NCBI GenBank assembly: GCA_964583685.1
Contig: CAZOVJ010000002.1
Span: 45,055-109,054 of the forward strand
Length of the DNA stretch: 64,000 bases
Direction: 5' to 3'
From: an uncultured Gammaproteobacteria bacterium
GTDB taxonomy: Bacteria > Patescibacteriota > Microgenomatia > UBA8517
Part shown: positions 1 through 64,000 of the stretch, piece after piece
How the letters are laid out: each line of letters opens with the position of its first letter
How positions within the stretch are numbered: position 1 is the first letter of the stretch
Made by a program: the position numbers and the translations under genes
Notes under the pieces: generated by a model
What the model saw: the letters and a program-made list of their open reading frames with translations, nothing else
Told to the model about the DNA's origin: nothing
The model's database searches: none

Positions 1-643
1 TGGCCGAAATCACCTTTTCCAGGCCTAAAATATTTATTTCATGGCTTAAAAATTCAACAACTTTCTCAAGCCGCTTTTTGACAGAAAAAGTCTCGAGTAA
101 TTTTTGTTTTTCTGTAGCTCTTACATCAAGAAGCAGGGCAATCGTATCAACTAGTTCAATCGGGCTAATTTGTCCAGAAATGATTTTCATAACCGTGCTA
201 ATCTCTACCCCTTTACCCAAATTTATTGCCTTTTTAAACAATTCTGAAAGCTGGCGAGAAAGAGCCTCAACCTTATCCCCTGAATATTCCTTTTCAGGAA
301 TTTCTGAAACCCTCCCCAGCAAATAAGGCCGTTGAACAAGCATCTTTTCTAACTTTATCCTTGCTTGTCCCTTAATCACCGCGTGCAGTCCATTCTCTAC
401 TGAAATAACTTGGCTTATGGTGGCAATAACTCCCACCTTATAAAGATCCTCAGGTTTTGGGTTTACTACTCTCGCATCTTTCTGACTAAAGACAGCAATT
501 ATCCGTCCTTCTTGAAAAGCAGAGTTCACGGCGGCAATAGACTTTGGCCGACCAAAAGTAAGTATTGAATCGGTATGGGGAAAAATTACCGAGCCACGGA
601 TAGCAACTACTGGTACTGTTCTCATCTCCGACTTTTTATCCAT
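1..643 (-). CDS. lon: Lon protease, N-terminal substrate-binding domain (partial, continues beyond window start)
   Basis: Own reverse-strand translation from the ATG at 643 gives MDKKSEMRTVPVVAIRGSVIFPHTDSILTFGRPKSIAA..., which is typical of the Lon N-domain. The frame stays open to position 1. It is absent from the ORF track because it runs off the edge. Confidence 0.55.
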   Translation of the reverse strand, partial: MDKKSEMRTVPVVAIRGSVIFPHTDSILTFGRPKSIAAVNSAFQEGRIIAVFSQKDARVVNPKPEDLYKVGVIATISQVISVENGLHAVIKGQARIKLEKMLVQRPYLLGRVSEIPEKEYSGDKVEALSRQLSELFKKAINLGKGVEISTVMKIISGQISPIELVDTIALLLDVRATEKQKLLETFSVKKRLEKVVEFLSHEINILGLEKVISA

Positions 644-686
644 AGATTAATAATGTTTAGCAGTCTAGCATATAGAGTGCTAGTAG

Positions 687-1139
687 TCAACTTTTGAGTG
701 TTCGAAATTTATCTATAAATAAGGCAATTAAAATGCCAATCAGCGCCCCAGAAGCAACATCAATGAGGTAATGGACGTTGGCTAACATCCGACCAATACC
801 AATCAATAAGGCTACTAGGAAAAGCAGTAGACCCATTTTCTTTTGATGCAGGGCGATTGTTGTTGCCAAGGCAAAAGCCAAAGCGGTATGCAAGGAGGGA
901 AAACTGGAAGTGGTAAAATGACCGGCCAAAGGTTGATTCCCGTTTATCAGATATGGCCTGGGGAGAGCAAAGAGCTCTTTGGCAATCAAGGCAACTGTTC
1001 CCGCTAAAATCGAAGCAAAGATAATTCTGAGAACCTCTTTCTTTTTCTTTTCAACAAACCAAAGATAAGTTAAAACAACGACAAACAATAATAAAACACC
1101 ATAGGTATTTAAAAAGATAACAATGGGAGTATCAATCAT
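687..1139 (-). CDS. PAP2-family phosphatase (BcrC/undecaprenyl-diphosphatase-like)
   Basis: PAP2 signature SFPSLH...; multi-TM membrane protein. Confidence 0.65.
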   Translation of the reverse strand: MIDTPIVIFLNTYGVLLLFVVVLTYLWFVEKKKKEVLRIIFASILAGTVALIAKELFALPRPYLINGNQPLAGHFTTSSFPSLHTALAFALATTIALHQKKMGLLLFLVALLIGIGRMLANVHYLIDVASGALIGILIALFIDKFRTLKS

Positions 1140-1794
1140 GAATAACTATCCGAGTACCCGGGTTCTTTGGACTGGAGTAGACGGAATTCCTTCCTTCAGC
1201 TAAAATCGGAGCTGTCCAATAATACAATCTTCCAGCCACAGGCGTTGGCAGATTGACACAACCATGACTGTGAGGCCGGCCAAAATCATTGTGCCAATAA
1301 GTTCCGTGTAAACCATAGCCTTTCCAACTAGGAACCTGATCATTTTCAAAATACATAATATAGGGAACACCGGGAAGATAGTAATAATACTTACCCTGGC
1401 CTCCTTCCATCTTGGCATAACGGAGCTTAATCCAAATCTGGAACTCCCCCCGGGGCGTCGGTGTCCAGGGAAGCCCGGTTGAAATCGCTGTTTGCAAAAA
1501 AAGATTATCCCCTTCCCAAGCTTTCAATTCCTGGTCCGAGAGATCAACCTCAACCCAGCGATTAGAGGGCACAGCCACTCCTAAAACAGGCATTTTCTTT
1601 TCTTCTGCTACCAATTCCGGTACAGGGATTTCTTTGCCTTCAAAAAAAGCTTTTTCCTCCCCTTCAAACAAGCCCGAATAACTCTCTGTTAAACAACCGC
1701 TACAAAAACTTACCCTTCTGTAAGTGGCGACAAAAACTCCGGCCGCCAAAAGTAGAAATATAGGTGTTAAAAGCAAAAAACTTCGTTTGGGCAT
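1132..1794 (-). CDS. L,D-transpeptidase (YkuD-fold), N-terminal signal/TM
   Basis: Catalytic motif GRPHSHGCVNLP; N-terminal hydrophobic segment. Confidence 0.7.
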   Translation of the reverse strand: MPKRSFLLLTPIFLLLAAGVFVATYRRVSFCSGCLTESYSGLFEGEEKAFFEGKEIPVPELVAEEKKMPVLGVAVPSNRWVEVDLSDQELKAWEGDNLFLQTAISTGLPWTPTPRGEFQIWIKLRYAKMEGGQGKYYYYLPGVPYIMYFENDQVPSWKGYGLHGTYWHNDFGRPHSHGCVNLPTPVAGRLYYWTAPILAEGRNSVYSSPKNPGTRIVIHD

Positions 1795-1841
1795 TTGATT
1801 TATCCTATCATAGATTCTAATGCCTGTGCTAGAATTAATTT

Positions 1842-2228
1842 ATGAGTAAAAAGTACAACCTTGGCAACAGTTTCAAATTTGCCTTCTCGGGCATTAAAGA
1901 AGCCTTAATCAAGGAGCCAAATTTTAGAATTCATATTGTGTTGGCTTTATCAATTATGATTTTGGCAATAATATTAGGCTTGTCAACAATAGAGTGGCTC
2001 ATTCTCTTATTTACCATCAGCTTTGTCCTCATTCTGGAACTAATCAACACTGGGCTTGAGGCCCTTGTTGACCTGGTCAGCCCGGAGATATCTGAAAAGG
2101 CCAGAATAGCCAAAAATGTTTCAGCCGCAGCCGTTCTTTTGGCAGCCATTCTTTCAATTATAGTAGGGGTTATTCTTTTTTTACCGAAGATAATCAATAG
2201 CAAAATCTTTCCAATTAGCTTTATTTAA
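1842..2228 (+). CDS. dgkA: Diacylglycerol/undecaprenol kinase family membrane protein
   Basis: DgkA-like 3-TM protein with the ELINTGLEALVD motif. Confidence 0.7.
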   Translation: MSKKYNLGNSFKFAFSGIKEALIKEPNFRIHIVLALSIMILAIILGLSTIEWLILLFTISFVLILELINTGLEALVDLVSPEISEKARIAKNVSAAAVLLAAILSIIVGVILFLPKIINSKIFPISFI

Positions 2229-2861
2229 AACATCAAGCTTAACCGCCTTGGTCAGCCAATATCCATCAATTTTGGTTCTTCTCAGCTCTTTTAAATATGC
2301 ACCGCATCCTATTTTTCTACCAATATCTCGGGCTAGAGCTCGGATATAGGTCCCACTGGAAACCCAACACTCAATAGCCAAAATCGGATAGTTATAGTCA
2401 AGCACTTTAATTGAATGAATCGTTATTTTCCTGGATGGCAAATGAACCTCTTTTCCCTTCCGAGCCAGTTGATAAGCCTTTTTGCCTTTTAATTTTATGG
2501 CTGAAAAAGCGGGCGGAATCTGCCTGATCTCGCCCCTAAAAGAATCTACAATTTTCTTTATTTCTTTTTCAGCCGGAACTAGAAATCCCCTAACCCTTGA
2601 GGTAACCTTTCCCTCGCTATCATCAGTTTCTCGCTCTTCACCCAAGAAAATCTCTGCTCTATATGTTTTCCGACCTTTCCTGGTAATTTTTCCCAGTTGC
2701 TTTGTTGAATCCCGACCAATACCCAGAATGAGTAAACCTGTTGCATTGGGGTCAAGGGTGCCAGCATGACCAACACGTCGCTCACCAGTAATCCCCCGCA
2801 CCCTATCCACTACATCATGCGAAGTCATTCCCTTGGGTTTATCTATCAGAAGAAACATCAC
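2181..2861 (-). CDS. truB: tRNA pseudouridine(55) synthase TruB
   Basis: Conserved [19 protein letters not shown] catalytic region. Confidence 0.9.
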
Positions 2862-3274
2862 TCTCCAATAACCTTGACCAGAACCCGCTTTTGTCTTTGA
2901 CCGTCAAATTCTCCATAAAAAATCTGTTCCCAAGGGCCAAAATCTAGCTTTCCGTTTGTAACCGCGACCACAACTTCTCTTCCCATAATTTGCCTTTTAA
3001 TATGAGCATGAGCATTATCCTCACCAGTTAAGTTGTGTTTATAGCCTTTTGGATCATAAGGGATGTACTTTCCTAACCACTCTTTAAAATCTTCTTTGAG
3101 TCCACTCTCTTCATCATTAATAAAAACGCTTGCCGTAATATGCATTGCATTCACAAGACAAAGGCCTTCTTTTATTCCAGATTCTGCCACGACACGTTCA
3201 ACCTCACTGGTAATATTGACAAACTCAATTTTATCTTTTGTATTAAAGGTCAGATATTCAGTTTTCGATTTCAT
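2858..3274 (-). CDS. YjbQ/UPF0047 family protein (secondary thiamine-phosphate synthase enzyme)
   Basis: Family motifs HITASV...HAHIKR. Confidence 0.75.
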
Positions 3275-3372
3275 AAACTATTTTAAAACCATAGGTGCAG
3301 TATTTCAATTTAGCCTGAAAAATGGTAAAATTCAAGCGCTATTGCGGGGCGGTGTAATGGTAGCACACTGCT
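3273..3372 (+). repeat. Partial duplicate of the tRNA-Gln promoter region and tRNA 5' half (tRNA positions 1-30); direct repeat of 6751-6850
   Basis: About 90 % identity to 6751-6850, including ttcaatttagcctgaaaaatggtaaaat and attgcggggYggtgtaatggtagcacactgct. Identity is lost exactly after the 5' anticodon-stem strand. Confidence 0.8.
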
Positions 3373-3479
3373 TAACCCGCCTCCGTTTCTGCCAGTTATC
3401 TAGTGACGGATCAAGATCTCCCTGGAACCTTCAACAAAAGTAACAATAACTACTAACTGGGGGCTTTATCTTTAGGACG

Positions 3480-4310
3480 TCATGTCAATTTTAATTTTAT
3501 GGCTGAAGCAAATCTCCCTTCAAGCTTTTGGTGCTCGCTCCCTTTTGCACCCGCTCCATAATGGGAAAAGAAATGGCTACCATCACGTATGGTACATAGG
3601 CCAGAAGTCTCAATATTTTCCGGAGCTACTCCAGCCCCAATCAAATCCATCTTAATACAAAGAGGTAAGTCGAAAAAAAGTTTACTCCCTTGTTTATTAA
3701 ATAAAGATTCCGGCAAGAATTTTCTCGCATCAAACTTAACCAACACATTATTCCACATATTAGATCTGGTTATATCAAAACTCTGTTTGCCTATGCAAGG
3801 ACCTATGGTTACCCTTACATTAGCACTGTTTACACCAAAGACTCGTTGCATTACTTCAACAGTATGCCTAGCGACTCCGGCAACTGCTCCCAAAAGACCT
3901 GCATGGACTATCGCAATAACTTTTTGAACTGAATCATAAAATAATACCGGCGCACAATCTGCCACACATAAAAATAAAGTAACATTTTTGTTATCGGTGA
4001 TAATGCCATCGTAACCTTTTCCTATAATTTCCAGCGGAAACTTCGAGTGTGAATCAGTATGTCTCTTCTTAGTATTATCATCCATTAAAGTTAGTAAGTT
4101 GGTTCCTTGGGTAATCTCCGGTTCTAAAAGAATTGAACTTACATCAAGATTAATCTTTTCCATAAAATTATTTCGATTATTCAGAGAAACTTGCCTGCTG
4201 CCTCTACTCAATGCCATGTTCCCTAGAGATTTATCTGAAAACCCATGTATTATACCCAATTCTTGAGACATTAAAGGTGAATACCAAACTTTACTTCGAA
4301 ACTCGTACAT
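3480..4310 (-). CDS. pgeF: Peptidoglycan editing factor PgeF / YfiH (DUF152 laccase-domain) family
   Basis: Motifs VADCAPVLFYD...HAGLLG. Confidence 0.7.
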   Translation of the reverse strand: MYEFRSKVWYSPLMSQELGIIHGFSDKSLGNMALSRGSRQVSLNNRNNFMEKINLDVSSILLEPEITQGTNLLTLMDDNTKKRHTDSHSKFPLEIIGKGYDGIITDNKNVTLFLCVADCAPVLFYDSVQKVIAIVHAGLLGAVAGVARHTVEVMQRVFGVNSANVRVTIGPCIGKQSFDITRSNMWNNVLVKFDARKFLPESLFNKQGSKLFFDLPLCIKMDLIGAGVAPENIETSGLCTIRDGSHFFSHYGAGAKGSEHQKLEGRFASAIKLKLT

Positions 4311-4370
4311 ATGATTTTTTAACTTTATTAAACCCGTCGGTTAGATCAAGACCTCCTTCTGAATACGCTT

Positions 4371-4928
4371 TTATTTTCTGCTCTTAAGCTTTTTTTCAAG
4401 ATCAAATTCTCGGATAACATTGGCTGCGGCCTTTGGTACAAGATGATCCCATTTTTGGCCACAGGCAATGAGATTTCTTATTTTGTCACCAATGGTAAAT
4501 CGATCCGACATATCTTTCTCCCACAAAATTTCGACTTTTAAGCCAAGCGATTTTAAAATTTCCACTTTTACTCGATTCCATCTTTCATAAATGGTAGTAA
4601 AAAAAATTGCGTCTGAGGGCACGTAATTAAGGATCAGTTGTGGGAAATTTATAGGAAAGGAAACGATATCAAAATCTTCCCTGCGAACACCCGCCTCTAA
4701 TAAAGCACCTTTTATCATTAAAAATCTCTCGTAATAAGTAAATGGGTTAGATTTAGTAGAAGAGCGTGCTAAATTACTCTGATGGTCCGCTGTAAGCGTC
4801 GGATCTGGGTTTGTAATGCCGACTATTAGATAGTCACAACGAGCTTTAGCGGCTAAAATATATTCCATATGCCCCAAGTGAATCGGCTGGAAACGACCAT
4901 GAACTACGCCAACTTTTTTTGTTTTCAT
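4371..4928 (-). CDS. Nicotinamide-nucleotide adenylyltransferase-like cytidylyltransferase (NadM-type)
   Basis: GRFQPIHLGHMEY contains the (H/T)xGH nucleotidyltransferase motif. Confidence 0.65.
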   Translation of the reverse strand: MKTKKVGVVHGRFQPIHLGHMEYILAAKARCDYLIVGITNPDPTLTADHQSNLARSSTKSNPFTYYERFLMIKGALLEAGVRREDFDIVSFPINFPQLILNYVPSDAIFFTTIYERWNRVKVEILKSLGLKVEILWEKDMSDRFTIGDKIRNLIACGQKWDHLVPKAAANVIREFDLEKKLKSRK

Positions 4929-4951
4929 TATAAATTTTATTGAGAAATAAA

Positions 4952-6199
4952 TTATTGATGCGCAATAAGGACAGAAGGAATGTTTCTGCCATTAATCCCA
5001 TTCCACTTAGGCTTAGCACCTGTGAAGTCAATATAGTGTAAATTGCCAAAAACACTGAAACCATTATTTTTATCTTTAACACAAAGTTTGCTGCTTTGCC
5101 CTGCATCACAAACCGCAGCCTGAACAAAATCAAATTTTTGAGTAAGTAGGTCATGAAGCTCATAGATGTTTAAACCTGATTGGTTTTCAATAAAAGGAAA
5201 AGAATCTGCCAGGAAAAAGATAACCTTACTTTTCGTGAAAAATATAATACTCCACGCTTTAAAAAAACCTTTCTCTAGAGGCTTGATCTTGCCGTCATAA
5301 CTAGGAATAACTTCTCTAGTTATTATCTTTCTAAGGGATTTAGCTTTTTTAGGCAAAGTAAAGCTTAATGTAACAGCATTATCGTGTCTTCTTACTGTGT
5401 AATTATCAATTACCACCTTATGGATCAAATCTCCAACCGTTATATCATTTTGCAATCTTTTATCTGTTTCGATTACATAGAGATAGTCAAATAAGCTCAA
5501 AGGCTTGGTGCTTTTCTTCGCAACAGAAACTTGTCCTTTTTTATTAAGATCAACACCTAAGAGTATTCTATCCTTAAAGCAATTCAACATCGTTGTCTTT
5601 CTAATCGCAATTCTTGCCTTGCGAATACTATTTTCGTATTTAAATCGAATATCCGAAACCCCATAAATAATGGCATCACAACCATTGTTTGGCCCTAAAT
5701 TCTTATAATTTTTGGCGCCAATCCATTTCAGTTCTATATTCCCTATAGCCATTTCGCCTTCTGCTTTCAAAAACCTAATTGAAAGTTTGCCCTGGCGTTC
5801 AATTAAACTAACTCTGCTATTGCTGGGGAACTGCAACACTTTTCCTTGGCTAACATACAAGTTAAGGGCTTGAACTTTTGGAACCCTACCCTTATCCGTC
5901 AGATATAAATTACAGGTATTTATACTGCCTAATAAATTGGGAGAAATCTCCTTATAAAATTTTTCAGTGAATTTCAATAATGAATTTGGCATAAAATCAT
6001 TTATAAGAGAAAATTTATATGTACTTTTTGGTATTTCGAGCCAATATAAATTAACAAATCTGTCACTAGTGGGCCAGTAAGTCTCCTGATTTAAAAAAGC
6101 ACATTTACCCATCCTTGTTCTTTTTCTATTAATTGGGCTAATTCCTTTTTGTTCGAGTAGTTTGTCTTCGTTATTAGCAAGCATCGGTTGTACATTCAA
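4952..6199 (-). CDS. Hypothetical protein (415 aa)
   Basis: Long ORF with no recognisable motif. Confidence 0.45.
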   Translation of the reverse strand: MNVQPMLANNEDKLLEQKGISPINRKRTRMGKCAFLNQETYWPTSDRFVNLYWLEIPKSTYKFSLINDFMPNSLLKFTEKFYKEISPNLLGSINTCNLYLTDKGRVPKVQALNLYVSQGKVLQFPSNSRVSLIERQGKLSIRFLKAEGEMAIGNIELKWIGAKNYKNLGPNNGCDAIIYGVSDIRFKYENSIRKARIAIRKTTMLNCFKDRILLGVDLNKKGQVSVAKKSTKPLSLFDYLYVIETDKRLQNDITVGDLIHKVVIDNYTVRRHDNAVTLSFTLPKKAKSLRKIITREVIPSYDGKIKPLEKGFFKAWSIIFFTKSKVIFFLADSFPFIENQSGLNIYELHDLLTQKFDFVQAAVCDAGQSSKLCVKDKNNGFSVFGNLHYIDFTGAKPKWNGINGRNIPSVLIAHQ

Positions 6200-6257
6200 A
6201 AATGAATTAATAAAGACTCTACCAACGCGGTCGTATACACCAAAATCCGTAATAGTT

Positions 6258-6581
6258 TTATTTTAACATATTACCTTTTCTGATAATTACATGCTTGAAC
6301 CATTTTTCTTGAAATCTGGTTTGTTTTTCAATTTCTTCATCTGATAATTTGATTCCTTTTGAAACAACAATTAGTTTGTCGCTATTGTCATTGATTCTGT
6401 GAATCACAGCAATACAAATCCCTTTGGCTTTTTTAAGAGGTTTACCGACTCCCAAATAATAAGCATCTAATTCTTCGCCATCTGGAGAATATGTATTGGG
6501 AATAAGCCCATAATTTGCTTCATAGAGAAAACAATGTTTGGGATGTTTACTCCCCAAAGGTCGGTCAATAATAACCTCCAA
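6258..6581 (-). CDS. Short inorganic-pyrophosphatase-like protein (possibly truncated)
   Basis: IPNTYSPDGEELDAYYLG resembles the family I PPase DGDPLDVLV region, but the protein is only 107 aa. Confidence 0.4.
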   Translation of the reverse strand: MEVIIDRPLGSKHPKHCFLYEANYGLIPNTYSPDGEELDAYYLGVGKPLKKAKGICIAVIHRINDNSDKLIVVSKGIKLSDEEIEKQTRFQEKWFKHVIIRKGNMLK

Positions 6582-6586
6582 AAATA

Positions 6587-6778
6587 TTACTCTGGTCGTA
6601 TGTTGTTGGTTGACCTATCCAGCTCGTTATCTGGAATTTCCAAATTTGATATAAGTTTTCTTGCTTCTTTGCGAGTTTTGTAAGACCCACCCAGATTCCT
6701 CCTTGTTTTCTCACTTAAAACATAATAACCATTTTTTCTTTTAATTATCATTAAAAAACCATAGATACAGTATTTCAA
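6587..6778 (-). CDS. Small hypothetical protein (63 aa)
   Basis: ORF only. Confidence 0.25.
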   Translation of the reverse strand: MKYCIYGFLMIIKRKNGYYVLSEKTRRNLGGSYKTRKEARKLISNLEIPDNELDRSTNNIRPE

Positions 6779-6812
6779 TTTAGCCTGAAAAATGGTAAAA
6801 TTTAAGTGTTAT

Positions 6813-6883
6813 TGCGGGGTGGTGTAATGGTAGCACACTGCTCTCTGGAAGCAGGAATCGGGGTTCGAATCCCTGCCCCGCAG
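6813..6883 (+). tRNA. tRNA-Gln (anticodon CUG); CCA not encoded
   Basis: Hand-folded cloverleaf: acceptor TGCGGGG/CCCCGCA with a U1-A72 pair, U8, D-stem GTGT/GCAC, anticodon stem CTGCT/AGCAG around loop CTCTGGA, T-loop TTCGAAT. A promoter-like TGGTAAAAT element lies upstream. Confidence 0.8.
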
Positions 6884-6989
6884 CACAGATTCAAGCGGCA
6901 CTATGTGGTCTCAAAAAAAGTCCTTATTTTTATTCTTGAAAAAAATTGATAATAAGCTATAATTCCAGGAAACGAATCAAAAGGCAGAA

Positions 6990-7466
6990 ATGAGAATAAA
7001 AGAATTATTTACTGGGCCTATAAAAACAGAGCACCCGCAAGGTGGCGAATTAAGGATGAATGCGGAGACGCTGGATCAAATGAAGGAGCAAATTGTATCA
7101 TTGTTTGAAGAAAAATTTGGCAGATATCGTCTGGCTCTGATTTTAAGGTATTGGGGTAAGAAACCAATTCGACATGCTGTCGAGGAAGATAGGCCTAGAA
7201 CTTTGCCTTTTGATATTATCGCTGATGTTAGACATAACATTGATACCTCAAAACAAGCACTTGCCCAAGCCCCCTTAACAAAAGGTGAGAAAAGGACAAC
7301 TTTTATTGCTCTTTTTAGCCGATTAGACGAACTGCTCCATGATCACCTGATCGAACAGGGTGAATCAGATGATATCTTCTATGATCTAAGTGAAGTTCAC
7401 GCAGTAATCGAGGATTGTTTGCAAGATTACCAACAAAGACTACATCTCCTTCCAGAGGTTGAGTAA
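6990..7466 (+). CDS. Hypothetical protein (158 aa), higher GC than neighbours
   Basis: ORF; compositionally closer to the 7.9-11.6 kb block. Confidence 0.45.
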   Translation: MRIKELFTGPIKTEHPQGGELRMNAETLDQMKEQIVSLFEEKFGRYRLALILRYWGKKPIRHAVEEDRPRTLPFDIIADVRHNIDTSKQALAQAPLTKGEKRTTFIALFSRLDELLHDHLIEQGESDDIFYDLSEVHAVIEDCLQDYQQRLHLLPEVE

Positions 7467-7512
7467 AATCAGGAAACAACTTCTCTAGCTTGAGATAAAA
7501 CATTAGTCATAA

Positions 7513-7650
7513 GGTTATGGGTTCGGAAGGTTCTAGCCCGGTATGCTCAGCCGAATTGGATACCTTTTTCATACTGTCTCACTTGTACTTTTATGGTAAA
7601 TTAGGAGTTATGGAGTTGTAAGGATAAAACAGGTCTAGGCCAGCTTACTC
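7513..7650 (+). repeat. Island repeat family, first copy: R-module (7513-7552), L-module (7565-7590), degenerate R-module (7626-7650)
   Basis: ggttatgggttcggaaggttctagcccggtatgctcagcc, then tttttcatactgtctcacttg, then caggtctaggccagcttactc. Confidence 0.7.
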
Positions 7651-7881
7651 TTTAATTACTTCGCAGTTATAGTGAATGAAGCTTAGTCTCATCAAACTCA
7701 TTATTTGAATGTTAATTCCAGAATTGGAAGCCTCGGGAGGGAAAATTTAAAGTAATATAAGCTTTTGTGCTTACATTGTCCTTCATTTTCTAAATCCCTC
7801 CCGAGGAGACCCGTGTAAAAGATTATTGATTCGAGTTGCTTATAACTCTTATCAACTTTTAACCTCCTACCCGAGTCTCCC

Positions 7882-9864
7882 CTACTGTTTCTCTTCAACA
7901 ACCTTACCGTCCTTTATTACAATCACCCTGTTAGCCATCTTTGCAAACTGCTCGTCGTGAGTGATAACCACCAAGGCTTTACCTTGCTGTCTGAGATCTT
8001 GAATCAACTTAGCCACCTTCAACATAGCAGCTGAGTCAAGACCAATTGTGGGTTCATCCAACACCAAAGTTGTAACAGCTGTGTTGCAGGACGCTATGGC
8101 CAACATTCTTACATCTGAAGGGTGCAGGTCCAGCGGACAAGTCAAAGGATTCAAACCTGTCCATTCAAGACCCCCCCTAACAAAGGCATCTGTATCCGAT
8201 TCAGACCACCCCAAGATCTTTGGACCAAAGCTAAGTTCTTCTTCAACAATCATGGCAGTTATCTGCAAAGCCGCATGTTGGAAAACGTAGCCCACCTGAC
8301 CCACCGTTTCTACCGTACCTTTAGCTGGTTTTATGGCACCAGCCAGGGTAAGCATGGCAGTTGTTTTGCCTGAGCCGTTGGGTCCCATAATGGCAACAAC
8401 CTCTCCCTCTTTCAAGGTAAGATCAATGCCTTTAAGGATTTCGTTTCCCTCGAGGGCTACATATACACCGTTCATTCGGGCAACAACATCGCCCAAGTCA
8501 CTTTTGGGATACTTCTCCGGCTGGTCTACAAGGTTGCAACGAGATAGCCACTCGTCGCTATTGAAGAAATTGTTTGGACTAAGGTCTGCCGTAAGTTTCC
8601 CCTCCTCTAGAACATAGACTCTATCAGTAAATCTAGCCAACTCTTGCCAAAATGGGTCGGCTATCACTACAGTGCAAGCTTGTTTGGACCGCAAGATACT
8701 GAGCGCTTCCATAAAGTCAACTCTACCCTGAGGATCAAGCTCCTGCATGGGCGAGTCCAGTAAAAGTGTCTTTGCCCCAGAGACCAAAGCTCCAGCCAAC
8801 ACCAGTCGTACTTGTTCACCGCCGGATAGCTTCGTTGTCTCACGATCCCACAACTCACCAATCCCCATAGTATCTAGAGCTTCTTTGGCTTCTTTCTCAT
8901 CTTTAGCTAAAAAAGAAATCTCTTGTCCCACTGTAAGACCGTATATTGAAGCAAAAGGATCTGGTGCAACATAGCGGGCAAAGCTGCATAAGGCAGACAA
9001 CGGTATCTCGTGGGCAAGCTTACCCGAAACCAATACCCCGCCTTTAAGCCCTCCCATAATCCAGGGAACGACCCCACCCATCACTCTTAAAAGAGTCGTC
9101 TTTCCCGCCGCATTCTTACCAGCGAGATAGACAAATTCGCCTGACCTAATGGTTAGACTTATGTCTTCAAGAACATCCGGAAGTCCAGGAGAATAACGAG
9201 CAAAGACATTCTTAAGTTTAATGTCTCCTTCCATCTGGCTTTCTTCTGTGTGGTGAGATTGAAAAGCAAGTGTTGCTTGCTGGGAATTTACTATAATCCG
9301 AGGGATGATGGCTACTGCCAAGGGCACAAGATTTTTAATATTGGCCCTAATTGAATCCCATCGTAAACCTCGGATAATTAGTGATTGAGTAAGGGCAACA
9401 AATTCCCGTCTGAGTATTTGTATGCCCCGCAAAATCCCTAAAGCCCATGTTCTTATGGGTTTAATCCAAGCAATCCCCCGATACATCTCTGGCGCCGGTG
9501 TTGAAAACAACCAGGCGAACGAGATCAACATCACCCCAGCAAGTCTTGAGCCGGTAACCAAACCGCGTTCTATTCCCACTGAATTGATTGTAAAGACAAA
9601 CCAGTGAATCCCACCGTACTCAGGGGGTGAAAGTATGGCGTTGTAAAGAAACACCATCCCGCCTGAGACTGGCGCAGCCAGAGCCAATTTCCAGTTCCTG
9701 TTGCTATTAGCAAGAAACAAAAGCAACCCTACTACTAGAAGGGAAATGGCTCCTGTTACGTTATTTATAAAGATAAACAACAGGCTCACTGTGAACACTA
9801 TGGCGAATCTCAATTCTGGTGGGAGAACACCTAAACCGAAACCTCTCTTTCTATTTGAGAACAT
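7882..9864 (-). CDS. ECF transporter, fused T component (EcfT/CbiQ-like) plus duplicated ATPase domains (EcfA-EcfA')
   Basis: N-terminal multi-TM region followed by two Walker A motifs (GKNAAGKTT and GPNGSGKTT) with LSGG signatures. GC is about 50 % or higher. Confidence 0.75.
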   Translation of the reverse strand: MFSNRKRGFGLGVLPPELRFAIVFTVSLLFIFINNVTGAISLLVVGLLLFLANSNRNWKLALAAPVSGGMVFLYNAILSPPEYGGIHWFVFTINSVGIERGLVTGSRLAGVMLISFAWLFSTPAPEMYRGIAWIKPIRTWALGILRGIQILRREFVALTQSLIIRGLRWDSIRANIKNLVPLAVAIIPRIIVNSQQATLAFQSHHTEESQMEGDIKLKNVFARYSPGLPDVLEDISLTIRSGEFVYLAGKNAAGKTTLLRVMGGVVPWIMGGLKGGVLVSGKLAHEIPLSALCSFARYVAPDPFASIYGLTVGQEISFLAKDEKEAKEALDTMGIGELWDRETTKLSGGEQVRLVLAGALVSGAKTLLLDSPMQELDPQGRVDFMEALSILRSKQACTVVIADPFWQELARFTDRVYVLEEGKLTADLSPNNFFNSDEWLSRCNLVDQPEKYPKSDLGDVVARMNGVYVALEGNEILKGIDLTLKEGEVVAIMGPNGSGKTTAMLTLAGAIKPAKGTVETVGQVGYVFQHAALQITAMIVEEELSFGPKILGWSESDTDAFVRGGLEWTGLNPLTCPLDLHPSDVRMLAIASCNTAVTTLVLDEPTIGLDSAAMLKVAKLIQDLRQQGKALVVITHDEQFAKMANRVIVIKDGKVVEEKQ

Positions 9865-9936
9865 TTTCCTCTCCCTTCCCTAAGGGAAATAGAGGAGACG
9901 GGTAGTGGTACTATCCGTCTCCCAGATCCGCATATC

Positions 9937-10698
9937 TCACTTGGCTATTCCGGCATCTCGTAATCGTTGGGTGTACATTGGTAGTAGGAATAGACCCAAG
10001 ATGGCAGAGACACTGTCTCCCATAAACCACCCTATTCCTGGATCAACCAGTGCCGCTGCAAACGGTTTCCCACCAACGGTTGCACCGATCGCGCCAATCA
10101 ATGCGCTTACCAGGCATATCAAGACGACGATAAGCAGAGCAGGTAGGAAATGTCGCGGGTTAAGCTCTAACCCCCCAAGCAGCAAACGTGCCCCAACTAC
10201 AAGCACTGCCAAGGGAATTAGAAATCCCCAGGGCATTACTAAGTTGAGGGATATGTTCAACAAACCTGCTGCTAAAACCAGGAGGGTCAAAATCATGACC
10301 CGAACGGCTCCGGTCAACACGTCAGATGGTTTCTTTGCCCCCAAAGTTGGATCGATTTTGAAGGCGGTGAACAGGAGAGCGGGCAACGCTGCGTTTGCGA
10401 GGCCGCCGGCAATTGGGTTCATGATAATATCCACGATACCCCAACCGCCGTACGCCAAAATTCCTGCCGCATAGGCTCCCAACCCCGCGGCTAGACAACC
10501 ATACCAAGGCCCCAGCCAGATGCCGGCAACAAGCTGCAAGGCCGCCGGAAGCCAGATAAAACTGGCTCCTTTGACAGTTGGCGATGATCCTACTGTCATC
10601 ATCACCCAGCCGATGGCGGCAATAGCCACGGCCATGCCGATAGTAAACATAAGTCGCAGTGCCGGGTCGCGCCTAACGACATATTCCGAAGTAGTCAT
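9937..10698 (-). CDS. ECF transporter substrate-specific (S) component, Gly/Ala-rich 6-TM protein (substrate unknown; folate-family is a guess from context)
   Basis: Hydrophobic small-residue-rich integral membrane protein directly upstream of the EcfT/A/A' gene; high GC. Confidence 0.5.
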   Translation of the reverse strand: MTTSEYVVRRDPALRLMFTIGMAVAIAAIGWVMMTVGSSPTVKGASFIWLPAALQLVAGIWLGPWYGCLAAGLGAYAAGILAYGGWGIVDIIMNPIAGGLANAALPALLFTAFKIDPTLGAKKPSDVLTGAVRVMILTLLVLAAGLLNISLNLVMPWGFLIPLAVLVVGARLLLGGLELNPRHFLPALLIVVLICLVSALIGAIGATVGGKPFAAALVDPGIGWFMGDSVSAILGLFLLPMYTQRLRDAGIAK

Positions 10699-10869
10699 TG
10701 GATCTTCTCCTTATTTGAACTTAGATCTATCGGACGGTTGGACACAAGTTTGCATAGAGCCTCCTTATTTGAAACAGCAGAGGAAGAAAACAGCCACATA
10801 GAAGTGACTATCTTTTCCCTCCACTGCTTCCAGTTCTGAAATCACTATTTAAATTTAATTGTTAATGTG

Positions 10870-11610
10870 CTAATTACCTTTTTGCATATTTCTTAATTCA
10901 GGAAGCAAAGAAATACTTTCAAATAGACGTGGATCCAGACGTTCCCAGTAAATCCCCTTCGGCTTTTGCTGGGTTTCTGAAACACGAATGAGGCGGCTAG
11001 GGGTAATAATAATGTCACAGAGAGTATCAAAAGGTTCTACTTGAAGTTCGTTCTCTGTCACTTGACAATCATGAACAAAAGCCACCACGGGTGTTTCCTC
11101 GCCAACCATACCTATTTCCCTCATCATTGCCCACTCAATATCGAAAAAGCCATGGCCCTTGCCATACCTCACTCCATTGATGCTTATAACAGATGCGCCA
11201 GTTATCAAAAAGTCAATTTCCCCTAACTTCTGAATGTCGGCAAGGGTTAATCTCTCCCCGAAACGCTCCATGCCATCCAATGAAGAAGCGTAGTTTTCTT
11301 GCCCTTGAGGCACCATTCCTCTCTCAAGCAAAATCATTCCACGACGAATACCATAAGTCGGCACAATCGCTTGTTTTGAATCTCGAATACTCTGGCTTCG
11401 TATCCCTTCTAAACAATTATCGGGTGTTATCAGTATCCGCTTTGATTCTCTATAAAGATCGAGATCCAATAAATGAGTCAGTGCCTGGTCACTCCCTTCA
11501 AAATCCGGGATAAATTCGGCAAAATTAAGATGATACCTACTGTCTGGCCTGGCAACCAGCGATAGCTGCTCCCAGACCCGCTCTCTTATCGTATCCCTTT
11601 CAGTTCTCAT
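10870..11610 (-). CDS. 5-formyltetrahydrofolate cyclo-ligase family protein
   Basis: GVRYGKGHGFFD matches the MTHFS G-G-G-YD motif. Confidence 0.6.
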   Translation of the reverse strand: MRTERDTIRERVWEQLSLVARPDSRYHLNFAEFIPDFEGSDQALTHLLDLDLYRESKRILITPDNCLEGIRSQSIRDSKQAIVPTYGIRRGMILLERGMVPQGQENYASSLDGMERFGERLTLADIQKLGEIDFLITGASVISINGVRYGKGHGFFDIEWAMMREIGMVGEETPVVAFVHDCQVTENELQVEPFDTLCDIIITPSRLIRVSETQQKPKGIYWERLDPRLFESISLLPELRNMQKGN

Positions 11611-11644
11611 TTTTAATCTCTTTCAGATATTCTTTATAAAACAA

Positions 11645-11680
11645 AAATCCTGCTTAAAGCAGGACAAACTAGTGTCTTTA
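11645..11680 (-). terminator. Rho-independent terminator downstream of the PRTase gene
   Basis: Perfect hairpin tcctgctt-taa-agcagga, followed on the minus strand by a T-run. Confidence 0.55.
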
Positions 11681-11789
11681 TAAAACAAAAAAAATGTTTC
11701 TTGTTGACTGCCATTCTATTAACAAAACTTTCCTGCGGCAAACAGGTTATTATTCTGTAATTTCAGACTATAAGGTTTTAATTTTTATG

Positions 11790-12320
11790 TCAAGAGCTGA
11801 AAACAGGAAGGGTATCTAAGTAGACCAAGTCTTGAAGGTCTTCATCCGTCCGGTCTCCTTGCTTAAAAACTGCCATATACATCACCGCTTTTGCCCCAAT
11901 GCCTTTCATCAATCCCTTTATCACCCGCATTGTGTATCCGGAAAAAATAACGTCATCAACTATAACTACTTTCTTGTTTTTGAGAAGTCTCGCATCCCTT
12001 CCATCCAGAACAAGCCCCTGTCTTCCTTTTGACTTTACTGGAGAAACCATATATCCATGGATCTTCTTTCTACAAACAACGTATTTAGGTTTACCGAGAA
12101 TCCTGGAGAGTTCATGAAGCAGAGGAACAACCTTAACTTCAGGCCCAACCAAATAGTCAAACTCTACACCCTTTAACTTCCTGAGTAACTTCTGGGCTAT
12201 AATTTCAACAAGTTCTTCATCCCCAAGTAAGTTAAAAGAGGCAACTTTTATTTTGGGACCCAGTGCCACAACTGGCAGCTTTCTCGCAACTTTCCCAACC
12301 CTTAAGGTATAAAAATCCAT
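11790..12320 (-). CDS. Type I phosphoribosyltransferase (purine PRTase-like)
   Basis: PRPP-binding motif VVIVDDVIFSGYTM. Confidence 0.7.
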   Translation of the reverse strand: MDFYTLRVGKVARKLPVVALGPKIKVASFNLLGDEELVEIIAQKLLRKLKGVEFDYLVGPEVKVVPLLHELSRILGKPKYVVCRKKIHGYMVSPVKSKGRQGLVLDGRDARLLKNKKVVIVDDVIFSGYTMRVIKGLMKGIGAKAVMYMAVFKQGDRTDEDLQDLVYLDTLPVFSS

Positions 12321-12559
12321 ATTATTACACTTTAACCAGATATCAGGGTTTTGTAAACGCTACGCAATGTTTTACTGGATCAATGAGTGAGTGAAAAGGG
12401 TGTATATTACGAGGTAAACATTAACACAGACAATATTTTCCAAAATTTTCTAACTACAAGATTATAAACAACACCGGTCTCCTAACTTTTTTACCAGATA
12501 CCCCTCGTCCTTATTAGGCATGCTTTGTTTATCGCTCGCAAACTTGATAAAATTCGATT

Positions 12560-13036
12560 ATGAGAAGAACAGGAGTCAGAGCAGTAGCGGTATTAACAAA
12601 AGGTGACAGAATACTTTTAATTCATAGAACTCGAGATAGTAAGGAATTTTGGGTTTTGCCAGGAGGCGGAGTAGAAAAGGATGAGAAAATTGAAGAAGCA
12701 GTTAGCCGTGAAGTTGAAGAAGAGACAAGCATCAAGTGTAAAATTGTTAAATTGCTTTATACACACGTTTATTCTGACCTTGGTCACAAACAATATTATT
12801 ACCTGTGTAAATACGTTTCAGGAACCCCCAACCTGGGGAAATTCAATGAATTCTATACAATGAAGGAAGAAAATCAGACTTACGCACCAGTTTGGGTAAA
12901 CATTGGAAACTTGCCAAAAATATTACTTTATCCTCTGGAAATTCGGGACTGGATTATTCAAGATTACAGAACAAACTTCGAGCACCCGCCTAAATCCGCG
13001 ACGTTAAAATCCACAAATCTCCGTCAAGAAACATGA
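12560..13036 (+). CDS. NUDIX hydrolase (paralog A)
   Basis: Nudix box GGGVEKDEKIEEAVSREVEEETSI; about 70 % identical to the 26461-26937 product. Confidence 0.8.
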   Translation: MRRTGVRAVAVLTKGDRILLIHRTRDSKEFWVLPGGGVEKDEKIEEAVSREVEEETSIKCKIVKLLYTHVYSDLGHKQYYYLCKYVSGTPNLGKFNEFYTMKEENQTYAPVWVNIGNLPKILLYPLEIRDWIIQDYRTNFEHPPKSATLKSTNLRQET

Positions 13037-13040
13037 GGCC

Positions 13041-13303
13041 TTTTTTTTATACTGTCTCATTCGTCTCACTTCAACTTTGCTAAGTGTTATAACATTCAGC
13101 CTCGAGCGTGACTTGGGAGTAAAGAAAAAATGGCTAGAGAAAGCAATTATTTTTAGAAGGTATGTAGATGATAAAAATGCAATCCCAAAAAACTTAAACT
13201 GGGGAAAGTGTGAAAAAGGTACAAAAATAGGAAGTATTGTGTAATTAGTACAATATGCCGTTAGTTATAATGATAGAAAGGTTCTAGACCGACCTGCTCA
13301 GCC
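13041..13303 (+). repeat. Island repeat: L-module (13041-13124) and R-module (13264-13303) separated by a 140-bp AT-rich insert
   Basis: ttttttttatactgtctcattcgtctcac...agcctcgagcgtga...ggagtaa // gttataatgatagaaaggttctagaccgacctgctcagcc. Confidence 0.75.
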
Positions 13304-13472
13304 AAATTGAGCACCCATATGTAGCCCATGTCTCTAGAAAATCCCATGTTTTCTATCAAAACGGCTATTTTTCTTTCAAACATTCGTACCACACGCTCAA
13401 TGTCCGTATAAATCCCCTAGTATTGACTGAGATAACCTTGAATGTTATATTGACGCACTGCCAATAACAAAC

Positions 13473-14402
13473 ATGGCAGCAAGAAAACAAAGAAAAACTA
13501 GCAGAAACAAGACGCCAAAACAATACACCGCTTCAGTATATACAGATCTGAAAGATGGCCATTTACCTTTAAAGTTGGCCAAGGCCATTCAAGCACTTGA
13601 AAAATCTCTCAAGAAGAAGGTCTTTATGGTAATTCAAAATGGAGAAGGGCCATATGGACAACTCGATGAAGCCCTGATTAAGAGGTTGAGAAAAGAAGTC
13701 GACAATATTCCTCGAGAGCTGGCTTTGCTGATTGATTCTCCAGGTGGTTACGCAATAGATGCATATAGGCTGTCTGTGTTGCTTAGAAAGGTTAGTCCAA
13801 AATATCTGGCCTTGGTTCCCCGATACGCTAAAAGTGCAGCAACCCTAGCCGTATTGGGAGCAGGCCAGATAATGCTAGGCAGTTTTGGTGAATTAGGACC
13901 ATTGGATGCTTGGTATTATGATCCAGAGAAGGAAGAGAGGATCTCGGCTCTAGACGAAGTTCAAGCATTAGAGCGCTTACACGCCTTCTCTCTTGAGGCC
14001 ATAGACTCTACAATGATTCTGTTAGGAAAAAGGGCTAATAAAAAAATTAGCACACTCTTGCCACTTAGCTTAAATTATATCTGTGGTTTATTAAAACCAA
14101 TTTTCGAGAAAATTGACGTTGTTCATTATACCCGATCTTCAAGGGTGCTCTTGGCGGCGGAAGAATATGCGGCTAGGTTGCTCTCTGGAAAATATTCTAA
14201 AAAAAGAGCAGAAGAAATTGCGAGGCACTTAACAGAGATGTATCCTGAACATGGTTTTTCCATAAACATTGAAGAAGCGGAACGAATAGATGCTGACTTA
14301 GTTGTTGTACCATCAGAGGAACAAGATGCTATAATGAAAAAGATAGTGGAATATTTAGAAAGTGATATTAACATAATTGGTACAATTGAAGAAGCAAAAT
14401 AA
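13473..14402 (+). CDS. ClpP/crotonase-fold serine peptidase (S49/SDH-like)
   Basis: LIDSPGGYAIDAYRL...AKSAATLAVLGAGQIMLG resembles the S49/SDH active-site region. Confidence 0.5.
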   Translation: MAARKQRKTSRNKTPKQYTASVYTDLKDGHLPLKLAKAIQALEKSLKKKVFMVIQNGEGPYGQLDEALIKRLRKEVDNIPRELALLIDSPGGYAIDAYRLSVLLRKVSPKYLALVPRYAKSAATLAVLGAGQIMLGSFGELGPLDAWYYDPEKEERISALDEVQALERLHAFSLEAIDSTMILLGKRANKKISTLLPLSLNYICGLLKPIFEKIDVVHYTRSSRVLLAAEEYAARLLSGKYSKKRAEEIARHLTEMYPEHGFSINIEEAERIDADLVVVPSEEQDAIMKKIVEYLESDINIIGTIEEAK

Positions 14403-14651
14403 TGTTTTCTAAACGAAAAAAGATTGAAAAGCCAAAGGCGAGTGTGGGTGAAACAACCCACGCTGTAGTTGAAACTTCAATAAAACTAGCTAAAAAGTCG
14501 AAAAAGAAATGGGAATTTTTTCGAAGCAAACCTTCAGGAAATAAACTTTCATTGTGGTTTAAGTACTAGTAATAGGCGTTATTATTGTACCCCCCAACCG
14601 CACGTAAGTTACGACGAGAACACTCAGTGTAAACGTTTCTGGTAAAATTAG

Positions 14652-15293
14652 ATGAGTTATAAGGATATAAAGGTCCTAGCCCGGCCTGCTCAGCACCACT
14701 TTTTAACCTCAAAAAACTTTATTAAACCGAACAACCCCATCTGGGATTCGAAACCTCTCCCTGCTGTGCAATGTTTAGATACAAACCGGGTATGGTATAC
14801 TCACACTCAAACAATGACAGAACGACCATTTGAATCTCCTGAATTTGAGAAAAGAGCAGAGGCTTTTATTGAAGAAGTTCGAACTGAAACTCAGTCAAAC
14901 GATGATTCTCGGTATCGTCAGGTAAGTAGTGTTAGGGTGGGCAAGTATCTTCCAGGGGCAATTAGAGGTCTGGATAAGTTACAATCTTTAGTTGATTATG
15001 CCAAAACAGAGTTTACCCTTAGACCTCGCTACCTGTCGGATGTGTATGATATAAAATCTGCAAACTCGTGTGTTGTTGAGTTTAGTGCAACATTTAACTC
15101 AAGACGCGCTCTTGGTAGGTTTGTAGAAAGAATACTGCAAATAGCCGAGGCCCACGGGGGACAAATAGATGAAACAATACTCCCTTTACTGACTACTGTT
15201 AGAGAAGATGATTATATTAGAGCACAGCGAGGTAACTATGGTTACCATTTTCGTACTTTGCTCTTTTTCGAGTTTTCCAGCTCTGCCGAGTGA
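14652..15293 (+). CDS. Hypothetical protein; the true start is probably the in-frame ATG at 14814, because the first 40 codons overlap the repeat R-module
   Basis: ORF; the in-frame Met at 14814 (MTERPFESPEFEKRAEAF...) lies downstream of the repeat. Confidence 0.45.
   Translation: MSYKDIKVLARPAQHHFLTSKNFIKPNNPIWDSKPLPAVQCLDTNRVWYTHTQTMTERPFESPEFEKRAEAFIEEVRTETQSNDDSRYRQVSSVRVGKYLPGAIRGLDKLQSLVDYAKTEFTLRPRYLSDVYDIKSANSCVVEFSATFNSRRALGRFVERILQIAEAHGGQIDETILPLLTTVREDDYIRAQRGNYGYHFRTLLFFEFSSSAE
14656..14694 (+). repeat. Island repeat R-module
   Basis: gttataaggatataaaggtcctagcccggcctgctcagc; it overlaps the annotated 5' end of ORF 14652. Confidence 0.7.
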
Positions 15294-15425
15294 ATAACTT
15301 ATATCATTCCTCATTAGTTTGCATAAGAATGGAGAAACTGTTGTGATTACTGGTAAACTAATTCAGGATAAGGAATAATTTCTGTCCAGTTTGCAGTTCG
15401 GAAATCGTCAGGTAGTGCCAGCACT

Positions 15426-15465
15426 TTTTTTATACTGTCTCATCTCTTCAACTTTTACGTCCACA
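15426..15465 (+). repeat. Island repeat L-module (solo), preceded by the small hairpin agtgc-ca-gcact
   Basis: tttttttatactgtctcatctcttcaacttt. Confidence 0.65.
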
Positions 15466-15501
15466 TTGATAAATAAACCTTAGTTTATGTAGAATGAATG
15501 T

Positions 15502-15960
15502 ATGATTAAACTTATTGCCTCAATCGTCATTTGTCAGCTGGCTGGAATTATTGGAGCTTTTTTTACTACTCCCTCGATTTCTGGTTGGTATGCTAGCCTT
15601 AACAAACCTTTTTTCAATCCACCCAGCTGGTTATTTGGTCCCGTCTGGATCTTGCTATATTTACTAATGGGAGTTTCTCTGTATTTAGTTTGGAGTCAAA
15701 AAAATCAAGCAGGAAAAAAACTTGCCCTAACCATTTTTGCAATTCAACTGGGGCTTAACAGTTTTTGGTCAATTGTCTTCTTTGGCCTACAGTTGCCCTG
15801 GGTAGCATTTTTGGAAATCCTGGTGCTTTTGTTTTTTATTGTTTTAACGATTGTTAAGTTCTTTCCAATATCAAAAATATCAGCTTACCTTTTAATTCCC
15901 TATCTTTTGTGGGTGAGTTTTGCCAGCCTTCTTAATCTTTACATTGTTAAACTGAATTAG
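15502..15960 (+). CDS. tspO: TspO/MBR family tryptophan-rich sensory protein
   Basis: GWYASLNKPFFNPPSWLFGPVWILLY is a hallmark of TspO. Confidence 0.8.
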   Translation: MIKLIASIVICQLAGIIGAFFTTPSISGWYASLNKPFFNPPSWLFGPVWILLYLLMGVSLYLVWSQKNQAGKKLALTIFAIQLGLNSFWSIVFFGLQLPWVAFLEILVLLFFIVLTIVKFFPISKISAYLLIPYLLWVSFASLLNLYIVKLN

Positions 15961-15967
15961 AAATCTC

Positions 15968-16062
15968 TTTTTTATACTGTTTCATTTGTCTCAATTAGCT
16001 TCGATTATGATACACTTGGAGTAATTGATTATGGGCTCGAAAGGGTCCAGACCTACCTGCTT
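15968..16062 (+). repeat. Island repeat: compact L+R element
   Basis: ttttttatactgtttcatttgtctcaattagcttcgattatgatacacttggagtaattgattatgggctcgaaagggtccagacctacctgcttgc. Confidence 0.75.
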
Positions 16063-16093
16063 GCTAACTTAAACATTTAATCTGTTTAAAAAA

Positions 16094-16657
16094 ATGGTAG
16101 AAGATATTGTTAGTAAAATATCGGGTGAGCTTAGTAGAGGCATAGACTCTGAGCCTCAGGTACTTTATTTGCTTGTTGAAATTAGAAAAATAAGACAAGC
16201 GAATGTCGATCAAGCAAATTTAGGAAGTAGTAAAACATTCTTAGACTTTTACCGTGACTGGGCTTGTCATGTAGAGTTGACTCACAATGATGCCGTCGAA
16301 ACATTCCTTAACAGATTCGAGGTTCTAGTAAATCCAAGCTTAACAGCCCATGAAATAGCTAGAAGTTTTATTAGTCATTTCCCATCCTTTTTCAAGCTCG
16401 ACGAGTTGAGAAATGAACTAAGAGGTTTCTTTAAAGATAAGGAGTTAACAACTGAACTAACTGATGACCGGGGAAAATGGTATACGTTCGTCAAACATCT
16501 ATTAGGCATTCTAAAGAACTGCAGTATAAAGCGATTGCGTTCCAATGGAAAAATTGAGGAACTTACTTTAGAAGTCGATGGTCAAGGGAATGCAAAATTT
16601 AAATTTCGCCTTAGAGGAAGAAAAGATTGCCCCGTTTGTAAATTGAAATGGAAATAG
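16094..16657 (+). CDS. Hypothetical protein; distant paralog of the 28090-28560 product
   Basis: Shared blocks SEPQVLYLLVEIRKI / SEIQVVFILSKIRKL and FYRDWACHVELTH / FYCNWVLHNKIDR. Confidence 0.5.
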   Translation: MVEDIVSKISGELSRGIDSEPQVLYLLVEIRKIRQANVDQANLGSSKTFLDFYRDWACHVELTHNDAVETFLNRFEVLVNPSLTAHEIARSFISHFPSFFKLDELRNELRGFFKDKELTTELTDDRGKWYTFVKHLLGILKNCSIKRLRSNGKIEELTLEVDGQGNAKFKFRLRGRKDCPVCKLKWK

Positions 16658-16672
16658 TTCTAATGAGTCCCA

Positions 16673-16860
16673 AGAGTGTTACACTTGGAGTAATCGATTA
16701 TAGGCTCAAAAGGTTCTAGACCGGCCTGCTCAATTATCTGGGATTAAGAACCTCAGGCACGACGTCCAGTTATGAGGACAAGTTGGGTCTAGACCGACCT
16801 GCTTCAATTATTTCGGAATCAGAACCCTAAGCACAGTGTCCAATTATCAGGATTAGAAAA
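16673..16860 (+). repeat. Island repeat: truncated L-module plus two tandem R subunits (about 60-70 bp each)
   Basis: gtgttacacttggagtaatcgattataggctcaaaaggttctagaccggcctgctcaattatctgggattaagaacc...gggtctagaccgacctgcttcaattatttcggaatcagaaccc... Confidence 0.75.
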
Positions 16861-16949
16861 CTTTAGAACAAGGAGCTTCAGTTAAAAATTTAGCTAAAAT
16901 ATACCAAATTCGAAAATAAGATCCGAACTCTAGATTCAGGAATTTATAT

Positions 16950-18173
16950 TTATAGTAACTCTAGGGCTGCTCTCACGTAAATTTCTAAAACCCTAGTTAG
17001 TGAAGAAAGTTCTAGATACTCGTCAGCAGAATGTACTCCATCTCCTTCGGCTCCAAAACCACAAACCATTGGAATACCTGCTTTAACAAACATATATCCT
17101 TCATTCCAAGGACCACAACCTCGAACTTCTGGGGTGATATTCATAACTTCCTTGTCTAACTTCTTAAGAATTTTAACCAAAGGTTCTTTTGGGGATATTA
17201 CTACCCCTGGAACATTATTTTTAATTGTCAATTGAAATTTAATCTTTTCTTGCTCACATTCTTGAGCTAGTTTTCTAATCTTTTCTATATACTCTTTGTT
17301 GCTGTGATTAGGTAATAATCGAGCATCAAGTAAAACTTTAGCTCTATCAGGAACAATTGATTCTCCACTTCCACCTTGTAATAATGTTGGAGTTAAAACA
17401 AAACCGTAACCAGGAAAGGCAGGATGAACATTGGGTATTGTTATTTCCGATAGACGATCTATAAAACGAACCACTGCTTTAATTGCATTAGCTCCTTTTT
17501 TCTTATTTTGCCAACTACTCGAACCTGTATGAACTGCTTCACCTGTAAACTCAACCCAAATGCGGACACCACCACGATGACCAATGGTTATCGTTTCAAC
17601 CCCAGGATAAGTATAAATAGCGGCTTTGGCTTGAAGACCTTTTTCTAACAAATATTTTGCTCCTAGTTTTGAGTCGGCTCCACTTTCTTCATCAACAACA
17701 CCAACAAATTTGGCAAGTTCTGGCTTACCTAAATCCTTAAGTATCCTTAAGGCATAAAGAGATAAAGCAACTCCAGCTTTACAATCAATTGCCCCCCTAC
17801 CATAAAGTCTTTCGTCTTTAACTTCAGCTCCAAATGGCTTATATTTCCACTTTTTTTCATCACCTACTGGAACAGTATCAAGATGAGCTACAAATAAAAG
17901 TCCTAACCTAGATTTAAAGTTTGTCCCAACAAAAACATTCGGTCTGTCCCCCTCCAACGCTACTAGTTTATGTGCTAGTCCTAACTTTTCGGCTTGAGAA
18001 GCAACTAACTTAGCTATTTTTCTTTCAGTGTTTTGCCCATTTACTGAAGGTGTTTTTACTAAATCTTTACAGAAACTAACCAAATCATGCTCATAATCCT
18101 GAGTCAAATTTTGAATTTTTGAAATTTCTAATCGTTTAACCATCAAAATATTATACCAAATTACATTCTTCAT
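16950..18173 (-). CDS. M20 family metallopeptidase (ArgE/DapE-like)
   Basis: HLDTVPVGDEKKW...GRGAIDCKAG metal-binding motifs. Confidence 0.75.
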   Translation of the reverse strand: MKNVIWYNILMVKRLEISKIQNLTQDYEHDLVSFCKDLVKTPSVNGQNTERKIAKLVASQAEKLGLAHKLVALEGDRPNVFVGTNFKSRLGLLFVAHLDTVPVGDEKKWKYKPFGAEVKDERLYGRGAIDCKAGVALSLYALRILKDLGKPELAKFVGVVDEESGADSKLGAKYLLEKGLQAKAAIYTYPGVETITIGHRGGVRIWVEFTGEAVHTGSSSWQNKKKGANAIKAVVRFIDRLSEITIPNVHPAFPGYGFVLTPTLLQGGSGESIVPDRAKVLLDARLLPNHSNKEYIEKIRKLAQECEQEKIKFQLTIKNNVPGVVISPKEPLVKILKKLDKEVMNITPEVRGCGPWNEGYMFVKAGIPMVCGFGAEGDGVHSADEYLELSSLTRVLEIYVRAALELL

Positions 18174-18202
18174 TTATAATAGAAGCGATTGTGATTAATA
18201 AG

Positions 18203-18282
18203 CTCAATTTTCTCGGAATCAGAACCCTAGGCATACGGTCCAGTTATAAGGACTAAATTGATCTAGACCGAGGAGCTGCTAG
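18203..18282 (+). repeat. Island repeat R subunit
   Basis: gctcaattttctcggaatcagaaccctaggcatacggtccagttataaggactaaattgatctagaccgaggagctgc. Confidence 0.7.
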
Positions 18283-18360
18283 TAAAAAGTGATAATCCTG
18301 GGGCGTGAAGCTAATCCACACTTGGTGTGGGAAAGTGCCACATTTTTAACTTGCGATATT

Positions 18361-19986
18361 TTACGTTTTTTCCTTAATCATGCGTCTGAGTGCTTCTTCT
18401 GAAAACCCAAGTTCGTCAGCTAAAAGAACGCCATGGCTTGCCTGGGCCATACCCGGCACAATTTTATATGAAGGGATTATTTTGCCTTTATCGATTTGAA
18501 ATTCTGTTTGCATATTTTGAATGCCTTCCCATTCGTCAACTGCACTTACAACTTCATGAAGGTGTGTGGCGATATAGGTAGGAGCACCAAGCCTTCTTAA
18601 GGCAGAGATAAGCCGTAGCGATATCTCTATAGCATCCTGGGGCGAGGTGCCTTTTATTGGTTCATCTATAAGGAAAAATGTCCTTTTGCTGGCAAACATA
18701 AGGGCTTCCTTTAAACGTCGTAACTCATCGGCAAATCCACCTTCACCACGCTCAATATCTTCAGGGTGGGTAAAATGTGTGCCAATACCGTCAAACTGGC
18801 GGATATCTGCGGTTGTTGCAGGAATAGGAAAACCACTATGTGCAAGAACGAGTGCAAGTCCAACCGCCTTTATATATACAGATTTCCCCGTATTGTTTGG
18901 ACCTGTAATAATAGTAACATTACTATCTGGAAGAGATACTGCGTCGTTTGGCACCATGCCACGGCGTGAGAGAATTACATCTTCTTGCGTAAGCAGACAG
19001 GGGTTATAAAGACCTTTAATATCAAAGTGTACATCAAGGTTCTCTTGTATTGTTGGGAATAGTACAGGTAAGTTATGTGACCTGAGTACGTCAACATAGC
19101 GGGTAGCCCCCAAGAAAAAATCCGCCTTCCTGCGAAAAGTAAGGAACTCTCCGACAATAGACAAATTGCGCTTAGTGAGAAGATCAAATGCTTCAGCGAA
19201 TTTCTTTTCTCCTTCTTCAGGGTATTCGGAAGTAAACCCAGATAACATCAGGAACTTACACTTTACATCCAATGTTCGAAGGGCCCACCGGACAAGTTCT
19301 TTCCACTGTTCACTCTTAGAGTATTGAATATTTTCAACGCCATAAACTGTATCGAAGTAGTCATATTTCACTCGTAATGTTCCTTGACCAAAATTATCCA
19401 TCGAATCAAGAAGACCCAAAGCGGTTTGGTAGTCTTTATTGTTGACTATAATATTTTGACGCTCGCAAAGCTTATCAAATACAGGTGATTGGCATGGTAT
19501 AGAGTCAACCGCTTTTACGCTACCCGCAAGAGTAGCAAGAATAAGGTAGTCAACGGCGATGAGCTTCTTAACTTCTCTTCTGGATGAAAGATTGATATAT
19601 TGTTTCGGTTCCAGATTTCCAAGAAGCTCAAGGCGTTTTTTAGAAGCATCAACACATGCGTATGAACAAACGATAAAGGCGTCAACGGCCTCTCGGGCAG
19701 ATGGATTTTCCAAAAGCTCACTAATTGCCTTACGGTACGCTTCGCACTCTTTTGAGGGCTTAAAGTTTATAAGTTCGTGAGTCATAAATTCGACAGAATC
19801 CTCAGGTCTATACGGTCGAATGAATGAATTTACGAAAAGCGGCAAATCAATATCCTCTATAGCCCGTTCGACTGTAGGATAGTTTTCTTTTCTGGAAAGA
19901 CCTAAGGGTTCAACCTCTGGTTTTGGCATATCAAAGCTAAGGGGCAAGGCGTAGCAAAAGCAGAAATTATGATGTGAGCATAACAC
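18361..19986 (-). CDS. MutS-domain-V ATPase lacking the mismatch-recognition domain (MutS-related); the true start may be the Met at 19929
   Basis: Walker A ITGPNNTGKSVYIKAVG, plus FLIDEPIKGTSPQD...ATHLHEV, which matches the MutS ABC ATPase core. Confidence 0.65.
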   Translation of the reverse strand: MLCSHHNFCFCYALPLSFDMPKPEVEPLGLSRKENYPTVERAIEDIDLPLFVNSFIRPYRPEDSVEFMTHELINFKPSKECEAYRKAISELLENPSAREAVDAFIVCSYACVDASKKRLELLGNLEPKQYINLSSRREVKKLIAVDYLILATLAGSVKAVDSIPCQSPVFDKLCERQNIIVNNKDYQTALGLLDSMDNFGQGTLRVKYDYFDTVYGVENIQYSKSEQWKELVRWALRTLDVKCKFLMLSGFTSEYPEEGEKKFAEAFDLLTKRNLSIVGEFLTFRRKADFFLGATRYVDVLRSHNLPVLFPTIQENLDVHFDIKGLYNPCLLTQEDVILSRRGMVPNDAVSLPDSNVTIITGPNNTGKSVYIKAVGLALVLAHSGFPIPATTADIRQFDGIGTHFTHPEDIERGEGGFADELRRLKEALMFASKRTFFLIDEPIKGTSPQDAIEISLRLISALRRLGAPTYIATHLHEVVSAVDEWEGIQNMQTEFQIDKGKIIPSYKIVPGMAQASHGVLLADELGFSEEALRRMIKEKT

Positions 19987-20010
19987 AGAATGACTTTTGT
20001 GACAATAATA

Positions 20011-20125
20011 TTTGTTTCATTTGTCTCACTTCGCTTTGCTCAGTGTTATAACATTCAGCCTCGAACGTGATACAATCGGAGTAATCGGTTATGGGCTCGA
20101 AAGGTTCTAGACCGACCTGCTCAGC
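20011..20125 (+). repeat. Island repeat: compact L+R element
   Basis: tttgtttcatttgtctcacttcgctttgctcagtgttataacattcagcctcgaacgtgatacaatcggagtaatcggttatgggctcgaaaggttctagaccgacctgctcagc. Confidence 0.8.
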
Positions 20126-20155
20126 AATATAATCTTTTTGTTATAATACAAATAT

Positions 20156-20659
20156 ATGACACAAACAGATTTACTAAAAAAGATTCAAGATAAACTTAAA
20201 TCCGAAGGGTACGAAGTAAAATCTGATGTTAAATATGGAGATTACACATTTCCCGTAGTTGGTAGGTTGAGTAAGTTTGAGCTTAGCAAGTTTGGTAAAG
20301 CTGATTATTTTGTAGTTGTTGGTGTTGCGCAAGAAGCAAAGCTGTCCGATTTAAGAAGTTTTTCAAGTCAAGCCTATGAGTATGCTGGGAGCAACAGGTC
20401 AACTTCTATGCCCCCAGGCCTAGGCGCGAGCTTTTTTACATTTCCAGTGCTAATTGTAAACAAAGCAGAAGAAAGTGTTGTTGAAGGAGTGAAAAATGGA
20501 ACACCACCCAAACACTGGTCATCTACAGAATTTCCAACAATAGTGGATTTAACTACAGGAAAGATGCACTATTTCACTGGTACTCCAGCTTGGGGTGCAG
20601 CCTATTGGGAAAGTTTCAGAAGGTTAGTAAATAAAGTCATCCCCGTTACAGTTGGTTAA
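20156..20659 (+). CDS. Hypothetical protein (167 aa)
   Basis: ORF. Confidence 0.45.
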   Translation: MTQTDLLKKIQDKLKSEGYEVKSDVKYGDYTFPVVGRLSKFELSKFGKADYFVVVGVAQEAKLSDLRSFSSQAYEYAGSNRSTSMPPGLGASFFTFPVLIVNKAEESVVEGVKNGTPPKHWSSTEFPTIVDLTTGKMHYFTGTPAWGAAYWESFRRLVNKVIPVTVG

Positions 20660-21055
20660 GCCATTCCTTTATTGCTTCTTATGTTGATTCAAGTGTGTTG
20701 TGCAATTTCGTAGTTAATGATATTTGAAATTATAATTTGGTATAACTGCGGGCTGTTGTTGATATAATAAATAAGTTCGAATAGCGTCTATGCTCGCCAG
20801 CAAACTGAGATTTGAACTCCAAAGCTACCCTCCAGCATGATCGGAGAATAATAAATACAGAAAATAATGTAGGAATTTCTTTGTAATAATCGCGAAAAAC
20901 CTTAATTTTATGCAGTTATAATGATATTTTGGTTCGGGACCTATTTCTATCGCACAACATTCGATGGATTAGATATCTACTTAACTCATCTACAATAGAG
21001 AAAATTTTAGAAAAAATGAAATAAGAGCCTATAGCATGGTAAAATCCTCATTACT

Positions 21056-21976
21056 ATGGTTGAAAGAAAGCGTTTCGGTACGATAGAATCTTCCCCAAAA
21101 AGCAGAGGTTCAATCGATCTCGAACTTGGTGAAAGAATTAAGATCCCGTTTACTGGGGCAGAAATCATTTATGCAACTACTATCTCCGGAGATAAGGTGG
21201 TAGTTAAAAAACCACTAAACAACGATCGGGCTAGACATGAATGGGAAGGTCTTAATACAGTAGAATCGACAGGTATTTCTATCCCAAAACCTGTTGCGCT
21301 AATAAGCTATTCAGAGGACCAACTGGCTATTGTATCTAGTTATGTTGAAGGCGATAAATTGTATGATAAACCAAACCCTGATGTAAAAGCAGAAGTTGGA
21401 AGGCAAATTAAAAAAATGCACCAAAGTGCACAGATTGTCGGTGAAGATTGGCTATCTAGTGGTCGAAGCTCATTTCTTTACTATGATAGATATATTTATA
21501 GGTGGTCTAGGGGAAATATCGAAGAGCTGAAAGCAGACGGTAGGACTGCTTCAATATTAGGAGAACTTACCGATGCTGCGGATCAATTCTGTACGCACTC
21601 AGAACCAACATTCAACCACAACGATTTACATGATGGGCAAGTTATCGTAGATGGAAAAGGAAAACCAACAATCATAGATTTTGGAAATTGGACAGAAGAA
21701 ACTTGGATGAACGATATCGGTTATCACTTGTTTCACCTTGTCAGAACTGACAGAGTAGGTGCTGATGACTTTACAAACTTTTTAAACGGATACATGGAAG
21801 GCAAAAAAATGACTGATAAAGAAAAATCAAATTTGGCTTTTTACTTGCTTTTTATATCATCAAGAGCACTAAATTATTTTTACAGAAGACATAGCTCATA
21901 CTTGCCTGTTGCACAAGAGACTCACGAAAAAGTGTTGGCTCATCTTGAAAATGAATCAATCTGGAAAGATTATTAG
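21056..21976 (+). CDS. APH/ChoK-family small-molecule kinase (aminoglycoside-phosphotransferase-like)
   Basis: Catalytic loop HNDLHDGQVIVD and IDFGNW, the Brenner and DFG-like motifs of the APH family. Confidence 0.65.
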   Translation: MVERKRFGTIESSPKSRGSIDLELGERIKIPFTGAEIIYATTISGDKVVVKKPLNNDRARHEWEGLNTVESTGISIPKPVALISYSEDQLAIVSSYVEGDKLYDKPNPDVKAEVGRQIKKMHQSAQIVGEDWLSSGRSSFLYYDRYIYRWSRGNIEELKADGRTASILGELTDAADQFCTHSEPTFNHNDLHDGQVIVDGKGKPTIIDFGNWTEETWMNDIGYHLFHLVRTDRVGADDFTNFLNGYMEGKKMTDKEKSNLAFYLLFISSRALNYFYRRHSSYLPVAQETHEKVLAHLENESIWKDY

Positions 21977-22620
21977 CCCTTTTTTTCTAGAAGCTTAAAA
22001 TGAGAGTAATCGTTGATGTAATTTACTTTCCAGGATTTCCTTTGACTGCTGTAAATCAGGAGAGAGATACCTGTGTAGTTTATTGTTAGTGTTCTAATAA
22101 CTCTTGCCATCATCTCATCCGAATAATTATTCCCTAATATAACCATACTTATAAAACATCTGATAAACACGTCATGCGATACGACCAAAATTCGTTTTCC
22201 TTTATATTTTTTCCTTAAGAAACTTGAGAGTTTATCCGCTCTGCCTAGGACTTCTCTCACTGATTCCTCCTTATTTTTAAACTTCCAATCAAGATTTCTG
22301 TAGTTTGCGTAATATTCTTTAACATATTCTCTTGAAATCTTACTGTTTCTATCTGCTCCATACATTTGAGGTAATTGCATTCTTTCGTGTATGTAATCTA
22401 GAGTCTCTGTTTTAATTTTCAGATTACCAGAGAGAATTTCTGTAGTTTTTCTTGACCTTTCCCATTTACTTGAAAAGATTTTGTCTAATCGGGAGAATCT
22501 GGATCTTTGACTTAAAACCTCTGCTTGTTTTTCACCAAACTTGCCCAGTTTGGAGTCAGGAGTCTGCCACTGGTTTCTGGGGGTTTCGCTACTTGCGTGT
22601 CTAACTAAGAACAATAACAT
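21973..22620 (-). CDS. Histidine phosphatase superfamily protein (PGAM-like), last gene of the RiPP operon
   Basis: LFLVRHASSE (RHG-type) and ILVVSHDVFIR (SHG-type) motifs. Confidence 0.55.
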   Translation of the reverse strand: MLLFLVRHASSETPRNQWQTPDSKLGKFGEKQAEVLSQRSRFSRLDKIFSSKWERSRKTTEILSGNLKIKTETLDYIHERMQLPQMYGADRNSKISREYVKEYYANYRNLDWKFKNKEESVREVLGRADKLSSFLRKKYKGKRILVVSHDVFIRCFISMVILGNNYSDEMMARVIRTLTINYTGISLLIYSSQRKSWKVNYINDYSHFKLLEKKG

Positions 22621-22627
22621 CTTATCC

Positions 22628-23398
22628 TTATTGTACTGTTCCTAGTGCTATAACTCCAATGACGCTTTCATCAATCTTGTCAAAATCGAGAAGTCTGTTT
22701 AAGCCATCGTCAATAAAACCACCTATTGAACAAGCGCCCAACCCCAGCTCGGCAGCTAGTAAGCTAACATTTTGTGCATAGTGACCGTACTCTGTATAAA
22801 TATGCCTCAAACCTCTATCACCATACTTCTCCTCAGTTCTGTCAAATATCGACGATATTACTAGTAAAACAGAAGATTTTCGAATCCAAGGTTGGTTAAA
22901 CTGTTTCATTGTTTCTTTGAAAAAGGGTTTATCATATATCTTTTCCAAAGAATGGCTTTTAACATGATAGTGGTATATTGCTGGCAGCAAATCCTCAACT
23001 TTGAATACAAAAGGATAAATTTCTAATGGGTATCTTGCTCCAGCAGAAGGGTAAAATCGTTTGTCTTTTGTCTTTTTAAACGATAACCTCTTTAACCCGC
23101 ATGAGTAAAACATTAGATTGGAAAAAACAGCGGATTTAATGTTCTTTTTTGTAAATTCTCTTATTGACTCTCTTTTTGTTAATGCATTACTCAAGCTCCA
23201 TTTCGGTTTGGTGGGTGTAGGTAGTAAAACCTGCTCCATCCTGGGATAAGCTTTATAATAAACTTTCTTCCAATGCTCCGGCCAAGTGGAATAAGGTGTT
23301 GTCTTGTATTTACTGAAATCGTCAATCTTTATATTATTATTGAACTCCCTTGATTTAGAGATTTTCAGCGTTTTAATTATTTTTCCTAACTTGTTCAT
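22628..23398 (-). CDS. SagB-type FMN-dependent dehydrogenase (azoline oxidase; nitroreductase fold)
   Basis: RESIREF and PSAGARYPLEIY match the SagB-type dehydrogenase signature. Confidence 0.8.
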   Translation of the reverse strand: MNKLGKIIKTLKISKSREFNNNIKIDDFSKYKTTPYSTWPEHWKKVYYKAYPRMEQVLLPTPTKPKWSLSNALTKRESIREFTKKNIKSAVFSNLMFYSCGLKRLSFKKTKDKRFYPSAGARYPLEIYPFVFKVEDLLPAIYHYHVKSHSLEKIYDKPFFKETMKQFNQPWIRKSSVLLVISSIFDRTEEKYGDRGLRHIYTEYGHYAQNVSLLAAELGLGACSIGGFIDDGLNRLLDFDKIDESVIGVIALGTVQ

Positions 23399-23399
23399 G

Positions 23400-24710
23400 T
23401 TATAAAAATGGGTGAGGATAAGTGTTTAATTTTCCGGTATTTTTGTAGCCCAAACTACTCGGAACGTTGTGTAAACGCTCACCTCCCCGTAGTGGGTATT
23501 TTTCATTAAGATACACAGGTTGCATTCTCGGTATCACAACCTTCACTACTTTAAAAGGAATATCCATAAAGTATTTTGAGGTAATATCTTTGTAATATAT
23601 TTTATAACCCCTATCTTCTAGAGATTTTCTTAATATACGCAGCTGGTTTCGTGCAGAAAGATCCTTGTTTGCGGACTCTATTTTTACAAGATCTAAGTTG
23701 TTAATAAAAAAGTCTAACTTTGAGATCGATTTAGATGGGTACCAAAAAAGCCCTCGATTTTTAATTGTAGAATTTTTAATCAACTCTGTTTTTGAAATAT
23801 CTGATGGATTTTGTATATATGATTCGCGTATCCATGTTCTTGTATGAAATGCTTCATTGATCGAACCGATAATTGCACTTTCTATATCTAAGTGAGATTT
23901 TAAACCTACAGAAACAGCTTTACTAAATCCGGTTTCATCGACCACCACAGATGCAACAGCTGGAATGGGCAAATCTGTTCTTATATCTAAAGAAAATATT
24001 TTCAATCTATATCTCTGAGATATTTCTAATAGTTTCTTAACTTTTTCATTATTAGAAGACAAAAGATCATATCTTTTTGGTTTTAGTTTATTCAGATAAT
24101 AAATCATGAATGCATCTCTCTCAATAACTTCATAAATTCCACCCAATATTGCAGAATCTAGTTTAAAATGACCGGCAGCCCCAGTACTAATTGATGGATA
24201 GATGGCTGGCTCTTTTTTGACGGGACGGTAGGATAGGTAAATTACCTGGCAAGGGACGAGACAGCTCTCGTTAGTGTTCAAAGATTTCATTTCTGTCCAC
24301 CTAAACAATGAATTGTCGTCAATTCGAAAATTCTTATATTCATTTTGATGAAGTTGTTTGTCTGAAAAAAATATGAACTTCTCTGGATTAATGGCATTTT
24401 TATTGATTTTCGAATAGCTACCTACATAACTAACCTCTTTATTAAAAAAGGCGAAATTATCATATCTCTCTATCGCTTCAGCTAAAGCTTTTAGTACTGC
24501 CTCATATTGGGAGAAAAATGACACTCCTGAAGCCTTTGAGTGAAAGTGTGCTCCATCTTGCTTTAAATGTTTATCATTGATTGACGCTGAATAATACCAG
24601 AACTTAGGCTCATCATAATGTTGTCGAACTCTTTCAAAAGATTCGACTAATTTAATTTCTTGCAAGATGGGGCTGAGGTTTTTGATCAAACTGATAAAAT
24701 CTTCATTCAT
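23400..24710 (-). CDS. YcaO-domain cyclodehydratase
   Basis: GVSFFSQYEAVLKALAEAIERY fits the canonical YcaO ATP-binding motif. Confidence 0.85.
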   Translation of the reverse strand: MNEDFISLIKNLSPILQEIKLVESFERVRQHYDEPKFWYYSASINDKHLKQDGAHFHSKASGVSFFSQYEAVLKALAEAIERYDNFAFFNKEVSYVGSYSKINKNAINPEKFIFFSDKQLHQNEYKNFRIDDNSLFRWTEMKSLNTNESCLVPCQVIYLSYRPVKKEPAIYPSISTGAAGHFKLDSAILGGIYEVIERDAFMIYYLNKLKPKRYDLLSSNNEKVKKLLEISQRYRLKIFSLDIRTDLPIPAVASVVVDETGFSKAVSVGLKSHLDIESAIIGSINEAFHTRTWIRESYIQNPSDISKTELIKNSTIKNRGLFWYPSKSISKLDFFINNLDLVKIESANKDLSARNQLRILRKSLEDRGYKIYYKDITSKYFMDIPFKVVKVVIPRMQPVYLNEKYPLRGGERLHNVPSSLGYKNTGKLNTYPHPFL

Positions 24711-24772
24711 AAAAAATACACCTAACCATAGCAGGTTTTGTTAGTCAAGACTATTAATAAATAACTGATTAG

Positions 24773-25009
24773 TTATTTACCTAGTCTATTTTCGGCACAA
24801 TCACAGCCACAGCTCGCACAGCTTGAACAGCTGCCACAACTACCACCACCACAAGCACAGCTTGAACAGTCTCCGCAACTCTGATCACAATCAGAGGCAC
24901 GTACTACACCTTTGGTAGCTTCTGCTTTAATATTTGTGTCGTTTTGCTGGGGCATGGCATCAGCTAAATCTCTCGTTTCTCTTATAACTTCACTCGTCAT
25001 TTTTCTCAC
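24773..25009 (-). CDS. TOMM/LAP-type RiPP precursor peptide (78 aa) with a Cys/Ser/Gly-rich core
   Basis: Core SCGDCSSCACGGGSCGSCSSCASCGCDCAENRLGK; a strong RBS GGAGGGGGTGAG lies 7 nt upstream; it sits immediately upstream of YcaO. Confidence 0.7.
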   Translation of the reverse strand: MRKMTSEVIRETRDLADAMPQQNDTNIKAEATKGVVRASDCDQSCGDCSSCACGGGSCGSCSSCASCGCDCAENRLGK

Positions 25010-25122
25010 CCCCTCCCATAGTTTGATGCGATATTATAACAGCAGTCAAAATATGTCAATTATACTTGAATGTAATATATTCAGCTCACCCATGACTTTT
25101 AAAGACGTTTTTTGAGTACTGT

Positions 25123-25905
25123 TCATTTTTTTACAGTTATCATAAATCTTTTAGAATTAGTTTTTATTCCCTTTCTGGTTTTGTTTTTTTCGATAAATCG
25201 TTCTAGAATCCCAAAATCTTTCTTGCTTTTTCCAAAACCTGGGATTATTGGAGTGTGTTTAAGCAGAAAAATTAAATCTTCTGAAGTTTTGTAATAGACA
25301 GTCGAATTGTATTCTTTCGCTTTGATATTTTTGAACCCAGCTTTTTTCAGACCTTTTATATATTTATTCTTAAGTGTTCCGTCTTTTAATCCATACGCCT
25401 GACCTCTTTTAAAAGCCCGCTTAATGTTAATTTTGTCACCTTCGCTAACTTGTTGTGTGAAAAAGTGACCACCTTTCACTAAGACTCGATAAACCTCTAG
25501 TGGATAAAAGTCACAATGTCTGCTGGTTACAATATCAAAGGAGTTATCAGGGAATTTAAGCTTTACTGAACTCATTCGAAGAAAGCGTACATTTTTATAC
25601 CCTGCTTTGTTAAGGTTTCTTTTTGCAGTGTTAACCATACTGACTGAATGATCTATGCCAGTTATAAACTTCACTTTTTCAGCTAACCTAAGAATTTGTT
25701 CTCCTCCTCCAGTTCCTATATCTAAAAGTTTGTCTGTTGGTTTTGCGATTTTCGCTACTTCCTCAATAAAATTCCATTTTTTACCTTCCTCGATCTTTTT
25801 CAATCGACTGAAGTCCCAACCAATTCGTTTACCAACTCTATTGTAAAATTTCTTGTAATTAACCTGACTCATGTTTTGATTATATCGCAAAGTGGTATCA
25901 TACAT
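25123..25905 (-). CDS. Class I SAM-dependent methyltransferase, first gene of the RiPP operon; the start may be the Met at 25872
   Basis: SAM motif LLDIGTGGGEQ. Confidence 0.75.
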   Translation of the reverse strand: MYDTTLRYNQNMSQVNYKKFYNRVGKRIGWDFSRLKKIEEGKKWNFIEEVAKIAKPTDKLLDIGTGGGEQILRLAEKVKFITGIDHSVSMVNTAKRNLNKAGYKNVRFLRMSSVKLKFPDNSFDIVTSRHCDFYPLEVYRVLVKGGHFFTQQVSEGDKINIKRAFKRGQAYGLKDGTLKNKYIKGLKKAGFKNIKAKEYNSTVYYKTSEDLIFLLKHTPIIPGFGKSKKDFGILERFIEKNKTRKGIKTNSKRFMITVKK

Positions 25906-25907
25906 TT

Positions 25908-26459
25908 ATGAAAGTCTATCTAATCAGGCATGCTATGAGTGTGGATGCAAAAAGAGGAATATCACAAAGAGATAACTCGCCATTGGCTAAAGATGCAATT
26001 AAAGATAAATCTATTAGTTATTATAAAGAATTAGAATTTGATAAAGTATTATGTTCTCCACTGCTTCGAGCGACACAAACAGCAGAAAAACTTTTTGGGA
26101 ATTTTGAAATTGTAGATTACATATATGAATATAAAAGACCTACAGAACTTGATGGAGTTCCAAGAAAAGAAGCTAGAAAATTCTGGGAAAAACATTGGCC
26201 GAAATCGAGTACGGATCCCAACTGGAGCCATGACGGCAGCGAAAGCTTCAATACAATGGTCACAAGGGCTGATAAGTTTTATAAGTTCTTAAAGGGCTTG
26301 AAGTACAAAAGAGTTGCCGTAGTTGGCCATTCTATATTTTTTAGACATTTATTGTCTATACATGCACTTGGTAAGAAAAATTACACAATTGACAAGTATT
26401 ACAAACTTTCCATGTTTATTAAACCCTATCCTCTGCACTACTTAAAGATGGAGCTATAA
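25908..26459 (+). CDS. Histidine phosphatase superfamily protein (PGAM-like), divergent from the RiPP operon
   Basis: YLIRHAMS, SPLLRATQTA and VAVVGHS motifs. Confidence 0.7.
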   Translation: MKVYLIRHAMSVDAKRGISQRDNSPLAKDAIKDKSISYYKELEFDKVLCSPLLRATQTAEKLFGNFEIVDYIYEYKRPTELDGVPRKEARKFWEKHWPKSSTDPNWSHDGSESFNTMVTRADKFYKFLKGLKYKRVAVVGHSIFFRHLLSIHALGKKNYTIDKYYKLSMFIKPYPLHYLKMEL

Positions 26460-26460
26460 G

Positions 26461-26937
26461 ATGACAAGAGTAGCAATAAGAGCTGTCGCAGTTTTAGTAA
26501 AAGACGATAAAGTATTGCTTGTACACAGAACTCGTAATGGAAAAGAATTTTGGGTTTTTCCGGGTGGAGGAGTTGAGGAAGGCGAAAATGTAGAAGAAGC
26601 GGTCGTCCGTGAAGTGGAAGAAGAGGCAAGTACTAAATGTAAAATAGTTAAACTTCTTTATACCCATATCTACTCGAATTTAGGACATAAACAATTCTAT
26701 TACCTATGCGATTACATATCAGGAAACCCAAAATTAGGTGATTTTAATGAATTAGAGACAATGAAAAATGAAGATCAAACTTATGAACCGGGTTGGATAA
26801 AAATTGAAAGTCTATCCAAGAAATTAGTCTATCCTTTGGAAATTCGAGACTGGCTGATTGAAGATTATAGGACGGATTTCAAAAACACACCGAGAGCTGC
26901 AACCTTAAAATCCACCGAGCTTCGTCAAGAGTTATAA
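26461..26937 (+). CDS. NUDIX hydrolase (paralog B of 12560-13036)
   Basis: Nudix box GGGVEEGENVEEAVVREVEEEAST; 158 aa, the same length as paralog A. Confidence 0.8.
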   Translation: MTRVAIRAVAVLVKDDKVLLVHRTRNGKEFWVFPGGGVEEGENVEEAVVREVEEEASTKCKIVKLLYTHIYSNLGHKQFYYLCDYISGNPKLGDFNELETMKNEDQTYEPGWIKIESLSKKLVYPLEIRDWLIEDYRTDFKNTPRAATLKSTELRQEL

Positions 26938-26942
26938 ATTCC

Positions 26943-27229
26943 TTTTTTATACTGTCTCATTTGTCTCATTTAGCCTCAAGTGTGATACACTTTTGACAAG
27001 CGGTTACGGGTCGGGAAGGTTCGAAACCCACCTGCTCAATTATCCCAGAATAGTACGGTAAGTATGGGATCAAGTGGGTCCAGACCCGCATGCTCAATTC
27101 GCTGGGAATAGTACCGTAAGTATGGGATCAAGTGGTGGCAGACCGACCTGCTCAATTAGCTCGGATTAGGAACCCCAGGTTCGATGTCCAGATATGGGAC
27201 TGGAAGGGCCCAGACCGACCTGCTCAGCC
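26943..27229 (+). repeat. Island repeat: L-module followed by four tandem R subunits (59, 59, 71 and 22 bp)
   Basis: ttttttatactgtctcatttgtctcat...ggttcgaaacccacctgctcaatt.../ggtccagacccgcatgctcaatt.../ggcagaccgacctgctcaattagctcggattaggaaccccaggttcgatgtccagatatgggactggaag/ggcccagaccgacctgctcagcc. Confidence 0.85.
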
Positions 27230-27252
27230 AAGACGGGCAGGTGTGTGACCAC

Positions 27253-28074
27253 ATGCTCGTGGTTCACGTTCCGATTGACATGGATAGCACAAAAGATTTC
27301 ATCTCAAAATACATCAAAAATTCTCTAATGATGCTTAGTGACGTGAACTCGTTTATTTTTTTAAGATCAAAAACCGGGCTACCAATCTTAAAAGAATATA
27401 AATTGGGCGGTGGGAATCACCTTTCTCTAATAGGACAATTTGCAATATTGAATTTTATTTCAAAGATTCACTTAGTGCTTAACATAGGTAGAGAGGCTTA
27501 TGTTGGATCCGAGAAAGTTATTAAAATTAAAGGGATCAAGAAAAGCGCTCCATCAGAAATAAAGAAATATGTGCGAGTGCCCAAAATAGGCGAAATAAAC
27601 GAAAAGCAAGCATTTGTGCTTCTTGTTATAAAATATCCGAAAGACATTGGCATACCCAAAATAAAAGATAAAATTGAAAAGATATGGGATGATATCCGAA
27701 ATAAAATCAGCCACCTTGCCACCATAGAAGTAGACAATATTGCAGTGACCTTGCACTATCCCACAATAGAATATCGCCAAATTTTCGAGGAAGCCAAAGA
27801 ATGGACCTTAGCTAAGCCTTTTGTTGTTATCAGTCCGGCTAATAGAGAAAAACACAAAGCTAAAATAAAAAGAGAGGATCCAGATTTGGAAAAGCCACTA
27901 TCAAAAATTATGTGGAATGCAGCCAGTGATATTGTGATTGTAGATTTTTTAAATATCGCCATACAAGAAATTTCCGATTGGATAATTGAAAATATAAATA
28001 AAGGTGTTTATCGCGAAGATAATATATCTGAAACAAAAGAATGGATAAAAATTAACTTTAGGTCAAAGGGTTAA
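27253..28074 (+). CDS. Hypothetical protein. The ORF track starts at 27184 inside the repeat; the first ATG after the repeat is 27253.
   Basis: ORF; Lys/Ile-rich. Confidence 0.45.
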   Translation: MLVVHVPIDMDSTKDFISKYIKNSLMMLSDVNSFIFLRSKTGLPILKEYKLGGGNHLSLIGQFAILNFISKIHLVLNIGREAYVGSEKVIKIKGIKKSAPSEIKKYVRVPKIGEINEKQAFVLLVIKYPKDIGIPKIKDKIEKIWDDIRNKISHLATIEVDNIAVTLHYPTIEYRQIFEEAKEWTLAKPFVVISPANREKHKAKIKREDPDLEKPLSKIMWNAASDIVIVDFLNIAIQEISDWIIENINKGVYREDNISETKEWIKINFRSKG

Positions 28075-28089
28075 TAAAATATATCAGTT

Positions 28090-28560
28090 ATGAGATTGCA
28101 AATATTAGATAAATTAACAGTTGAGTTGAAAAAAGAAATTAAAAGTGAAATTCAAGTTGTTTTTATCTTGTCGAAAATTAGAAAATTATTGGAGTGGGAG
28201 AATGCAAAGGGCAGATATAAGATCCTAAACTTTTATTGCAATTGGGTACTTCACAATAAAATCGACAGGACAGAGCCAGTTGGAAAAATCTTAAGAGATT
28301 TTATTGTTAATAAAGCAGATCGGTATAAACTAGTTTTTCATGAAGAATTTAAAAAAGAATTTAGAAGATTTCTGAAAGATTACAATCTTCCCGTTTTGAG
28401 CCCGATTTCGATGGAAAAATTTAAAAACGAACTAAATAAGGCACTATCAGAGACTCCAGTCGAAATAGTTATAGGAACTCGTTACAGAATCAAACTTGGC
28501 GACCCTGAAGCTGCGAATTTGAATTATGTAATTGTTCCATTGAAGGAACCCAAGACCTAA
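28090..28560 (+). CDS. Hypothetical protein; distant paralog of the 16094-16657 product
   Basis: See the paralog blocks listed for 16094-16657. Confidence 0.5.
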   Translation: MRLQILDKLTVELKKEIKSEIQVVFILSKIRKLLEWENAKGRYKILNFYCNWVLHNKIDRTEPVGKILRDFIVNKADRYKLVFHEEFKKEFRRFLKDYNLPVLSPISMEKFKNELNKALSETPVEIVIGTRYRIKLGDPEAANLNYVIVPLKEPKT

Positions 28561-28573
28561 AGATCCTTTTAGC

Positions 28574-28619
28574 GGGTTCGGGTTATGGGCTCATAAGGGT
28601 CCTGACCTGTAAGCTCAGC
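28574..28619 (+). repeat. Island repeat R-module
   Basis: cgggttatgggctcataagggtcctgacctgtaagctcagc. Confidence 0.65.
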
Positions 28620-28669
28620 AAATATTTCAACTTGGATTCGAACTCTTACTCCATTAAAATATAATAAAT

Positions 28670-29239
28670 ATGAGAAACTCTCCTCCAATAGTTATTCTGT
28701 TTAATGGTCCTCCTGGAGTTGGCAAATCCACTATAGCGAAAGAATTAGCAAAAAAGTCAAGATACGGTGCTTTCACTGATGTTGATAGTTTGAGACACCA
28801 TATATTTGGTGGAGTCGTTAGTGCAAGAAACCAGAAAAAAGACACTAATGAGTTTGAAAGACAAAGACTACTTGCAGCCGATAATGTATCGTGCATGGCA
28901 AATAACTATGTTAGATATGGATTTAACTATTTTATTTCTGACTTGGTTAAGATACCTTCAGTCATTAAGAGGTATAGAAATCATTTTAAAGATATTAATT
29001 TCTATCATGTAATTTTGAGGGCCGACATAGAAGAATTAGAAAAACGTGATGCTTCAAGAACTGGTCTGAAATTGCACGGAAAAGAAGTGATAGAAAAAAT
29101 AAATAAAGAAATGCGTGAGCTCGACTATAGTGACTGTGTAACCATCGACACAACAAACAAAAGTGTTCAAGCAACGGTCAACCTCGTTCTCGAAAAGTTA
29201 GGACTTAATTTTAAAGACGGACAGTTTTACTCTAAGTAA
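28670..29239 (+). CDS. P-loop NTPase / small-molecule kinase-like protein
   Basis: Walker A GPPGVGKSTIAKELAKKS; size and layout similar to CPT/adenylate-kinase-like kinases. Confidence 0.55.
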   Translation: MRNSPPIVILFNGPPGVGKSTIAKELAKKSRYGAFTDVDSLRHHIFGGVVSARNQKKDTNEFERQRLLAADNVSCMANNYVRYGFNYFISDLVKIPSVIKRYRNHFKDINFYHVILRADIEELEKRDASRTGLKLHGKEVIEKINKEMRELDYSDCVTIDTTNKSVQATVNLVLEKLGLNFKDGQFYSK

Positions 29240-29358
29240 TAAAACTACGATATTAGGTCAAATTGAGGATTAACACAGGTTTGCTTGTTGTAAAATAGGT
29301 TCGAAGTCTGCCCCCTCCTTAGGCGGGCAGACATGGTTCGCAGCCTAAACTAAAATAA

Positions 29359-29766
29359 ATGAAGAGAATTTTACATAAACTTGGCTTGAGTCCGGATAAC
29401 TCTATCGTTATCGGCTCGGGTATTCTTGAAGCGCTTGGGATACGGAAAAGTAAAGATATAGATATCGTCGTGAATCAAGAGGCTTATGACTCTTTGAGAA
29501 AATCTGGACAGTTTAATGTCACAGAAAACCACGGCCGCGAAATCCTCCATGATGATAAATTTGAGATTGGAACAAGTTGGACTGTATTGGGCAAAACTTA
29601 CAGATTTAAGGATTTTATTGACGAATCAATAATTGTCGATGGTGTCAGATACATAACAATCAACTTTCTATACAGAGCAAAGAAGAGCTGGATTCGTAGA
29701 AAAAACGCTCGTCAGAAAGATATAGAAGACGTAAAGTTAATTGAGGCGTACCTGAGCAAATTATGA
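29359..29766 (+). CDS. Minimal nucleotidyltransferase (Pol-beta superfamily) domain protein
   Basis: GSGILEALG...SKDIDIVV resembles GSxxxG...SDxDL. Confidence 0.5.
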   Translation: MKRILHKLGLSPDNSIVIGSGILEALGIRKSKDIDIVVNQEAYDSLRKSGQFNVTENHGREILHDDKFEIGTSWTVLGKTYRFKDFIDESIIVDGVRYITINFLYRAKKSWIRRKNARQKDIEDVKLIEAYLSKL

Positions 29767-29775
29767 GAACCAGAA

Positions 29776-29873
29776 GGGTCTAGACCGTCCTGCTCAATTA
29801 GCTCGGATTAGGAACCCCAGGTTCGATGTCCAGATATGGGACTGGAAGGGCCCAGACCGACAAGCTCAGCCAG
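29776..29873 (+). repeat. Island repeat: two R subunits
   Basis: gggtctagaccgtcctgctcaattagctcggattaggaaccccaggttcgatgtccagatatgggactggaagggcccagaccgacaagctcagcc. Confidence 0.8.
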
Positions 29874-29884
29874 CATAAACATAA

Positions 29885-30616
29885 ATGAATATCTCACAGC
29901 AAGTCAATACCATTGGTAACGCGTTTATGGACAGCCTCAAAAAAATCTTGGGTAAAAAACTGTATGGAGTATATATTTACGGAGCCGCAGCTTTCCCAGA
30001 TAAATTACCTACGGGAGATATCGACTTCCATGTCATTTTAACAAGAAGTCTTACAGAAAACGAAAAACTGCAGCTGGAAAAGCTTCACGAGTCTATTGCC
30101 CAAAGATTTCCGCCGCTTGGAGGAGAGCTCGATGGTTATTACATCCTCTTAAAAGATACTGTTAAGAAGGTCCCACCCAAAAGTCAAATGTGGAAACGAG
30201 CAACTGATACTTCATGGGCCCTACATCGTGAGCATATTTTAGCGGGCAGGTGTATTGTTTTTTACGGACCTGATCCAAAAGAGATATACCAGCCTGCCGA
30301 GTGGTCAGAGATTGAAACTGCACTATATGGCGAGTTGGACTTTGTTGAAAAAAATCTTCAAAATTACCCGGATTATTGCATTCTTAACCTCTGTCGCTTG
30401 ATTTATAGCTTTGAGACAAAAGACGTTGTTATTTCAAAAGACAAAGCATCTGAGTGGGCCATTAAAGCCCTACCTCAATGGAAAGAACTTATTAAACTCG
30501 CAAGAAAGTCATACGAACACCGGGCATCGCAGAAAGACAAAGAGTTCATGAGTTCTGAGGTTGGAAAATTTCTTGAATTTGCGAAAAAGCGCGTTCAATC
30601 TCAAACGAAAGAATAA
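29885..30616 (+). CDS. ANT/AadA-like nucleotidyltransferase (nucleotidyltransferase plus DUF4111-like C-terminal domain)
   Basis: GVYIYGAAAFPDKLPTGDIDFHVIL parallels AadA LYGSAVDGGLKPHSDIDLLV; length 243 aa. Confidence 0.55.
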   Translation: MNISQQVNTIGNAFMDSLKKILGKKLYGVYIYGAAAFPDKLPTGDIDFHVILTRSLTENEKLQLEKLHESIAQRFPPLGGELDGYYILLKDTVKKVPPKSQMWKRATDTSWALHREHILAGRCIVFYGPDPKEIYQPAEWSEIETALYGELDFVEKNLQNYPDYCILNLCRLIYSFETKDVVISKDKASEWAIKALPQWKELIKLARKSYEHRASQKDKEFMSSEVGKFLEFAKKRVQSQTKE

Positions 30617-30632
30617 AATTGTATATAGGCCT

Positions 30633-30658
30633 AAAAGTTCTAGACCGATCTGGTCAGC
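30633..30658 (+). repeat. Island repeat R-module (short)
   Basis: aagttctagaccgatctggtcagc. Confidence 0.6.
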
Positions 30659-30678
30659 AAAACAAAGTCTTTTTAAAT

Positions 30679-31428
30679 TTAGGCCTCAATTCTAGAAAAA
30701 AGATAGCTTCCAATTAATAACAAAATAATCCCAACAATACTTAACACCGAGACATCTGTTGTTAACCCAAAATGAGTGGTGCCTACCAAAACCTGCCTAA
30801 GGCCATCGACTCCGTAAGTTAATGGGTTGATATAGGAAACAACTTGGATTAGTCTGGGAACATTATTTAGCGGGAAAATGGCTCCCGATAAGAAAAAGGT
30901 AGGCATAACCAAAAAATTCATAATTAGCTGGAAGCCATGAAAATCTTTCATTAAGGAAGCAATTGCTGTTCCTAAAGCGCTGAATAGAAGGGCAACTAAA
31001 AACATCAAGCAAACTGCGAGAGGAATTATGGTAAGACTTTTAGGCTTAAATCCCACTAATAAAGTCAAGAGGAGGACTATAAGGCCCTGAAAAGTGGCAA
31101 CTGTTGCCCCGCCGAGTACTCTACCTAGAACAACCTCCAATCTTGAGACAGGGGCGACTAAGGTTGCTTTTAGAAAACCAAATTGTCTGTCCCAAATAAG
31201 TTCTATTCCCGAAAAGACAGCCATAAATAAGATTGCCTGACTTATAACACCAGGGGTTAGGAAGTTAATATAATTGCCACCACCGGCTTTTTCAAACACT
31301 GGCCCCAAACCAAAACCCAAAGCCACCAAAAACAAAAGCGGTTGGCCGATAGAGCCGATAATTCGAGATTTTGACCGCCAATATCTCTTAATCTGCCTCA
31401 ACCACATAATGTAAATAATATTAATCAT
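30679..31428 (-). CDS. ABC-2 type transporter permease
   Basis: 6-TM ABC-2 architecture; translationally coupled to the upstream ATPase. Confidence 0.7.
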   Translation of the reverse strand: MINIIYIMWLRQIKRYWRSKSRIIGSIGQPLLFLVALGFGLGPVFEKAGGGNYINFLTPGVISQAILFMAVFSGIELIWDRQFGFLKATLVAPVSRLEVVLGRVLGGATVATFQGLIVLLLTLLVGFKPKSLTIIPLAVCLMFLVALLFSALGTAIASLMKDFHGFQLIMNFLVMPTFFLSGAIFPLNNVPRLIQVVSYINPLTYGVDGLRQVLVGTTHFGLTTDVSVLSIVGIILLLIGSYLFSRIEA

Positions 31429-32243
31429 CTTTGTCTTCTCCTAAATCTATTCATTCTTAGTCTCGCTCTATCTTGTATACCAGCATTCTCTTCTCTAATA
31501 GTTTTACCGGTTAAAGCCAAGTAGGCGGATTCTAAAGTTTTAGTTTTGGTTTCTTTTTTGAGAGATTCCGTTCTTCCTTGGGCAATAATCTTGCCGTGAT
31601 CGATAATAGCGATAGTTTTGGCCATTTTTTCTGCCTCTTCCATATAATGGGTAGTAAAGAAAATAGTTGTTTGATATTTTTTGTTCAACTGTTTTATATG
31701 GTCCCAAATTTTATGTCTGGTTTGGGGGTCAAGTCCCAAAGTTGGCTCGTCTAGAAAAAGTAGTTTTGGATGATGGAGTAAGCCTCTGGCAATCTCGAGC
31801 CTTCTTCTCATCCCCCCAGAATAAGTTTTAACTAAATTATTCTTCCGGTTCCACAAATCAACAATTTCCAAGAGATCCTGGATTCTTTTTTTTCTTGTTT
31901 TTTTAGGAATTTTATACAGGACGCCATGGAATTCCATATTTTCATAAGCAGTCAACTCATCGTCTAAACTAGAATCTTGGAAAACAATTCCGAAGGACTT
32001 TCTCACCTCGTCTTGCTGGCTTAACGGGTCAAAACCGTTGACTAGCATCTGTCCTTCTGTTGACCTCAAAAGGGTAGTCAACATTCTGATAGTAGTTGTT
32101 TTACCAGCGCCATTGGGTCCAAGAAAGGCAAATATATCTCCTTTTTTTACTTCAAAAGAAATATTGTCAACGGCAACAAGACTATTGAACCTCCTGGTTA
32201 AGCTGTTAACCTTAATGATTGGCTGTTGTTTTTTATCAGACAT
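31425..32243 (-). CDS. ABC transporter ATP-binding protein. The start is taken at MSDKKQQPII (32243); the ORF track extends it to 32333.
   Basis: Walker A GPNGAGKTT and LSGG-type signature YSGGMRRR. Confidence 0.75.
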   Translation of the reverse strand: MSDKKQQPIIKVNSLTRRFNSLVAVDNISFEVKKGDIFAFLGPNGAGKTTTIRMLTTLLRSTEGQMLVNGFDPLSQQDEVRKSFGIVFQDSSLDDELTAYENMEFHGVLYKIPKKTRKKRIQDLLEIVDLWNRKNNLVKTYSGGMRRRLEIARGLLHHPKLLFLDEPTLGLDPQTRHKIWDHIKQLNKKYQTTIFFTTHYMEEAEKMAKTIAIIDHGKIIAQGRTESLKKETKTKTLESAYLALTGKTIREENAGIQDRARLRMNRFRRRQR

Positions 32244-32364
32244 ATTTTCTATAGAGAACGTTATAATTATAGAAGCAGGTTCTAGCTTTGTCCACAGTTC
32301 GCAGCAAAGAAATTTGGCCTTGAAAATTATCATCTAACTAGGCTGTTCGAACCCTCAGGATGTT

Positions 32365-33147
32365 ATGAAAAATTTAAGAAAATATGGAAAAGCCCCTTAC
32401 AACATTGTTGTTGTTCATGGAGGTCCTGGTGCACTTGGAGAAATGGCCCCTGTAGCTAGACATCTATCAAAGAAACAAGGAGTATTGGAACCGCTTCAAA
32501 CAAGGAATTCTATTAAAGAACAAGTTCTAGAACTCAAAACCATCATTGAAAAAAATGCCCAATTGCCAGTTACGCTTATTGGTTGGTCATGGGGTGCTTG
32601 GTTAAGTCTTATACTAACAGCAAAATATCCAAAATTAGTAAAGAAATTAATTCTCGTTAGCAGTGGTCCATTTGAGGTCAAATATGCAAAGCGGATAATG
32701 AATACTAGAATGAGCAGGCTTACAGAAGAAAAAAGAAAAAAGCTAAATTCTTTATTCGCCAATTTAGAAGATTTAAAAAAGAATGAGCAAAAATCTGCAT
32801 TTGATGAAATTGGAAGACTAATAAACAAAGCTGACTCTTTTAGTCTTATTCCCTATAAGAATGAAGTAATAAAAACACAGCCAGAAATTTATGAAAGAGT
32901 ATGGAGTGAGGCAAGTAAATTACGAAAAAATGGTAGTTTACTTGGGCTGGGAAAAAATATTCGCTGTTCAGTAGTAGCCATTCACGGAGATTTTGACCCG
33001 CATCCTGCAGAAGGGGTTGAGCTACCCTTGAAAAAAGTAATAAAAAACTTCCGATTTATTTTGCTGAATAAATGCGGACACCATCCTTGGTATGAAAGGT
33101 ATACGAAAGACGAATTTTATAGCCTTTTAATAAAAGAGGTGTCCTGA
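32365..33147 (+). CDS. Alpha/beta hydrolase (prolyl-aminopeptidase-like)
   Basis: HGGPG oxyanion motif and nucleophile elbow GWSWG. Confidence 0.65.
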   Translation: MKNLRKYGKAPYNIVVVHGGPGALGEMAPVARHLSKKQGVLEPLQTRNSIKEQVLELKTIIEKNAQLPVTLIGWSWGAWLSLILTAKYPKLVKKLILVSSGPFEVKYAKRIMNTRMSRLTEEKRKKLNSLFANLEDLKKNEQKSAFDEIGRLINKADSFSLIPYKNEVIKTQPEIYERVWSEASKLRKNGSLLGLGKNIRCSVVAIHGDFDPHPAEGVELPLKKVIKNFRFILLNKCGHHPWYERYTKDEFYSLLIKEVS

Positions 33148-33353
33148 ATTAAAAACTATAATTAAAGGCAGGAATTTCAATAAAATTTGAAATAAAATAG
33201 GTTCGATCAAAAAATAGCCCAAGTCAAGAAAAAAAGGGGCAGGCCGTGTGTGTAGTTATTGGTAGCGCTAGTGGATATAAAGAAGCGGTCGGTCAATGGT
33301 TTCCGCCCGAGCCTGATACGAAGGATGTTGAAGTAAAATGCGGTGTTCTAGAG

Positions 33354-33467
33354 TAATTTTATAAGGATAGAAAGGGACTAGACCGGGAAGCTCAATTAGC
33401 TCGGATTAGGAACCCCAGGTTCGATGTCCAGATATGGGACTGGAAGGGCCCAGACCGACAAGCTCAG
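33354..33467 (+). repeat. Island repeat: R-module with two subunits
   Basis: ttataaggatagaaagggactagaccgggaagctcaattagctcggattaggaaccccaggttcgatgtccagatatgggactggaagggcccagaccgacaagctcag. Confidence 0.8.
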
Positions 33468-33494
33468 TCAGTTACAAAACAGATTCCATAAATA

Positions 33495-33932
33495 ATGAAT
33501 AAAAAAATTGCTGTTTTAATATTTATTGACCATGAAGGAAACTTACTCCTTCAGGAAAGGGGTAATTATTCAAAGGCGGGAGAAAAGCATGGCTATTTTG
33601 GGGGAAACATTGAAAATGGAGAAAAACCCAAAGACGCATTAATAAGGGAGTTGAAAGAAGAATTGGGCTATATTCCTGATAATATTAAGTTCTGGAAAAA
33701 AGTTGATTTTTTGTGCACAGCAGAAGGAAAGTATAATAATTTCGGAGTTACTATTTATATATTTATTAGCCCTTTAACCAAAAAATTGGAGGATATTAAA
33801 GTATATGAGGGTGAAGACAAGATAATGACTACTCTTGACGAAGAGTTAAAAAGTCATAATATCATTGGTGGATACGAAATTGTTCTCAAGGAAATAAAAA
33901 ACCATTTTGCTGAGGTGTTGAAGTTGCTTTAA
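33495..33932 (+). CDS. NUDIX hydrolase (third copy, divergent)
   Basis: Nudix box GGNIENGEKPKDALIRELKEELG. Confidence 0.75.
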   Translation: MNKKIAVLIFIDHEGNLLLQERGNYSKAGEKHGYFGGNIENGEKPKDALIRELKEELGYIPDNIKFWKKVDFLCTAEGKYNNFGVTIYIFISPLTKKLEDIKVYEGEDKIMTTLDEELKSHNIIGGYEIVLKEIKNHFAEVLKLL

Positions 33933-33942
33933 AGTTATAGGC

Positions 33943-33980
33943 AATACAGATAACGAGGTTCTAGACTAACCTGCTACCAA
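33943..33980 (+). repeat. Island repeat R-module (degenerate)
   Basis: gttataggcaatacagataacgaggttctagactaacctgctacc. Confidence 0.6.
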
Positions 33981-34019
33981 TCGTTGTGTCTCCATCAGAT
34001 ATAATTAATTTTTCCTTTC

Positions 34020-34298
34020 TTATTTCCTTATTCTTTTTATCTCTTTACTGCTGTATCCTGGACCCATCCACGTCATTATATCGATAGGAACACCATTTGT
34101 AACTACTTTGTCAGCGCAATGATCGCAAAATGGCAATCTATCTCCACAACAAACTACCGTACAACCCTGCCTTACTTCGTTTAAAGGCAATCCGTTCCTC
34201 GAACACCTCCACTGATTATCTAAAATTATGGGGTGATTTACATCAATGGCACCTGGAATCTCTCCCTCTCCACCAAGATTTATAACTATCTCTTTCAT
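34020..34298 (-). CDS. Hypothetical Cys-rich small protein (92 aa)
   Basis: ORF; CCGDRLPFCDHC cysteine cluster. Confidence 0.35.
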   Translation of the reverse strand: MKEIVINLGGEGEIPGAIDVNHPIILDNQWRCSRNGLPLNEVRQGCTVVCCGDRLPFCDHCADKVVTNGVPIDIMTWMGPGYSSKEIKRIRK

Positions 34299-34409
34299 TG
34301 CGGCAATTATATCCTATAGATTTAATGATAACAAGCACTTTATTCTAGAATCTTGTTTAATTTGCCGTTTTTACCTTATAGTAGTTTTAAAGAGGAAGGA
34401 TTCCTTTTA

Positions 34410-34448
34410 AGTTAAAATGACAGAAGGGTTCCAGACCGACATGCTCAG
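34410..34448 (+). repeat. Island repeat R-module
   Basis: gttaaaatgacagaagggttccagaccgacatgctcagc. Confidence 0.65.
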
Positions 34449-34620
34449 CTGAAATTCTAGCAATCGTTGACTGAGAGTGATATAATTTAGTTGTATGGAA
34501 GCAATCGCCAATCAATAAAGCGATTGCCTGGTAAGAGAATCTTGTTTCTTCGGAGCAGTAAAGATCTACAGACAGTCGCTTCATTTAGGCAGAGATGCTC
34601 CCTTAGAAGGGGTGAAAATA

Positions 34621-34860
34621 ATGTCAAATTATCACGTTACAAAAAACGACGATGGAAGTTGGAATGCCAAAAAGGCAGGTGCAGACAGGGTGTCTGGAAT
34701 TTACTCCACCCAAAGAAAGGCTGAGAAAGAGGCAAAGAGGTTTTCTGCAAGCTCTGGGGGCGGGGAGGTGAGAATTCATGGATTGGATGGGAAAATCAGA
34801 GATAGTGACACGGTAACACCAGGAAGAAACCCATTTCCACCAAGAGACAGGAAACATTAA
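34621..34860 (+). CDS. DUF2188 family protein. The ATG at 34621 has an RBS aggggtg; the ORF track uses a GTG at 34612.
   Basis: MSNYHVTKNDDGSWNAKKAGADRVSGIYSTQRKAEKEAKR fits the DUF2188 consensus. Confidence 0.6.
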   Translation: MSNYHVTKNDDGSWNAKKAGADRVSGIYSTQRKAEKEAKRFSASSGGGEVRIHGLDGKIRDSDTVTPGRNPFPPRDRKH

Positions 34861-34865
34861 CTACA

Positions 34866-35126
34866 ATGTTAACAAAAGAAAAAAGACAAAGTTTGTCTGA
34901 GGCAGAAAAACATGCTTCGACTGGTACTGCTCACAACAAACAACTTATTTCTATTCAGGCAGATACTATTCTGTCTGTTGATGATCTTGAGAGAGAAGTG
35001 ATTAAATTGAGAAAAACAATCGTTTTTCTCAATAGTGAAAACAACAATCTTCAGAAAAGATTGGCTTTGCTTACAATAGTGACGGTTTTTTTAACAATAG
35101 TGCAAGTAATCAAAATATTCGTTTAG
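34866..35126 (+). CDS. Hypothetical coiled-coil protein with a C-terminal TM helix
   Basis: ORF. Confidence 0.35.
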   Translation: MLTKEKRQSLSEAEKHASTGTAHNKQLISIQADTILSVDDLEREVIKLRKTIVFLNSENNNLQKRLALLTIVTVFLTIVQVIKIFV

Positions 35127-35165
35127 TCTGGATAAACTCTTGTGATTACTGTCCAGGTTTGACTA

Positions 35166-35204
35166 GATATGGGATTGAACGGGTCTAGACCGGGGAGTTC
35201 AGCC
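35166..35204 (+). repeat. Island repeat R-module
   Basis: atatgggattgaacgggtctagaccggggagttcagcc. Confidence 0.6.
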
Positions 35205-35216
35205 CAGCAGCTCACT

Positions 35217-35890
35217 TCATCTTAGTTTGTCGGGTAAGGCTATTCGAAACGAAGAGACTTCCCAAGGTCTGTCTTTAAATGTTCCTGCCTTCTTGAACTC
35301 TTCAATGAAATCGAAATATTCGAAAAAACCCCAAGGGGCCTCGTGAAGTTGATTATCTGTCGTCAATACATAAGCTTTAATCAAATACTGGATTGGCAAC
35401 CATCCCCGTTGAAGTAGGGCAAGGGAAGTTTCCTCGTCAAAAGGCTCATTCCACATCTGGCGAAAAAATTTGAGGGGGGGTCTTTCACTTGAGCAACATA
35501 ACCTGTTAACGGTCTGAATGTTTCGGCGTCTTCAAGAAATCGTTCTTCAAAATCAGGGATAACTTCTTTTACTTGGTTCTTGAGAGCATTCCAGCCTTCT
35601 TGTGGGTTCTGAACAGAGAATAATCTTCCTTCACCAACAATAAACAAAGCGGCTCCAAATTTTGTTATTGTGAAGAGTTCTGGGCGTTCTTGATAGTCGT
35701 CTGCAGAATACGTACGTTCGTTGTCAATATATGATACTTGTCCTCCATGGAGAACTTCTTCCATAACCTCCATTTCTCTAAGAGCTTTATTCCCTTTTGG
35801 GCTAGAAAGGAAAGTATTGGCTTTTTCGTAGAGATGAAGAATTTCATGATTACTTAGCAGTTGTTCGCTGCCCGTCAGTAATTCCCTCAT
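35217..35890 (-). pseudogene. Hypothetical gene split into two overlapping ORFs (35381-35890 and 35217-35456); the frameshift is at or near a G7/C7 homopolymer (35474-35480)
   Basis: Two same-strand ORFs overlap by 76 bp; the 7-nt homopolymer gaggggggg sits just upstream of the junction. Confidence 0.5.
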
Positions 35891-36087
35891 TTAGCCTCGC
35901 ATTCTACGCCTTAAACAATAATTAGTAAAGAGTATCATTCCCCTATATAGATACCTCTAGGAGTTATAAAAGTTATTTAAAATTGCAGAAAGGTTGGAAC
36001 AACGCAGGGCTCAGTATTTGTGATAAAAAAAGTTCGAAGTCTGTCCCCTCCATAGACGGGCAGGCACTGTTCGCAGCAAGCTAAAAA

Positions 36088-36366
36088 ATGGGCGTTAAAA
36101 AGAACTGGTCTGGTTACGTTACAAAGAATAGTATTGCCCTTGATTTAGAGGAAGGTGTTTTCACTTGGGATGATCCAGGGCAGATTGCTGCTTCTCTTAA
36201 ACAATCAGCGGAAAACAGCTCAAGACGCAGGGCCTCTCCTTTTCAATCAGCCATGTCAATGTTGAATTTTTATATCAACCGGGCAGGAAAAAGACTGCCG
36301 CCGGAGAGAAGAAAAACTTTGGAACAGGCAAAAGTCGAATTACGAAAACTTTTTCAAAAATATTGA
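36088..36366 (+). CDS. DUF3175 family protein
   Basis: WSGYVTKNS...LDLEEGVF...SAENSSRRRASPFQSAMSMLNFYINRAG fits DUF3175. Confidence 0.55.
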   Translation: MGVKKNWSGYVTKNSIALDLEEGVFTWDDPGQIAASLKQSAENSSRRRASPFQSAMSMLNFYINRAGKRLPPERRKTLEQAKVELRKLFQKY

Positions 36367-36391
36367 ACGGGTCTAAACCGACCTGCTCAGC
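36366..36391 (+). repeat. Island repeat R-module (short)
   Basis: gaacgggtctaaaccgacctgctcagc. Confidence 0.6.
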
Positions 36392-36553
36392 TAGATTGGA
36401 AATCTTGGAACTCCTCCAGCCTAAAATCCCGTGAGTTCGCATATTTCTTTCATTAAAGCCCAATAAGATGTATAATATTGCTTGTTGCCTGCTTTAGGAT
36501 TCTTCTTTTCTCCCTAAAGGAAATATTATTGTTTTATCTGTGAAAGTTATTTT

Positions 36554-37726
36554 ATGAATCAAGTTACCAATTTTGACGTATTAATTGTTTACTCTGAAAA
36601 ACTCGCTAACAGTGCGAGTTCTGTGTCTGGAGACATCACCGCGCCTTTTCCTAAAGAGTCTAATAACGAAAGTTACAATTTAGTTTATGGTTACTTTCTA
36701 AAAACCTGTCGAAAAAATAAATTAAAAGCAGCCTTCACTACATCTGCTGATATTATTGGTGCTGGTTTAGTCAGAAGTTATTGGCTTTTCGAAAATAAAA
36801 CTTGGATAAAGATCCGAAAAACAGGCTTTTCTAAAATGATTTTTGACAAATTCTCCCCAACGAGTAAAAGCAGAAAAATGAAGCGTAATTTGCTTTTTTC
36901 TTCAAAACGAATCAGGCCGTTTAACGATCCATACCTTTTTGACCTTTGTTTTGATAAACAGAAAACCTATAAAATGCTAAATAATTTTTCTATACCCACA
37001 GTAACAATAGAAGATAGTACGAGACAAGGTGTTATAAAGGCGCAAAAGCTCCTAAAGGAAAAAATAGCCAAACATAAAAACAGAAGCGACTTCTCAGAAG
37101 AGGTGGTAATGAAGGATAGATTTGGAGCTGGCGGGTTAAATGTTTACAAATTCGGTAACGACCAGACTGAAATGATGATTGCCTCAGTAAAAAAGTATAA
37201 AAGTGTATCTTTTATCATCCAACCCTTTGTGAAATTTGATAAAGGTTTCAGCATTCAAAACTCTTCCAGATCAACCGACATAAGGCTGATATATTTAGGA
37301 CAAAAAATTGTTCAAACATACATAAGAATTGCCAAAAAAGGAGATTTTAGATGCAATGAGCACGCAGGTGGATTGCTAAAATATATATCCAAAAGCGAAG
37401 TTCCCTTGGAAATAACAGCGGTTTCTAAAAGTATAGCCAATACCTTGAATAAAAAGTCTTCGTTGTTTGCTCTTGATTTCATCGCGAGCAATGACGGTAA
37501 TATTTATCTTCTGGAAGCAAATACTGGACCGGGGTTGGATTGGAATTTATCAATCAAGGAAAACGAAATCGAAGCTAAGAAACTAATGAGAATAATTATA
37601 AAAGAAATAGTTAGACGGATTAGCTCGTCAAACAATACTTCTGAAAGAAAAGCTGTAGTAGCTACAGTAAATACTCCTATGATCAGCGAGTACCCAGTAT
37701 CACCAAATATATTAACAACGACATAA
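36554..37726 (+). CDS. ATP-grasp fold ligase (390 aa)
   Basis: VMKDRFGAGGLNVYKF (Gly-rich loop) and LLEANTGPGLDW (E-x-N catalytic region). Confidence 0.5.
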   Translation: MNQVTNFDVLIVYSEKLANSASSVSGDITAPFPKESNNESYNLVYGYFLKTCRKNKLKAAFTTSADIIGAGLVRSYWLFENKTWIKIRKTGFSKMIFDKFSPTSKSRKMKRNLLFSSKRIRPFNDPYLFDLCFDKQKTYKMLNNFSIPTVTIEDSTRQGVIKAQKLLKEKIAKHKNRSDFSEEVVMKDRFGAGGLNVYKFGNDQTEMMIASVKKYKSVSFIIQPFVKFDKGFSIQNSSRSTDIRLIYLGQKIVQTYIRIAKKGDFRCNEHAGGLLKYISKSEVPLEITAVSKSIANTLNKKSSLFALDFIASNDGNIYLLEANTGPGLDWNLSIKENEIEAKKLMRIIIKEIVRRISSSNNTSERKAVVATVNTPMISEYPVSPNILTTT

Positions 37727-37761
37727 ACTACTTAATTTTTATTAGTAGCTTGACACGTCTC

Positions 37762-37860
37762 CTTTTGTATACTGTCTTATTTATCTTATTCAGCCTCAGT
37801 TGTGATACACTCGGAGTAAGCAACTGTGGGCTCGAAGGGTTCTAGACCGATCTAGTCAGC
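37762..37860 (+). repeat. Island repeat: compact L+R element
   Basis: cttttgtatactgtcttatttatcttattcagcctcagttgtgatacactcggagtaagcaactgtgggctcgaagggttctagaccgatctagtcagc. Confidence 0.75.
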
Positions 37861-37931
37861 ACCAACTTCTCCTCAAGATAACTCTCATCCACCCTGGACG
37901 GTTAGAACCTAAAGATTATATCATGTAAGTA

Positions 37932-38760
37932 ATGAAATTAACTGTTTTAGTTGACAACAATACGTTTACAGATGAACATTTTTTAGGAGAACCTGGGTTG
38001 TGTTATTGGATAGAAACAGATGGCAAGAAGATTTTGTTTGATACGGGTTTTTCAGATGTTTATCTTAAAAATGCCAAAAAACTAAATATTGATTTATCTA
38101 ACACAGATTGCATTGTTCTAAGTCATGGCCACAATGACCATACAACCGGTCTGAAGAGCTTCCCCCATTCTTCTAAGAAAATTGATTTAATTTCTCATCC
38201 AGATTGTCTTTTTGCCTAAATATCTATCAGACGATTACTATATCGGTTCACCAGTTTCTAAAAAAGAAGCCGGTAAAAACTTCAACTATATTCAATCAAA
38301 AACACCCTATTTCATAACCCAAAATATTGCTTTTCTGGGAGAGATAAAAGAAAATTATGGTTTTGAGAAAAGAAAACCGATTGGTTTTATTATTAGAAAT
38401 AATGAGAAAGAAGACGACCTGTTATTTGATGATTCTGCATTAGCGGTTAGAACAAAAAGGGGTGTAGTAGTTGTGACAGGCTGTTCTCACTCTGGAATCT
38501 GCAATATTGTGGCAACAGCAAAAACGGTCTTTAATGTCAAAAATGTATACTCTGTTATTGGAGGATTCCATCTTAGAGGAAAATATAAAAAAAGACTAAC
38601 AAAGACAGTAGAAGTATTAAAGAAAGAAGTAAATGGACCTATTTACCCTGCTCATTGTTCAGATTTTAAAGCTAAATGTTTTCTCGCAAAACATTTAAGA
38701 ACAGAAGAAGTTTTTGTGAGTAAAATTATCAAGGCCGATGTGATCGAGCTAAGGAGATGA
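37932..38760 (+). pseudogene. MBL-fold metallo-hydrolase split by a frameshift near 38212-38219 (ORFs 37932-38219 and 38212-38760)
   Basis: HGHNDH motif in the first ORF, and the MBL C-terminal half (VVVTGCSHSG...GGFHL) in the second. They are adjacent, on the same strand, and 8 bp of reading frame overlaps. Confidence 0.55.
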
Positions 38761-39577
38761 TTTTCCTGGCCACGTTTACACCTGTCACCTTTGCAAACCC
38801 AGCAAACTGGGGAGAGAGGTTTGCCTCTAGAAAATAGTACTTATCATCCTCTGCCTGAATTACGTCTACTCCAACAAAATCAGCTTTTGGTCCCCTAGTG
38901 ATTCTTATAGCGTCTTGTTTTATTTTCTTGGGAAGATCGTTAACAGCTTTGTTGATTTTTACCCAGATTCTTCCTTCATTCTTTAGATAGATGTTCTTGC
39001 CAACGATGCCAAGAATTCTGTGTTTTAAAAGTAGGATCCTGTATTCGTTTTTTGCTTTGTGGTATTTTTGAATGATGTACTTAAGAGGGTCTTTTCCCAC
39101 GAAGAAACTCTCCATTTCTTTAGGCTTGTTAAAAATACGTACTCCCCGACCCCGTGAGCCAATTCTAGGTTTTACTATCACCGGGAACCTCAAGAGTCTG
39201 TTTATGTTTCTAGCCAGGAAAGTTTCAGGAGTTGTAATTCCAAGCTTAATAAAGAGGTCAACCTGAAATAATTTATCTTCGTAGAAAGGAAATTTGGAGT
39301 AGCGCTCTCTATCGAGTAAGACGTTCTCGTAATATTTCTTCAGTATCTTCTTGGTAAAGAAACTATAGTCACTTTTGCTATTGTATGGGTCTCTTAGGAT
39401 TATTTTGTCGTGTCGATTTATAGAAAGTGGATTGAGACTTGAATCGAAGATCTTACCATTTTTATAGACAAGCTCCTCACAAAAGTAGGTTTGGCAAGGT
39501 AATGACATTTTCTCTGCCTCCTTTTCTATTGCTTTTCCTCCTCTGTCAACTTTGGTGGTGAATAATACAAGCTTCAT
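38729..39577 (-). CDS. RimK-like ATP-grasp ligase
   Basis: FPVIVKPRIGSRGRGVRIF; ATP-grasp core. Confidence 0.6.
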   Translation of the reverse strand: MKLVLFTTKVDRGGKAIEKEAEKMSLPCQTYFCEELVYKNGKIFDSSLNPLSINRHDKIILRDPYNSKSDYSFFTKKILKKYYENVLLDRERYSKFPFYEDKLFQVDLFIKLGITTPETFLARNINRLLRFPVIVKPRIGSRGRGVRIFNKPKEMESFFVGKDPLKYIIQKYHKAKNEYRILLLKHRILGIVGKNIYLKNEGRIWVKINKAVNDLPKKIKQDAIRITRGPKADFVGVDVIQAEDDKYYFLEANLSPQFAGFAKVTGVNVARKIISLARSHRP

Positions 39578-39650
39578 GTCGGTCCAATTATATAATTTCT
39601 GCCTATTTAATTCATTGCTAAAGAGAAAAACTTTGCTTACACTTTAGCTA

Positions 39651-40325
39651 GTGGTTTATAGCCTGATTTTTTTCTTACAACTTTTAATTCTTTTCTTGCT
39701 CTCTCGTATTCTCATCCGCGAGCTTTCTGGGCTTTTTTACCGAGTGACTAAAAGTCGCAAGTGGACTGTTTATCTTTTGGCAATAATATTTTTACCGGGA
39801 ACATTCATTCACGAGGTCGCCCATTTTTTGGTGGCCCTGGGCCTCTTGGTTCCGGTAGGGCAAATTGAACTTTTACCAAAGATTGACAAAAATGACCAAG
39901 TCAAACTTGGAAGCCTCTCTGTTGGTAAAACCGACCCAATCAGAAAAACCCTTATCGGTATCGCGCCATTTATCTTGGGAACAACAATAATTCTTACAAG
40001 CCTTTACTGGACGACAACAAATAACCTGACCGAAAACCCCCTGGTCCTAGTTTTGATCGGCTATCTTGTTTTTCAAATCGCAAACACGATGTTTGCCAGT
40101 AAAAAAGATTTAGAAGATGCATGGAAGCTTATTGTTATTTTTATGGCCCTTTACGCAATTTTATATTTCCTGGGCCTTCGCCTCCCATCCATCAACCCAA
40201 ATACACTTTTTTCAAATGAACTCATCGAGCTTGTTAAAAAAGCAAACATATTCTTACTGGTCCCCCTCGCCCTCGATTTTGTCATCATCATTTTTCTCAA
40301 ATCCCTCCAGTACTTAACACTTTGA
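39651..40325 (+). CDS. Polytopic membrane protein with an HEXXH motif (putative membrane metalloprotease-like)
   Basis: HEVAHFLVA sits in a TM context; 5-6 predicted TM helices. Confidence 0.4.
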   Translation: MVYSLIFFLQLLILFLLSRILIRELSGLFYRVTKSRKWTVYLLAIIFLPGTFIHEVAHFLVALGLLVPVGQIELLPKIDKNDQVKLGSLSVGKTDPIRKTLIGIAPFILGTTIILTSLYWTTTNNLTENPLVLVLIGYLVFQIANTMFASKKDLEDAWKLIVIFMALYAILYFLGLRLPSINPNTLFSNELIELVKKANIFLLVPLALDFVIIIFLKSLQYLTL

Positions 40326-40408
40326 AAGAATATCTTCTTTTAAGAAGAACAGGAGGTAAAAGAGCTAATTCTAATAAGAGTATTGTTTTGTTAAAATTAG
40401 ATTTATAT

Positions 40409-40426
40409 CAGTCGCCTGCTCAGCCA
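40409..40426 (+). repeat. Last degenerate copy of the island repeat R-end
   Basis: cagtcgcctgctcagcc. Confidence 0.4.
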
Positions 40427-40466
40427 GTTGGAAATTTTTGGGCAAGGCGATTAAGATTGAAGGGGG

Positions 40467-40733
40467 GTGATGAGGATGGTTTATAACTTGACCTCTGATG
40501 CAGAAAAACAGAATGAAAAAGGGAAAAATTTAGCTCGAGCCAGGCAATCCTTGATTGAAGAGCTTGATGCCATCAATGTTTATGAGGAAAGAATTCAAGC
40601 AAGCAAAGACAAGAACTTGAAAAAAATTCTTTCCCACAACCGCGATGAAGAAAAAGAACATGCTGTTATGCTCATTGAGTATTTAAGAAAAAATGATTTA
40701 ACCTTTAATAAGATGTTTGATGAGCATGACTAA
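40467..40733 (+). CDS. Small ferritin-like superfamily protein (EncFtn/rubrerythrin-like four-helix fragment)
   Basis: EELDAINVYEERIQ...EEKEHAVMLIEYL shows the E-x-x-H/E di-iron style spacing. Confidence 0.4.
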   Translation: MMRMVYNLTSDAEKQNEKGKNLARARQSLIEELDAINVYEERIQASKDKNLKKILSHNRDEEKEHAVMLIEYLRKNDLTFNKMFDEHD

Positions 40734-40853
40734 ATTAAAACACCTCTTAAAAACCTAATGTTTTGTGAGCGGCCGTCCATCCAAAAGTGTAGGTATCATT
40801 CTTGGTTGGAATGAAATGCGAAAGATAAATTTTATGATATCCTTAAAAGTGAA

Positions 40854-41222
40854 ATGAAAATATATATTGCTCACTCAACAAAATTTAACTTCAAAGACGG
40901 GTTATACACGCCGATTAAAAACTCGCGTCTATATCGCGAGCACGAAGTAATGTTACCTCATGACAACCATAGTTTTTTTAACTCAAGAGAATATATCACA
41001 AACTGCGATGTAGTTATTACAGAAGTTTCGTATCCCTCAACGGGCATGGGCATTGAATTAGGATTGGCAAGTTATACCTCAACTCCAATAATCTGTATCT
41101 ACAAAAAGAAAACAAAGCCCTCAAGATCATTAAAAGAAATATCAAAGACATTCATTGAATACCAAGATTCTGACGATTTGATTACTAGACTAGAGGTAGC
41201 CCTAGACAAATTCAATCGCTAA
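40854..41222 (+). CDS. Nucleoside 2-deoxyribosyltransferase-like protein
   Basis: MKIYIAHS...VVITEVSYPSTGMGIELGLA fits the NDT family fold. Confidence 0.55.
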   Translation: MKIYIAHSTKFNFKDGLYTPIKNSRLYREHEVMLPHDNHSFFNSREYITNCDVVITEVSYPSTGMGIELGLASYTSTPIICIYKKKTKPSRSLKEISKTFIEYQDSDDLITRLEVALDKFNR

Positions 41223-41283
41223 AATTTTGACTTTGTTGGTATTAAATGTTTACATTAATAAATCTAAAAAGGAGGTGAGATGA

Positions 41284-41679
41284 ATGAGCATCGTTGACAT
41301 AATTATCAATTCTCTTCAAGAACTAGCGAATCAGTTGGTTACTTTTGTTCCCAAGGTTGTCATTGCCATCTTTATCTGGTTTATTGGTAAATCAATAATT
41401 AAATTACTTATCAGACTGGTCAAGAAAATTGATATCAAAGGAACGGAAATAGACAATAGAATTATTGATTGGCTAGCAAGAATAGTCTTAGTTTTGGGCA
41501 AATTTTTCCTGATTCTTATCATTCTCGACTATTTCGGAGTCGGCAGAACAATAATCAATGCGATTGTCAGTGGTTTGACTTTTGCCGTCGCCATTACCAT
41601 CGGTATTGCATTTGGTTATGCCCTAAAGCCAGAGGCCAGAGATCTTATTGACTTACTGAAAAAACAAATCAGGAAATAA
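41284..41679 (+). CDS. Small membrane protein (3 TM), MscS-N-terminal-like
   Basis: Hydropathy; resembles the 57397-58089 product. Confidence 0.4.
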   Translation: MSIVDIIINSLQELANQLVTFVPKVVIAIFIWFIGKSIIKLLIRLVKKIDIKGTEIDNRIIDWLARIVLVLGKFFLILIILDYFGVGRTIINAIVSGLTFAVAITIGIAFGYALKPEARDLIDLLKKQIRK

Positions 41680-41963
41680 AGACGAACTCTGTTACACTTA
41701 GGCAATGTCAGAAACTGGAGAGAGTAAGCTGAAATTACCCAGGCGCCGGAGAATTGAGCCTGGAGAAGCTGAACAAATTGCTAAGGCGGGCGGGGCAGCC
41801 GCTCAAGAGATAGAGCCAGCCAAACTTCCTGAGGATAAACCAGAAGCGGAAAAAATCTCCAAGAACTAACTCTTAATCTCTAATTTTATCCGCGGAACAG
41901 AGAATCCCAACCTTAGAAGAAATCCAGATACGTCACATACATCTCTCTTTCTCTCAAGCAACA

Positions 41964-42581
41964 GTGGAGGCCGACTTTTTTCTTTCTCAATTAGGGATTG
42001 GCAAAAAAAGATTTTCTAAGCCTTTCTTTGATTCTTTATATAGCAATTGTGTGGTGTTAATAAGAAGTTCTGAGAGATATGAGAACGAAATGGAAGAGTT
42101 AAGGAAATCACTTGGAATAGAAATGAACACCTTATCTGCCAATATGCAGTTGTTTCTTTCTCCAAGTTTGCTTTACGATCCGCCTAGCCCCCTAGAAGAA
42201 GCCGCCAGAAAGCGCGGAGTAACAATAAGGACAAAGGGCCCTCAGGCAATATTATTTCTTCTTGATGGTATTCCTCAAGAGGCTGAGAACAAAGGAAATT
42301 TTACTGCCAATCTTTTATTTATTAACCATCTAACAGGAGCCTTACTTGAGAAAAGATATCCTTTTGAAAAAGGAGAAAGGCCGATTGAATTTCAACAAAT
42401 AGCAAGAGAGGGGCTTGAGATAGTAAAAGATTATTTAAGAAAATTAGAAGCTCATCCTGATCTGGGGAAAGGATTGAATTTGGCACCGCGGATTGCCCGG
42501 ATTGCCTCCCTTGATGAGAATGGTCTTGACCAGGAAGCACAAAAGATAACTTTATGTCAGACTCTGGCCGAAGATGAGTGA
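41964..42581 (+). CDS. Hypothetical protein (205 aa)
   Basis: ORF. Confidence 0.4.
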   Translation: MEADFFLSQLGIGKKRFSKPFFDSLYSNCVVLIRSSERYENEMEELRKSLGIEMNTLSANMQLFLSPSLLYDPPSPLEEAARKRGVTIRTKGPQAILFLLDGIPQEAENKGNFTANLLFINHLTGALLEKRYPFEKGERPIEFQQIAREGLEIVKDYLRKLEAHPDLGKGLNLAPRIARIASLDENGLDQEAQKITLCQTLAEDE

Positions 42582-42614
42582 GCATTTTTTATTTTTTTGT
42601 GCTAGAATCATTAG

Positions 42615-43241
42615 GTGTCGGAAAACACGGAAGAGAAACCAGCTAGAATTATCAGTAAGCGAAAGTTCTTAATCATCCTTGGACTCATCCTTTTACTTGG
42701 AGCTGGAGCCCTTTATTACTTCAGAAGTCTATTTATTGTTGCCTTGATCAATGGCCAACCAATCACCAGGCTGCATTTAATTCAAGAGTTGGAAAAACAA
42801 GGCGGTAAGCAAATCCTTGATGGTATTGTGACCAAAACCCTGGTTTTACAAAAGGCTAAAAAACAAAATATCAGCATCAGCGAGCAGGAAATAAATGGGG
42901 AAATTCAAAAAATAGAAGAAAATCTCAAGGCGCAAAACCAAAAACTTGAGGATATCTTGGCCTATCAGAATACAACTAGGGAAGAGCTTGTCGAGCAGAT
43001 TAGGATGCAGATGATTCTTGAAAAACTAGTGGAAACAAATATTGAGGTAAGCGATGAGGAAGTGGAAGAATATCTGGAAACAAATAAAGATATTTTCCCT
43101 GAAGAGATGGAGCCTGAGGAAATGAAACAAACGGCCAGAGAACAGCTTGGCCAGCAAAAATTAAATCAAGAAATCCAATCTCTCCTAGAATTATTAAGGC
43201 AAGAAGCTCAAATTAATTATTTTGTGGAGTTTAATTTCTGA
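42615..43241 (+). CDS. SurA-N-like periplasmic chaperone domain protein with an N-terminal TM anchor
   Basis: N-terminal TM, then GQPITRLHLIQELE...ILDGIVTKTLVLQKAKKQ, which is SurA/PrsA N-domain-like. Confidence 0.45.
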   Translation: MSENTEEKPARIISKRKFLIILGLILLLGAGALYYFRSLFIVALINGQPITRLHLIQELEKQGGKQILDGIVTKTLVLQKAKKQNISISEQEINGEIQKIEENLKAQNQKLEDILAYQNTTREELVEQIRMQMILEKLVETNIEVSDEEVEEYLETNKDIFPEEMEPEEMKQTAREQLGQQKLNQEIQSLLELLRQEAQINYFVEFNF

Positions 43242-43525
43242 AGCAATAACTTCCAAAAAGAGGCTCTTTTTCTTTTCTTTTCAAATACCAGCCTTGACCA
43301 AACAGAAACAATAACCCACTTCCCTCTCTCATTTTTCCTGGCCACCACCTCAATCTTTTGGTTACCGTAAGTTTTATAATAAACCCAGGCCCCGCGGCTT
43401 TGGGCATATCTTGACTGATCTGGTCGGCGCCAGGTTGCCCAGGCATCACCCTGCTTTATCCCTCGCTCTTTAAGTCTTTGAAGAGCATGGTTTGTCCAGA
43501 TTACACCACCAAAATTTCTATCCAT
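43217..43525 (-). CDS. DUF4258 domain protein
   Basis: HALQRLKERGI motif. Confidence 0.45.
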   Translation of the reverse strand: MDRNFGGVIWTNHALQRLKERGIKQGDAWATWRRPDQSRYAQSRGAWVYYKTYGNQKIEVVARKNERGKWVIVSVWSRLVFEKKRKRASFWKLLLQKLNSTK

Positions 43526-43530
43526 TGCTT

Positions 43531-43851
43531 TTATCTGAGAATGTCGTCAAGAATCTCCGAGGCTAAATCCTCTATTTCTTGCTTGAGCAATTTTTCAATA
43601 TCAGCCTCAATCTTTTCTTTTAAATAATTAAACAAGCCCTCATCATAAGGTGTCTCAATAAATTTTCCCAAAAAATCTTCATGATGTTCACGAGGGAGCT
43701 TAGCCAGTAACCAATCTAAAACCCGTTGATGAATCAACTCATCCACTATCTGCCAAAGTTCTTCTCTCTCTTCCGTTGTTTGAGCAAGACTTTTTATATG
43801 GATCTCAATCCTCTCAAAGCTAATCAGTTTGTCATAAAAAACAAGGCTCAT
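43531..43851 (-). CDS. Hypothetical acidic protein (106 aa)
   Basis: ORF. Confidence 0.35.
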   Translation of the reverse strand: MSLVFYDKLISFERIEIHIKSLAQTTEEREELWQIVDELIHQRVLDWLLAKLPREHHEDFLGKFIETPYDEGLFNYLKEKIEADIEKLLKQEIEDLASEILDDILR

Positions 43852-43853
43852 AT

Positions 43854-44819
43854 CTATATCCTGTCTAAGGCAACTTCCGGTAGACTGATTTTATTATAAT
43901 CCACCGGCCCTAAAGGAACTTTGTTTTCCGGGTCATCAACAAAAAACAAAATCACAGCCCCTTTTTTATAGCGGGATCCTCCCAAATAGTGCATTGTCTC
44001 CGGGCTAGCACCAAAGCTCTTGCCTGTCCAGGCCGCTGGCCCGGCATCAGCAATTGCGGCCACTACAGCATTGCCATTCTTGACATTGACAATCAAAACC
44101 TTCCGATATTTATACCAATCTCGCAAATAAGGTTGCCGCCTATTCCAATCTGGAAGATAGAGTGTCTGAACAACAGCATACCATTTTTCTATTTCTGCCA
44201 ACTCCGGAGTTAACTTGTTTTTAGAAGAAGCAAAGTAACCCCAGGCACCAAGCCCAGGAGCCATCCCTTCCCGTAAAATAACACTTTCGCCGTGTTGTCT
44301 CAAAGAATCACCGGGGTAACGTCTAAGATGTTGTTCAGCACCAACATAGCCATATGTTGTATTTAAATGTTCTCCCTCAAGGGTAGCCTTAGTTTTAATA
44401 CCAATTATTTCCTTAAAGAGTTTTTCAAGATATTTCTCCTCAGTCCGCGTCAGAGGACTTACTCTTTTGGGTAGAATCTTGGGTAAGGCATCAAGTAAAA
44501 GTTTCTGTTGTATTGGTACGGTTATTGCCTGCTGGTTTAATTTCTCGACTATCTTGCTCGGAAGAGAAAGGGCTTTTTTGCCAACTGGAGGCGCTAAAAG
44601 AAGAGCACCACTTAAAGCTCCTGCTCCTAAAAGTCGGGCCGAATGTTCCCTTATTTTATCTATCTCAAAATTTTTGTCTTTTAGAAATTTCTCAAACTGA
44701 GGGTAATTTTTAGAGAACTTAGTCTTTGCCTTCAAATGTCTTAATTTGAGTTTTTGTCTTAACTGTTCAGCAGTTATTTTACTTTTAATTCTTTTTTTTC
44801 TTTGAGCAGGTTTGGTCAT
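43854..44819 (-). CDS. Hypothetical basic N-terminus / membrane-anchored protein with a possible RlpA-like double-psi beta-barrel C-terminal domain
   Basis: NAVVAAIADAGPAAWTGKSFGASPETMHYLG weakly recalls the RlpA/DPBB core. Confidence 0.4.
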   Translation of the reverse strand: MTKPAQRKKRIKSKITAEQLRQKLKLRHLKAKTKFSKNYPQFEKFLKDKNFEIDKIREHSARLLGAGALSGALLLAPPVGKKALSLPSKIVEKLNQQAITVPIQQKLLLDALPKILPKRVSPLTRTEEKYLEKLFKEIIGIKTKATLEGEHLNTTYGYVGAEQHLRRYPGDSLRQHGESVILREGMAPGLGAWGYFASSKNKLTPELAEIEKWYAVVQTLYLPDWNRRQPYLRDWYKYRKVLIVNVKNGNAVVAAIADAGPAAWTGKSFGASPETMHYLGGSRYKKGAVILFFVDDPENKVPLGPVDYNKISLPEVALDRI

Positions 44820-44820
44820 T

Positions 44821-46101
44821 TTATAAAGCTTGTTTAAGTCTCTTCAGGGCTTCTTCTTTGCCGAGAATAACTATTGATTCATTAATCGGCGGGGTAACCT
44901 TTTTCCCGGTAACGGCAATCCGTAGGTCCATAAAGAAACCAGCGGTCTGGAAATGATTATCTTTTATGAGCCGCAAAAGAGATTTGTTTATTGCCTGAAT
45001 ATCCCATGGTTGCACATTTTCTAAAGATAGAATAGCCGTCCTCAAGTGATTTTGATAATTCTTGCCCAAAAGTTTTTTGTCAACTTTAGGCTTGACAAAG
45101 AAAAACCCGGCCAAACTTTCAAACTCAGATAACTTCCTAATTCTATTTTTAATAAGGGGAATTATTTGCTCAATCATTTTCTGAGGATATTTTCTTTTGA
45201 AAAAATTCCAGATTTGATCCGCCAGCTGGCGGATTGAAGTCTTTCTAATGTAAACACCATTCATCCAATCAAGTTTTTCCAAATTAAAAATTGGTCCGGC
45301 TTTGCGTACTCTTTTCAAATTGAAAACCTCAATAAATTCACTGAGGCTGAAAATTTCCTTGTTTTCAGGATGAGACCAACCGAGAAGACATAAAAAATTT
45401 AGCAAAGCCTGGGGGAAATATCCCTGTTCTTGATACCAAGATAGAGCAACTGGGTTTTTTCTTTTGGAGATTTTACTTCTATCCGGATTTCTCAACAAGG
45501 GAAAATGGGCAAATTTCGGCAACTCAAATCCCAAAGCCTGATATAAAACAATCTGTTTTGGCGTATTGGAAATGTGCTCCTCGGCTCTAATCACATGGCT
45601 AATCTTCATCAGGCTGTCGTCAACAACAACAGCAAAGTTATAGGTTGGATATCCATCTGATTTGAGAATGACAAAATCCTGAATCTGTTCTGCTGGAAAT
45701 CTAATCTCGCCCCGGACTAAATCCTGCCAAGCAACAGCCGATTTCCCTTGAAATTTAAATCTTACTGCGCCCTCGTCTTGATAGGCCTTTTTTTCTTTGA
45801 TAAGTTTTTGGATATATTTTTGATAAATTTCAAGCCGTTCAGATTGTCTATAAGGCCCCTCATCCCACTTAATTCCCAACCAGGCAAGCCCCTGGAGAAT
45901 TACTTTTTCTGCCTTAGGCACACCTCTTTTGATATCCGTATCTTCAATACGCAAAATAAAATCTCCCCCATGTTTTTTAGCAAAGGCGTAATTGAAAAGA
46001 GAAGCATAGGCAGTACCAACATGGACAAAGCCTGTTGGCGATGGAGCAATTCTTGTCCTAATTCTTCGGCTGCGATCAAGAGAACCCTTCTTCATCCTCA
46101 T
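44821..46101 (-). CDS. gltX: Glutamyl-tRNA synthetase
   Basis: IRTRIAPSPTGFVHVGTAYASLFNYAFAKKHGGDFILRIEDTD, including the HVGT (HIGH-class) region. Confidence 0.9.
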   Translation of the reverse strand: MRMKKGSLDRSRRIRTRIAPSPTGFVHVGTAYASLFNYAFAKKHGGDFILRIEDTDIKRGVPKAEKVILQGLAWLGIKWDEGPYRQSERLEIYQKYIQKLIKEKKAYQDEGAVRFKFQGKSAVAWQDLVRGEIRFPAEQIQDFVILKSDGYPTYNFAVVVDDSLMKISHVIRAEEHISNTPKQIVLYQALGFELPKFAHFPLLRNPDRSKISKRKNPVALSWYQEQGYFPQALLNFLCLLGWSHPENKEIFSLSEFIEVFNLKRVRKAGPIFNLEKLDWMNGVYIRKTSIRQLADQIWNFFKRKYPQKMIEQIIPLIKNRIRKLSEFESLAGFFFVKPKVDKKLLGKNYQNHLRTAILSLENVQPWDIQAINKSLLRLIKDNHFQTAGFFMDLRIAVTGKKVTPPINESIVILGKEEALKRLKQAL

Positions 46102-46165
46102 TGAATTCTATCATCCTTTAGCCTTATACTCAAAAGGCAGGGCACAGTCCTGCCTTATACATAAA

Positions 46166-47212
46166 ATGGCCAATTTAACTCGGGTAGCAACGACCACCAG
46201 AAAAATAATTCGTTATTCTATTTACGCCGTTATCTTCTTAATCGTCTTGAGAATGCTCTGGGGCATCGGAAAAAATATTTATAGAACCCTCTTTCCAGCA
46301 CCACCTCCTCCACCAACAGTTGCTTTTGACAAGTTACCCAAACTTCCCTTTCCCGAAAAAAAGAATTTACCCAAACTTGAGTATAAAGTTGAGACCCCAG
46401 AAGGAGAGCTTCCTGTTCTTCCCTCCCAAATAATTGTTTACTTTATGCCCAAACTCTCGGTTCATTTACTTTCTCTGGATATCGCCCGTGAGAAAGCAGT
46501 CAAACTCGGTTTCTCTCCAGAAAGTCAAGAAATCTCAGCCACCGTTTATCGGTTTTTCCACAGCAAAACTTCGGCCATTCTTGAAATGAACATTGTCAGT
46601 GGCATTTTTTCAATAAGCTATAATCTGCCAACTGATTTCGCTCTCTCGCAGGGGCAGCCCCCATCTCCGGAAATTGCTGCCTCGCGAGTAAGATCTTTTC
46701 TTTCTTCAGCCAATCTCTTACCAGAAGACTTAACTGGCATAACTACTCACCAGTTCTTAAAAGTAGAAAGTCAAAACCTAGTTGACGCTATTTCTCTGTC
46801 TGAAGCAGACCTAATCAAAATTAATCTCTTTAGAAAATCTTATAATCAACTCCCCAGCTTAACGCCTAAGCCTAATGAGGCAAATATCTGGTTTATCGCC
46901 AGTGGTGTCAGGCAAAGAGAAAAACAGATAATCGCTGCTCAATTCCATTATTTCCCGGTTGATGAAAGTCAATCGGCAACATATCCGATTAAAACCAGCC
47001 AAGAAGCCCTGGATAAATTAGTTGCCGACAAAGGTTATATTGCCAATTTGGGCTTAAACGAGGATGGAAAAATTACAATACGTAAAATCTATCTCGCTTA
47101 TTATGATTCTGGAGTCCGGACAGAGTTTTACCAGCCGATAATTGTCTTTGAAGGAGACCATGGCTTTACCGCCTATGTTCCAGCCGTCACGGATGATTAT
47201 TATGGAGAATAA
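46166..47212 (+). CDS. Hypothetical membrane-anchored protein (Pro-rich linker)
   Basis: ORF with N-terminal TM and a PPPPPT segment. Confidence 0.45.
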   Translation: MANLTRVATTTRKIIRYSIYAVIFLIVLRMLWGIGKNIYRTLFPAPPPPPTVAFDKLPKLPFPEKKNLPKLEYKVETPEGELPVLPSQIIVYFMPKLSVHLLSLDIAREKAVKLGFSPESQEISATVYRFFHSKTSAILEMNIVSGIFSISYNLPTDFALSQGQPPSPEIAASRVRSFLSSANLLPEDLTGITTHQFLKVESQNLVDAISLSEADLIKINLFRKSYNQLPSLTPKPNEANIWFIASGVRQREKQIIAAQFHYFPVDESQSATYPIKTSQEALDKLVADKGYIANLGLNEDGKITIRKIYLAYYDSGVRTEFYQPIIVFEGDHGFTAYVPAVTDDYYGE

Positions 47213-48102
47213 AATTCTATTTCCTGCCATTGATAGTTGTCAAAAATCCATTCAATAAGTTCTTTTGTTTCGCCAAATCTATCTTGACTACCAAGAAGAG
47301 CAATCAAAATCTTTCTATTATCACGCTCAATGTAGGTAATTAAATTTTCTCGAGCACTTTCTGTCCAGCCGGTCTTAACTCCCAAAACTCCCTCAACACT
47401 CCTTAATAACTCATTAATATTGGATAAATGGTGAACAATTTTACCTCCAGAACTTTTAACCAGCCTCTCTTTTGTGGCCACAATTTTGGCAAAAATTGGG
47501 TCCTGCATGGCGACAGTAGCCAAGCGTAACATGTCTCTGGCGGTTGAAACATGGCCTTCACTTCCCAGTCCTGTCGGGTCCGTAAAATGGGTATCATTAA
47601 GTTTGATCTGTTTTGCCTTGAGATTCATCTCGGCAATAAAATTATCCCTTCCTCCCTGATAATTTTGGGCTAAAACCTCAGCCGCATCATTGGCAGAAAA
47701 AATCAAAAGCCCGTATAAAAGATTTTCAACTGAGATTTTCTCTCCAGATACAAGGTACATTTTTTGGCCTTTAACCTTGATTCTCTTTACTTCTAAAATT
47801 TGCTCGGGAGAATAAAAATCCATGGCTACCAAGGCGGTGGCAATTTTGGTAGTTGAGGCTGGAAAAAAAGGTGAATCTGCGTTCTTTTCATAAAGAAAGA
47901 CTCCAGAGTCCAAATCAACGGCTATCACTCCTTGCCCAGAAAAAAGAGGAAAGGTGGTATCTTTGGAAAGCATTGGCAGTGGAGCCAAGGATTCTTGAAC
48001 AATCGGTTTTTTCTCTTCCGGGAGAGTATTTTCCTTTGAAAGTGCCAGACTGCAACTGCTAATAAACACAAAGGAAAGAAGAGAAAGATAAAGTAACTTC
48101 AT
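47200..48102 (-). CDS. D-alanyl-D-alanine carboxypeptidase (S11, PBP5-like)
   Basis: SxxK motif ASTTK; signal peptide. Confidence 0.8.
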   Translation of the reverse strand: MKLLYLSLLSFVFISSCSLALSKENTLPEEKKPIVQESLAPLPMLSKDTTFPLFSGQGVIAVDLDSGVFLYEKNADSPFFPASTTKIATALVAMDFYSPEQILEVKRIKVKGQKMYLVSGEKISVENLLYGLLIFSANDAAEVLAQNYQGGRDNFIAEMNLKAKQIKLNDTHFTDPTGLGSEGHVSTARDMLRLATVAMQDPIFAKIVATKERLVKSSGGKIVHHLSNINELLRSVEGVLGVKTGWTESARENLITYIERDNRKILIALLGSQDRFGETKELIEWIFDNYQWQEIEFYSP

Positions 48103-48123
48103 AGATAATTCAAAATTAAAAAT

Positions 48124-48591
48124 TCAAAATGCAAAATTTCCCAATTTCGGTTTTACAAGTTTGCAATAATCCTGATACTCCATCTTGATAGACTTATCAT
48201 GCAATCCGGCATTGAAAACAATCTTTTTATTTCTATTCAAAGATTCATCCACATAAACAGGCAGATTGTGTAAATTACCTAGAGGGTGAATAGCTCCCAC
48301 CTTAATATCCATTAGTCGTTCGACCTCACCCGGAGTTGCCATGACCAGATTTTTAATCTTAAACATATTTTTAAACTTCCGGGTATCAACCTTTTTATCA
48401 CCAGAAATAACTATCATAATCGGCCTCTTATCAGCCAAAAAAATAAGAGCCTTGGCCCCAATTCTTAAACTTGTACCTCGAAGTTTTGCTGCCTGCTCAC
48501 TGGTAAAAACCGGCTTATGCTCTAAAAGCTGATACTTAATATTCTTATTTGATAAAAGTTTGATAATCCTCTGAAAAACTAGCTCGCTCAC
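48124..48591 (-). CDS. YbaK/ProX-type aminoacyl-tRNA deacylase
   Basis: Size and motifs of the YbaK family. Confidence 0.65.
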   Translation of the reverse strand: MSELVFQRIIKLLSNKNIKYQLLEHKPVFTSEQAAKLRGTSLRIGAKALIFLADKRPIMIVISGDKKVDTRKFKNMFKIKNLVMATPGEVERLMDIKVGAIHPLGNLHNLPVYVDESLNRNKKIVFNAGLHDKSIKMEYQDYCKLVKPKLGNFAF

Positions 48592-49982
48592 CTTTTCTTT
48601 TTTATAACCCTTATCTTGAGTTCTTTAAGCTGCTCTTCAGTCGCCTCACTGGGAGCATCCATTACTGCAGTCGTTCCGCTTGCAGTCGTGGGAAAAGCGA
48701 TTACTTCACGAAGGCTTGGCTCCCCAAGAACAACCATTAAAAATCTATCAATTCCCAATGCAATCCCACCGTGAGGCGGCACACCATAGGTAAAGGCAGT
48801 TAACATGTGTTCAAACTGCCTCTTCTGTCTCTCAGTAAATCCAATCAACTCAAAAACTTTCTCTTGAATCTCTGTTTGGTGAATTCTAATACTTCCACCA
48901 CCTACTTCGTGGCCATTTAAAACCATATCATGTTGAAGCCCTCGTACCTTCATAGGATCTTTATCAAGTAAAGGAATGTCATCAGGTCGTGGTGCTGTAA
49001 ACATATGATGAGACGGAGCGAATTTGGCACCTGCACCATGAAAGAAATCTTCTTTTGTTTGTTTTACAAAAAGTGGAAAGTCAACAATCCAGACAAAGGC
49101 CAGCTCATCGGGATTATCCTTGTCTTTTCTGAGATCCGGCTTGTCGCTACCATATTTTTTCAAGGCTTCCTTATGGGAAATTCTAGGCCAAGGCAATTTT
49201 CTAATCTTTTTATCTGGAAAAACTTCTTTAATTAATTTTGTAAAAAGTCTCTCTGTAATACTCAAAATATCTTCCTGCTTAACAAAGCTCATCTCCAAAT
49301 CAAGTTGGGTAAACTCACCATAGGCCCTGTCAGCTCGCGGGTCTTCATCCCTGAAGCACCTAGCTATCTGAAAATATCTTTCAAACCCGGCAACCATCAA
49401 AAGTTGCTTGTACTGTTGAGGAGATTGGGGAAGAGCATAGAACTTCCCCGGCTGAAGCCTTGAAGGAACAATAAAATCTCTTGCTCCCTCAGGAGTGGTT
49501 TTGGTCAAAATCGGAGTTTCTATTTCAATAAAATCTCGGTTTATCAAAAATTCTCTTATAAATTGGCTTGTTTGTGAACGAAGCTCCATGTTTCTAACCA
49601 TTCTTCTACATCTCAAGTCAAGATATCGGTATTTGAGTCTCTTTGACTCCTCTATGTCCCGGCCATCTACACTAATGGGGATGGGTAGTTCTTTGGCAAG
49701 AGACAAAATCTTAAATTCCTCAACCTTTACTTCAAGTCTACCTGTTATCAGTTTGGAGTTAATAAGTTCTTCCGGTCGTTTATTGACCTTTCCCACAATC
49801 TCAACAACACTTTCCATTGTTAATTTCGGTAGCTTGTCCACGACACACTGAACTATTCCAGTCCTGTCGCGAAGGTCAATGAAAATTATTTGGCCATGGT
49901 CACGAATACTGTTTACCCAACCCTGTAGTTTTATTCTCTGACCAATTTTATTGACAGTATCCTTACTTAAAGTCCGCTCCAT
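48588..49982 (-). CDS. aspS: Aspartyl-tRNA synthetase (short archaeal/non-discriminating type)
   Basis: N-terminal OB fold (GWVNSIRDHGQIIFIDLRDRTG) plus class II motifs. Confidence 0.9.
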   Translation of the reverse strand: MERTLSKDTVNKIGQRIKLQGWVNSIRDHGQIIFIDLRDRTGIVQCVVDKLPKLTMESVVEIVGKVNKRPEELINSKLITGRLEVKVEEFKILSLAKELPIPISVDGRDIEESKRLKYRYLDLRCRRMVRNMELRSQTSQFIREFLINRDFIEIETPILTKTTPEGARDFIVPSRLQPGKFYALPQSPQQYKQLLMVAGFERYFQIARCFRDEDPRADRAYGEFTQLDLEMSFVKQEDILSITERLFTKLIKEVFPDKKIRKLPWPRISHKEALKKYGSDKPDLRKDKDNPDELAFVWIVDFPLFVKQTKEDFFHGAGAKFAPSHHMFTAPRPDDIPLLDKDPMKVRGLQHDMVLNGHEVGGGSIRIHQTEIQEKVFELIGFTERQKRQFEHMLTAFTYGVPPHGGIALGIDRFLMVVLGEPSLREVIAFPTTASGTTAVMDAPSEATEEQLKELKIRVIKKKR

Positions 49983-49992
49983 CTTCCCAATT

Positions 49993-51501
49993 TTACCCTT
50001 TTCCTTCCTCTTTTCTCAAATACTTATTTATCTCTTGTCTGGCTGTTGTAGTTACGACAAACTTTAACCAATCGGAATTTGCTTTTCTTGGATTTTTAGT
50101 TTTAATTATCTCCACCACCTGACCACTTTCCAATTGAAAGTCCAAGGGAACCATCTTGCCATCAACCTTTGCTCCCTTGACCCACTTTCCCAAATCAGTG
50201 TGGACGGCAAAGGCAAAATCCACAGGAGTTGCTCCAAAGGGCAAATCAAAAACATCTCCCTTGGGTGAAAAAATAAAATTCCTATGACGCAAAGCATCGA
50301 ACTTAACTGCTCTTAAAAACTCTTTTGGGTCAGTCATTTCCTCCTGCCATCTGACCAATTCCTTAACCCAAGAAAGTTTTTCTTTATCCATTTTTATTCT
50401 CCCTTTCTCTAATTGCTCATCCTTCGCCCCCTTTAACTTGACAGCCGCATAAACCCAGTGGCTAGCAACACCAAATTCTGCCTGTTTATGCATCTTATGA
50501 GTTCTAATCTGAATCTCAACAATTCTCCCCCTTGGCCCGAAAACCTTTGTATGAATAGAGCGGTAGCCATTAGGTTTTGGCTGAGCAATAAAATCAGAAA
50601 TTCCTATGTGGGGAACTGGCTTGTAAGCACCATGGACAATTCCCAGAGTTGTATAACATTGACTAATCTTATTAACTAAAATCCTTAAGGCAACAATATC
50701 ATTTATTTTATTAAAATCCTGGTTTATCTCTTTGCGTTCCAGTTTCCCCCATAAAGAATACAATCCCTTTTTACGGCCAGAAATCTTCGCTTTTATTTTT
50801 TCCTCTATCAGTTTTTGTAATAAAACCCTTTTCATCTTTTTCATATCTTCTGCTGCCTTTTTATAATGGGGCTTGGCTATAAATTGAAGTCTTCGGTAAT
50901 GCTCAGGGTAAACATAGGGAAAAGCTAAATCTTCAAGTTGGGTTTTAGCTTCACCAATACCCAAACGCTCAGCCAGGGGGGCATAGATATCTAAAGTCTC
51001 CTGGCCATTTTCTTTTTGTTTCTCCAGGGGAAGAGCTGAAAGGGTCTCCAAATTGTGAAGCCTGTCAGCGAGTTTGACCAAGATAACCCTTAAATCTTTA
51101 GCCATAACCAAGAGCATTTTCCTTAAATTTTCTATAAACTCTTCTTCTCTGCTGCCTTTAAGCCGGATGTTGGTAACCTTGGTCACTCCATCAACAAGCT
51201 GGGCCACCTCCTCCCCAAAACCCTTAACAATGTCTTTACGGGTCGCCCCGCCGTCTTCAACTGTATCGTGTAATAAACCAGCAATAATTGAGGTTGTATC
51301 TAATTCCCAACCTGCCAATTTTTGGCTAACCCTAAGTGGATGAAAAACAAAATCCTCACCAGAAAGTCTTTTTTGCCCTACATGAGCAATTTTGCTGAAT
51401 TTCCAAGCCTGCTTAATCTGGCTAATATTGGCTTGAGGATTATAAGATTCAACCAAAGCCAATAGTCCCTTAAACTCCTTTTCCAGGCTCCCTTTCTCCA
51501 T
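49993..51501 (-). CDS. Short Rel/SpoT-homolog (p)ppGpp synthetase/hydrolase
   Basis: HD motif HDTVED and the synthetase domain (YRSIHT). Confidence 0.85.
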   Translation of the reverse strand: MEKGSLEKEFKGLLALVESYNPQANISQIKQAWKFSKIAHVGQKRLSGEDFVFHPLRVSQKLAGWELDTTSIIAGLLHDTVEDGGATRKDIVKGFGEEVAQLVDGVTKVTNIRLKGSREEEFIENLRKMLLVMAKDLRVILVKLADRLHNLETLSALPLEKQKENGQETLDIYAPLAERLGIGEAKTQLEDLAFPYVYPEHYRRLQFIAKPHYKKAAEDMKKMKRVLLQKLIEEKIKAKISGRKKGLYSLWGKLERKEINQDFNKINDIVALRILVNKISQCYTTLGIVHGAYKPVPHIGISDFIAQPKPNGYRSIHTKVFGPRGRIVEIQIRTHKMHKQAEFGVASHWVYAAVKLKGAKDEQLEKGRIKMDKEKLSWVKELVRWQEEMTDPKEFLRAVKFDALRHRNFIFSPKGDVFDLPFGATPVDFAFAVHTDLGKWVKGAKVDGKMVPLDFQLESGQVVEIIKTKNPRKANSDWLKFVVTTTARQEINKYLRKEEGKG

Positions 51502-51504
51502 GCT

Positions 51505-53178
51505 CTATTTTAACCTTAAATCTTTTATTTTCAATTGTAATTTCCTATTTCCATTCCAAACATTCTCTTCCAAACTATAGACGACATCAATAGTCATGGC
51601 TGGTGAAAGATTGGGAGAATAATTTCCAAAATTGAAAGCAATGGCTTCAAAAATTCTTTCCTTGTTTTCAAGTTTTAATTGCAAATGTTTTCCTCCGTTG
51701 CCGACGTTTCTCAATCCAACAATTTTTACATTCTTGGTCAGGAATATGGGCCTGGGGTTAGCAAGACCTGTTGGCTCAAAAGAGGAAATGATATCCTCCA
51801 GCTCCCAGTTTAAATGACTAAAGTCCAATTCCAAATCGATTTTGAATCTTCTGGTCAAAATATCAGTTGTGAGTTGGGGAACTGAAGCATCATTAAATCT
51901 TTGTCTAAATTCTTCAATCTTCTCTGTGGAAATACTGAATCCAGCGGCCATGGGATGACCTCCTCCCTCGATTAATAATTCATCTAGTTCTCTTATTGCC
52001 TCAATGATATTAAAGCCAGGAATTGACCGAGCCGAGGCCTTGGCAACTTCTCCCTTCTTGGCCAGTATAATTGTCGGACGATAAAACTCCGCAACCAGGC
52101 GACTGGCTACCAAACCAATAACTCCCTCGTGATAAGATTCACTGGCAAGAACTATCACACTTTGCTGTTCCTGTTTTCTCACTGTTTCCCTAGCTTGCGT
52201 CACTACTTTTTTAACCACCTGCTGGCGCTGGATATTTGTTTTATTTAAATTCAGAGCCAATTCTTTCGCTTTTCTCTCATCTCTAGTGCAAAGAAGTTCC
52301 AGTGACTTAATCGCTTTTCCCATTCTTCCCATAGCATTAATTCGCGGAGCAATAACAAAACCAAGATGATAAGTAGTCACATTCTTAGGATTTAAACCGC
52401 TAATTTCAAAAAGAGAAAGAAGTCCTAGTCTTTCAGTATTTTTTAATTCTTCCAGGCCGTATTTAAGCAAACTCCGATTGGCGCCGATAAGGGGTAGTTG
52501 GTCAGCAACCGTGCCAATAGCCACAAGCTCTAAGTCCCTTTGTGGGAGATTTTTGAATTTTTTTACAATTTCCTTAGCCACTATCCAAGCAACTGCCGAG
52601 CCACTAATCTTTTGACTGTGAATAATGGCCTGAGCTCTGGGTTTGGTCTTCCCCGGTTGATGATGGTCTGTAATCACCACATCTATCCCCAAATCTCGGG
52701 CAAAATCTACTTGCTTATTGGCAACAATTCCCTGGTCAACTGTAAAAATAAGACCTAACCCAGGATTTTCTTCCTTAAGCCTCTTTAAGGTTTCATTCTT
52801 GAGACCATAACCTTCTGAAAATCTTTCCGGTATATAGGGAAAGGTATCTGCCCCCAATTTCTCCAAACATTCCCATAAAATCGCAGTGGCGCAAACACCA
52901 TCAGCGTCATAATCTCCATAGACAACTATTTTTTCATTGTCGTTTATGGCCTGTTTTAAGCGATTTGCCGCTTTGCCAATCTCTTTTTGAGAAATCCCCA
53001 GCTCTTTTAAGCTCAACTTTTCTGCTGGAGTGGGGTTAAAAAATTCTTTTTTTTCTTTCTCGGTCTTTATTCCCCGATTTTTAAGAAGAATATCAACAAT
53101 TGGCCTGTGAACGGTGGTTGGTGTACGGTGGTCGGTGTACGGTGACTGGTGGAGAATTTCCCATTTTTTACTATTCAT
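51505..53178 (-). CDS. recJ: Single-stranded-DNA exonuclease RecJ
   Basis: DHH motifs (DYDADGVCA, DHH) and the DHHA1 domain. Confidence 0.85.
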   Translation of the reverse strand: MNSKKWEILHQSPYTDHRTPTTVHRPIVDILLKNRGIKTEKEKKEFFNPTPAEKLSLKELGISQKEIGKAANRLKQAINDNEKIVVYGDYDADGVCATAILWECLEKLGADTFPYIPERFSEGYGLKNETLKRLKEENPGLGLIFTVDQGIVANKQVDFARDLGIDVVITDHHQPGKTKPRAQAIIHSQKISGSAVAWIVAKEIVKKFKNLPQRDLELVAIGTVADQLPLIGANRSLLKYGLEELKNTERLGLLSLFEISGLNPKNVTTYHLGFVIAPRINAMGRMGKAIKSLELLCTRDERKAKELALNLNKTNIQRQQVVKKVVTQARETVRKQEQQSVIVLASESYHEGVIGLVASRLVAEFYRPTIILAKKGEVAKASARSIPGFNIIEAIRELDELLIEGGGHPMAAGFSISTEKIEEFRQRFNDASVPQLTTDILTRRFKIDLELDFSHLNWELEDIISSFEPTGLANPRPIFLTKNVKIVGLRNVGNGGKHLQLKLENKERIFEAIAFNFGNYSPNLSPAMTIDVVYSLEENVWNGNRKLQLKIKDLRLK

Positions 53179-53209
53179 AAAATTCCTCTTGAAGTATAAT
53201 GTTATCGTA

Positions 53210-54598
53210 ATGCAATTTAAGTTACCAGCAGAAATTATAAAAATTTTAAGAAAATTTGAGAATGCCGGATTTGAAATTTATATTGTCGGCGGTGCAGTGC
53301 GTGATCTCCTCATGGCCAGGCTGGTTAATGATTGGGATTTTACAACCAATGCCACTCCGGAAGAAATCTTAAAGCTCCTTCCTAAGGGATTTTACGATAA
53401 CAGATTTGGAACTGTTGGCCTAGTCAGTAAATTGGGCCCCAAACCCCATGAAATAACAACCTTTAGAACCGAGGTTGGTTACTCAGACAAAAGACACCCT
53501 GACAAAGTAGTTTGGGATAAAACTCTTAACCAAGACCTAGCCAGACGAGATTTCACCATTGATGCTATGGCCTTGCAGTTAAAAGCCAGGGGCAGCCTAC
53601 GCCTGTTTGACCCTTTTAATGGCCAAGAGGATTTAAAAAAGAAGCTTATTCGGGCCGTTGGCCATCCTCAAGATAGATTTTCTGAAGATGCCCTGCGTAT
53701 GCTACGGGCAATAAGAATTGCCACAGAATTAGGATTTACTATTGAAGAAAAAACCTTTGCTGCAATAAAGATGAACGCCACTTTAATCAATAAAATCGCC
53801 AAAGAGAGAATCCGCGATGAGTTTCTGAAAACACTTGCCTCGCCTCATCCTTACGAAGGCCTAATAATGTTAAAAAGTTCTGCTTTGATGCAGGAAATTC
53901 TCCCAGAATTTGAAAAAACATTTGGAGTAGAGCAAAAATGTCCTGGGAGGCACCATATTTATGATGTCGGGACCCATAGCCTTTTATCACTCAAAAATTG
54001 CAAGTCATTAGACCACATTGTCCGCCTGGCAACACTAATTCACGACATCGGTAAACCAAAAACCTATAAAAAGATGGCTAATGGGACAATAACTTTTTAC
54101 AATCACGAGGTTGTCGGAGCAAAAATTGCCAAAAGAATAGCTAAAAGACTGAGGTTTTCAAAAAAACAAAGAGAGAGATTAATAAAATTAGTGCGCTGGC
54201 ATCAGTTTACTGTTGATGAAAGGCAAACCGACTCGGCTATCAGACGCTTTATCAAACGAGTTGGTAAAGAGAACATTCTTGATATCCTCGATTTGCGAGT
54301 GGCTGATAGACTTGGTGGAGGAGCAAGAGAAACCTCTTGGAGACTTGAAGAATTCAAAAAACGCTTAATCGCCGTCCAAAAACAACCCTTTACTATCCAG
54401 GATATAAAAATCAGCGGCCATGATGTTATGAAAGAACTCGGCTTAAAACCTGGGCCAAAGGTTGGAGAAATTCTTGAACAGCTTTACCAAGAAGTTGTTG
54501 CCAAAAAACTGGGAAATGACAAAAAAGCCTTATTAAATCGCCTGAAGGAAATTAGACCTCCCCACATCAAGAAACCAGGTCAACTTCGTCGCCGATAA
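53210..54598 (+). CDS. cca: CCA-adding enzyme / tRNA nucleotidyltransferase with HD domain. The start is taken at 53210 (MQFKLPAEII); the ORF track extends to 53114.
   Basis: IYIVGGAVRDLL...DWDF head motif and an HD domain. Confidence 0.85.
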   Translation: MQFKLPAEIIKILRKFENAGFEIYIVGGAVRDLLMARLVNDWDFTTNATPEEILKLLPKGFYDNRFGTVGLVSKLGPKPHEITTFRTEVGYSDKRHPDKVVWDKTLNQDLARRDFTIDAMALQLKARGSLRLFDPFNGQEDLKKKLIRAVGHPQDRFSEDALRMLRAIRIATELGFTIEEKTFAAIKMNATLINKIAKERIRDEFLKTLASPHPYEGLIMLKSSALMQEILPEFEKTFGVEQKCPGRHHIYDVGTHSLLSLKNCKSLDHIVRLATLIHDIGKPKTYKKMANGTITFYNHEVVGAKIAKRIAKRLRFSKKQRERLIKLVRWHQFTVDERQTDSAIRRFIKRVGKENILDILDLRVADRLGGGARETSWRLEEFKKRLIAVQKQPFTIQDIKISGHDVMKELGLKPGPKVGEILEQLYQEVVAKKLGNDKKALLNRLKEIRPPHIKKPGQLRRR

Positions 54599-55151
54599 TC
54601 ATCACTCGGCTACCAGCAAGAATTCCCTGTAAAAAGGGGTCCCTACGCTTTTTTCTAAATTCAAATTCATCCCTGCTCATTACCGTGTAATTTATCTCTT
54701 TGCCTCTCCTTGATTCTTCAGCCCGTATAAGAGCAGCCAGTTCGGGTAGTACAATCTCTCCCGCTACAAGAATATCTACTTCATCTTCTTTTTTATGTTT
54801 TTTATGACGAACAAATCTACCAGAAAACATGACAAAAGAAGGCTTACCAATTTTATTCTTATTGGCAATAATTTGCGCCCCCAGACCGACTGATTTTGCC
54901 ACCATTGAAATTAAATCTCCAGAGAATAAATAATCATTCCTCAGCCAATAATAAATTCTATTGCCACGAGGTTCTTTTTTTAATATTCCGGCTGATTCCA
55001 TACGAGTAAGTTCTCGTCTGACTGCATTTATCTCCTCTTTTACTTCTCGGACAACGCCTCGCACATGATACATCTCAGTCGGATTGGCAAAATAAAGCTC
55101 TAATAGCTTTATCCTGACCCTTGAGGTAATAATGTCATTAAGCTCAGCCAT
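54567..55151 (-). CDS. Winged-helix DNA-binding protein (putative regulator)
   Basis: N-terminal wHTH-like region; C-terminal basic domain. Confidence 0.35.
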   Translation of the reverse strand: MAELNDIITSRVRIKLLELYFANPTEMYHVRGVVREVKEEINAVRRELTRMESAGILKKEPRGNRIYYWLRNDYLFSGDLISMVAKSVGLGAQIIANKNKIGKPSFVMFSGRFVRHKKHKKEDEVDILVAGEIVLPELAALIRAEESRRGKEINYTVMSRDEFEFRKKRRDPFLQGILAGSRVMIIGDEVDLVS

Positions 55152-55175
55152 TCTTCTGAAGGGCAGGGGTTCTAT

Positions 55176-56390
55176 CTAATAATCAATCTCGTTTCCAGCA
55201 GGCACTGCTTCTATCCAAATCGGTCCTCTAACAAAAGCAATCTCGCTACCTTTATCATCGAAAAATCTTGTCCTACTTTCTCTGGACTGTTTTTTCCAAG
55301 TACCTTCAATAACCTCCCCGTTTTGGAAAAGCAACATCTTACCATTACCGATTGTCTTATAACTCATATGTTTATTTCTGTCAATGGGTCCACGTTCAAC
55401 CACAAACATAATAACAACATTCTTAGCTGAAATTTGTTGATTGTCATAGGCTAAATCTGTAAGTGACTCCCCTCCGTTAAATCTTAAATAACTATTTGTT
55501 GATGAATCGTATTTCCATTCAACATTATACTCCAGTTGACTACTCCAAAATTCAAATGAAATGTTAGTAGCCTGAGAAGAATCTACTGGCCCATCGTCTA
55601 TAAATCTCCAAGAAACAAATTTCTCATCCCATGAATTTCCAGCTTCATCTTTGGCAACAAAACCTCGTTTGCTTGCTTCGTCATAGGCAGCATCTGTAGA
55701 GACCATCATTGTATGCTCAGAAGCTACTGTCCTGCCCAATCTTTCAAGATTGCGCCAAAAGACAGGTAAACCTGAATCATAGGTTGTATCCAGATCATTT
55801 CCCTTGGGAACTCTCCAGCCAAGGGTTGAGAGGGCCTCCAAAGCTCTTACCTCCCGAGCCGTATCCCCATAACCAGCATAATCATTAGCACCACCAACAT
55901 GGACAAAGATAGGATTCTCTCCATACTCGGCCGCCCAGTCAATATAATAAATTCTTGCACTTCTTACAGGAGCCAGGTTTATGTTTTCTGCTGCCGCTCC
56001 GCAATAAAAAATAGCCAAAAAACGAGTTATTCCACCTTCGGCTACAGCTTCGTAAACAACATCTGCCTTAGACAGACCAGAAGGTGGCCGCGAATCCAGA
56101 TGATTCTCAATCATCACCGCCAAAGGGCGTCTTTCTTCCCATATATCCTTTTCAATCCTGGTAAACATTCCACCATTAAGAGGACAGGCTTCAGTCTTTG
56201 GCAAATCAATGTTTATCTTTGAACGAACTGACTGAAGCTCATCAGAAACAACTTCCAAACTAGGCTCGGTTGCCAAGTAGGAAAATAGTGCCCAAGAAGT
56301 ACCAGTTGAAATCAAATATAGGCCGATAAAACCCAAAAAGGCCATAAATTTTTTGCTTGTCAGAAATACTAATATTTTGTTATTTTTCAT
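55176..56390 (-). CDS. DUF3048 domain lipoprotein/secreted protein
   Basis: N-terminal signal/TM; PLAVMIENHLDSRPPSGLSKADVVYEAVAEGGITRFLAIF fits DUF3048. Confidence 0.55.
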   Translation of the reverse strand: MKNNKILVFLTSKKFMAFLGFIGLYLISTGTSWALFSYLATEPSLEVVSDELQSVRSKINIDLPKTEACPLNGGMFTRIEKDIWEERRPLAVMIENHLDSRPPSGLSKADVVYEAVAEGGITRFLAIFYCGAAAENINLAPVRSARIYYIDWAAEYGENPIFVHVGGANDYAGYGDTAREVRALEALSTLGWRVPKGNDLDTTYDSGLPVFWRNLERLGRTVASEHTMMVSTDAAYDEASKRGFVAKDEAGNSWDEKFVSWRFIDDGPVDSSQATNISFEFWSSQLEYNVEWKYDSSTNSYLRFNGGESLTDLAYDNQQISAKNVVIMFVVERGPIDRNKHMSYKTIGNGKMLLFQNGEVIEGTWKKQSRESRTRFFDDKGSEIAFVRGPIWIEAVPAGNEIDY

Positions 56391-56851
56391 TTTTTCGCTT
56401 GCTCAATAGCCCTTTCTTCCTCTCTGGATAATTCATAAGAGCTTTCACCTTTTTTAACTGGTTTCACATAAATTCGTGTCCTCTCGCGAGCATGCAATCC
56501 AGTAATAACAACCCCCGAACTCTCTCCGTCTAAAATAGCCAAAGAAAAACTGTGTTCTCCTCCTGTTTCATTAAAAGGATTAAAGCGCATAAAACCTATT
56601 TTTTGGATATGAAAAAGGCTCTTTTTTTTAATCCCCTTGATATCTATTTTTAAAGATGCCAATTCTTTCCTGTTTCTTGTCTCTGCTTTTAATATTTTAT
56701 CTAAAATCTTTTGTAAATTTTCTTTTTTTGCACCCTTACTTAGCCTTTGATAATGGCTGAGTAATAAATAAAAAACCAGGCTCAAGACTACTAGCCAGGC
56801 TCCGAAAACAACTAATATTACAGGTAAAAAATTTCCTAAATTAAAAATCAC
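56387..56851 (-). CDS. DUF4446-like membrane-anchored protein
   Basis: N-terminal TM helix; coupled to the DUF3048 gene. Confidence 0.35.
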   Translation of the reverse strand: MIFNLGNFLPVILVVFGAWLVVLSLVFYLLLSHYQRLSKGAKKENLQKILDKILKAETRNRKELASLKIDIKGIKKKSLFHIQKIGFMRFNPFNETGGEHSFSLAILDGESSGVVITGLHARERTRIYVKPVKKGESSYELSREEERAIEQAKK

Positions 56852-57189
56852 ACCACCCTAGCTCTTTGATCTGGAATGAGTAACATTTTGACTCAATCAT
56901 TTTATGCATTTGTCATTCTCCCTGTCAAGGAGAAAATCCTGTCTGCACCCAGGCCTGCCTCGCCGAATCAAGGCGGGCAAGCCTGCTGTCAAGAGGCAAA
57001 TCAAAATCAGGCTCAGAATAAATTAGCAACCGCCCATTCTTTAAAAAATACCGATTCTTCGGAAAATATCTCCTCTACAGGGAAGAACAAGAGGAAACAA
57101 CAAGCTACCTTTCTCAATCTTCTTCATTTTCAGCCTGAGAAAGAATGTTATACTTAGGCACATAACCGAGAGGAGGTGAATAATAAAAA

Positions 57190-57324
57190 ATGTTTTATTG
57201 CGTTAAGTGTCGTGCCAAGAGAAAAGGTAAAGACCCTAAGCCCTACACAATGAAAAATGGGAAAAAAGCAACAACTGCTACCTGTGAAGTCTGTGGCACC
57301 AAAATGTTCCGAATCGGAGGATAA
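57190..57324 (+). CDS. Small zinc-ribbon protein (44 aa, 2 x CxxC), missed by the ORF track
   Basis: MFYCVKCRAKRKG...ATCEVCGTKMFRIGG; a strong RBS gagaggaggtga lies 8 nt upstream. Confidence 0.5.
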   Translation: MFYCVKCRAKRKGKDPKPYTMKNGKKATTATCEVCGTKMFRIGG

Positions 57325-57342
57325 TCTCCTACGAAGATAATA

Positions 57343-57378
57343 TAAATAAAGAGGAATCCCGGTTAAATACCGGATTCC
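57343..57378. terminator. Bidirectional rho-independent terminator between the zinc-ribbon gene and the convergent membrane-protein gene
   Basis: ggaatcccgg-ttaaata-ccggattcc followed by TTTTT. Confidence 0.6.
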
Positions 57379-57396
57379 TTTTTGTCAGCTTACTAC

Positions 57397-58089
57397 TCAC
57401 TTACGAATCTTCTCGTACCACTCGTCAAGAATTTTGGCAACAACGTCCTTGGCCCCAAGTCCAACAGAAAGACCAACCACTAAAACAATGGTATAGGTTA
57501 ACCCCTGGAAAAAAGTGGCAGTCAACCCTTGGGCAATCTGCAATTGGTCTATGGCGGCAAAAAAGACAATTATCAAAATTAACCAACGAGCAAGTTTACC
57601 AATCGGCTTAGCTATAGCATGATCAAAAGATGCCAGGAATCCCCTAACCAGGCCGTCTGCCACTCCAGCCACTATATAACCAGCAGCCAGAATCAGAGCA
57701 GCAGCAATCACATTTGGCAGATAACCAATAACCCTCAAAAGAGCCTGAGAAACAATACTCAAGCCCAAAATTTCAACAAAGGCAAGAAAGAAAATTAAAA
57801 TAATCAGCCACTCGACTAGGGTTCCTAAAAGTTCAATAAAGGTAAAACGAACCTCTGCCTTGGCCAAATACTGGTCAATTTTGGCCATTTTGGTTAATTT
57901 TTCTAAACGCACCAGCTTTAAAAGTTTAACAATCAAATATTTCGCCCAATAAGCTAATATCAAACCAACAACAAGAACCAAAATCCCTCCCAGTATGTTT
58001 GGCAATACACTGGTAAAGGCAAGCCAGACTTCCCACCAAGAAGCAATTAAGGCGCTTTGCCAAGAAGAAAAAGTCTCCAAATTTGTCAC
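57397..58089 (-). CDS. Polytopic membrane protein, MscS-related/mechanosensitive-channel-like
   Basis: Five or more TM helices; resembles the 41284-41679 product. Confidence 0.45.
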   Translation of the reverse strand: MTNLETFSSWQSALIASWWEVWLAFTSVLPNILGGILVLVVGLILAYWAKYLIVKLLKLVRLEKLTKMAKIDQYLAKAEVRFTFIELLGTLVEWLIILIFFLAFVEILGLSIVSQALLRVIGYLPNVIAAALILAAGYIVAGVADGLVRGFLASFDHAIAKPIGKLARWLILIIVFFAAIDQLQIAQGLTATFFQGLTYTIVLVVGLSVGLGAKDVVAKILDEWYEKIRK

Positions 58090-58160
58090 CCCCCTTCTCC
58101 TTTCTTAAATATCTGTCTTTTCCATTTTCACAAATTTTTAACACAAATGTCAAGAAAGAA

Positions 58161-58190
58161 AAAAGCTCGCGGAAAAGCGAGCTTTTTTCT
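58161..58190. terminator. Hairpin plus U-run terminator just 3' of rnpB (functional on the minus strand)
   Basis: aagctcgc-ggaaaa-gcgagctt, with T/A runs on both sides. Confidence 0.6.
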
Positions 58191-58576
58191 GGCTCTGGAG
58201 GATAGTAAGCCAGATTCTGTTTTAGTCCCGCCTGACGGCAGGTAGGTAATCATCTGTCTATGCCCTCACCTTGGGACGTTCCCCTCGCTGAGCGAGGAGA
58301 GTCGGGAAGGCATCCTAATGACGTCCCGGTCGGAGGTTGCAGCAGGGAGGATTGCCTCTTTTCACCCTCTTCCCTAATACCGTTAGGTATTAGGATGAGT
58401 CGTAGTCTCTGTGGCTCTAACTAGCGGTTACCCGTGTCCGATGTAAATCGGACCACCCTGCCTTCTGCTGTCTGGACTTTCCTCCCCGCCTAATTTTTGC
58501 CTTTCGCCTTTAAGTACTATTCGTACACGGCTCTAGGCGCAAATTTTGGCGGAGCGATTACCCCTCCTCCAGAGTA
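58191..58576 (-). ncRNA. rnpB: RNase P RNA (bacterial type A)
   Basis: The reverse complement contains GGGGAGGAAAGTCCAGAC (P4 5' strand), CAGGGTGG, GGTAACCGC, AGGGTGAAAAG and ACAGAATCTGGCTTAC (P4 3' strand). P1 pairs CTCTGGAGG with CCTCCAGAG. The region is GC-rich and the ORF track covers it only with short overlapping ORFs on both strands. Confidence 0.8.
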
Positions 58577-58581
58577 AGCGT

Positions 58582-58587
58582 ATTATA
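58582..58587 (-). promoter_or_regulatory. Candidate -10 box (TATAAT) of rnpB
   Basis: TATAAT on the minus strand, 6-7 nt upstream of the inferred P1 5' end. Confidence 0.4.
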
Positions 58588-58619
58588 GCAAAAAGAAGCA
58601 AATTTTTCCAGTCAGTGAA

Positions 58620-59600
58620 CTATCTGGGAGAAACTAGCTCTTTCGAGGCCACCTGAAGGCTAATCAATATGGGCACAGAGAGAATTGCACCAATAATACC
58701 GGCAATTTTAAAACCAATAATCAAGGATAAAAGGGTAATTAAAGGACTAATGCCAGCAGACTTTTGCATCACCTTTGGAACGAGAAAATAATTTTCTAAT
58801 TGTTGAATTAAAAATGCCCAAGCTGTAACTGCCAAGCCCATTACTGGTGAAATTCCAAAACCAACAATTACCGCCGGTATGGCAGCAAGAGTTGGACCAA
58901 GCAGGGGAACAATTTCCAATATTCCTGCCAAAAGGGCCAGGGCCAAAGCATAAGGTATCCCAAGAATGATAAAACCCACATAGCTTGTCATCCCAACCGT
59001 AAGCATCAATATCAACTGACCCCGTACCCAACCGCCCAATTTTATCTCTAATTGGTCTATGAATCGGCCAATCCTCTTGCTTATATTTTGCCTATTGCCA
59101 AAAAGGACACTCAATTGATCGTCCAATTTGTCTCTGACCAAGAGAAGATAAAAAGCAAAAACAAAAATCGTAAAAAGACTGAAGATATTGGAAAATATCG
59201 ACATACCTACCCTCAATATTTGACTAGGAAGATTAGCAAGCTGTGAAGTAAGTTCTCTGGTAATCTCTTGGCTTACAAAAAAGGGGAGGTCTATTTGATT
59301 CAAATAATTGGTCAAATTGAGAATAAAATTACTTGTCTGCTCTATAAAAGTAGGAATTATCCCGGCTATAACAGAAGTCAAAAAAACAAAAATCAACAAA
59401 TAAATAAGTAAAATTGATACAGCCCTGGGAATCTTAACTTTAGAGAGTTTAGAAACTAGAGGATTAAAAATTGACATGATTAAGAGGGCAAGAAAAAGTT
59501 GGAAGAGAACATCTCGTATAAAATAGATGAACCAAACGGCAATCAAAAAGAAGACACTAAAAATAATTGTTTTATGAGAAATCTCAATTTTTCTAGGCAT
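58620..59600 (-). CDS. AI-2E family transporter (UPF0118/PerM-like)
   Basis: 8-TM architecture and family-typical C-terminal region. Confidence 0.75.
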   Translation of the reverse strand: MPRKIEISHKTIIFSVFFLIAVWFIYFIRDVLFQLFLALLIMSIFNPLVSKLSKVKIPRAVSILLIYLLIFVFLTSVIAGIIPTFIEQTSNFILNLTNYLNQIDLPFFVSQEITRELTSQLANLPSQILRVGMSIFSNIFSLFTIFVFAFYLLLVRDKLDDQLSVLFGNRQNISKRIGRFIDQLEIKLGGWVRGQLILMLTVGMTSYVGFIILGIPYALALALLAGILEIVPLLGPTLAAIPAVIVGFGISPVMGLAVTAWAFLIQQLENYFLVPKVMQKSAGISPLITLLSLIIGFKIAGIIGAILSVPILISLQVASKELVSPR

Positions 59601-59606
59601 AATTAT

Positions 59607-60566
59607 CTAAGAATACCATTTTTTTAGTAATTTATCTAAGTTTTTCTGCCAGCCAATCCTGGTGATATCAAACCAATTGATTCTTTTATCACTCTTGAAC
59701 CAGGTAATCTGGCGTCGAGCATATCTCTGTTCTTCTTTTTTCCACTCACTGATAACCTGCTTCTTTGTTTTGTTGCCTTTAAAAAAACCCTTCCATTGTC
59801 GATAGCCTAAAGAGGACATTGCCTGAGAATGCCAAGAAATACCCTTCTTAAGCAATTCTTTAATCTCCCCTTCTATTCCTGCTTTGACTCTTTTCTTAAT
59901 TCTTTGGTCAATTTTTTTAAAAAGAGCCTCTTTTGAAGCAATCAGGCCAATAAACAGGGTTTCACATTTTGAAAATCCCCGAGCTTTGTCAGCTTTTACT
60001 CCTGCTTTAGCCACTTCTATTGCCCTGACTAGTCTGTGGGGGTTTTTCTTGTCTGACCGATTCATAGACCGGGCTCGAAGAGGATCTAGCTCAATCAGAA
60101 TCTCAAAAAGCTCTGAAACCTCTTTGTATTTCAGTGACTTTCTTAAGAATTCGTCTTTGACTATAGAAAGGGTTTCCAGACCATCAACCAGGGCCTTGAT
60201 ATAAAACCCTGTTCCTCCAACTAATATCGGTAATTTCCCCTGTTGCCAAACATGCTTTATAATCCGATCGGCAATTTCAACATAATGGGCAACACTAAAC
60301 TCTTCTGTCGGCCCTACCAAATCATACCCCCAAATCCTCACCCCATTTATCTTATAAAACCCTAGCTTTTTTCTCTTCCATTTGATATCTGATATTTGAT
60401 ATTTGGGATTTAGCGGTAAATCCTTACCTGTCCCTATATTCATGTCCCGATAGACCTGCCTTGAGTCAGCAGAAACAAGCTCGCCATCAAATACTTTAGC
60501 CAAATGAAGCGCCAAACTCGTCTTCCCTGTCGCCGTCGGCCCGCAAATTATAAGAAGTTTTTTCAT
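59607..60566 (-). CDS. miaA: tRNA dimethylallyltransferase
   Basis: P-loop GPTATGKTS and SADSRQVY motifs. Confidence 0.9.
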   Translation of the reverse strand: MKKLLIICGPTATGKTSLALHLAKVFDGELVSADSRQVYRDMNIGTGKDLPLNPKYQISDIKWKRKKLGFYKINGVRIWGYDLVGPTEEFSVAHYVEIADRIIKHVWQQGKLPILVGGTGFYIKALVDGLETLSIVKDEFLRKSLKYKEVSELFEILIELDPLRARSMNRSDKKNPHRLVRAIEVAKAGVKADKARGFSKCETLFIGLIASKEALFKKIDQRIKKRVKAGIEGEIKELLKKGISWHSQAMSSLGYRQWKGFFKGNKTKKQVISEWKKEEQRYARRQITWFKSDKRINWFDITRIGWQKNLDKLLKKWYS

Positions 60567-60568
60567 CT

Positions 60569-61357
60569 TTAACTCGAGGCACTGGTATAGAACCTGAGAG
60601 CAAAATTCCAGAATCTCATGGCCAGGAAAATAAGGCCCAATCCCAAGGCAAAGGACATTAAAACTCCTCCTGCTGTCACCAATCCCATTAAAGCCTTTGC
60701 CGGCAGGGTAATCATTATGGCCACCGGAATAAGATAAGTTAAGATTCCTTGTAATGGCTCTCTGTAAATATCCACCGGAAATTTGCCCAAATTAACAAAA
60801 TCCCGATAAATCAAAATGGTATTATCAATCTCCAAGGTAATTATCCCCAAGGCTAAAACCGCAATATGGAACGCGGCGGCAATCAAAAGGCCATTAATCA
60901 TCAAAAATAAGTAGAGCAAAATCTGGCCAAGATTGGGGTTCAAACTTTGGCCGAGCAGAAAAATGGCTACGATTAGAGGGGGTACAGTTATTAAATCAAT
61001 TACATCCGCTCCACCCATCAAAGACCTAAAAAGTGCACTTATCGGTTTTGTCAGAACTAGGTCAAAGTTTCCGGAAACCACGAGAGGACGAAATCGGTAT
61101 ACTTCCCGAAACAAAAATTGAGCAACAATATCAACTAAATTAAAAGTTAAAAAGAAAAACATTGTCTGATTTAAACTGTATCCGGCTAAAGCACCTGTTC
61201 CCTGGAAAAGGAAGTAGATAAAGGCCACAAAAAAAGCAAATCTTAAAATTTTCCCAAATAAAAAGATGAGCAAACTCAATCTTTGAGCAAAAACAGCCAA
61301 AAAGGCATTTTTACTCATCAGCCACCAAATTTTTAGATAATGTGAAAGTTTCTTCAT
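60569..61357 (-). CDS. ABC-2 family transporter permease
   Basis: Multi-TM protein in an operon with an ABC ATPase. Confidence 0.55.
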   Translation of the reverse strand: MKKLSHYLKIWWLMSKNAFLAVFAQRLSLLIFLFGKILRFAFFVAFIYFLFQGTGALAGYSLNQTMFFFLTFNLVDIVAQFLFREVYRFRPLVVSGNFDLVLTKPISALFRSLMGGADVIDLITVPPLIVAIFLLGQSLNPNLGQILLYLFLMINGLLIAAAFHIAVLALGIITLEIDNTILIYRDFVNLGKFPVDIYREPLQGILTYLIPVAIMITLPAKALMGLVTAGGVLMSFALGLGLIFLAMRFWNFALRFYTSASS

Positions 61358-62211
61358 CTTCCCTCAGCTCGATAAGCTTTCAGTCCTAGCCTCCATATTT
61401 GATTCATGAGAAACCAAAGAACAACTAACCAAAAAAAAGAAATTGCCAGTCCCTTTACCAGCCCTAAACCAGAAATTTTCCCTAAATAAACCTGCAAAGG
61501 GAAAAATATCAAATATGGAAATGGAGTGGCTAACAAAATGCCTTGAATTGAACTCGGTAGAATGTCAATTGGGAATAAAGCTCCTGACAAAAACTGAGCA
61601 ATAATCGCTATTACCAAAAACTGCGCTCCCCAGGCCAACTCAGGCACCCAAAAGGGTATAAAGCTAGTGATAAAAAGGATGAGAAAAAATAAAAATATAG
61701 CCAAAATTAAAGAAACCAGAAATCCGAGCAAAAAGACCAGGTTTGTTTGAAAGAAAAAGGTTGGTTTCAAAAGTAGGTAGAGAACAATAAATTCCAGAAT
61801 AGCAAAAACTAAATTAAGAGCCTTACTTGAAAGGTCTCGGGTCAGCCAGTACTTAAAATAATTTATTGGTTTTAAAAGATAATTTGTTAAATCACCACGC
61901 GAGATCTCACCGGCAACGTCTAAAGTCTTGGCCGAAAAGACAAAGGCCTTGATAATAATAATTCCGAAAACATAGGTCAAAATTCGGGCTCGGTTATAGC
62001 CAAAGGCCACTTTTGAGGGGTCTGAAAAAACCGTATCCCAAAGGAAAAAAATAAGGAAAATCTGGGTAATATTTCTTATCCGCCAGACTATGAAATTAGT
62101 TCGGTAAACCAGTTCTTCTTGCCAAGAAATCTTAAAGACGGTCAGATATTTTTTCATTAGCAGATCCCTTAAAGACTCTACGAATAATGCTCTCAATTGC
62201 TTCTTCTTCAA
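61354..62211 (-). CDS. ABC-2 family transporter permease
   Basis: Multi-TM protein; overlaps the neighbours (translational coupling). Confidence 0.55.
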   Translation of the reverse strand: MKKKQLRALFVESLRDLLMKKYLTVFKISWQEELVYRTNFIVWRIRNITQIFLIFFLWDTVFSDPSKVAFGYNRARILTYVFGIIIIKAFVFSAKTLDVAGEISRGDLTNYLLKPINYFKYWLTRDLSSKALNLVFAILEFIVLYLLLKPTFFFQTNLVFLLGFLVSLILAIFLFFLILFITSFIPFWVPELAWGAQFLVIAIIAQFLSGALFPIDILPSSIQGILLATPFPYLIFFPLQVYLGKISGLGLVKGLAISFFWLVVLWFLMNQIWRLGLKAYRAEGR

Positions 62212-63136
62212 TTGTTAAATCTACAATGGGAAAGTTTTGTAAAAGTTCTGCGGCCGCAACAGCGGCTGTTAATCGAGGAACAGAAATAATTATCTGAGGA
62301 AGCTCAATTTTCTTAATCTTTCCTATTTTTTCAATCTTCTTGTAGTCAATTCTTTTCTCAAGATATATCTTAATTATCTTCTTTCTTGCATGGCGGGCAA
62401 CAAGCTCATCTAGGAGGCCGTCAAAGAGAATTTCACCCTTATTGATAACAATCACTCTCTTTGCTAAACCAACCAGGTCATCCATATTATGAGAAGTTAA
62501 AAGAATACTCGCCTTATGACGCCTATTATAATCAAGAATAAAATCGCGCATTTTCTGCTGGCCAACCAAGTCCAAACCTATTGTCGGTTCGTCCAAGAAA
62601 AGAATTTTGGGTCGATGCAAAAGTGCGGCCACCAATTCCAATCGCATTCTTTGACCCAAAGAAAGTCTACGGACTTGAGTAGAAAGAAGCTTCTTTACCT
62701 CCAAAAGACTAACCAATTCTTCCAGGCTTTCCCTGTAAGTCTTATCCGGAATTTCATATATTGTCCGGTTCAATTCAAAGGTCTCTAGGGCAGGCAAATC
62801 CCACCAGAGCTGGTTCTTCTGTCCCATCACCAGGGCTATTTGTTTCAAAAAGCTAGACCTTCTATTCCAAGGTGTAAAACCGGCAACCTGGACAAAGCCT
62901 GAAGTTGGATAGAGAATACCGGAGAGAATCTTAAGAGTCGTTGTCTTCCCTGCACCATTCGGTCCAATAAAACCAACCAGTTCTCCTTTTTTAATCGTAA
63001 AAGAAATCTCTTTTAAAGCAGAGATTGTTTTTTTCTTGGGAAGCAAGAATGAAGAAAAAGCTCCTATTAATCCTGGTTTTTTCTCAGTAAGCTTAAAATT
63101 CTTGATCAAATGATCAACAATAATAGCCTTCTCCAT
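62132..63136 (-). CDS. ABC transporter ATP-binding protein
   Basis: Walker A GPNGAGKTT; LSGG-type signature LSLGQRMR; Walker B LFLDEP. Confidence 0.8.
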   Translation of the reverse strand: MEKAIIVDHLIKNFKLTEKKPGLIGAFSSFLLPKKKTISALKEISFTIKKGELVGFIGPNGAGKTTTLKILSGILYPTSGFVQVAGFTPWNRRSSFLKQIALVMGQKNQLWWDLPALETFELNRTIYEIPDKTYRESLEELVSLLEVKKLLSTQVRRLSLGQRMRLELVAALLHRPKILFLDEPTIGLDLVGQQKMRDFILDYNRRHKASILLTSHNMDDLVGLAKRVIVINKGEILFDGLLDELVARHARKKIIKIYLEKRIDYKKIEKIGKIKKIELPQIIISVPRLTAAVAAAELLQNFPIVDLTIEEEAIESIIRRVFKGSANEKISDRL

Positions 63137-63151
63137 ATGCCAAGTATACCA

Positions 63152-63427
63152 TCAACGGCTTACTTGTCTTTTGAGTCTTTTTCCAGAAGTAAAACGGGGT
63201 AAACGATGGGGTTTAATGGTTACAAATTTTTCACTTTTGGGAATTTTCACAGTTTTACCCTTCATGGAAATTACCCGAAATGTACCAAAACCAGAAAGTA
63301 CTACCTTTTCTCCTTTAGCCAGCACTCTGCCAATCTCATTCAAAAAAACTTCAACAGATTCCTTTGCTCCTTTTTTAGTCAGGTGCGCCTTTCGGGCTAC
63401 AAGCTCTATTAATTGCTTTTTAGTCAT
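63152..63427 (-). CDS. DNA-binding protein HU. The start is taken at MTKKQLIE (63427); the ORF track extends to 63460.
   Basis: HU/IHF fold: MTKKQLIELVA...GFGTF...KPHRLPRF. Confidence 0.8.
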   Translation of the reverse strand: MTKKQLIELVARKAHLTKKGAKESVEVFLNEIGRVLAKGEKVVLSGFGTFRVISMKGKTVKIPKSEKFVTIKPHRLPRFTSGKRLKRQVSR

Positions 63428-63475
63428 TCTAGCCTCAGAGATTAGAGGAAAATTAGCCAAAAGTCAAGTTCTTCC

Positions 63476-64000
63476 TTATTTTGCCTTGGTCGTCTCAGTC
63501 ACTCTGGTTTCTCTAATTACTGTCACCTTAATCTGTCCAGCATATTCTACCTCTTTTTCCAGCTGCTTAGCTATATCATGAGCTAAAATTGTCAATTTAT
63601 CATCGTCTATTTCATCTGGCTCAACAATCGCCCTAACATCCCGGCCTGCTTGGAAGGCCATCACCTGCTCAACACCGGGAAAGTCAGCAGCAATCTTTTC
63701 TATTCTATCCATTCGCTTAACGTACTCTTCATGAGGTTCATAGCGTGCTCCGGGCCTTGAACCGGATATGGCATCAGCTGTCCAAACAATAATCGACTCG
63801 ACTGAAGAGAAAGGTTCATCTTCATGGTGCTCGGCAACCGTAGCAATAACCTCTTTTGAAAAGCCAAAACGCTTTAAAAGAGCAACTCCCACCTCAACAT
63901 GAGTACCTTCCTCTTCGCTAATCACTTTTCCAATATCATGGAGCAGGCACCCTAAACGGACCACTTCAACTTTTGCCTTAATTTCGTTGGCAATAGCCAC
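63476..64000 (-). CDS. rny: Ribonuclease Y (C-terminal KH/HD part; the gene continues past the window end)
   Basis: HD domain LLHDIGK...HHEDEP; the ORF reaches the window edge. Confidence 0.8.
   Translation of the reverse strand: MAIANEIKAKVEVVRLGCLLHDIGKVISEEEGTHVEVGVALLKRFGFSKEVIATVAEHHEDEPFSSVESIIVWTADAISGSRPGARYEPHEEYVKRMDRIEKIAADFPGVEQVMAFQAGRDVRAIVEPDEIDDDKLTILAHDIAKQLEKEVEYAGQIKVTVIRETRVTETTKAK

Follow-up and report, generated by a model that had tools for sequence, protein, structure and literature searches.

Gene Content and Layout of the Locus

The window, by which we mean the entire 64,000-nt stretch of DNA that was analyzed, contains an array of small gene-bearing units bordered by copies of a short repeat (the R-module or R site). 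Some R-modules are preceded by two further modules, denoted L and M, and together these form a junction unit (L+M+R). Three genes in the array encode NUDIX proteins and are denoted NUDIX-A, NUDIX-B, and NUDIX-C. The features considered here are as follows; loci from other genomes that were compared with the window are denoted by the letter L and a number.

6813..6884, + strand, tRNA-Gln(CTG), identified with ARAGORN and Rfam; left-end anchor of the array
7513..37862, + strand, cassette array; about 17 gene-bearing units with R sites between them
12504..12559, + strand, conserved, promoter-like region upstream of NUDIX-A-type genes; homology with L067, L069, and L073
12560..13036, + strand, NUDIX-A; 158 amino acids (aa), intact NUDIX box
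13040..13124, + strand, L+M part following NUDIX-A; its R part lies about 140 nt further on
13264..13304, + strand, R site that closes the NUDIX-A unit
13301..13420, + strand, D-module; copy of the tRNA-Gln 3' flank of L067
15960..16067, + strand, complete L+M+R following TspO, a gene unrelated to NUDIX
25908..26459, + strand, His_Phos_1 gene; stop codon 1 nt 5' of the NUDIX-B ATG
26461..26937, + strand, NUDIX-B; 158 aa
26938..27042, + strand, complete L+M+R following NUDIX-B; homology with L074 stops exactly at 27038
27039..27230, + strand, three gene-less tandem R units of 58, 58, and 72 nt
33495..33932, + strand, NUDIX-C; 145 aa, the only gene of its unit, with flanking R sites at 33430-33470 and 33944-33977
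37755..37862, + strand, complete L+M+R following an ATP-grasp gene; the whole cassette is common to L033 (85% identity)

Profile searches (E <= 0.01) identified 21 R sites in the window, or about 26 when weaker copies are included, and all 21 profile matches were on the + strand. No R copies were detected by profile search outside of positions 7513-37862 or on the - strand, including in the 34 kb of core genes to either side. R sites border the units irrespective of the orientation of the genes that they enclose.

Accessory cargo of the array comprised NUDIX, GNAT, methyltransferase, APH, AadA-like nucleotidyltransferase, and toxin-antitoxin genes, and a divergent phosphoribosyltransferase gene was located upstream of NUDIX-A. 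In a Pfam census of 141 open reading frames (ORFs) from 20 array loci, NUDIX was the most common family (10 ORFs), a count that is inflated because 6 of the 20 loci had been retrieved with NUDIX queries.

The genes that border the array in the window border much smaller or different arrays in relatives. In L069, for example, the gene order is tRNA-Gln, orf205, ppa, NUDIX, L+M+R, a radical SAM gene, and a RimK-type gene. Within the window's own population, all 13 contigs were colinear with the window and exhibited the same arrangement. Contigs were observed to end inside junction units, and the repeat breaks short-read assemblies.

NUDIX Genes of the Array

As had been reported in the initial annotation, NUDIX-A and NUDIX-B encode proteins of equal length (158 aa) with an identity of about 70%. 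The two are identical at 108 of 157 aa (69%) in a gapless BLASTP alignment (E = 9e-72), and their nucleotide identity is 71%. NUDIX-C, previously described as a third and more divergent NUDIX gene at 33495, is indeed only 28% identical to NUDIX-A. All three proteins matched the Pfam NUDIX family (PF00293; gathering cut-off 21.1 bits), with E values of 1e-18 (68.1 bits) for NUDIX-A, 1.4e-19 (70.8 bits) for NUDIX-B, and 1.9e-14 (54.3 bits) for NUDIX-C. The NUDIX box (GX5EX7REUXEEXGU) reads G-GVEKD-E-KIEEAVS-RE-V-E-EE-T-S-I in the translation of NUDIX-A, where S replaces the penultimate G.

As in known NUDIX hydrolases (PF00293), the fold was detected here and the box with its catalytic glutamates is present. 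Unlike known NUDIX hydrolases, however, the 158-aa subfamily was seen only in Patescibacteria-type metagenomic sequences. Every one of its 58 database homologs was from Patescibacteria-type sequence, where taxon assignment was based on the source names of the homologs and the titles of the matched loci. The nearest solved structures matched with an E value of only 7e-10 and covered the N-terminal half of the protein. A scan of metagenomes for NUDIX relatives, conducted with back-translated and overly degenerate patterns, recovered distant relatives only, all of which lacked the repeats.

Anatomy of the Junction Unit

The L-module that follows both 158-aa NUDIX genes is the 5' part of a sequence-conserved junction unit of about 108 nt. 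An L-module had been placed within 5 bp of each stop codon, and this spacing holds: the stop codon of NUDIX-A (13036) is followed by 4 nt, a T-run at 13041, and then ATACTGTCTCAT, and that of NUDIX-B (26937) by 5 nt and then TTTTTTATACTGTCTCAT at 26943, such that the T-run lies 4 nt (NUDIX-A) or 5 nt (NUDIX-B) past the stop. The L core motif TATACTGTCTCAT (<=2 mismatches) matched the window 8 times, versus 1.1 matches expected from shuffled sequences. NUDIX genes are not the only ones with an L-module behind them: copies also lie past TspO (15965), the ATP-grasp gene (37760), and orf213 (15423), and another is located at 7560. In general, the L part directly follows the stop codon of a unit's last gene (3-5 nt past the stop codons of NUDIX-A, NUDIX-B, and TspO) and contains two direct TGTCTCA repeats.

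The minimal site is the R-module of about 34 nt (TATGGG..AAAGG.TCTAGACCGACCTGCTCA|GC), which was also found alone, without L+M, and which ends 17-54 nt ahead of several start codons. Complete L+M+R units were identified at 15960-16067, 20014-20127, 26938-27042, and 37755-37862. A further unit is partial (16640-16736), and the unit following NUDIX-A is split (13040-13124 plus 13264-13304). When 17 complete units, drawn from at least 12 genomes, were aligned, the consensus was cc.TTTTTATAcTGTCTCATTTGTCTCATTTAGCCT..A..gTGATACACTtgga..a...a..TATgGG....aA.GG.tCtAGACCGaCCTGCTCAGC, and its information content falls sharply right past GCTCA(GC).

Distribution in Other Genomes and Breakpoints of Homology

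In the genome collection, 33 stretches matched the exact R-core pattern, and low-GC, Patescibacteria-type metagenome-assembled genomes (MAGs) accounted for about 20 of them. These MAGs comprised Woesebacteria, Shapirobacteria, Microgenomates, Saccharibacteria, and several small low-GC genomes labelled ‘uncultured Gammaproteobacteria’, and some encoded several co-oriented copies per 8 kb. In OZ246397.1 (615 kb), for instance, an 8-kb stretch contains 6-7 matches to R sites, all in one orientation. The full L+M+R unit was also present in at least 12 further genomes of the low-GC, Patescibacteria type, and the types of gene-less tandem R units observed in the window recur in L016, L042, and L067. 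The L-module is more conserved (86%) than the coding DNA that adjoins it. For example, the L-modules that follow NUDIX-B in the window and its counterpart in L074 are 100% identical, versus about 79% across the 1173-nt homologous segment.

Of 8 independent contexts with a 158-aa NUDIX gene, 6 have an L-module directly adjoining that gene (NUDIX-A and NUDIX-B of the window, L067/68, L069/70, L074, and L075). The gene in L073 has no abutting L-module, and the gene in L071/72 is flanked by variant repeats. More distant NUDIX genes were located ahead of sites in L039 and L021. The 158-aa NUDIX family is thus a recurrent cargo at the 3' ends of cassettes.

All comparison sequences were metagenomic assemblies. 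In three comparisons between genomes, shared DNA ended at the 3' end of an R site (GCTCA|GC) or within 2 nt of it. Two assemblies, L067 and L068, are 99.6% identical over 3.5 kb, and this identity begins 1 nt past ...AGACCGACCTGCTCA in L068; the base-exact position of the junction derives from this one near-identical pair of metagenomic assemblies only. To the left of the shared cassette, L067 comprises unrelated DNA without an R site. The window and L074 have His_Phos_1, NUDIX-B, and L+M+R in common (79% identity over 1173 nt), and homology stops at the R end in both. The ATP-grasp cassette common to the window and L033 begins 55 nt past one R end and reaches the next one to within <=2 nt. 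Variant sites, some of which end in ..CTGCTCA, were identified in the array of L071, e.g., AGTTCCTGACAAAGTTTACTAGCCCCTGC(TCA), with 14 co-oriented copies. L071 and L074 have a 97%-identical cassette in common that starts in a variant site.

The initial annotation had interpreted the repeat as an element associated with cassettes rather than as a chromosomal landmark, and our observations bear out this part of its interpretation: R sites are co-oriented, they are confined to a single 30-kb region, shared DNA stops at R ends, and the 158-aa NUDIX gene abuts the L-module in most independent contexts.

Link to tRNA-Gln

Among 25 related loci, tRNA-Gln(CTG) was the only tRNA identified. It was present in 5 loci, in each of which it preceded the R sites and had their orientation, as it did in all 6 tRNA-containing loci when the window is included. 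When the terminal 25 nt of the R consensus were compared with tRNA-Gln 3' ends, 14-17 of 25 positions agreed, versus about 7 in shuffled sequences, and this level was reached by at most 8 of 5000 shuffles. R is not itself a tRNA gene: ARAGORN reported tRNA-Gln only, and searches with the R profile yielded no match to tRNA.

Additional evidence comes from the D-module. The approximately 115 nt that follow the R end at 13300 were found again in L068, likewise past an R end, and in L067, directly 3' of tRNA-Gln. R and D of the window are colinear with the T-arm, acceptor end, and flank of the L067 tRNA-Gln (score of 90 versus 19.6 +/- 3.2 for shuffled sequences; z = 21.9), in the register GCTCA|G-CCA, i.e., position 72, then the discriminator, then CCA. 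The D-module provides stronger evidence of a tRNA link than the similarity of R alone, which is modest. Collectively, the array exhibits what is expected of a tRNA-targeted island, namely location at a tRNA gene and co-oriented direct repeats that resemble the 3' part of the tRNA, although the similarity of R is modest and in part owed to the generic T-loop.

Divergence of NUDIX-A and NUDIX-B

The initial annotation further proposed that a mobile unit consisting of one NUDIX gene and its L-module had been copied to another site within the genome. In favor of this are the equal lengths of the two proteins, their 69% identity, the presence of the same repeat at the same offset past the stop codons, and the maintenance of NUDIX-L adjacency in other genomes. 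It had also been reasoned that homology breaking off elsewhere than at module boundaries would speak against the proposal. The local nucleotide alignment of the two regions opens at both ATG codons (12560 and 26461) and closes 32 nt into the L-modules (13071 and 26971). Its 5' edge is therefore the start codon and not a module boundary, no similarity was detected between the regions upstream of NUDIX-A and NUDIX-B by local nucleotide alignment, and the closest R ends upstream of the two genes are 4.9 and 5.5 kb away.

Synonymous divergence, which had been suggested as a means of dating the event, is saturated (overall dS of 1.2-3.5; 3.07 by NG86 and 1.21 by LWL85), such that the split between the two genes is ancient. 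Only 13 of 39 four-fold sites (33%) and 48% of third codon positions are identical, with a dN of 0.19 and a dN/dS of 0.05-0.15. At such an age, neutral flanking sequences would be unrecognizable. Both genes are also closer to genes elsewhere than to each other. NUDIX-B has relatives elsewhere with 82-83% identity, NUDIX-A is only the 24th of 52 in the ranking of relatives of NUDIX-B, and NUDIX-B is the 18th among those of NUDIX-A. Moreover, their conserved partners differ. NUDIX-A is associated with its own upstream region, a conserved stretch of about 45 nt whose homology with L067, L069, and L073 begins 41-56 nt 5' of the ATG, and NUDIX-B is paired with His_Phos_1, as it is in L074 and L075. 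The two L-modules are identical at 27 of 32 nt (84%), which is no higher than the mean identity of any pair of L-modules (86% for pairs from different genomes, 84% for pairs from the same genome) and therefore reflects constraint on the repeat rather than co-duplication.

The pair thus exhibits neither the low dS, nor the homologous flanks, nor the mutual closest relationship of a recent segmental or cassette duplication, and copying of gene and L-module as a recent event is refuted. In any form, duplication as a unit within the genome is improbable, although the maintenance of NUDIX-L adjacency elsewhere means that an ancient, ancestral NUDIX+L+M+R cassette may stand behind both lineages. NUDIX-A and NUDIX-B belong to a Patescibacteria-specific 158-aa protein family, within which they diverged anciently and have evolved separately. 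Both abut an L-module because the cassettes of this system are built in that way and not because of recent copying: the L-module that follows them is the standard junction element of Patescibacteria cassettes rather than a remnant of a recent copying event.

Screens for Known Elements and Recombinases

Folding of single units (8 as RNA and 4 as bottom-strand DNA) yielded z-scores of -2.7 to +1.05, most of which were near 0, and RNAalifold identified no consensus structure on either strand among the 17 complete units. The RYYYAAC/GTTRRRY pair was not observed in the unit consensus. On these results, an attC hairpin was rejected. In Rfam searches of the window, only tRNA-Gln and RNase P reached the gathering score, and nothing meaningful was recovered from positions 26900-27300 up to an E value of 10; with neither an Rfam match nor a fold, a structured RNA was rejected. 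A small ORF in R (MGSKGSRPTCSA) was also rejected, since R-only variants lack the ATG or carry an in-frame TAG.

No integrase, resolvase, or transposase was identified in the window (approximately 50 ORFs searched against Pfam, 10 unannotated ORFs against PHROGs, and 9 against NCBIfam). Likewise, neither intI nor another Phage_integrase gene, which a complete integron but not a CALIN requires, was found adjoining the array among the ORFs of the window. In L021, L037, L038, and L069, the approximately 3 kb downstream of tRNA-Gln revealed no element-encoded tyrosine integrase, a crude scan of all loci for tyrosine recombinase motifs returned none, and no recombinase was among the 25 most common families listed in the Pfam census of 141 array-locus ORFs. 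Since neither a fold nor a recombinase family was found, the array lacks the defining properties of attC sites and integrons, despite its integron-like layout. A search of the accessible literature, both for the sequences and for integrons, CALINs, or cassette arrays in Patescibacteria, returned nothing relevant and no description of such a system.

Proposed Origin of the Array

The explanation that we consider best, with a probability of roughly 0.55, is that positions 7.5-37.9 kb of the window represent a hypervariable, integrase-less cassette array that is anchored at tRNA-Gln(CTG) in a Patescibacteria (CPR) chromosome and that was built by site-specific recombination. For the chemistry of recombination, the enzyme, and the role of L and M, we infer a scheme in which a site-specific recombinase acting in trans would insert and excise small circular elements without an integrase. 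The analogy of tRNA-targeting elements suggests that this enzyme would most likely be a tyrosine integrase. Crossover would take place at the 3' edge of R, which may mimic the T-arm and acceptor end of tRNA-Gln, and L+M+R would act in an attR-like manner, with an arm (the two TGTCTCA direct repeats) and a core. Several observations count against a site-specific cassette array. No recombinase was detected in the tested ORFs of the window or beside tRNA-Gln in four other loci, no ongoing mobility was seen among the 13 contigs of the window's population, R sites have no obvious dyad symmetry of the kind typical of recombinase core sites, and the left edges of NUDIX-containing blocks of homology are divergent promoters rather than R sites. 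In addition, R is only 56-68% identical to the 3' ends of resident tRNA-Gln genes, and much of this is owed to the generic T-loop.

Homologous exchange, regulatory modules, and selfish repeats provide weaker explanations of the array. Patescibacteria encode competence machinery, and the modules might represent portable homology by which cassettes are exchanged through RecA following DNA uptake, without a dedicated recombinase. Given their lengths, both L (about 33 nt with 86-100% identity) and R could seed recombination, and the scanned ORFs did not include a recombinase. However, RecA-dependent exchange would be expected to place breakpoints within the repeats rather than at a sharp 3' edge, and L067 has a cassette with no R to its left. 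It also predicts neither the strict polarity of the sites nor the tRNA-Gln anchoring in 6 of 6 loci, and it leaves the conservation of sites across distant genomes unexplained. We consider it unlikely. Somewhat less likely still is that this is a horizontally acquired gene region in which expression signals were reused: L would mark a 3' end or be a terminator, and R would function as promoter, operator, or leader. The T-run of L located 3-5 nt past stop codons, the R ends located 17-54 nt ahead of several starts, and the GGTCTAGACC palindrome and TATAAT-like hexamers in R would be consistent with such signals. Yet all sites are on the + strand whereas about 14 array genes are on the - strand, the 34 kb of core genes are devoid of sites, and R ends coincide with breakpoints of homology. 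Tandem units without genes exist, RNA structure is not conserved, and a consensus scan for sigma-70-like promoters and intrinsic terminators revealed no enrichment and did not single out the modules.

Selfish repeats of the MITE or REP type that colonized intergenic DNA, with the intervening genes being unrelated, would account for a multi-copy, intergenic sequence that breaks short-read assemblies. Such repeats are nevertheless very improbable here. The modules lack terminal inverted repeats, target duplications, and palindromic folds, and the sites are clustered in one region, perfectly co-oriented on one strand, and anchored at a single tRNA. Furthermore, the unit was absent from plasmid and phage collections, and its matches in viral contigs resembled chance matches in high-GC phage DNA.

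Comparison With Known Systems and Implications

Sublocation classes of tRNA-targeting tyrosine-integrase elements were reportedly set out by Williams in 2002, and Hackl et al. are said to have described in 2023 the tycheposon islands of Prochlorococcus, which involve tandem integration at tRNA genes. Like tandem tRNA islands, the array has a single tRNA gene as its anchor, features co-oriented direct repeats that resemble the 3' end of a tRNA (T-arm to acceptor), includes a displaced copy of a tRNA flank (here, the D-module), and encodes variable accessory cargo, with cargo-only units that lack an integrase of their own. In contrast to such islands, the resident tRNA is not copied in its repeats (56-68% identity), which form a family of their own across many genomes. 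They also carry an additional L+M arm of about 70 nt, the units are very small and often comprise one gene, and no integrase was found in the window or in related loci.

The array also resembles sedentary chromosomal integrons and CALINs. Like these, it comprises many small accessory-gene cassettes, each with one conserved site at its 3' end that starts at the stop codon. The sites are co-oriented and exhibit length variants, cassette boundaries fall at the sharp 3' edge of the site, and the cargo likewise includes GNAT, NUDIX, toxin-antitoxin, and aminoglycoside-modifying genes. As in CALINs, there is no adjacent integrase. Unlike in integrons and CALINs, however, the sites are conserved in sequence rather than structure, and the R''/L''-L'/R' inverted repeat, GTTRRRY, the hairpin, and intI are all lacking. 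Several units contain multiple genes on both strands, and a tRNA gene serves as the anchor of the array.

More generally, and tentatively, Patescibacteria may possess a lineage-wide functional analog of integrons, in which mostly single-gene, integrase-less cassettes are anchored at tRNA-Gln. In such a system, the L+M+R of about 108 nt would be defined by its sequence rather than by a hairpin and would mimic the 3' end of a tRNA, the recombinase would be encoded elsewhere, and the 158-aa NUDIX gene would be among the most common cargoes.

The genomes of Patescibacteria are tiny, and the means by which they gain and shuffle accessory genes are poorly understood. A searchable junction marker at tRNA-Gln would provide a handle for cataloguing their flexible genes, including those encoding NUDIX, GNAT, methyltransferase, aminoglycoside-modifying-type, and toxin-antitoxin proteins. 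The junction repeat would also explain why such loci are fragmented in short-read assemblies, and its conserved sequence would aid in finding the recombinase responsible. The question posed by the NUDIX genes themselves shifts accordingly, from when a duplication took place to why genes of this family are such frequent terminal cargo of cassettes, sometimes together with a histidine phosphatase.

Cargo of the NUDIX-Bearing Units

The units that carry two of the NUDIX genes of the array, NUDIX-A (12560-13036) and NUDIX-B (26461-26937), also carry further cargo. The unit that ends with NUDIX-B contains a TOMM-like cluster (22628-25009, minus strand) comprising the following genes.

22628-23398, minus strand, nitroreductase-type protein
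23400-24710, minus strand, YcaO
24773-25009, minus strand, 78-aa Cys/Ser/Gly-rich peptide (...SCGDCSSCACGGGSCGSCSSCASCGCDC...), with internal repeats of 39 nt in its gene

The unit to which NUDIX-A belongs includes a segment of higher GC content (8000-12000; 0.45-0.47 versus ~0.37 in the surrounding array) with genes, all on the minus strand, for an ABC/CbiQ fusion, a membrane protein, a 5-formyltetrahydrofolate cyclo-ligase, and a phosphoribosyltransferase.

Gene-Less Units and Other Repeats

Units that lack genes, 58 or 72-75 nt long and arranged in tandem, were identified at the following positions, each terminating in the core of the R junction module.

16733-16880, gene-less tandem units
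27039-27226, gene-less tandem units
29797-29868, gene-less tandem units
33395-33466, gene-less tandem units

Both unit types were found again in the comparison loci L016, L042, and L067, and these units may represent either empty cassettes or duplicated sites. No tRNA fold was detected in them despite the tRNA-like size of the 72-nt form. Mechanically assigned starts of the ORFs at 14652-15293 and 27184-28074 read through R sites, as does the public gene call for the former. The true starts of both ORFs probably lie downstream of those assigned; the public call for the latter begins at 27280.

Also within the array, a 60-nt repeat (29285-29344 and 36018-36077; 83% identical) that includes the GC-rich hairpin GTCTGCCCCCTCCTTAGGCGGGCAGAC is positioned upstream of a small ORF at each site. 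Immediately to the right of the final R site, overlapping ORFs of 95 aa (37932-38219, with an HGHNDH motif) and 182 aa (38212-38760) appear to be two halves of one metallo-beta-lactamase-fold gene, suggesting a frameshift or pseudogene.

Sequences Associated With tRNA-Gln

The D-module, a conserved sequence of ~115 nt containing ..GTCTCTAGAAAATCCC...CAAACATTCGTACCACAC.., was detected in the window and in three comparison loci.

13301-13420, window
4401-4500 and 5708-5810, L067
5708-5810, L068
~1130-1263, L035

Some copies are preceded by the tRNA-Gln gene and others by an R end; L067 and L035 also have copies with no R before them.

The first ~30 nt of tRNA-Gln and the sequence upstream of it form a 93-nt direct repeat (3280-3372 and 6750-6842; 91% identical). 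The repeat breaks at the anticodon loop, and the left copy thus ends in a truncated 5' tRNA-Gln located 3.4 kb left of the intact gene. Genes for Cu-oxidase_4, CTP_transf_like, orf415, and a pyrophosphatase lie between the copies, and the pair looks as if this tRNA-Gln had also undergone a second type of insertion or rearrangement.

Taxonomic Labels of Array-Bearing Genomes

Patescibacteria-type arrays were identified in several low-GC MAGs (35-38% GC) of the genome collection that are titled 'uncultured Gammaproteobacteria' (L011, L012, L033, and L042), among which L012 is syntenic with core genes of the window. Some array-bearing MAGs with this title are small or in large contigs, including a 615-kb chromosome (OZ246397.1) and the 548-kb contig from which L033 derives. 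The gammaproteobacterial labels of these MAGs are probably wrong.

Follow-up and report, generated by a model that had tools for sequence, protein, structure and literature searches.

Does the 64-kb stretch of DNA analysed here (the window) hold a TOMM/LAP-type RiPP cluster, which of its genes belong to it, and how might the precursor be recognised when no leader-binding partner is evident? We consider it rather probable that positions 21056-25059 encode a LAP/TOMM cluster of a CPR type (Microgenomates-like), with a mechanism inferred from the families of its proteins. The presence of the cluster ORFs and their family assignments are far beyond chance. An earlier sequence-only reading had listed five ORFs on the minus strand and the divergent HisPhos-B, and all are present where it placed them. 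The features discussed below are:

21056..21976, plus strand: APH-fold kinase, 306 aa (PF01636, 56.2 bits)
21973..22620, minus strand: HisPhos-A, PGAM-type histidine phosphatase, 215 aa (PF00300, 82.9 bits)
22628..23398, minus strand: SagB/ThcOx-type FMN dehydrogenase (B protein), 256 aa (TIGR03605, 129.1 bits)
23400..24710, minus strand: YcaO cyclodehydratase (D protein), 436 aa (PF02624, 196.8 bits; TIGR03604, 249.1 bits)
24773..25000, minus strand: precursor peptide, 75 aa (ATG start and Shine-Dalgarno)
25031..25059, minus strand: promoter-like site of the precursor operon (TTGACA, 17 nt, TAATAT)
25123..25905, minus strand: SAM methyltransferase (generic class-I SAM methyltransferase domains only)
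25908..26459, plus strand: HisPhos-B (PF00300, 53.1 bits)
30679..32333, minus strand: ABC-2 permease and ATPase

The YcaO protein matches PF02624 and exceeds the TIGR03604 cutoff (219.25 bits), which places it in the azole-forming SagD family. Residues E78, E81, R82, E194, E197 and R198 are invariant across 104 sequences, and the C-terminal P432, H433, P434, F435 and L436 are conserved at a level of at least 90% in the same set. The catalytic glutamates align with those of LynD and MusD. ATP-binding glutamates and a Pro-rich C-terminus are marks of azoline-forming YcaOs (PMC8442711), and both the ATP/Mg-binding acidic residues and the Pro-rich end are found here. The folds nearest to the YcaO model are LynD and McbD, with methanogen MJ1094 and the M. 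kandleri YcaO also among the closest. The protein is a single domain and, as had been supposed from its length, is fused to neither an E1 nor an RRE. The SagB protein likewise scores above its TIGR03605 cutoff (78.4 bits) and contains YPSAGARYPLEIY, the signature by which it had been recognised. It matches ThcOx/CyaGox, BmdC and McbC, its nearest folds are ThcOx, BmdC and McbC, and it has the catalytic Lys-Tyr of SagB/McbC-type FMN dehydrogenases (K191-Y192, invariant in 71 sequences). Further invariant residues are R114, P117, S118, G120, R122, Y123, P124, E126 and Y128. An azoline oxidase of this type is coupled to YcaO in 72 of 77 loci.

The precursor is a real gene, but shorter than the 78 aa first reported. 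This longest form (24773-25009, minus strand) starts at a GTG at 25009 that overlaps the Shine-Dalgarno sequence GGGAGGGGG (25017-25009). The preferred start is the ATG at 25000, 8 nt 3' of the Shine-Dalgarno, which gives the 75 aa likewise predicted by a separate gene call. The leader of about 37 aa bears L-A-D-A-M-P-Q-Q, and the core of 38 aa contains 11 Cys and 8 Ser (SDCDQSCGDCSSCACGGGSCGSCSSCASCGCDC...). Compared with three orthologs, pN/pS is 0.27-0.38 at pS of 0.58-0.83; by this measure the precursor is under purifying selection. Together with the HMM scores of YcaO and SagB, this upholds the assignment to the TOMM/LAP-type RiPPs. The promoter-like site has 10/12 matches, with a perfect -35 hexamer, and a perfect TATAAT is also present in this region at 25038-25033. 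A Cys-rich small ORF is adjacent to YcaO in 33 collected loci, where the cores are hypervariable. The leader motif [D/E]-A-x-[P/E]-x (here DAMPQ) occurs in 27 of these 33 loci, against 4% of 3861 background small ORFs; for the strict form D[AST][KR][EDA]F the figures are 12/33 and 1/3861, respectively. A precursor composed of a leader and a Cys/Ser/Thr-rich core is thus encoded next to YcaO. The precursor matched nothing in NCBIfam and Pfam at E<=0.01. The heterocycloanthracin/sonorensin family was considered and rejected, given no match to TIGR03601 (E<=0.01) and no ThiF-family gene in the window.

We compared the locus with about 90 relatives, 10 of the same clade and about 80 more distant, nearly all from MAGs of Patescibacteria/Microgenomates. 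The block common to the 10 same-clade loci (YcaO 48-80% identical) contains the precursor, YcaO, SagB, HisPhos-A and the APH-fold kinase only, and the genes flanking it differ in each of the 10. The limits proposed at first (21973-26459) rightly took in the precursor, YcaO, SagB and HisPhos-A, but missed the kinase (21056-21976) and included the methyltransferase and HisPhos-B. The YcaO stop is separated from the SagB start by 1 nt, and the SagB stop from HisPhos-A by 7 nt, a packing that suggests translational coupling.

We propose that a dedicated promoter would drive expression of the 75-aa precursor, then of YcaO, SagB and the PGAM-type phosphatase. YcaO would use ATP to cyclodehydrate the 11 core Cys, and possibly some of the 8 Ser, to azolines, which the FMN dehydrogenase would convert to azoles; azole formation by the cluster is predicted from homology only. 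The leader motif would most likely be read directly by the YcaO/SagB pair, since no E1/Ocin-ThiF/RRE partner is found in the cluster or in the CPR neighbourhoods. The kinase would most likely handle peptide-linked phosphorylation.

The search for a partner covered the 64-kb window, which is part of a contig of about 350 kb, and the neighbourhoods of relatives. As had been noted at first sight, no E1, Ocin-ThiF or RRE protein was detected in the window, either by tblastn or by unfiltered profile search (hmmsearch --max), and structure models of YcaO and SagB revealed no hidden RRE or extra domain. In about 65 CPR loci, the surrounding 5-8 kb likewise contained neither ThiF nor E1. The RRE-bearing C/F partner, clustered or fused, that characterises LAPs is thus lacking from the window and the CPR neighbourhoods. 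This sets the cluster apart from the classical TOMM/LAP BCD systems (microcin B17 McbBCD, streptolysin S SagBCD, Balh/hakacin, plantazolicin). It resembles them in its YcaO D protein with ATP-binding glutamates and Pro-rich C-terminus, in its SagB/McbC-type FMN dehydrogenase with K-Y, and in its leader and Cys/Ser-rich core. Unlike them, it has neither a C protein (E1-like with RRE) nor an F protein, and the same-clade loci lack both an immunity pump and a CaaX-type or conserved leader protease.

The cluster might instead be a conventional LAP system whose Ocin-ThiF-like F or E1-like C partner is encoded elsewhere and acts in trans, which we consider unlikely but not negligible. The leader-binding partner of heterocycloanthracin is reported to be encoded elsewhere and to act in this way. 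According to reviews, azoline-forming YcaOs need such a partner 'in most cases' (PMC7136475), and there are cryptic E1-like partners, such as AmiB, that evade sequence detection (PMC8442711). ThiF is present in 5 of 77 loci, adjacent to related YcaOs of four non-CPR bacteria and one DPANN archaeon (L041, YcaO 39% identity), and our search covered part of the genome. Against this, none of the CPR loci examined has such a gene nearby, the block moves among unrelated contexts as a self-contained unit, and the closest YcaO structures include MJ1094 and the M. kandleri enzyme, which to our knowledge function without a partner. Bottromycin YcaOs also make thiazoline without one (PMC7136475, PMC8442711). 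These partner-independent enzymes (the thiazoline-forming BotC/BmbD of bottromycin; MJ1094 and the M. kandleri YcaO, which serve McrA thioamidation in methanogens) modify a single site and have no SagB oxidase, whereas the multi-Cys core and the obligatory dehydrogenase point to iterative azole formation here.

HisPhos-A is the last gene of the operon, a position conserved across the same-clade loci. Among solved structures its closest relative is 4ij5, a phosphoserine phosphatase of the PGAM type, and the catalytic RH[A/G], R, E and H are retained in 13/13 orthologs. Convergent with the operon, the kinase gene shares 4 nt with the 3' end of HisPhos-A. It has the conserved motifs FNHNDLHDGQ and DF[G/E], matches NCBIfam models only weakly (Bud32, homoserine-kinase, CotS), and has no solved relative detectable by sequence. 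Its subfamily is tiny: 5.8 billion proteins contain 39 clusters of it, an exhaustive search through 1.84 billion gave 78 representatives, and its members are nearly confined to YcaO-SagB loci or their remnants. Five distinct arrangements of genes place the kinase beside YcaO-SagB, and the association extends to kinases with as little as 26-33% identity. One of these arrangements has the phosphatase packed against SagB; in another locus (L094) the kinase is inside the YcaO-SagB operon and the phosphatase is absent. Loci with both HisPhos and APH form one clade in the YcaO tree, and leaders of the subtype [D/E]-A-x-P are found together with the kinase. When loci are compared in pairs, YcaO identity correlates with kinase identity (r=0.94, Mantel 0/5000), as a shared species phylogeny would also produce; for YcaO and SagB the correlation is 0.97. 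Kinases that seem to be orphans lie in decayed clusters, with a remnant of SagB (L087) or of YcaO (L088); at two decayed loci the kinase has outlasted a deletion of YcaO. Neither kinase nor phosphatase is strictly required, since the phosphatase is missing from L094 and the kinase is frameshifted in L089, where YcaO and SagB persist. Judging from these distributions, the dedicated APH-fold kinase, usually with the phosphatase, is an accessory module inherited together with YcaO/SagB, and of the accessory genes in clusters of this type it is the kinase that is kept most faithfully.

Immunity and Ser phosphorylation are the candidate roles of the pair. The kinase could confer self-protection or resistance through reversible phosphorylation, which would fit its persistence where YcaO and the precursor have been lost from the cluster, or it could phosphorylate core Ser transiently during maturation. 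Enzymes with a small-molecule-kinase fold occur in RiPP clusters of class V lanthipeptides, thioamitides (LxmK, TvaC) and, as lasso-peptide kinases, lasso peptides. The present cluster may be likened to LxmK/TvaC-type systems in having such an enzyme and a Ser-rich core. It differs in that the kinase is partnered by a histidine phosphatase and that no HopA1-like lyase or cyclase is apparent beside it; the block shared by the 10 same-clade loci offers no additional gene as a candidate lyase.

The pair could also be mere persistent neighbours, for instance a pair that serves small-molecule salvage or detoxification and takes no part in the peptide pathway. This is distinctly unlikely, even if the window is rich in small 'drug-modifying-like' and housekeeping hydrolase genes (those of a CPT-like kinase, an AadA_C-like protein and NUDIX proteins), one 5-kb contig (L090) has the pair and a NUDIX gene with no YcaO visible, and the pair outlives the loss of YcaO. 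Persistent neighbours would hardly keep their association over five gene orders, including the kinase within the YcaO-SagB operon of L094, while flanking genes are never conserved. The small, confined subfamily, its co-divergence with YcaO and its link to the leader subtype also argue against it.

The sequence-only reading had favoured a plantazolicin-like pathway, in which the methyltransferase would N-methylate the product, both histidine phosphatases would take part and the ABC-2 transporter would export it. We find this very doubtful. In its favour, the methyltransferase shares the strand of the precursor and precedes it by 113 nt; unrelated class-I methyltransferases are found near YcaO in a few other loci (e.g. 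L029); and in L089, genes for a methyltransferase, a HisPhos and a NUDIX protein lie a few kb away from its copy of the cluster. Yet the methyltransferase, HisPhos-B, the NUDIX gene and the ABC-2 genes are missing at 10/10 same-clade loci, including one that is 80% identical, and the methyltransferase, HisPhos-B and ABC-2 are not conserved beside YcaO-SagB when the roughly 80 distant loci are included. The precursor has a strong promoter of its own, past the methyltransferase stop (25123), and the methyltransferase fits generic models only, none above a curated cutoff. The analogy with PznL is therefore unsupported, and a plantazolicin-like N-methylated LAP, which has a conserved methyltransferase of that type, was rejected. 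Both phosphatases do match PF00300, but HisPhos-A alone is conserved with the cluster. The proposed exporter lies 5.7 kb away, past six unrelated genes on the opposite strand. These four neighbours do not appear to be members of the cluster. It is least credible of all that YcaO performs other backbone chemistry (thioamide/amidine) or modifies a non-RiPP protein: its second-best NCBIfam match is indeed the McrA thioamidation YcaO, but at 82.6 bits against a cutoff of 365, whereas it exceeds the cutoff of the azole-forming family, has a Pro-rich C-terminus, a SagB-type partner in nearly all loci and hypervariable Cys-rich cores beside it, and TfuA is absent.

Clusters of this class had been thought to be rarely reported from CPR bacteria, a view now outdated. 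Sharrar et al. 2020 (mBio, PMC7298704) describe the LAP cluster Microgenomates_ANG_785 and report a further 110 from 93 CPR genomes. CPR LAP clusters with YcaO, nitroreductase and peptidase were thus known before as a widespread type, and the kinase and phosphatase accessory genes set the present one apart from them. The likeness extends to CPR hosts (Microgenomates/Parcubacteria) and to a precursor beside YcaO with an adjacent nitroreductase/SagB, all found in the present locus; 72 of the 77 loci sampled have this core too, and an E1 partner is likewise not listed (PMC7298704). The example given there has a peptidase after the nitroreductase, where the window has HisPhos-A and the convergent APH-fold kinase. 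We found no M16 peptidase homolog in the 64-kb window and such a peptidase in 23 other loci. The peptides differ as well: the leader carries [D/E]-A-x-P here and D-A-K-E-F in Sharrar-type CPR LAPs, and the core is of Asp/Ser/Gly/Cys rather than Pro/Cys.

The ORFs of the sequence-only reading, which had placed a LAP-type RiPP cluster at 21973-26459, were all recovered in place, and its family calls for the two core enzymes hold. The YcaO protein matches PF02624 in Pfam (196.8 bits) and, in NCBIfam, the azole-forming SagD family TIGR03604 (249.1 bits for a cutoff of 219.25). The SagB-type dehydrogenase, in which YPSAGARYPLEIY is present, matches TIGR03605 (NCBIfam, 129.1 bits for a cutoff of 78.4). 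Since both cutoffs are exceeded, the core LAP call stands and the locus is a genuine LAP-type RiPP cluster; azoles are presumably formed on the Cys-rich core of its precursor. Both histidine phosphatases of the region, HisPhos-A and HisPhos-B, match PF00300 (Pfam), and the methyltransferase matches generic class-I SAM methyltransferase models only, each under its curated cutoff.

We found 249 relatives of YcaO at E ≤ 1e-5. By source names and locus titles, these and the related loci come mostly from CPR/Patescibacteria MAGs, with a few from DPANN archaea. YcaO was located in 77 of the 80 genome loci fetched as a neighbourhood sample; SagB adjoins it on the same strand in 72 of these 77, and in 22-23 loci the gene after SagB encodes an M16 peptidase. 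The window's own clade was taken as the loci with a YcaO 48-80% identical (L003-6, L008, L016 and L083-86). Five genes, and only these, are common to the window and the loci of this clade:

24773-25000, minus strand, precursor peptide
23400-24710, minus strand, YcaO
22628-23398, minus strand, SagB-type dehydrogenase
21973-22620, minus strand, histidine phosphatase HisPhos-A
21056-21976, plus strand, convergent APH-fold kinase

They make up a conserved five-gene block, in which the kinase gene overlaps or abuts the 3' end of the phosphatase gene in most own-clade loci. The flanks of the block differ from locus to locus, and none of the window genes at 13-37 kb outside the block is conserved beside it in this clade. 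For this reason the methyltransferase (25123-25905, minus strand), HisPhos-B (25908-26459, plus strand) and the ABC-2 genes (30679-32333, minus strand), which had been read as cluster members or as its exporter, are unsupported as such, and so is the NUDIX gene. The kinase lies beyond the interval first proposed and is a member. The correct extent of the cluster is 21056-25059.

The region's best promoter-like site (TTGACA-17-TAATAT, 25059-25031, minus strand) is located downstream of the methyltransferase stop and ahead of the small ORF. Downstream of it, GGGAGGGGG is followed by an ATG at 25000, and the peptide is therefore 75 aa long, the length also given by an independent gene caller; the small precursor ORF proposed earlier is real, at 75 rather than 78 aa. 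Compared with three orthologs, its pN/pS is 0.27-0.38, synonymous sites being close to saturation (pS 0.58-0.83). This precursor is coding and is preceded by both a promoter-like site and a Shine-Dalgarno sequence, and its core (SDCDQSCGDCSSCACGGGSCGSCSSCASCGCDC) contains 11 Cys and 8 Ser. An AU-rich hairpin of 17 bp spans its stop codon (24748-24787, minus strand; -18.5 kcal/mol for an 86-nt stretch, z -2.47); considered as an attenuator, it was dropped as a cluster feature because it is not kept in L003 or other orthologs.

Other Cys-rich proteins occur at related loci. Just upstream of the precursor, five loci encode a secreted, Cys-rich protein of 571 aa that matches nothing in Pfam (L004 5902-7617 and four more). 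L031 (2833-8672) carries two tandem YcaO-SagB pairs and between them a 123-aa protein with a hydrophobic N-terminal segment and a Cys-rich C-terminus. Three loci of a more distant YcaO clade, two titled Saccharibacteria and one Nomurabacteria, have Cys-rich candidate substrates on the opposite strand (L074 960-1319, L077 7497-7724 and L073 12844-13122, all minus strand). At 75-119 aa these are longer proteins, predicted to have a membrane or signal segment; they directly adjoin YcaO in L074 and L077 but lie about 3.5 kb off in L073.

Textbook LAP systems require a leader-binding partner. The sequence-only reading had seen no E1-like, Ocin-ThiF or RRE protein, and our searches of the window with the ThiF and PqqD families from related loci (tblastn, unfiltered profiles) were likewise empty. 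A ThiF/E1-like gene occurs in only five of the 77 loci with YcaO (three Acidobacteriota, one Stahlbacteria and one Aenigmatarchaeota). The partner gene is absent nearby. Nor does SagB seem to hide one: in its structural model (pLDDT 89.3) only about 60 N-terminal residues, folded as short helices, precede the nitroreductase fold, too few for an RRE. Azoline-forming YcaOs usually require an E1-like/ThiF-like partner, the bottromycin enzymes being stand-alone exceptions (PMC7136475; PMC8442711). A partner may be cryptic or encoded in trans (cf. AmiB, PMC8442711), since the 64 kb searched are only part of the genome.

The leader may be recognised directly by YcaO/SagB. Very divergent loci share a short leader motif, D-A-K-E-F in the M16-type clade and [D/E]-A-x-P-x in the kinase-type clade (DAMPQ in the window). 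Of the 33 precursors, 27 carry it and 12 its strict form; among small background ORFs the figures are 4% and 1/3861. Since no protein other than YcaO and SagB is universally conserved, this motif is presumably read by one of the two. We also considered the PqqD genes of six distant loci as the missing RRE and rejected them: they lie several kb from YcaO, beside HPr-kinase-like and nucleotidyltransferase genes, and are probably separate clusters. In L037 (10880-14880) a PqqD-like RRE protein, an HPr-kinase-like protein and an NTP_transf_5 nucleotidyltransferase stand a few kb from YcaO-SagB, and the trio recurs in L030, L039, L040, L044 and L052, in a different CPR clade where precursors of another leader type lie downstream of SagB. 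The trio may represent another RiPP cluster or provide an RRE serving YcaO.

The kinase belongs to a very small family: 39 clusters among 5.8 billion proteins and, when 1.84 billion representatives were searched exhaustively with HMMER (E ≤ 1e-3), 78 members, nearly all of about 300 aa. A PDB sequence search with the kinase as query gave no match. Distant kinases still accompany YcaO/SagB, with varying gene orders:

L092 and L093 (kinase identity about 31-33%), phosphatase then kinase, co-directional, convergent on YcaO, then SagB, then precursor
L094 and L095 (kinase identity 27-28%), YcaO, then SagB, then kinase in a single operon, without phosphatase
L007, kinase divergent from the precursor
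L075, kinase after a downstream precursor

The L094 contig begins 281 nt upstream of YcaO, with the precursor beyond view, and the contig of another kinase relative (P0287) is only 3.5 kb long and uninformative on context. Pairwise identities of YcaO and kinase are correlated (r = 0.94, 105 pairs, Mantel 0/5000), as are those of YcaO and SagB (0.97), and the loci with both phosphatase and kinase form one clade in the YcaO tree. The private kinase is evolutionarily tightly linked to the cluster. Catalytic residues are intact in the kinase and phosphatase of all orthologs, and the nearest solved relative of HisPhos-A is a PGAM-type phosphoserine phosphatase. Recruitment of a private kinase in one clade, whether or not a phosphatase came along, is a hint of immunity or tailoring based on phosphorylation; to our knowledge, neither has been described for azole peptides. 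A literature search for YcaO with a histidine phosphatase in a RiPP context, or with a phosphotransferase or kinase and azole, found nothing.

Two loci, L087 and L088, seemed to carry the kinase-phosphatase pair alone, as if it were independent of the cluster. This interpretation was reversed because tblastn and direct reading revealed the last 23 SagB residues abutting the phosphatase in L087 and the last 41 YcaO residues abutting an intact SagB in L088. By these sequence remnants, both loci are deletion derivatives of the cluster in which the pair outlived the biosynthetic genes, as expected of an immunity or resistance function, although this is not proof. The kinase is frameshifted in L089, so the picture is not uniform. 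In L088 (5573-5943, 8520-10130) and L089 (5564-5914) the decayed block has a full-length comM/Mg-chelatase gene on one side and extra Mg_chelatase_C fragments on the other. It looks inserted at the comM 3' end with partial duplication, which hints at mobility.

Such clusters had been thought rarely reported from CPR genomes, a view contradicted by Sharrar et al. 2020 (PMC7298704). These authors describe a Microgenomates LAP cluster (84-aa precursor, YcaO, nitroreductase and peptidase) and another 110 LAP clusters from 93 CPR genomes, 89 of the 110 with the nitroreductase beside YcaO; on this account the kind is already known, bioinformatically only. The searchable literature makes no mention of a kinase/phosphatase subtype, of the leader motif or of partner absence as a trait of the family. 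Clusters of this class are not new; the partner-less architecture and dedicated kinase of this one are concrete, testable oddities.

We tentatively propose, as a possibility we consider rather doubtful, a distinct CPR LAP subclass in which a partner-free YcaO/SagB reads a short conserved leader motif without RRE or E1 and a private kinase of APH fold, in most cases accompanied by a PGAM-type phosphatase, phosphorylates a Ser-rich azole peptide. Phosphorylation would be a reversible protecting or immunity mark, or a step towards dehydroalanine, and no other azole peptide pathway coupled to phosphorylation would precede this one. As a large natural collection of azole-forming YcaO/SagB pairs that apparently work without a leader-binding partner, the family should interest RiPP enzymologists; its simple conserved leader motif offers something to test, and its minimal three-gene core is attractive for engineering. 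The genomes of CPR bacteria are tiny, and the cells probably live attached to hosts; an antibiotic-like peptide system widely conserved among them bears on their competition or interaction with these hosts.

The cluster region, which the sequence-only reading had assigned to an island, has a lower G+C (0.34-0.35 against about 0.39) and non-conserved flanks. Around it lie many small drug-modifying-like and house-cleaning genes (28670-29239, 29885-30616, 12560-13036, 26461-26937 and 33495-33932), namely a chloramphenicol-phosphotransferase-like P-loop kinase, an AadA_C-type nucleotidyltransferase and three NUDIX hydrolases; an alpha/beta hydrolase and the ABC-2 pair are present as well, and none of these genes is conserved with the cluster. 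Many cluster-bearing MAGs (L005, L007-L011 and others) are titled 'uncultured Gammaproteobacteria/Pseudomonadales bacterium', and L003 'Clostridia bacterium'; as the closest relatives are Patescibacteria, such titles seem to be placeholders or mistaken taxonomy. At 7000-11000 the window has a G+C of 0.44-0.48 against 0.35-0.40 elsewhere, with a 660-aa ORF at 7882-9864. Two RNA genes were also located:

58190-58573, minus strand, bacterial class-A RNase P RNA (113.9 bits)
6813-6884, plus strand, tRNA-Gln(CTG)

Follow-up and report, generated by a model that had tools for sequence, protein, structure and literature searches.

A short cysteine-rich open reading frame directly upstream of a YcaO/SagB gene pair, in a 64,000-nucleotide stretch of DNA recorded as coming from an uncultured Gammaproteobacteria bacterium (the window), raises the question of whether it encodes the peptide that these enzymes modify and, if it does, what the modification may be. 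We consider it likely that this frame encodes, as a product of 75 aa, the A peptide from which a ribosomally made and post-translationally modified linear azol(in)e peptide (LAP) is formed by the mechanism proposed below, and that it belongs to a conserved five-gene cassette of a CPR-type bacterium.

The original prediction had placed a 78-aa ORF at 24773..25009. This ORF was confirmed on the minus strand, with the same translation, and its frame was retained, but its start was not. The mechanical ORF opens with a GTG at 25009, whereas the true start is almost certainly the ATG at 25000, the upstream GTG remaining unused, because an identical protein (P0001) has a public gene call of 75 aa, because the alignment of homologues begins at the same Met and because a conserved Shine–Dalgarno (SD) sequence, GGTGA, lies 5 nt ahead of this ATG. 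The gene accordingly covers 24773..25000 and encodes 75 aa (MTSEV...) followed by a stop codon. The peptide consists of a leader of about 35 aa, a core of 33 aa (S36-C68, SDCDQSCGDCSSCACGGGSCGSCSSCASCGCDC; 24797..24895, minus strand) that reads as an internally duplicated SCGxCSSCA(S)CG, and a short C-terminal tail, AENRLGK (24776..24796, minus strand), the sequence and length of which vary among homologues, usually with Lys as the last residue. Within the leader, the stretch L12-A-D-A-M-P-Q-Q-N20 (24941..24967, minus strand) corresponds to the family consensus ERxLxDAxPQQN.

The description of the core as Cys/Ser/Gly/Asp-rich was borne out (11 Cys, 9 Ser, 6 Gly, and 4 Asp). Its best 25-aa stretch contained 9 Cys, well above chance, while the next-best of 612 stop-to-stop frames contained 6 and the background frequency of Cys in the long ORFs of the window was 0.73%. 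No rival small Cys-rich ORF was found near YcaO and SagB, so that the possibility raised originally, that a different small ORF is the real substrate, found no candidate. Azoline sites had been assigned to C/S-G or C/S-C pairs. YcaO chemistry uses the carbonyl of the residue preceding Cys or Ser, and the sites have to be read as X-Cys and X-Ser instead. The GC-rich patch was also observed (48% in the core, compared with 38.8% in the window), but it was modest (top 7% of 120-nt windows), and the excess is due to the Cys, Gly, and Ser codons. The GC-richest spot of the window was found at 10.36-10.51 kb, in an unannotated ORF with a hydrophobic-looking translation.

Directly upstream of the precursor gene we found a promoter-like element, TTGACA-17 nt-TAATAT (25031..25059, minus strand), with 10 of 12 matches to the consensus, which presumably drives transcription; a TTGACA...TATAAT arrangement was also present upstream of the homologous precursor genes in two related loci (L004 and L084). 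The SD had been singled out as unusually strong, and this was correct: the extended SD GGGAGGGGGTGAG (25005..25017, minus strand) has a duplex energy of -15.5 kcal/mol with the anti-SD, whereas the median of the 67 genes of the window is -2.7, and it ranks second among them. The sole other gene with a comparably strong SD (AAAGGAGGTGAGA, -15.9 kcal/mol) lies at 41284-41679 on the plus strand. A GG(A/G)GGTGA element preceded the ATG in all seven loci compared (the window and six related ones). High expression, which had been deduced from the SD, is suggested rather than established by the promoter and SD signals. A hairpin over the precursor stop codon (-18.5 kcal/mol, z = -1.4) was considered as an attenuator and rejected, as it was not conserved in six related loci, and no intrinsic terminator was found between 21.8 and 25.3 kb.

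The gene that follows the precursor (23400..24710, minus strand) encodes a 436-aa YcaO cyclodehydratase of the SagD family, consisting of the YcaO domain only (PF02624, 7.5e-58). It scored 249.1 bits with the SagD-family model TIGR03604 (cutoff 219.25) and 83 with the thioamidation model TIGR03266 (cutoff 365). Among solved structures, the cyanobactin heterocyclases MusD, LynD, and TruD come closest to it in sequence, through their YcaO domains. The AF2 model (pLDDT 93) had the YcaO domain of LynD as best fold match (TM 0.79); it also fitted the thioamide-forming YcaO of M. jannaschii (TM 0.73), and comparison with McbD gave a TM of 0.56-0.58. The protein ends in ...YPHPFL, a variant form (PxPxx) of the Pro-rich C-terminal motif (PxPxP) that reportedly marks azoline-forming YcaOs; P.P.. 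was found at the C-terminus, as PHPF(L/P), in 68 of 82 relatives.

The next gene (22628..23398, minus strand) encodes a SagB-type FMN dehydrogenase of 256 aa (TIGR03605, 129 bits; cutoff 78.4), whose relatives in the PDB are the azoline oxidases CyaGox/ThcOx, BmdC, and McbC (E 5e-6 for the latter). A Lys-Tyr motif in SagB-type dehydrogenases is a hallmark of azole-forming synthetases. This dipeptide was present in 75 of 77 relatives, in 54 of them in a KY..RG context, and the SagB of the window reads EKYGDRG. SagB adjoined YcaO in 77 of 80 loci. From these sequence features, the two enzymes are predicted to be an azoline-forming heterocyclase and an azoline oxidase.

The relation of the peptide to these enzymes was assessed by comparing related loci. 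A word-based protein search returned 16 homologues of the precursor (49-110 bits), and further loci were found besides. From the enzyme side, a scan with a YcaO profile, with one genome per species, yielded 80 loci, mostly from Patescibacteria (Woese-, Roizman-, Davies-, Gottesman-, and Shapirobacteria and others) and also from DPANN archaea. In about 38 of the 80, the ORF that directly precedes YcaO, with the same orientation, encodes a small Cys-rich peptide, and 26 of these had a linked M16 or APH/histidine phosphatase gene.

Loss of the reading frame beside the same YcaO/SagB pair had been named as an observation that would refute the proposal, and the frame was found to be conserved. This precursor type was present upstream of every intact YcaO at least 61% identical to that of the window for which upstream DNA was readable (L004-L006, L084-L092, and L096); the cassettes that lack it are decayed ones only, with a truncated YcaO (L067 and L100/L101). 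Across 17 aligned precursors, ten Cys were invariant, as were most of the Ser, Gly, and Ala between them, and in the leader L12, D14, A15, and P17 were invariant and Q18 at least 90% conserved. A codon comparison of seven loci showed 241 synonymous and 131 nonsynonymous differences, the latter limited to a few positions, and two or more codons were used for 17 of the 21 invariant residues, a pattern of purifying selection. The maintenance of the frame in related loci despite many synonymous changes indicates that the peptide is a genuine precursor of the linear azol(in)e type, and, with a SagD-type YcaO and SagB directly downstream, supports the claim of a TOMM-type precursor for the adjacent pair.

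The extent of the conservation was unusual for such a peptide. Most RiPP families have a conserved leader and a variable core, while here the core was more conserved than the leader, on a par with the enzymes. Core identity to the window was 91% (L004), 79% (L005), 76% (L006), and 82% (L086), the corresponding YcaO being 80%, 62%, and 61% identical in the first three and 63% identical in the last, where it lies on the same contig of 5,509 bp. A short-core variant, DCNSDCASSCGCDC, with 5 Cys and an intact ERNLEDAIPQQN leader, was found in L092 (3931-4089, minus strand), where the adjacent YcaO is 64% identical; it seems to have arisen by a deletion inside the repetitive core.

Other core types were observed as well. 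At least four of them (SC-repeat acidic, Pro/Cys with CKPPPC, Asn/Cys with NCNNCGQNC, and Lys/Gly/Cys) occurred upstream of homologous YcaO/SagB pairs (at about 5650-5970 in L004-L083), all four with a leader motif resembling D-A/S/V-x-(E/P)-F. Near distant YcaO/SagB pairs (28-31% identity; Parcubacteria, Saccharibacteria, and others), there were proteins of 90-130 aa, in most cases encoded on the opposite strand, in which a hydrophobic N-terminal stretch is followed by an 'AHADAP'-like motif and by a tail rich in Cys, Gly, Ser, and Asp (L055, L056, L068 at 5410-5751, L075 at 5251-5637, L077, L079, and L082, YcaO being at about 6001). Judging from these features, they may represent another class of Cys-rich substrates, one that is anchored in the membrane.

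The block formed by the precursor, YcaO, SagB, a histidine phosphatase, and an APH-family kinase was constant between loci, while the flanks differed on both the upstream and the downstream side. The 215-aa histidine phosphatase is encoded by the last gene of the operon (His_Phos_1; 21973..22620, minus strand; PF00300, 3e-23) and the 306-aa kinase by a gene convergent with the operon (21056..21976, plus strand; PF01636, 5e-15); in L057 the order is YcaO-SagB-peptide-HisPhos-APH, all on one strand. An M16 (HxxEH) peptidase gene directly followed SagB in 26 loci, and the phosphatase and the convergent kinase take its place in the window and in a Woesebacteria clade. Three upstream genes were considered as further members, a methyltransferase (25123-25905), a second histidine phosphatase, and a NUDIX hydrolase. 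They were absent from homologous loci and were placed outside the cluster, because synteny ends just upstream of the precursor. In the decayed cassettes, L100/L101 (8322-8915) and L067 (6367-6792), only a fragment of YcaO was left, together with the phosphatase and the kinase; SagB was retained in L100/L101, and L101 had no precursor. This decay indicates that the system is dispensable and has been lost in some lineages.

We then considered how the leader would be recognized. A minimal LAP cluster normally has an E1-like or ThiF-like partner that binds the leader, and most azoline-forming YcaOs need one (PMC7136475). No match to ThiF, TIGR03603, or TIGR03882 was found among the 30 genes between about 7.9 and 35.9 kb, nor did such a partner appear among the conserved neighbour families of the 80 loci. 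An RRE hidden in the N-terminus of YcaO or SagB was considered and rejected, as structure models contained none and the N-terminus of SagB has no winged-helix fold. The partner could be encoded elsewhere in the genome. Stand-alone YcaOs that form an azoline or amidine are known from bottromycin (PMC7136475, PMC4603692), a system that resembles the present one in this respect and differs from it by its follower peptide, its single thiazoline, the lack of a SagB-type dehydrogenase, its actinobacterial origin, and an unrelated precursor. A leader motif, x-D-A-x-P/E-F/Q, is common to divergent CPR precursor types: it reads LxDAxPQQ in the family of the window, LRDAKPMM in Woesebacteria, MADAKEF in Pro/Cys-core types, and SDV(I/V)EF in Asn/Cys-core types. 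We infer that it acts as a recognition sequence, and its presence in all of these suggests one shared, partner-independent mode of recognition. The cassette includes neither a leader peptidase nor an exporter of its own, and a search with tblastn for an M16 leader peptidase elsewhere found none in the 64 kb.

These elements can be combined into a putative pathway. The near-consensus promoter and the extended SD would drive transcription and translation of the precursor, and its LxDAxPQQ motif would dock it straight onto YcaO/SagB, since no E1-like or ThiF-like RRE partner is present. YcaO is expected from its family to use ATP for the cyclodehydration of Cys, and perhaps also of Ser, with the carbonyl ahead of it, giving thiazolines or oxazolines, which the FMN-dependent SagB would oxidize to azoles. 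More speculatively, the six x-Ser-Cys sites might become fused oxazole-thiazole units like those of microcin B17. The target of the kinase and the phosphatase would most likely be the acidic, Ser-rich core or else the product, on which an O-phosphate, added and removed, could give transient protection, confer self-immunity, or form part of maturation.

Several features of this pathway have counterparts in known systems. Microcin B17 contains thiazoles and oxazoles, its x-Ser-Cys sequences give fused bis-heterocycles, and its leader peptidase is encoded outside the operon. McbA, like the present precursor, has a Gly/Ser/Cys-rich core that is modified by a YcaO (McbD) and an FMN dehydrogenase (McbC). 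However, microcin B17 also needs McbB, an E1-like leader-binding subunit, and has export and immunity genes (McbEFG), for neither of which the cassette has an equivalent; it lacks the kinase and phosphatase, and the homology is distant. The original prediction had pointed to heterocycloanthracin-like and SagA-like precursors as possible relatives, and neither membership was supported: the heterocycloanthracin/sonorensin model TIGR03601 gave 15.7 bits (cutoff 35; E 0.018), and no other curated precursor family and no Pfam family matched. The weak match is compositional, both having a repetitive Cys-rich core for a TOMM synthetase, whereas the leaders are unrelated and those clusters use an Ocin-ThiF-like partner (PMC7136475).

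The closest precedent is the set of 110 LAP clusters that Sharrar et al. 2020 (mBio, PMC7298704) identified by genome mining in 93 CPR genomes. As YcaO-plus-nitroreductase clusters were thus reported from CPR in 2020, the kind of cluster is already known, and the likeness includes a lineage that is probably of the same CPR type, a YcaO beside a nitroreductase/SagB, a small Ser/Cys-rich precursor next to YcaO, and a report that lists no E1-like partner. The example described there has a peptidase as third enzyme (in relatives, M16 after SagB), while the cassette of the window has no M16 and carries the histidine phosphatase and APH kinase in its place; its core is acidic and Ser-rich, compared with Pro-rich or basic in the M16-linked types. 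What appears specific here, as judged from the sequences, is the combination of a constrained core, no detectable partner or M16, a kinase and phosphatase that are always present, and a shared leader motif.

Both additional enzymes have conserved catalytic residues: RH...R...SH in the histidine phosphatase and, in the kinase, K51 and E62 together with H188-N-D190 in the catalytic loop and D208-F-G. Every clade A/B locus had the phosphatase along with the rest of the cassette. A metagenome search from the kinase side yielded 24 loci, in which HisPhos-SagB-YcaO lay beside the kinase wherever the flanking DNA was sufficient. The cores linked to APH and histidine phosphatase were acidic, Pro-free, and Ser/Thr-rich (D/E 14%, K/R 0, S/T 23%), those linked to M16 Pro-rich or basic (Pro 21%, K/R 9%, D/E 1%); this correlation is suggestive only, because it derives from about four independent clades. 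The literature that was searched contained no report of a kinase/histidine phosphatase pair in YcaO clusters. On the basis of the strict co-occurrence and of the chemistry of the two families, the enzymes probably add an O-phosphate to the Ser-rich core, or to the product, and remove it again. Formally, a kinase paired with a phosphatase is a futile cycle.

The two enzymes could act on a small molecule instead, or be a pair for immunity or regulation, while the YcaO/SagB LAP pathway, to which they would be linked only genetically, would otherwise be a plain one. Enzymes of the APH family canonically inactivate antibiotics by phosphorylating them, the solved structure nearest to the phosphatase is one that acts on free phosphoserine (4ij5, E 1.8e-6), and NCBIfam gave weak matches of the kinase to homoserine kinase and of the phosphatase to phosphoserine and alpha-ribazole phosphatases. 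All of these matches were, however, far below the family cutoffs, and the APH subfamily was found only beside the cassette, in two different gene orders, a pattern that points to a function connected with the peptide. We therefore regard a nonpeptide role as rather unlikely.

A bolder version of the proposed pathway is that the RRE-free YcaO/SagB pair, reading the short leader motif by itself, together with the Ser kinase and phosphatase makes a phosphorylated, perhaps only transiently phosphorylated, polyazole from the near-invariant core, which would act perhaps inside or on the CPR cell. This location is conceivable because there is no peptidase, no exporter, and a strong constraint on the sequence. 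Such a product might, for example, bind metals, have a redox function, or take part in host interaction, and would then not be a classical secreted bacteriocin. This version as a whole is tentative and, in our estimate, unlikely.

A further possibility is a hybrid peptide, in which the kinase would phosphorylate core Ser for beta-elimination, leaving dehydroalanines next to the azoles, or lanthionines if Cys thiols add to form thioethers. APH-like (PF01636) phosphotransferases are indeed used to dehydrate Ser/Thr of RiPPs: TsaC phosphorylates them in thioamitides, as happens likewise in class V lanthipeptides (LxmK), and these kinases pair with a HopA1-like lyase (PMC8153245). In common with those modules, the cassette has a PF01636 kinase, with intact catalytic motifs, in a YcaO-containing cluster with Ser/Thr/Cys-rich cores; the kinase travels with Ser-rich cores, and in the window 9 Ser are interleaved with the 11 Cys. 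No HopA1-like lyase (PF17914), LanC-like cyclase, or other lyase was found, however, among the genes of the cassette or up to about 15 kb away, and the YcaO is of the azole type with SagB, whereas that of thioamitides is of the TfuA-dependent thioamide type. The conserved partner of the kinase is instead a histidine phosphatase. Enzymes of this family form a phospho-His intermediate and thereby hydrolyze phosphoesters; they do not eliminate the phosphate. Such a hybrid thus seems quite improbable.

It is more improbable still that the peptide is an unmodified, metallothionein-like metal binder, or that YcaO makes thioamides or amidines and no azoles. The CxxC-type spacing of the 11 Cys would suit metals, and YcaO enzymes are known to form both of the other groups, the thioamide-forming M. 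jannaschii enzyme being among the fold matches mentioned above. Against a metal binder, there was no match to a metallothionein family, nor to any Pfam family even at E <= 10; against thioamides, there was no TfuA, the SagD-family and thioamidation scores fell on opposite sides of their cutoffs, and YcaOs that form azolines typically end in a Pro-rich motif like the one present here. Both options are difficult to reconcile with the strict adjacency of YcaO and SagB, a dehydrogenase being needed only for the oxidation of azolines. A spurious, untranslated low-complexity ORF, as its shortness, biased composition, and lack of a Pfam family might suggest, is practically incompatible with the predominance of synonymous divergence, the invariant Cys pattern, the conserved promoter and SD, and a position conserved in dozens of loci.

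The preferred reading, that of a LAP precursor modified by YcaO and SagB, has a broader interest. Although genomes of CPR/Patescibacteria are very small, five genes for the modification of a peptide, with an almost invariant substrate, have been retained in this lineage. With four enzymes and one 75-aa peptide, it is a compact and testable system, which bears on leader recognition by azoline-forming YcaOs that have no RRE partner and on the role of a kinase and phosphatase in the maturation of azole peptides or in self-protection. We know of no product of a CPR LAP cluster that has been characterized to date. The leader motif and the gene signature YcaO-SagB-HisPhos-APH can be used to mine further members.

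The host would be an uncultivated, ultra-small bacterium of the Patescibacteria/CPR type, judging from relatives labelled Patescibacteria or Woesebacteria and from the 0.81-Mb chromosome-level record of one of them. L004, L006, and other relatives are labelled 'Clostridia bacterium' or 'uncultured Gammaproteobacteria'. This probably reflects mislabelled MAG taxonomy, because of their Patescibacteria-like gene content and of the 810-kb chromosome-level record (OZ246419.1).

The region upstream of the cassette (25123-33932) was not syntenic in relatives and was dense in resistance-like genes and genes for the modification of small molecules. It encodes the SAM methyltransferase and second His_Phos_1 protein already mentioned, an alpha/beta hydrolase, NUDIX hydrolases (26461-26937 and 33495-33932, a third one lying at 12560-13036), a CPT/AAA_33-like kinase (28670-29239), an AadA_C nucleotidyltransferase (29885-30616), and an ABC-2 exporter pair (30679-32333). 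Elsewhere in the window, a direct repeat of 93 nt (3280-3372 and 6750-6842; 91% identical, 3470 nt apart) spans the upstream region and the first 30 nt or so of a tRNA-Gln gene (6813-6884). From this arrangement, a small element may have inserted at the tRNA gene, consisting of the approximately 3.5 kb between the repeats, with four ORFs on the minus strand. A bacterial class A RNase P RNA (58190-58573, minus strand; 113.9 bits) confirmed the bacterial chromosome context.

Follow-up and report, generated by a model that had tools for sequence, protein, structure and literature searches.

The segment at positions 26,943-27,229 of the window (the whole 64-kb stretch of DNA that was analyzed) contains a tandem series of short subunits, which we interpret, with moderate confidence, as the boundary where two cassettes meet in an array that was built by recombination and has a tRNA-Gln(CUG) gene as its anchor. 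The subunits themselves would be cargo-less attachment-site units, since each of them consists of a 20-35-nt leader plus a 40-nt site and contains no gene; their best reading is that of empty cassettes or spare landing sites. A sequence-only reading of the same segment had already suggested arrays of empty recombination sites. Our study also favors that suggestion, based on other evidence: the ...GCTCA junction that the subunits share with gene cassettes, the conserved site of about 40 nt, and the linkage of these sites to tRNA-Gln and to a family of large serine recombinases (LSRs).

Tandem units at a cassette junction

The 21-nt core GGKYCYAGACCGACCTGCTCA is present in four copies between the stop codon of the NUDIX-B gene (position 26937) and the next gene (Table 1), and when the sequence is cut after each ...GCTCA, the resulting units measure 58, 58, and 72 nt. 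A 19-mer pattern of the core, with up to three mismatches allowed, matched seven times in the window and not once in 100 shuffled sequences. In addition, TRF reported a period of 58 with 2.5 copies and 80% matches at 27026-27169, as well as a period of 74 at 16715-16852. The tandem architecture described in the sequence-only reading is therefore borne out by the core positions, the TRF periods, and the shuffle test, with two corrections: the subunits are not 59-71 bp long but have the lengths given above, and what had been counted as four tandem subunits are four cores delimiting three units, because the fourth core precedes the next cassette and no further unit. The bases that follow the cores show the same arrangement, with AATT directly after the first three and GCC, the start of the next cassette, after the fourth.

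Table 1. Location of the tRNA-Gln gene, the cassette array, and its repeated units in the window.
Feature	Position	Strand	Evidence or remark
tRNA-Gln(CUG) gene	6813-6884	+	Rfam (62.9 bits) and ARAGORN; 3' end GGTTCGAATCCCTGCCCCGCAGC
Cassette array, 31 kb	7529-37858	+	About 24 cores, all on the + strand
Core, type-A unit, and degenerate type-A unit	16712-16732, 16733-16806, 16807-16880	+	Unit alignment and TRF
Isolated type-A unit	18207-18280	+	Follows a degenerate core end (..AAGCTCA)
Long (L) terminal module of the NUDIX-B cassette	26940-27038	+	TTTTTATACTGTCTCATTTGTCTCATTTAGCC..GTGATACAC..GGTTACGGG.. plus the core at 27018-27038
Cores downstream of NUDIX-B	27018-27038, 27076-27096, 27134-27154, 27206-27226	+	Motif GGKYCYAGACCGACCTGCTCA
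Subunit 1, type B, 58 nt	27039-27096	+	ATTATCCCAGAATAGTACGGTAAGTATGGGATCAAGT plus core
Subunit 2, type B, 58 nt	27097-27154	+	ATTCGCTGGG subtype
Subunit 3, type A, 72 nt	27155-27226	+	4-bp stem 27186-27189 / 27197-27200; ends in the core at 27206-27226
D-box	27227-27268	+	GCCAAGACGGGCAGGTGTGTGACC...TTCACG; conserved, opens the next cassette
Core of the preceding cassette and type-A unit	29776-29796, 29797-29868	+	Repeat family D4
Core and type-A unit	33374-33394, 33395-33466	+	Repeat family D4; absent from the list of the sequence-only reading

The first of the four cores belongs to the NUDIX-B cassette, whose long terminal module, of about 100 nt, is found at the end of many cassettes and is kept across 40 distinct aligned copies. 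The units that follow belong to two discrete but homologous types, type B of 58 nt and type A of 72-74 nt (alignment of A versus B, p<0.001). The two B units at 27039 and 27097 are only 81% identical, and therefore they are not recent local duplicates; neighboring units are old, distinct subtypes, and the ATTCGCTGGG subtype of the second one is also present in three other loci (L043, L004, and L111). The D-box motif that opens the cassette after the units follows 15 cores. The gene of this cassette likely starts at the ATG at 27280 and not at 27184; we favor the former because the gene call in locus L139 begins at the position equivalent to 27280.

Repeat copies had also been reported at 16721, 18203, and 29776 in the sequence-only reading, and these are real. 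The type-A unit at 29797-29868 differs from the one at 27155 only by two neighboring bases, which lie close to the 3' terminus of the core (GACAAGCTCA for GACCTGCTCA), and the unit at 33395-33466 is identical to the 29797 copy and has the same two-base difference from 27155. Judged by their sequences, these three near-identical A copies show that intragenomic copying apparently happens. Units of types A and B also turn up outside the window, in metagenome contigs as well as Patescibacteria genomes. Their order changes among many contigs, and each time they occupy the space between the terminal core of a cassette and the cassette that follows. All the units found lie inside arrays, where a core or the degenerate end of one precedes them, and none was found at other GCTCA sites. 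Their primary sequence is conserved across many unrelated contigs, with a mean column identity of 79-82%, and this conservation is strong in the unit leaders too. The B-B-A order of the window is present in two other assemblies, one of them 100% identical over 4.9 kb and the other one independent. No copy-number variation of the units was seen in the few assemblies found by exact-protein look-up, which yielded three usable contigs, and two short-read contigs break at the repeat.

The first core of the window array comes just after the tRNA-Gln(CUG) gene, which is the proximal anchor of the array and would be its chromosomal attachment site. According to Pfam, the accessory genes located between cores encode four NUDIX proteins, TspO, APH, and an AadA-like protein, together with a YcaO/nitroreductase cluster, an ABC-2 exporter, and an alpha/beta hydrolase. 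The right flank of the window carries genes for GluRS, an S11 peptidase, and a class II aaRS, and it is syntenic with loci L131 and L135. Synteny was noted with the close relative GCA_040960095.1. We discarded a phage origin, given that three matches to viral contigs were chance similarities in coding DNA of 69% GC. Across loci, the cargo includes resistance-type enzymes, NUDIX proteins, a RiPP cluster, and restriction/defense genes, and one locus holds a whole his operon.

The exact core was identified in four species-representative genomes (two Woesebacteria/Patescibacteria and two "uncultured" MAGs of about 0.6 Mb) and in more than 120 metagenome contigs. The arrays are co-oriented in nearly all loci, and a tRNA-Gln gene, mostly with the CUG anticodon, heads the array in the same orientation in about 20 of them; a full, co-oriented tRNA-Gln is also present at the proximal end in L128-L132, L135, and L137.

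The proposed attachment site and a linked recombinase

Across 229 distinct copies, the conserved block at cassette ends spans about 40 nt, from GTTATGGG to GCTCAGC, and the full site reads GTTATGGG-N6-AAGG-GGKYCYAGACCGACCTGCTCA. When the core (GGTTCTAGACCGACCTGCTCAGC) is compared with the 3' end of the tRNA-Gln gene, the two sequences have equal length and share the terminal CAGC, with identical bases at 14 of 23 positions. The last 21 nt or so of the site lie in register with the tRNA-Gln 3' end, from the GGTTC of the T-arm to the terminal CAGC. With this number of matches the core is not a copy of the 3' part of the resident tRNA, and the units are called tRNA-like by neither ARAGORN nor Rfam.

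The position of the junction can be read by comparing the same cassette in different loci. One cassette is preceded by the core in the window and by differing tRNA-3'-like ends in L119 and L013; another one is preceded in L088 by a genuine 3' fragment of tRNA-Gln, the only true fragment that was seen. In each of the compared cases (the window, L119, L013, and L088), the homology of the cassette begins at CAGC. The A and B units start immediately after ...GCTCA, and gene cassettes are bounded by this junction too. In L069, the cassette of the NUDIX ortholog (71% amino-acid identity) joins the core of the long module directly to a D-box, and its window counterpart reads long-module core, B, B, A, and D-box, the three units lying exactly between those two parts. 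The same presence/absence pattern at the junction is found with L094, which has no unit, and L076, which has one B unit.

Conservation around the junction is asymmetric, with about 40 nt on the left and usually little on the right, which is atypical for textbook LSR sites; no conserved right half was found at most junctions between a core and a cassette. Where a core meets an A or B unit, a GGTTCTAGACC-like arm in inverted orientation is found at a distance of 19-20 nt on the right side, symmetric to the 19 nt plus CA of the left side. Of its 11 positions, 7-8 match, for which the null distribution taken from other junctions gives P(>=8) = 0.0016 per offset, a suggestive value to be read with the facts that the symmetry was noticed post hoc and that it comes from effectively one or two independent sequence families, A and B not being independent. 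A PWM test of the dyad symmetry was weak, with no score above the 99th percentile, and a search for inverted repeats with exact 6-nt seeds returned the GGTCTAGACC palindrome only. A homology of the type-A leader to the D-box is plausible by eye and was rejected as not significant (p = 0.35).

Clustering of the ORFs encoded in the loci converged on one recombinase family, an LSR of about 440 aa with the Resolvase, Recombinase, and Zn_ribbon_recom domains, which is encoded 100-170 nt from cores in four loci (L001, L039/L092, and L070). The family is very large, with members named from Woesebacteria, Woykebacteria, and Patescibacteria, and its nearest relatives of solved structure (PDB) are the TP901-1 and SPbeta integrases (E~1e-9). 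We retrieved seven further LSR contexts through protein identity alone, and in all seven there is, 0.1-6 kb past the 3' end of the LSR gene, a junction at which a D-box (CAAGACGGGCA...GTGACC...TTCAC) is joined to a core, to a tRNA-like end, or, in four cases, to tRNA-Gln. This junction was read directly in six of the seven, and in L138 it was deduced from the long module plus core that directly adjoins the LSR gene at its 3' end. L128, L131, and L137 have tRNA-Gln/D-box junctions, and L131 contains a complete element of 12.4 kb, with a core/D-box junction at one end and a long module plus core at the other, carrying a restriction-modification system, a ParB-methylase, repressors, and the recombinase.

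As marks of an LSR site we considered an LSR gene linked to the site, which is present in the related loci, the window itself having none of this family along its 64 kb (tblastn), and a host site within a conserved gene that shares crossover bases with the element site, for which we take the tRNA-Gln/D-box junctions and the terminal CAGC common to the tRNA 3' end and the core. No Phage_integrase domain, indicative of an IntI-type tyrosine recombinase, was detected by Pfam in 50 window ORFs between 0.7 and 50 kb, nor did a crude catalytic-motif regex for tyrosine recombinases match any of the 893 ORFs of the loci.

Based on these observations, we propose that the array arose as a serine recombinase integrated elements at the 3' end of tRNA-Gln. 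The core would act as the left arm of the element-side site and the D-box as its right arm, and cassettes would keep the left arm at their distal end. In related genomes, LSR elements follow immediately on the 3' side of tRNA-Gln or a core, beginning with the D-box and ending in a long module plus core, and strand exchange by the recombinase would take place at or next to the CA of ...GCTCA / ...CGCA(GC). Serial integrations, together with exchanges between cores, would build and shuffle the array, the site-only units being carried along or left behind. A core followed by an A or B leader would form an imperfect palindrome centered on the junction, as for the site of a recombinase dimer; such symmetry is what is expected of a dimer-bound crossover site, so the units may be spare attB-like sites. 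Since 58-72 bp cannot plausibly circularize, the units would spread by hitch-hiking with their neighbors or by core-core exchange. It is important to note that the architecture, the junction positions, and the linkage of the sites with tRNA-Gln and the LSR are shown by the sequences, and that catalysis by the LSR, the exact crossover (including its dinucleotide), and any activity of the site-only units are what we infer from comparing these loci.

Alternative explanations

One alternative is that the units are folded single-strand sites or structured RNA (attC-like hairpins, a small RNA, or a terminator) whose structure is under selection, in line with the sequence-only reading, which had described covarying internal stems and had suggested that the hairpin, rather than the primary sequence, is under selection. 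Three observations would fit such an explanation: the 4-bp GTCC/GGAC stem is the sole consensus helix that RNAalifold finds in type A, with 95.6% of the helix cells paired; there is one case of compensatory change to A-U; and the site is conserved on one side of the junction only, as in attC. The stem is, however, restricted to the type-A unit, and thus to one of the three units of this segment, and compensatory changes are almost absent. The comparison covered 17 distinct A copies, which come from 10 contigs: of the four stem pairs, two are invariant, one changes to G-U only, and the remaining pair presents, besides the single A-U, two G-U and two broken cases; the covariation term of RNAalifold for this stem is -0.09 kcal/mol, and shuffling the partners gives the same pairing. 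Type B, with nine candidate pairs, has zero compensatory changes, and every measure equals that of the shuffles. The positions equivalent to the stem in about 200 other site copies pair no more often than expected by chance, no consensus structure is obtained for the long module (RNAalifold -1.08 kcal/mol, 40 copies), and single units fold on both strands no better than shuffled sequence (z from -1.5 to +1.1).

A global covariation analysis (mutual information with APC, 234 sites) was discarded as a sign of pairing, its top pairs being register shifts between subfamilies and not Watson-Crick. Rfam returned nothing relevant, either in a gathering-threshold scan of the window or in a scan of 26850-27350 at E<=10. 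We also rejected a tRNA-like or tmRNA-like RNA for the units: ARAGORN calls only the tRNA-Gln, Rfam is empty even at E<=10, and T-arm or acceptor pairings could not be drawn by hand. The array has no terminator-like site, no T-tract, and no sigma-70-like promoter; likewise, it has no RYYYAAC/GTTRRRY boxes, and no tyrosine recombinase was detected. Because the covariation and folding tests are null, we consider the stem a conserved short palindrome of one unit type and not evidence of structural selection, and an explanation based on folding is quite unlikely. The claim of the sequence-only reading finds no support here, the primary sequence being conserved, with no consensus fold, no thermodynamic signal, and no Rfam match.

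It is unlikely, although less so, that the units are inert scars with no present role as sites, either decayed cassettes whose cargo has been deleted or duplications produced by unequal crossing-over or template switching between cores of 21-40 nt. Their size, too small for independent movement, agrees with this idea, as do the near-identical A copies at 27155, 29797, and 33395, which fit intragenomic copying between cores, the degenerate copies at 16807-16880 and 18207-18280, and the constant copy number in the few available assemblies. Nevertheless, the A and B types, and even the B subtypes, hold a fixed length and about 80% identity across unrelated contigs, and neutral scars should not behave in this way; the adjacent B units, being old and distinct subtypes, point in the same direction. 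Miniature non-autonomous transposons (MITE/PATE-like, mobilized by an HUH or other transposase) that insert 3' of GCTCA and pile up in tandem would account for the discrete sizes and precise ...GCTCA boundaries of the units, for their varied orders and numbers and their spread within the genome, and for their common orientation. We regard this explanation as very unlikely: the units are confined to arrays, where a core or the degenerate end of one precedes them; they have no paired terminal hairpins; no transposase family is linked to them according to Pfam and ad-hoc checks of the window and the loci; and gene cassettes with the same boundaries and the same 3' site would be left unexplained. 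More specifically, REP/BIME or IS200-IS605 miniature elements were rejected, given that the copies are co-oriented, confined to tRNA-Gln arrays, and devoid of convincing hairpins, and no HUH (TnpA/RAYT) gene was found in a non-exhaustive set of Pfam-scanned ORFs. Finally, a regulatory protein-binding array (an insulator, an operator, or a nucleoid-protein site) with no role in recombination would be compatible with the strong conservation of the primary sequence, the small palindromes (ATCCnGGAT and GGTCTAGACC), and the regular 58/72-nt spacing. This is extremely unlikely in view of the lack of a sigma-70-like promoter in the array and, in addition, of the fact that the same site marks both the cassette boundaries and the ends of the recombinase elements.

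Known systems and biological meaning

Tandem composite SCC islands and ccr-less pseudo-SCC elements exist. In SCCmec and the Enterococcus cassette chromosome, LSRs (Ccr) insert elements of variable cargo at the 3' end of a single host gene, rlmH; the elements are flanked by direct-repeat att sites of about 50 bp that contain inverted repeats, and remnants without a recombinase persist beside the target gene (PMC6222049). The locus described here resembles SCC in its LSR, in having the 3' end of one conserved gene as its target, in its direct-repeat att sites and remnants, and also in the conserved half-site on the side of the host gene. In contrast with SCC, the target is a tRNA gene and not rlmH, the enzyme is a single-gene LSR of another, CPR-specific family, the array is split into much smaller parts, many of them single-gene cassettes, and each cassette ends in a conserved module of 40-100 nt; the tandem site-only units of 58-72 nt are no described feature of SCC.

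Prochlorococcus tycheposons form islands beside tRNA genes in streamlined genomes and carry adaptive cargo; successive integrations at the same site push older elements inward, partial tRNA copies separate the elements and are scattered throughout the islands, and tyrosine recombinases are present in 910 of 937 tycheposons (bioRxiv 10.1101/2020.12.28.424599). The likeness to the array in our study lies in the streamlined genome, the adaptive cargo, the tRNA-anchored island, the serial integration, the scattered tRNA-like repeats, and the full, co-oriented tRNA at the proximal end. The repeats differ, being here a conserved look-alike of the tRNA 3' end (14/23) and in tycheposons true partial tRNAs, and so do the linked enzyme, which here is an LSR, and the host lineage, which here is CPR.

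With integrons, the array shares co-oriented and mostly single-gene cassettes that each end in a recombination site, a fixed proximal entry, a typical cargo (NUDIX, nucleotidyltransferase, and phosphotransferase), and a site whose conservation is limited to one side of the crossover, the 3' side of the cassette; empty cassettes are conceivable in both. On the other hand, no IntI was found here, there are no R''/R' boxes, a tRNA gene takes the place of attI as the proximal site, and the recombination site is conserved in sequence and not in structure, without a long imperfect hairpin. An identity with attC was therefore rejected: neither strand carries RYYYAAC...GTTRRRY, and the boundaries read ...CTGCTCA/ATT or ...CTGCTCA/GC(A/C). 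The preservation of structure over sequence was likewise discarded, with MFE z-scores of about 0 and a sequence identity of 65-82%.

The locus is thus different from SCC, tycheposons, and integrons in its tRNA-Gln target, its enzyme family, its mimicry of the tRNA end, and its tandem site-only units. It looks undescribed for CPR, considering that we found nothing in the literature on Patescibacteria integrons, cassettes, or serine recombinases, although the coverage of this search was incomplete and such an absence is weak evidence. A broader interpretation, which we put forward only tentatively and consider doubtful at present, is that of a widespread, integron-like platform of CPR/Patescibacteria that would use an LSR instead of IntI, the 3' end of tRNA-Gln as its point of entry, and cassette modules that mimic the end of a tRNA, with the 58/72-nt units as functional extra landing pads. 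Under this interpretation, an array of attB-like palindromic sites may multiply the capacity for gene capture and reshuffling.

CPR genomes are tiny, and the ways in which genes enter and leave them are poorly understood. The tRNA-Gln locus seems to gather a large share of the CPR accessory genes as small modules that end in a site, and the repeats should be annotated as attachment-site units and not as structured RNA. If one recombinase family serves the tRNA-Gln locus, it would provide a concrete and testable mechanism of horizontal gene flow in CPR. If true, it would also provide a sequence tag to find the flexible genome in metagenomes, as well as a new serine-integrase family whose tRNA target is defined.

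Motifs at the cassette boundaries

Besides the core, the site of about 21 nt that ends in ...GCTCA and closes each cassette, a second conserved motif, GCCAAGACGGGCAcccTAGTGACCnnnGTCTCTAGAAAAGCCC, which we call the D-box, lies directly after ...GCTCA at the start of many cassettes in the window and in related loci (L-numbered in the table). The D-box contains a small palindrome, GGGCAC..GTGACC, and in several genomes the tRNA-Gln gene is followed by it with nothing between. The core is not the only type of junction: other sequences resembling a tRNA 3' end (GGTTCGAA...CAGC) occupy the equivalent position between cassettes, with an 8-bp inverted repeat (GTCTGCCC...GGGCAGAC) in the window copy and a true tRNA-Gln 3' fragment in L088.

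The long module, the cassette end of about 100 nt that includes the core, often opens with the inverted repeat TGAGACA-N12-TGTCTCA (loop CCTTTTTATA), 3' of which stand a direct repeat, TGTCTCATT TGTCTCATT, and then GTG-ATA-CAC. These elements are candidate protein-binding motifs, and they are located far from where a normal serine-recombinase half-site would be.

Features of the window and related loci
Feature	Window	Strand	Other loci or remarks
Nitroreductase-family gene	22628-23398	-	
YcaO cyclodehydratase gene	23400-24710	-	
78-aa ORF	24773-25009	-	adjoins the two preceding genes
Methyltransferase gene	25123-25905		
Long module, opening motifs	26940-26975		e.g. L128 20237, L131 1854
D-box	13301-13325; 27227-27268		L128, L131, L137, L030, L109, L112
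Non-core junction	29290-29345		L119, L013, L088
Metallo-beta-lactamase-fold gene	37932-38760		overlapping ORFs 37932-38219, 38212-38760
Bacterial RNase P RNA class A	58190-58573	-	113.9 bits
Recombinase-bearing element			L136 2770-9787

Cargo genes

Within the cassette array of this probable CPR bacterium, the minus-strand region 22628-25009 looks like a thiazole/oxazole-type RiPP cluster that includes its precursor; at its C-terminus the 78-aa product is rich in Cys and Ser (...SCGDCSSCACGGGSCGSCSSCASCGCDC...). In L136, the cargo of the recombinase-bearing element seems to include an entire operon for histidine biosynthesis (hisG, D, C, B, H, A, F and IE), flanked by a tRNA-like|D-box junction on one side and by a distal core on the other.

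Beyond the array and island orientation

Just past the last core, the metallo-beta-lactamase-fold gene is divided between two overlapping ORFs, probably owing to a frameshift or because it is a pseudogene. The score of the RNase P RNA barely exceeds the gathering score of 100, which suggests that this RNA is divergent.

In the syntenic relative L135, the tRNA-Gln gene is directed away from the GluRS/S11-peptidase block, whereas in the window it is directed towards that block, 38 kb distant; therefore, the whole island region has been inverted or rearranged between these relatives.
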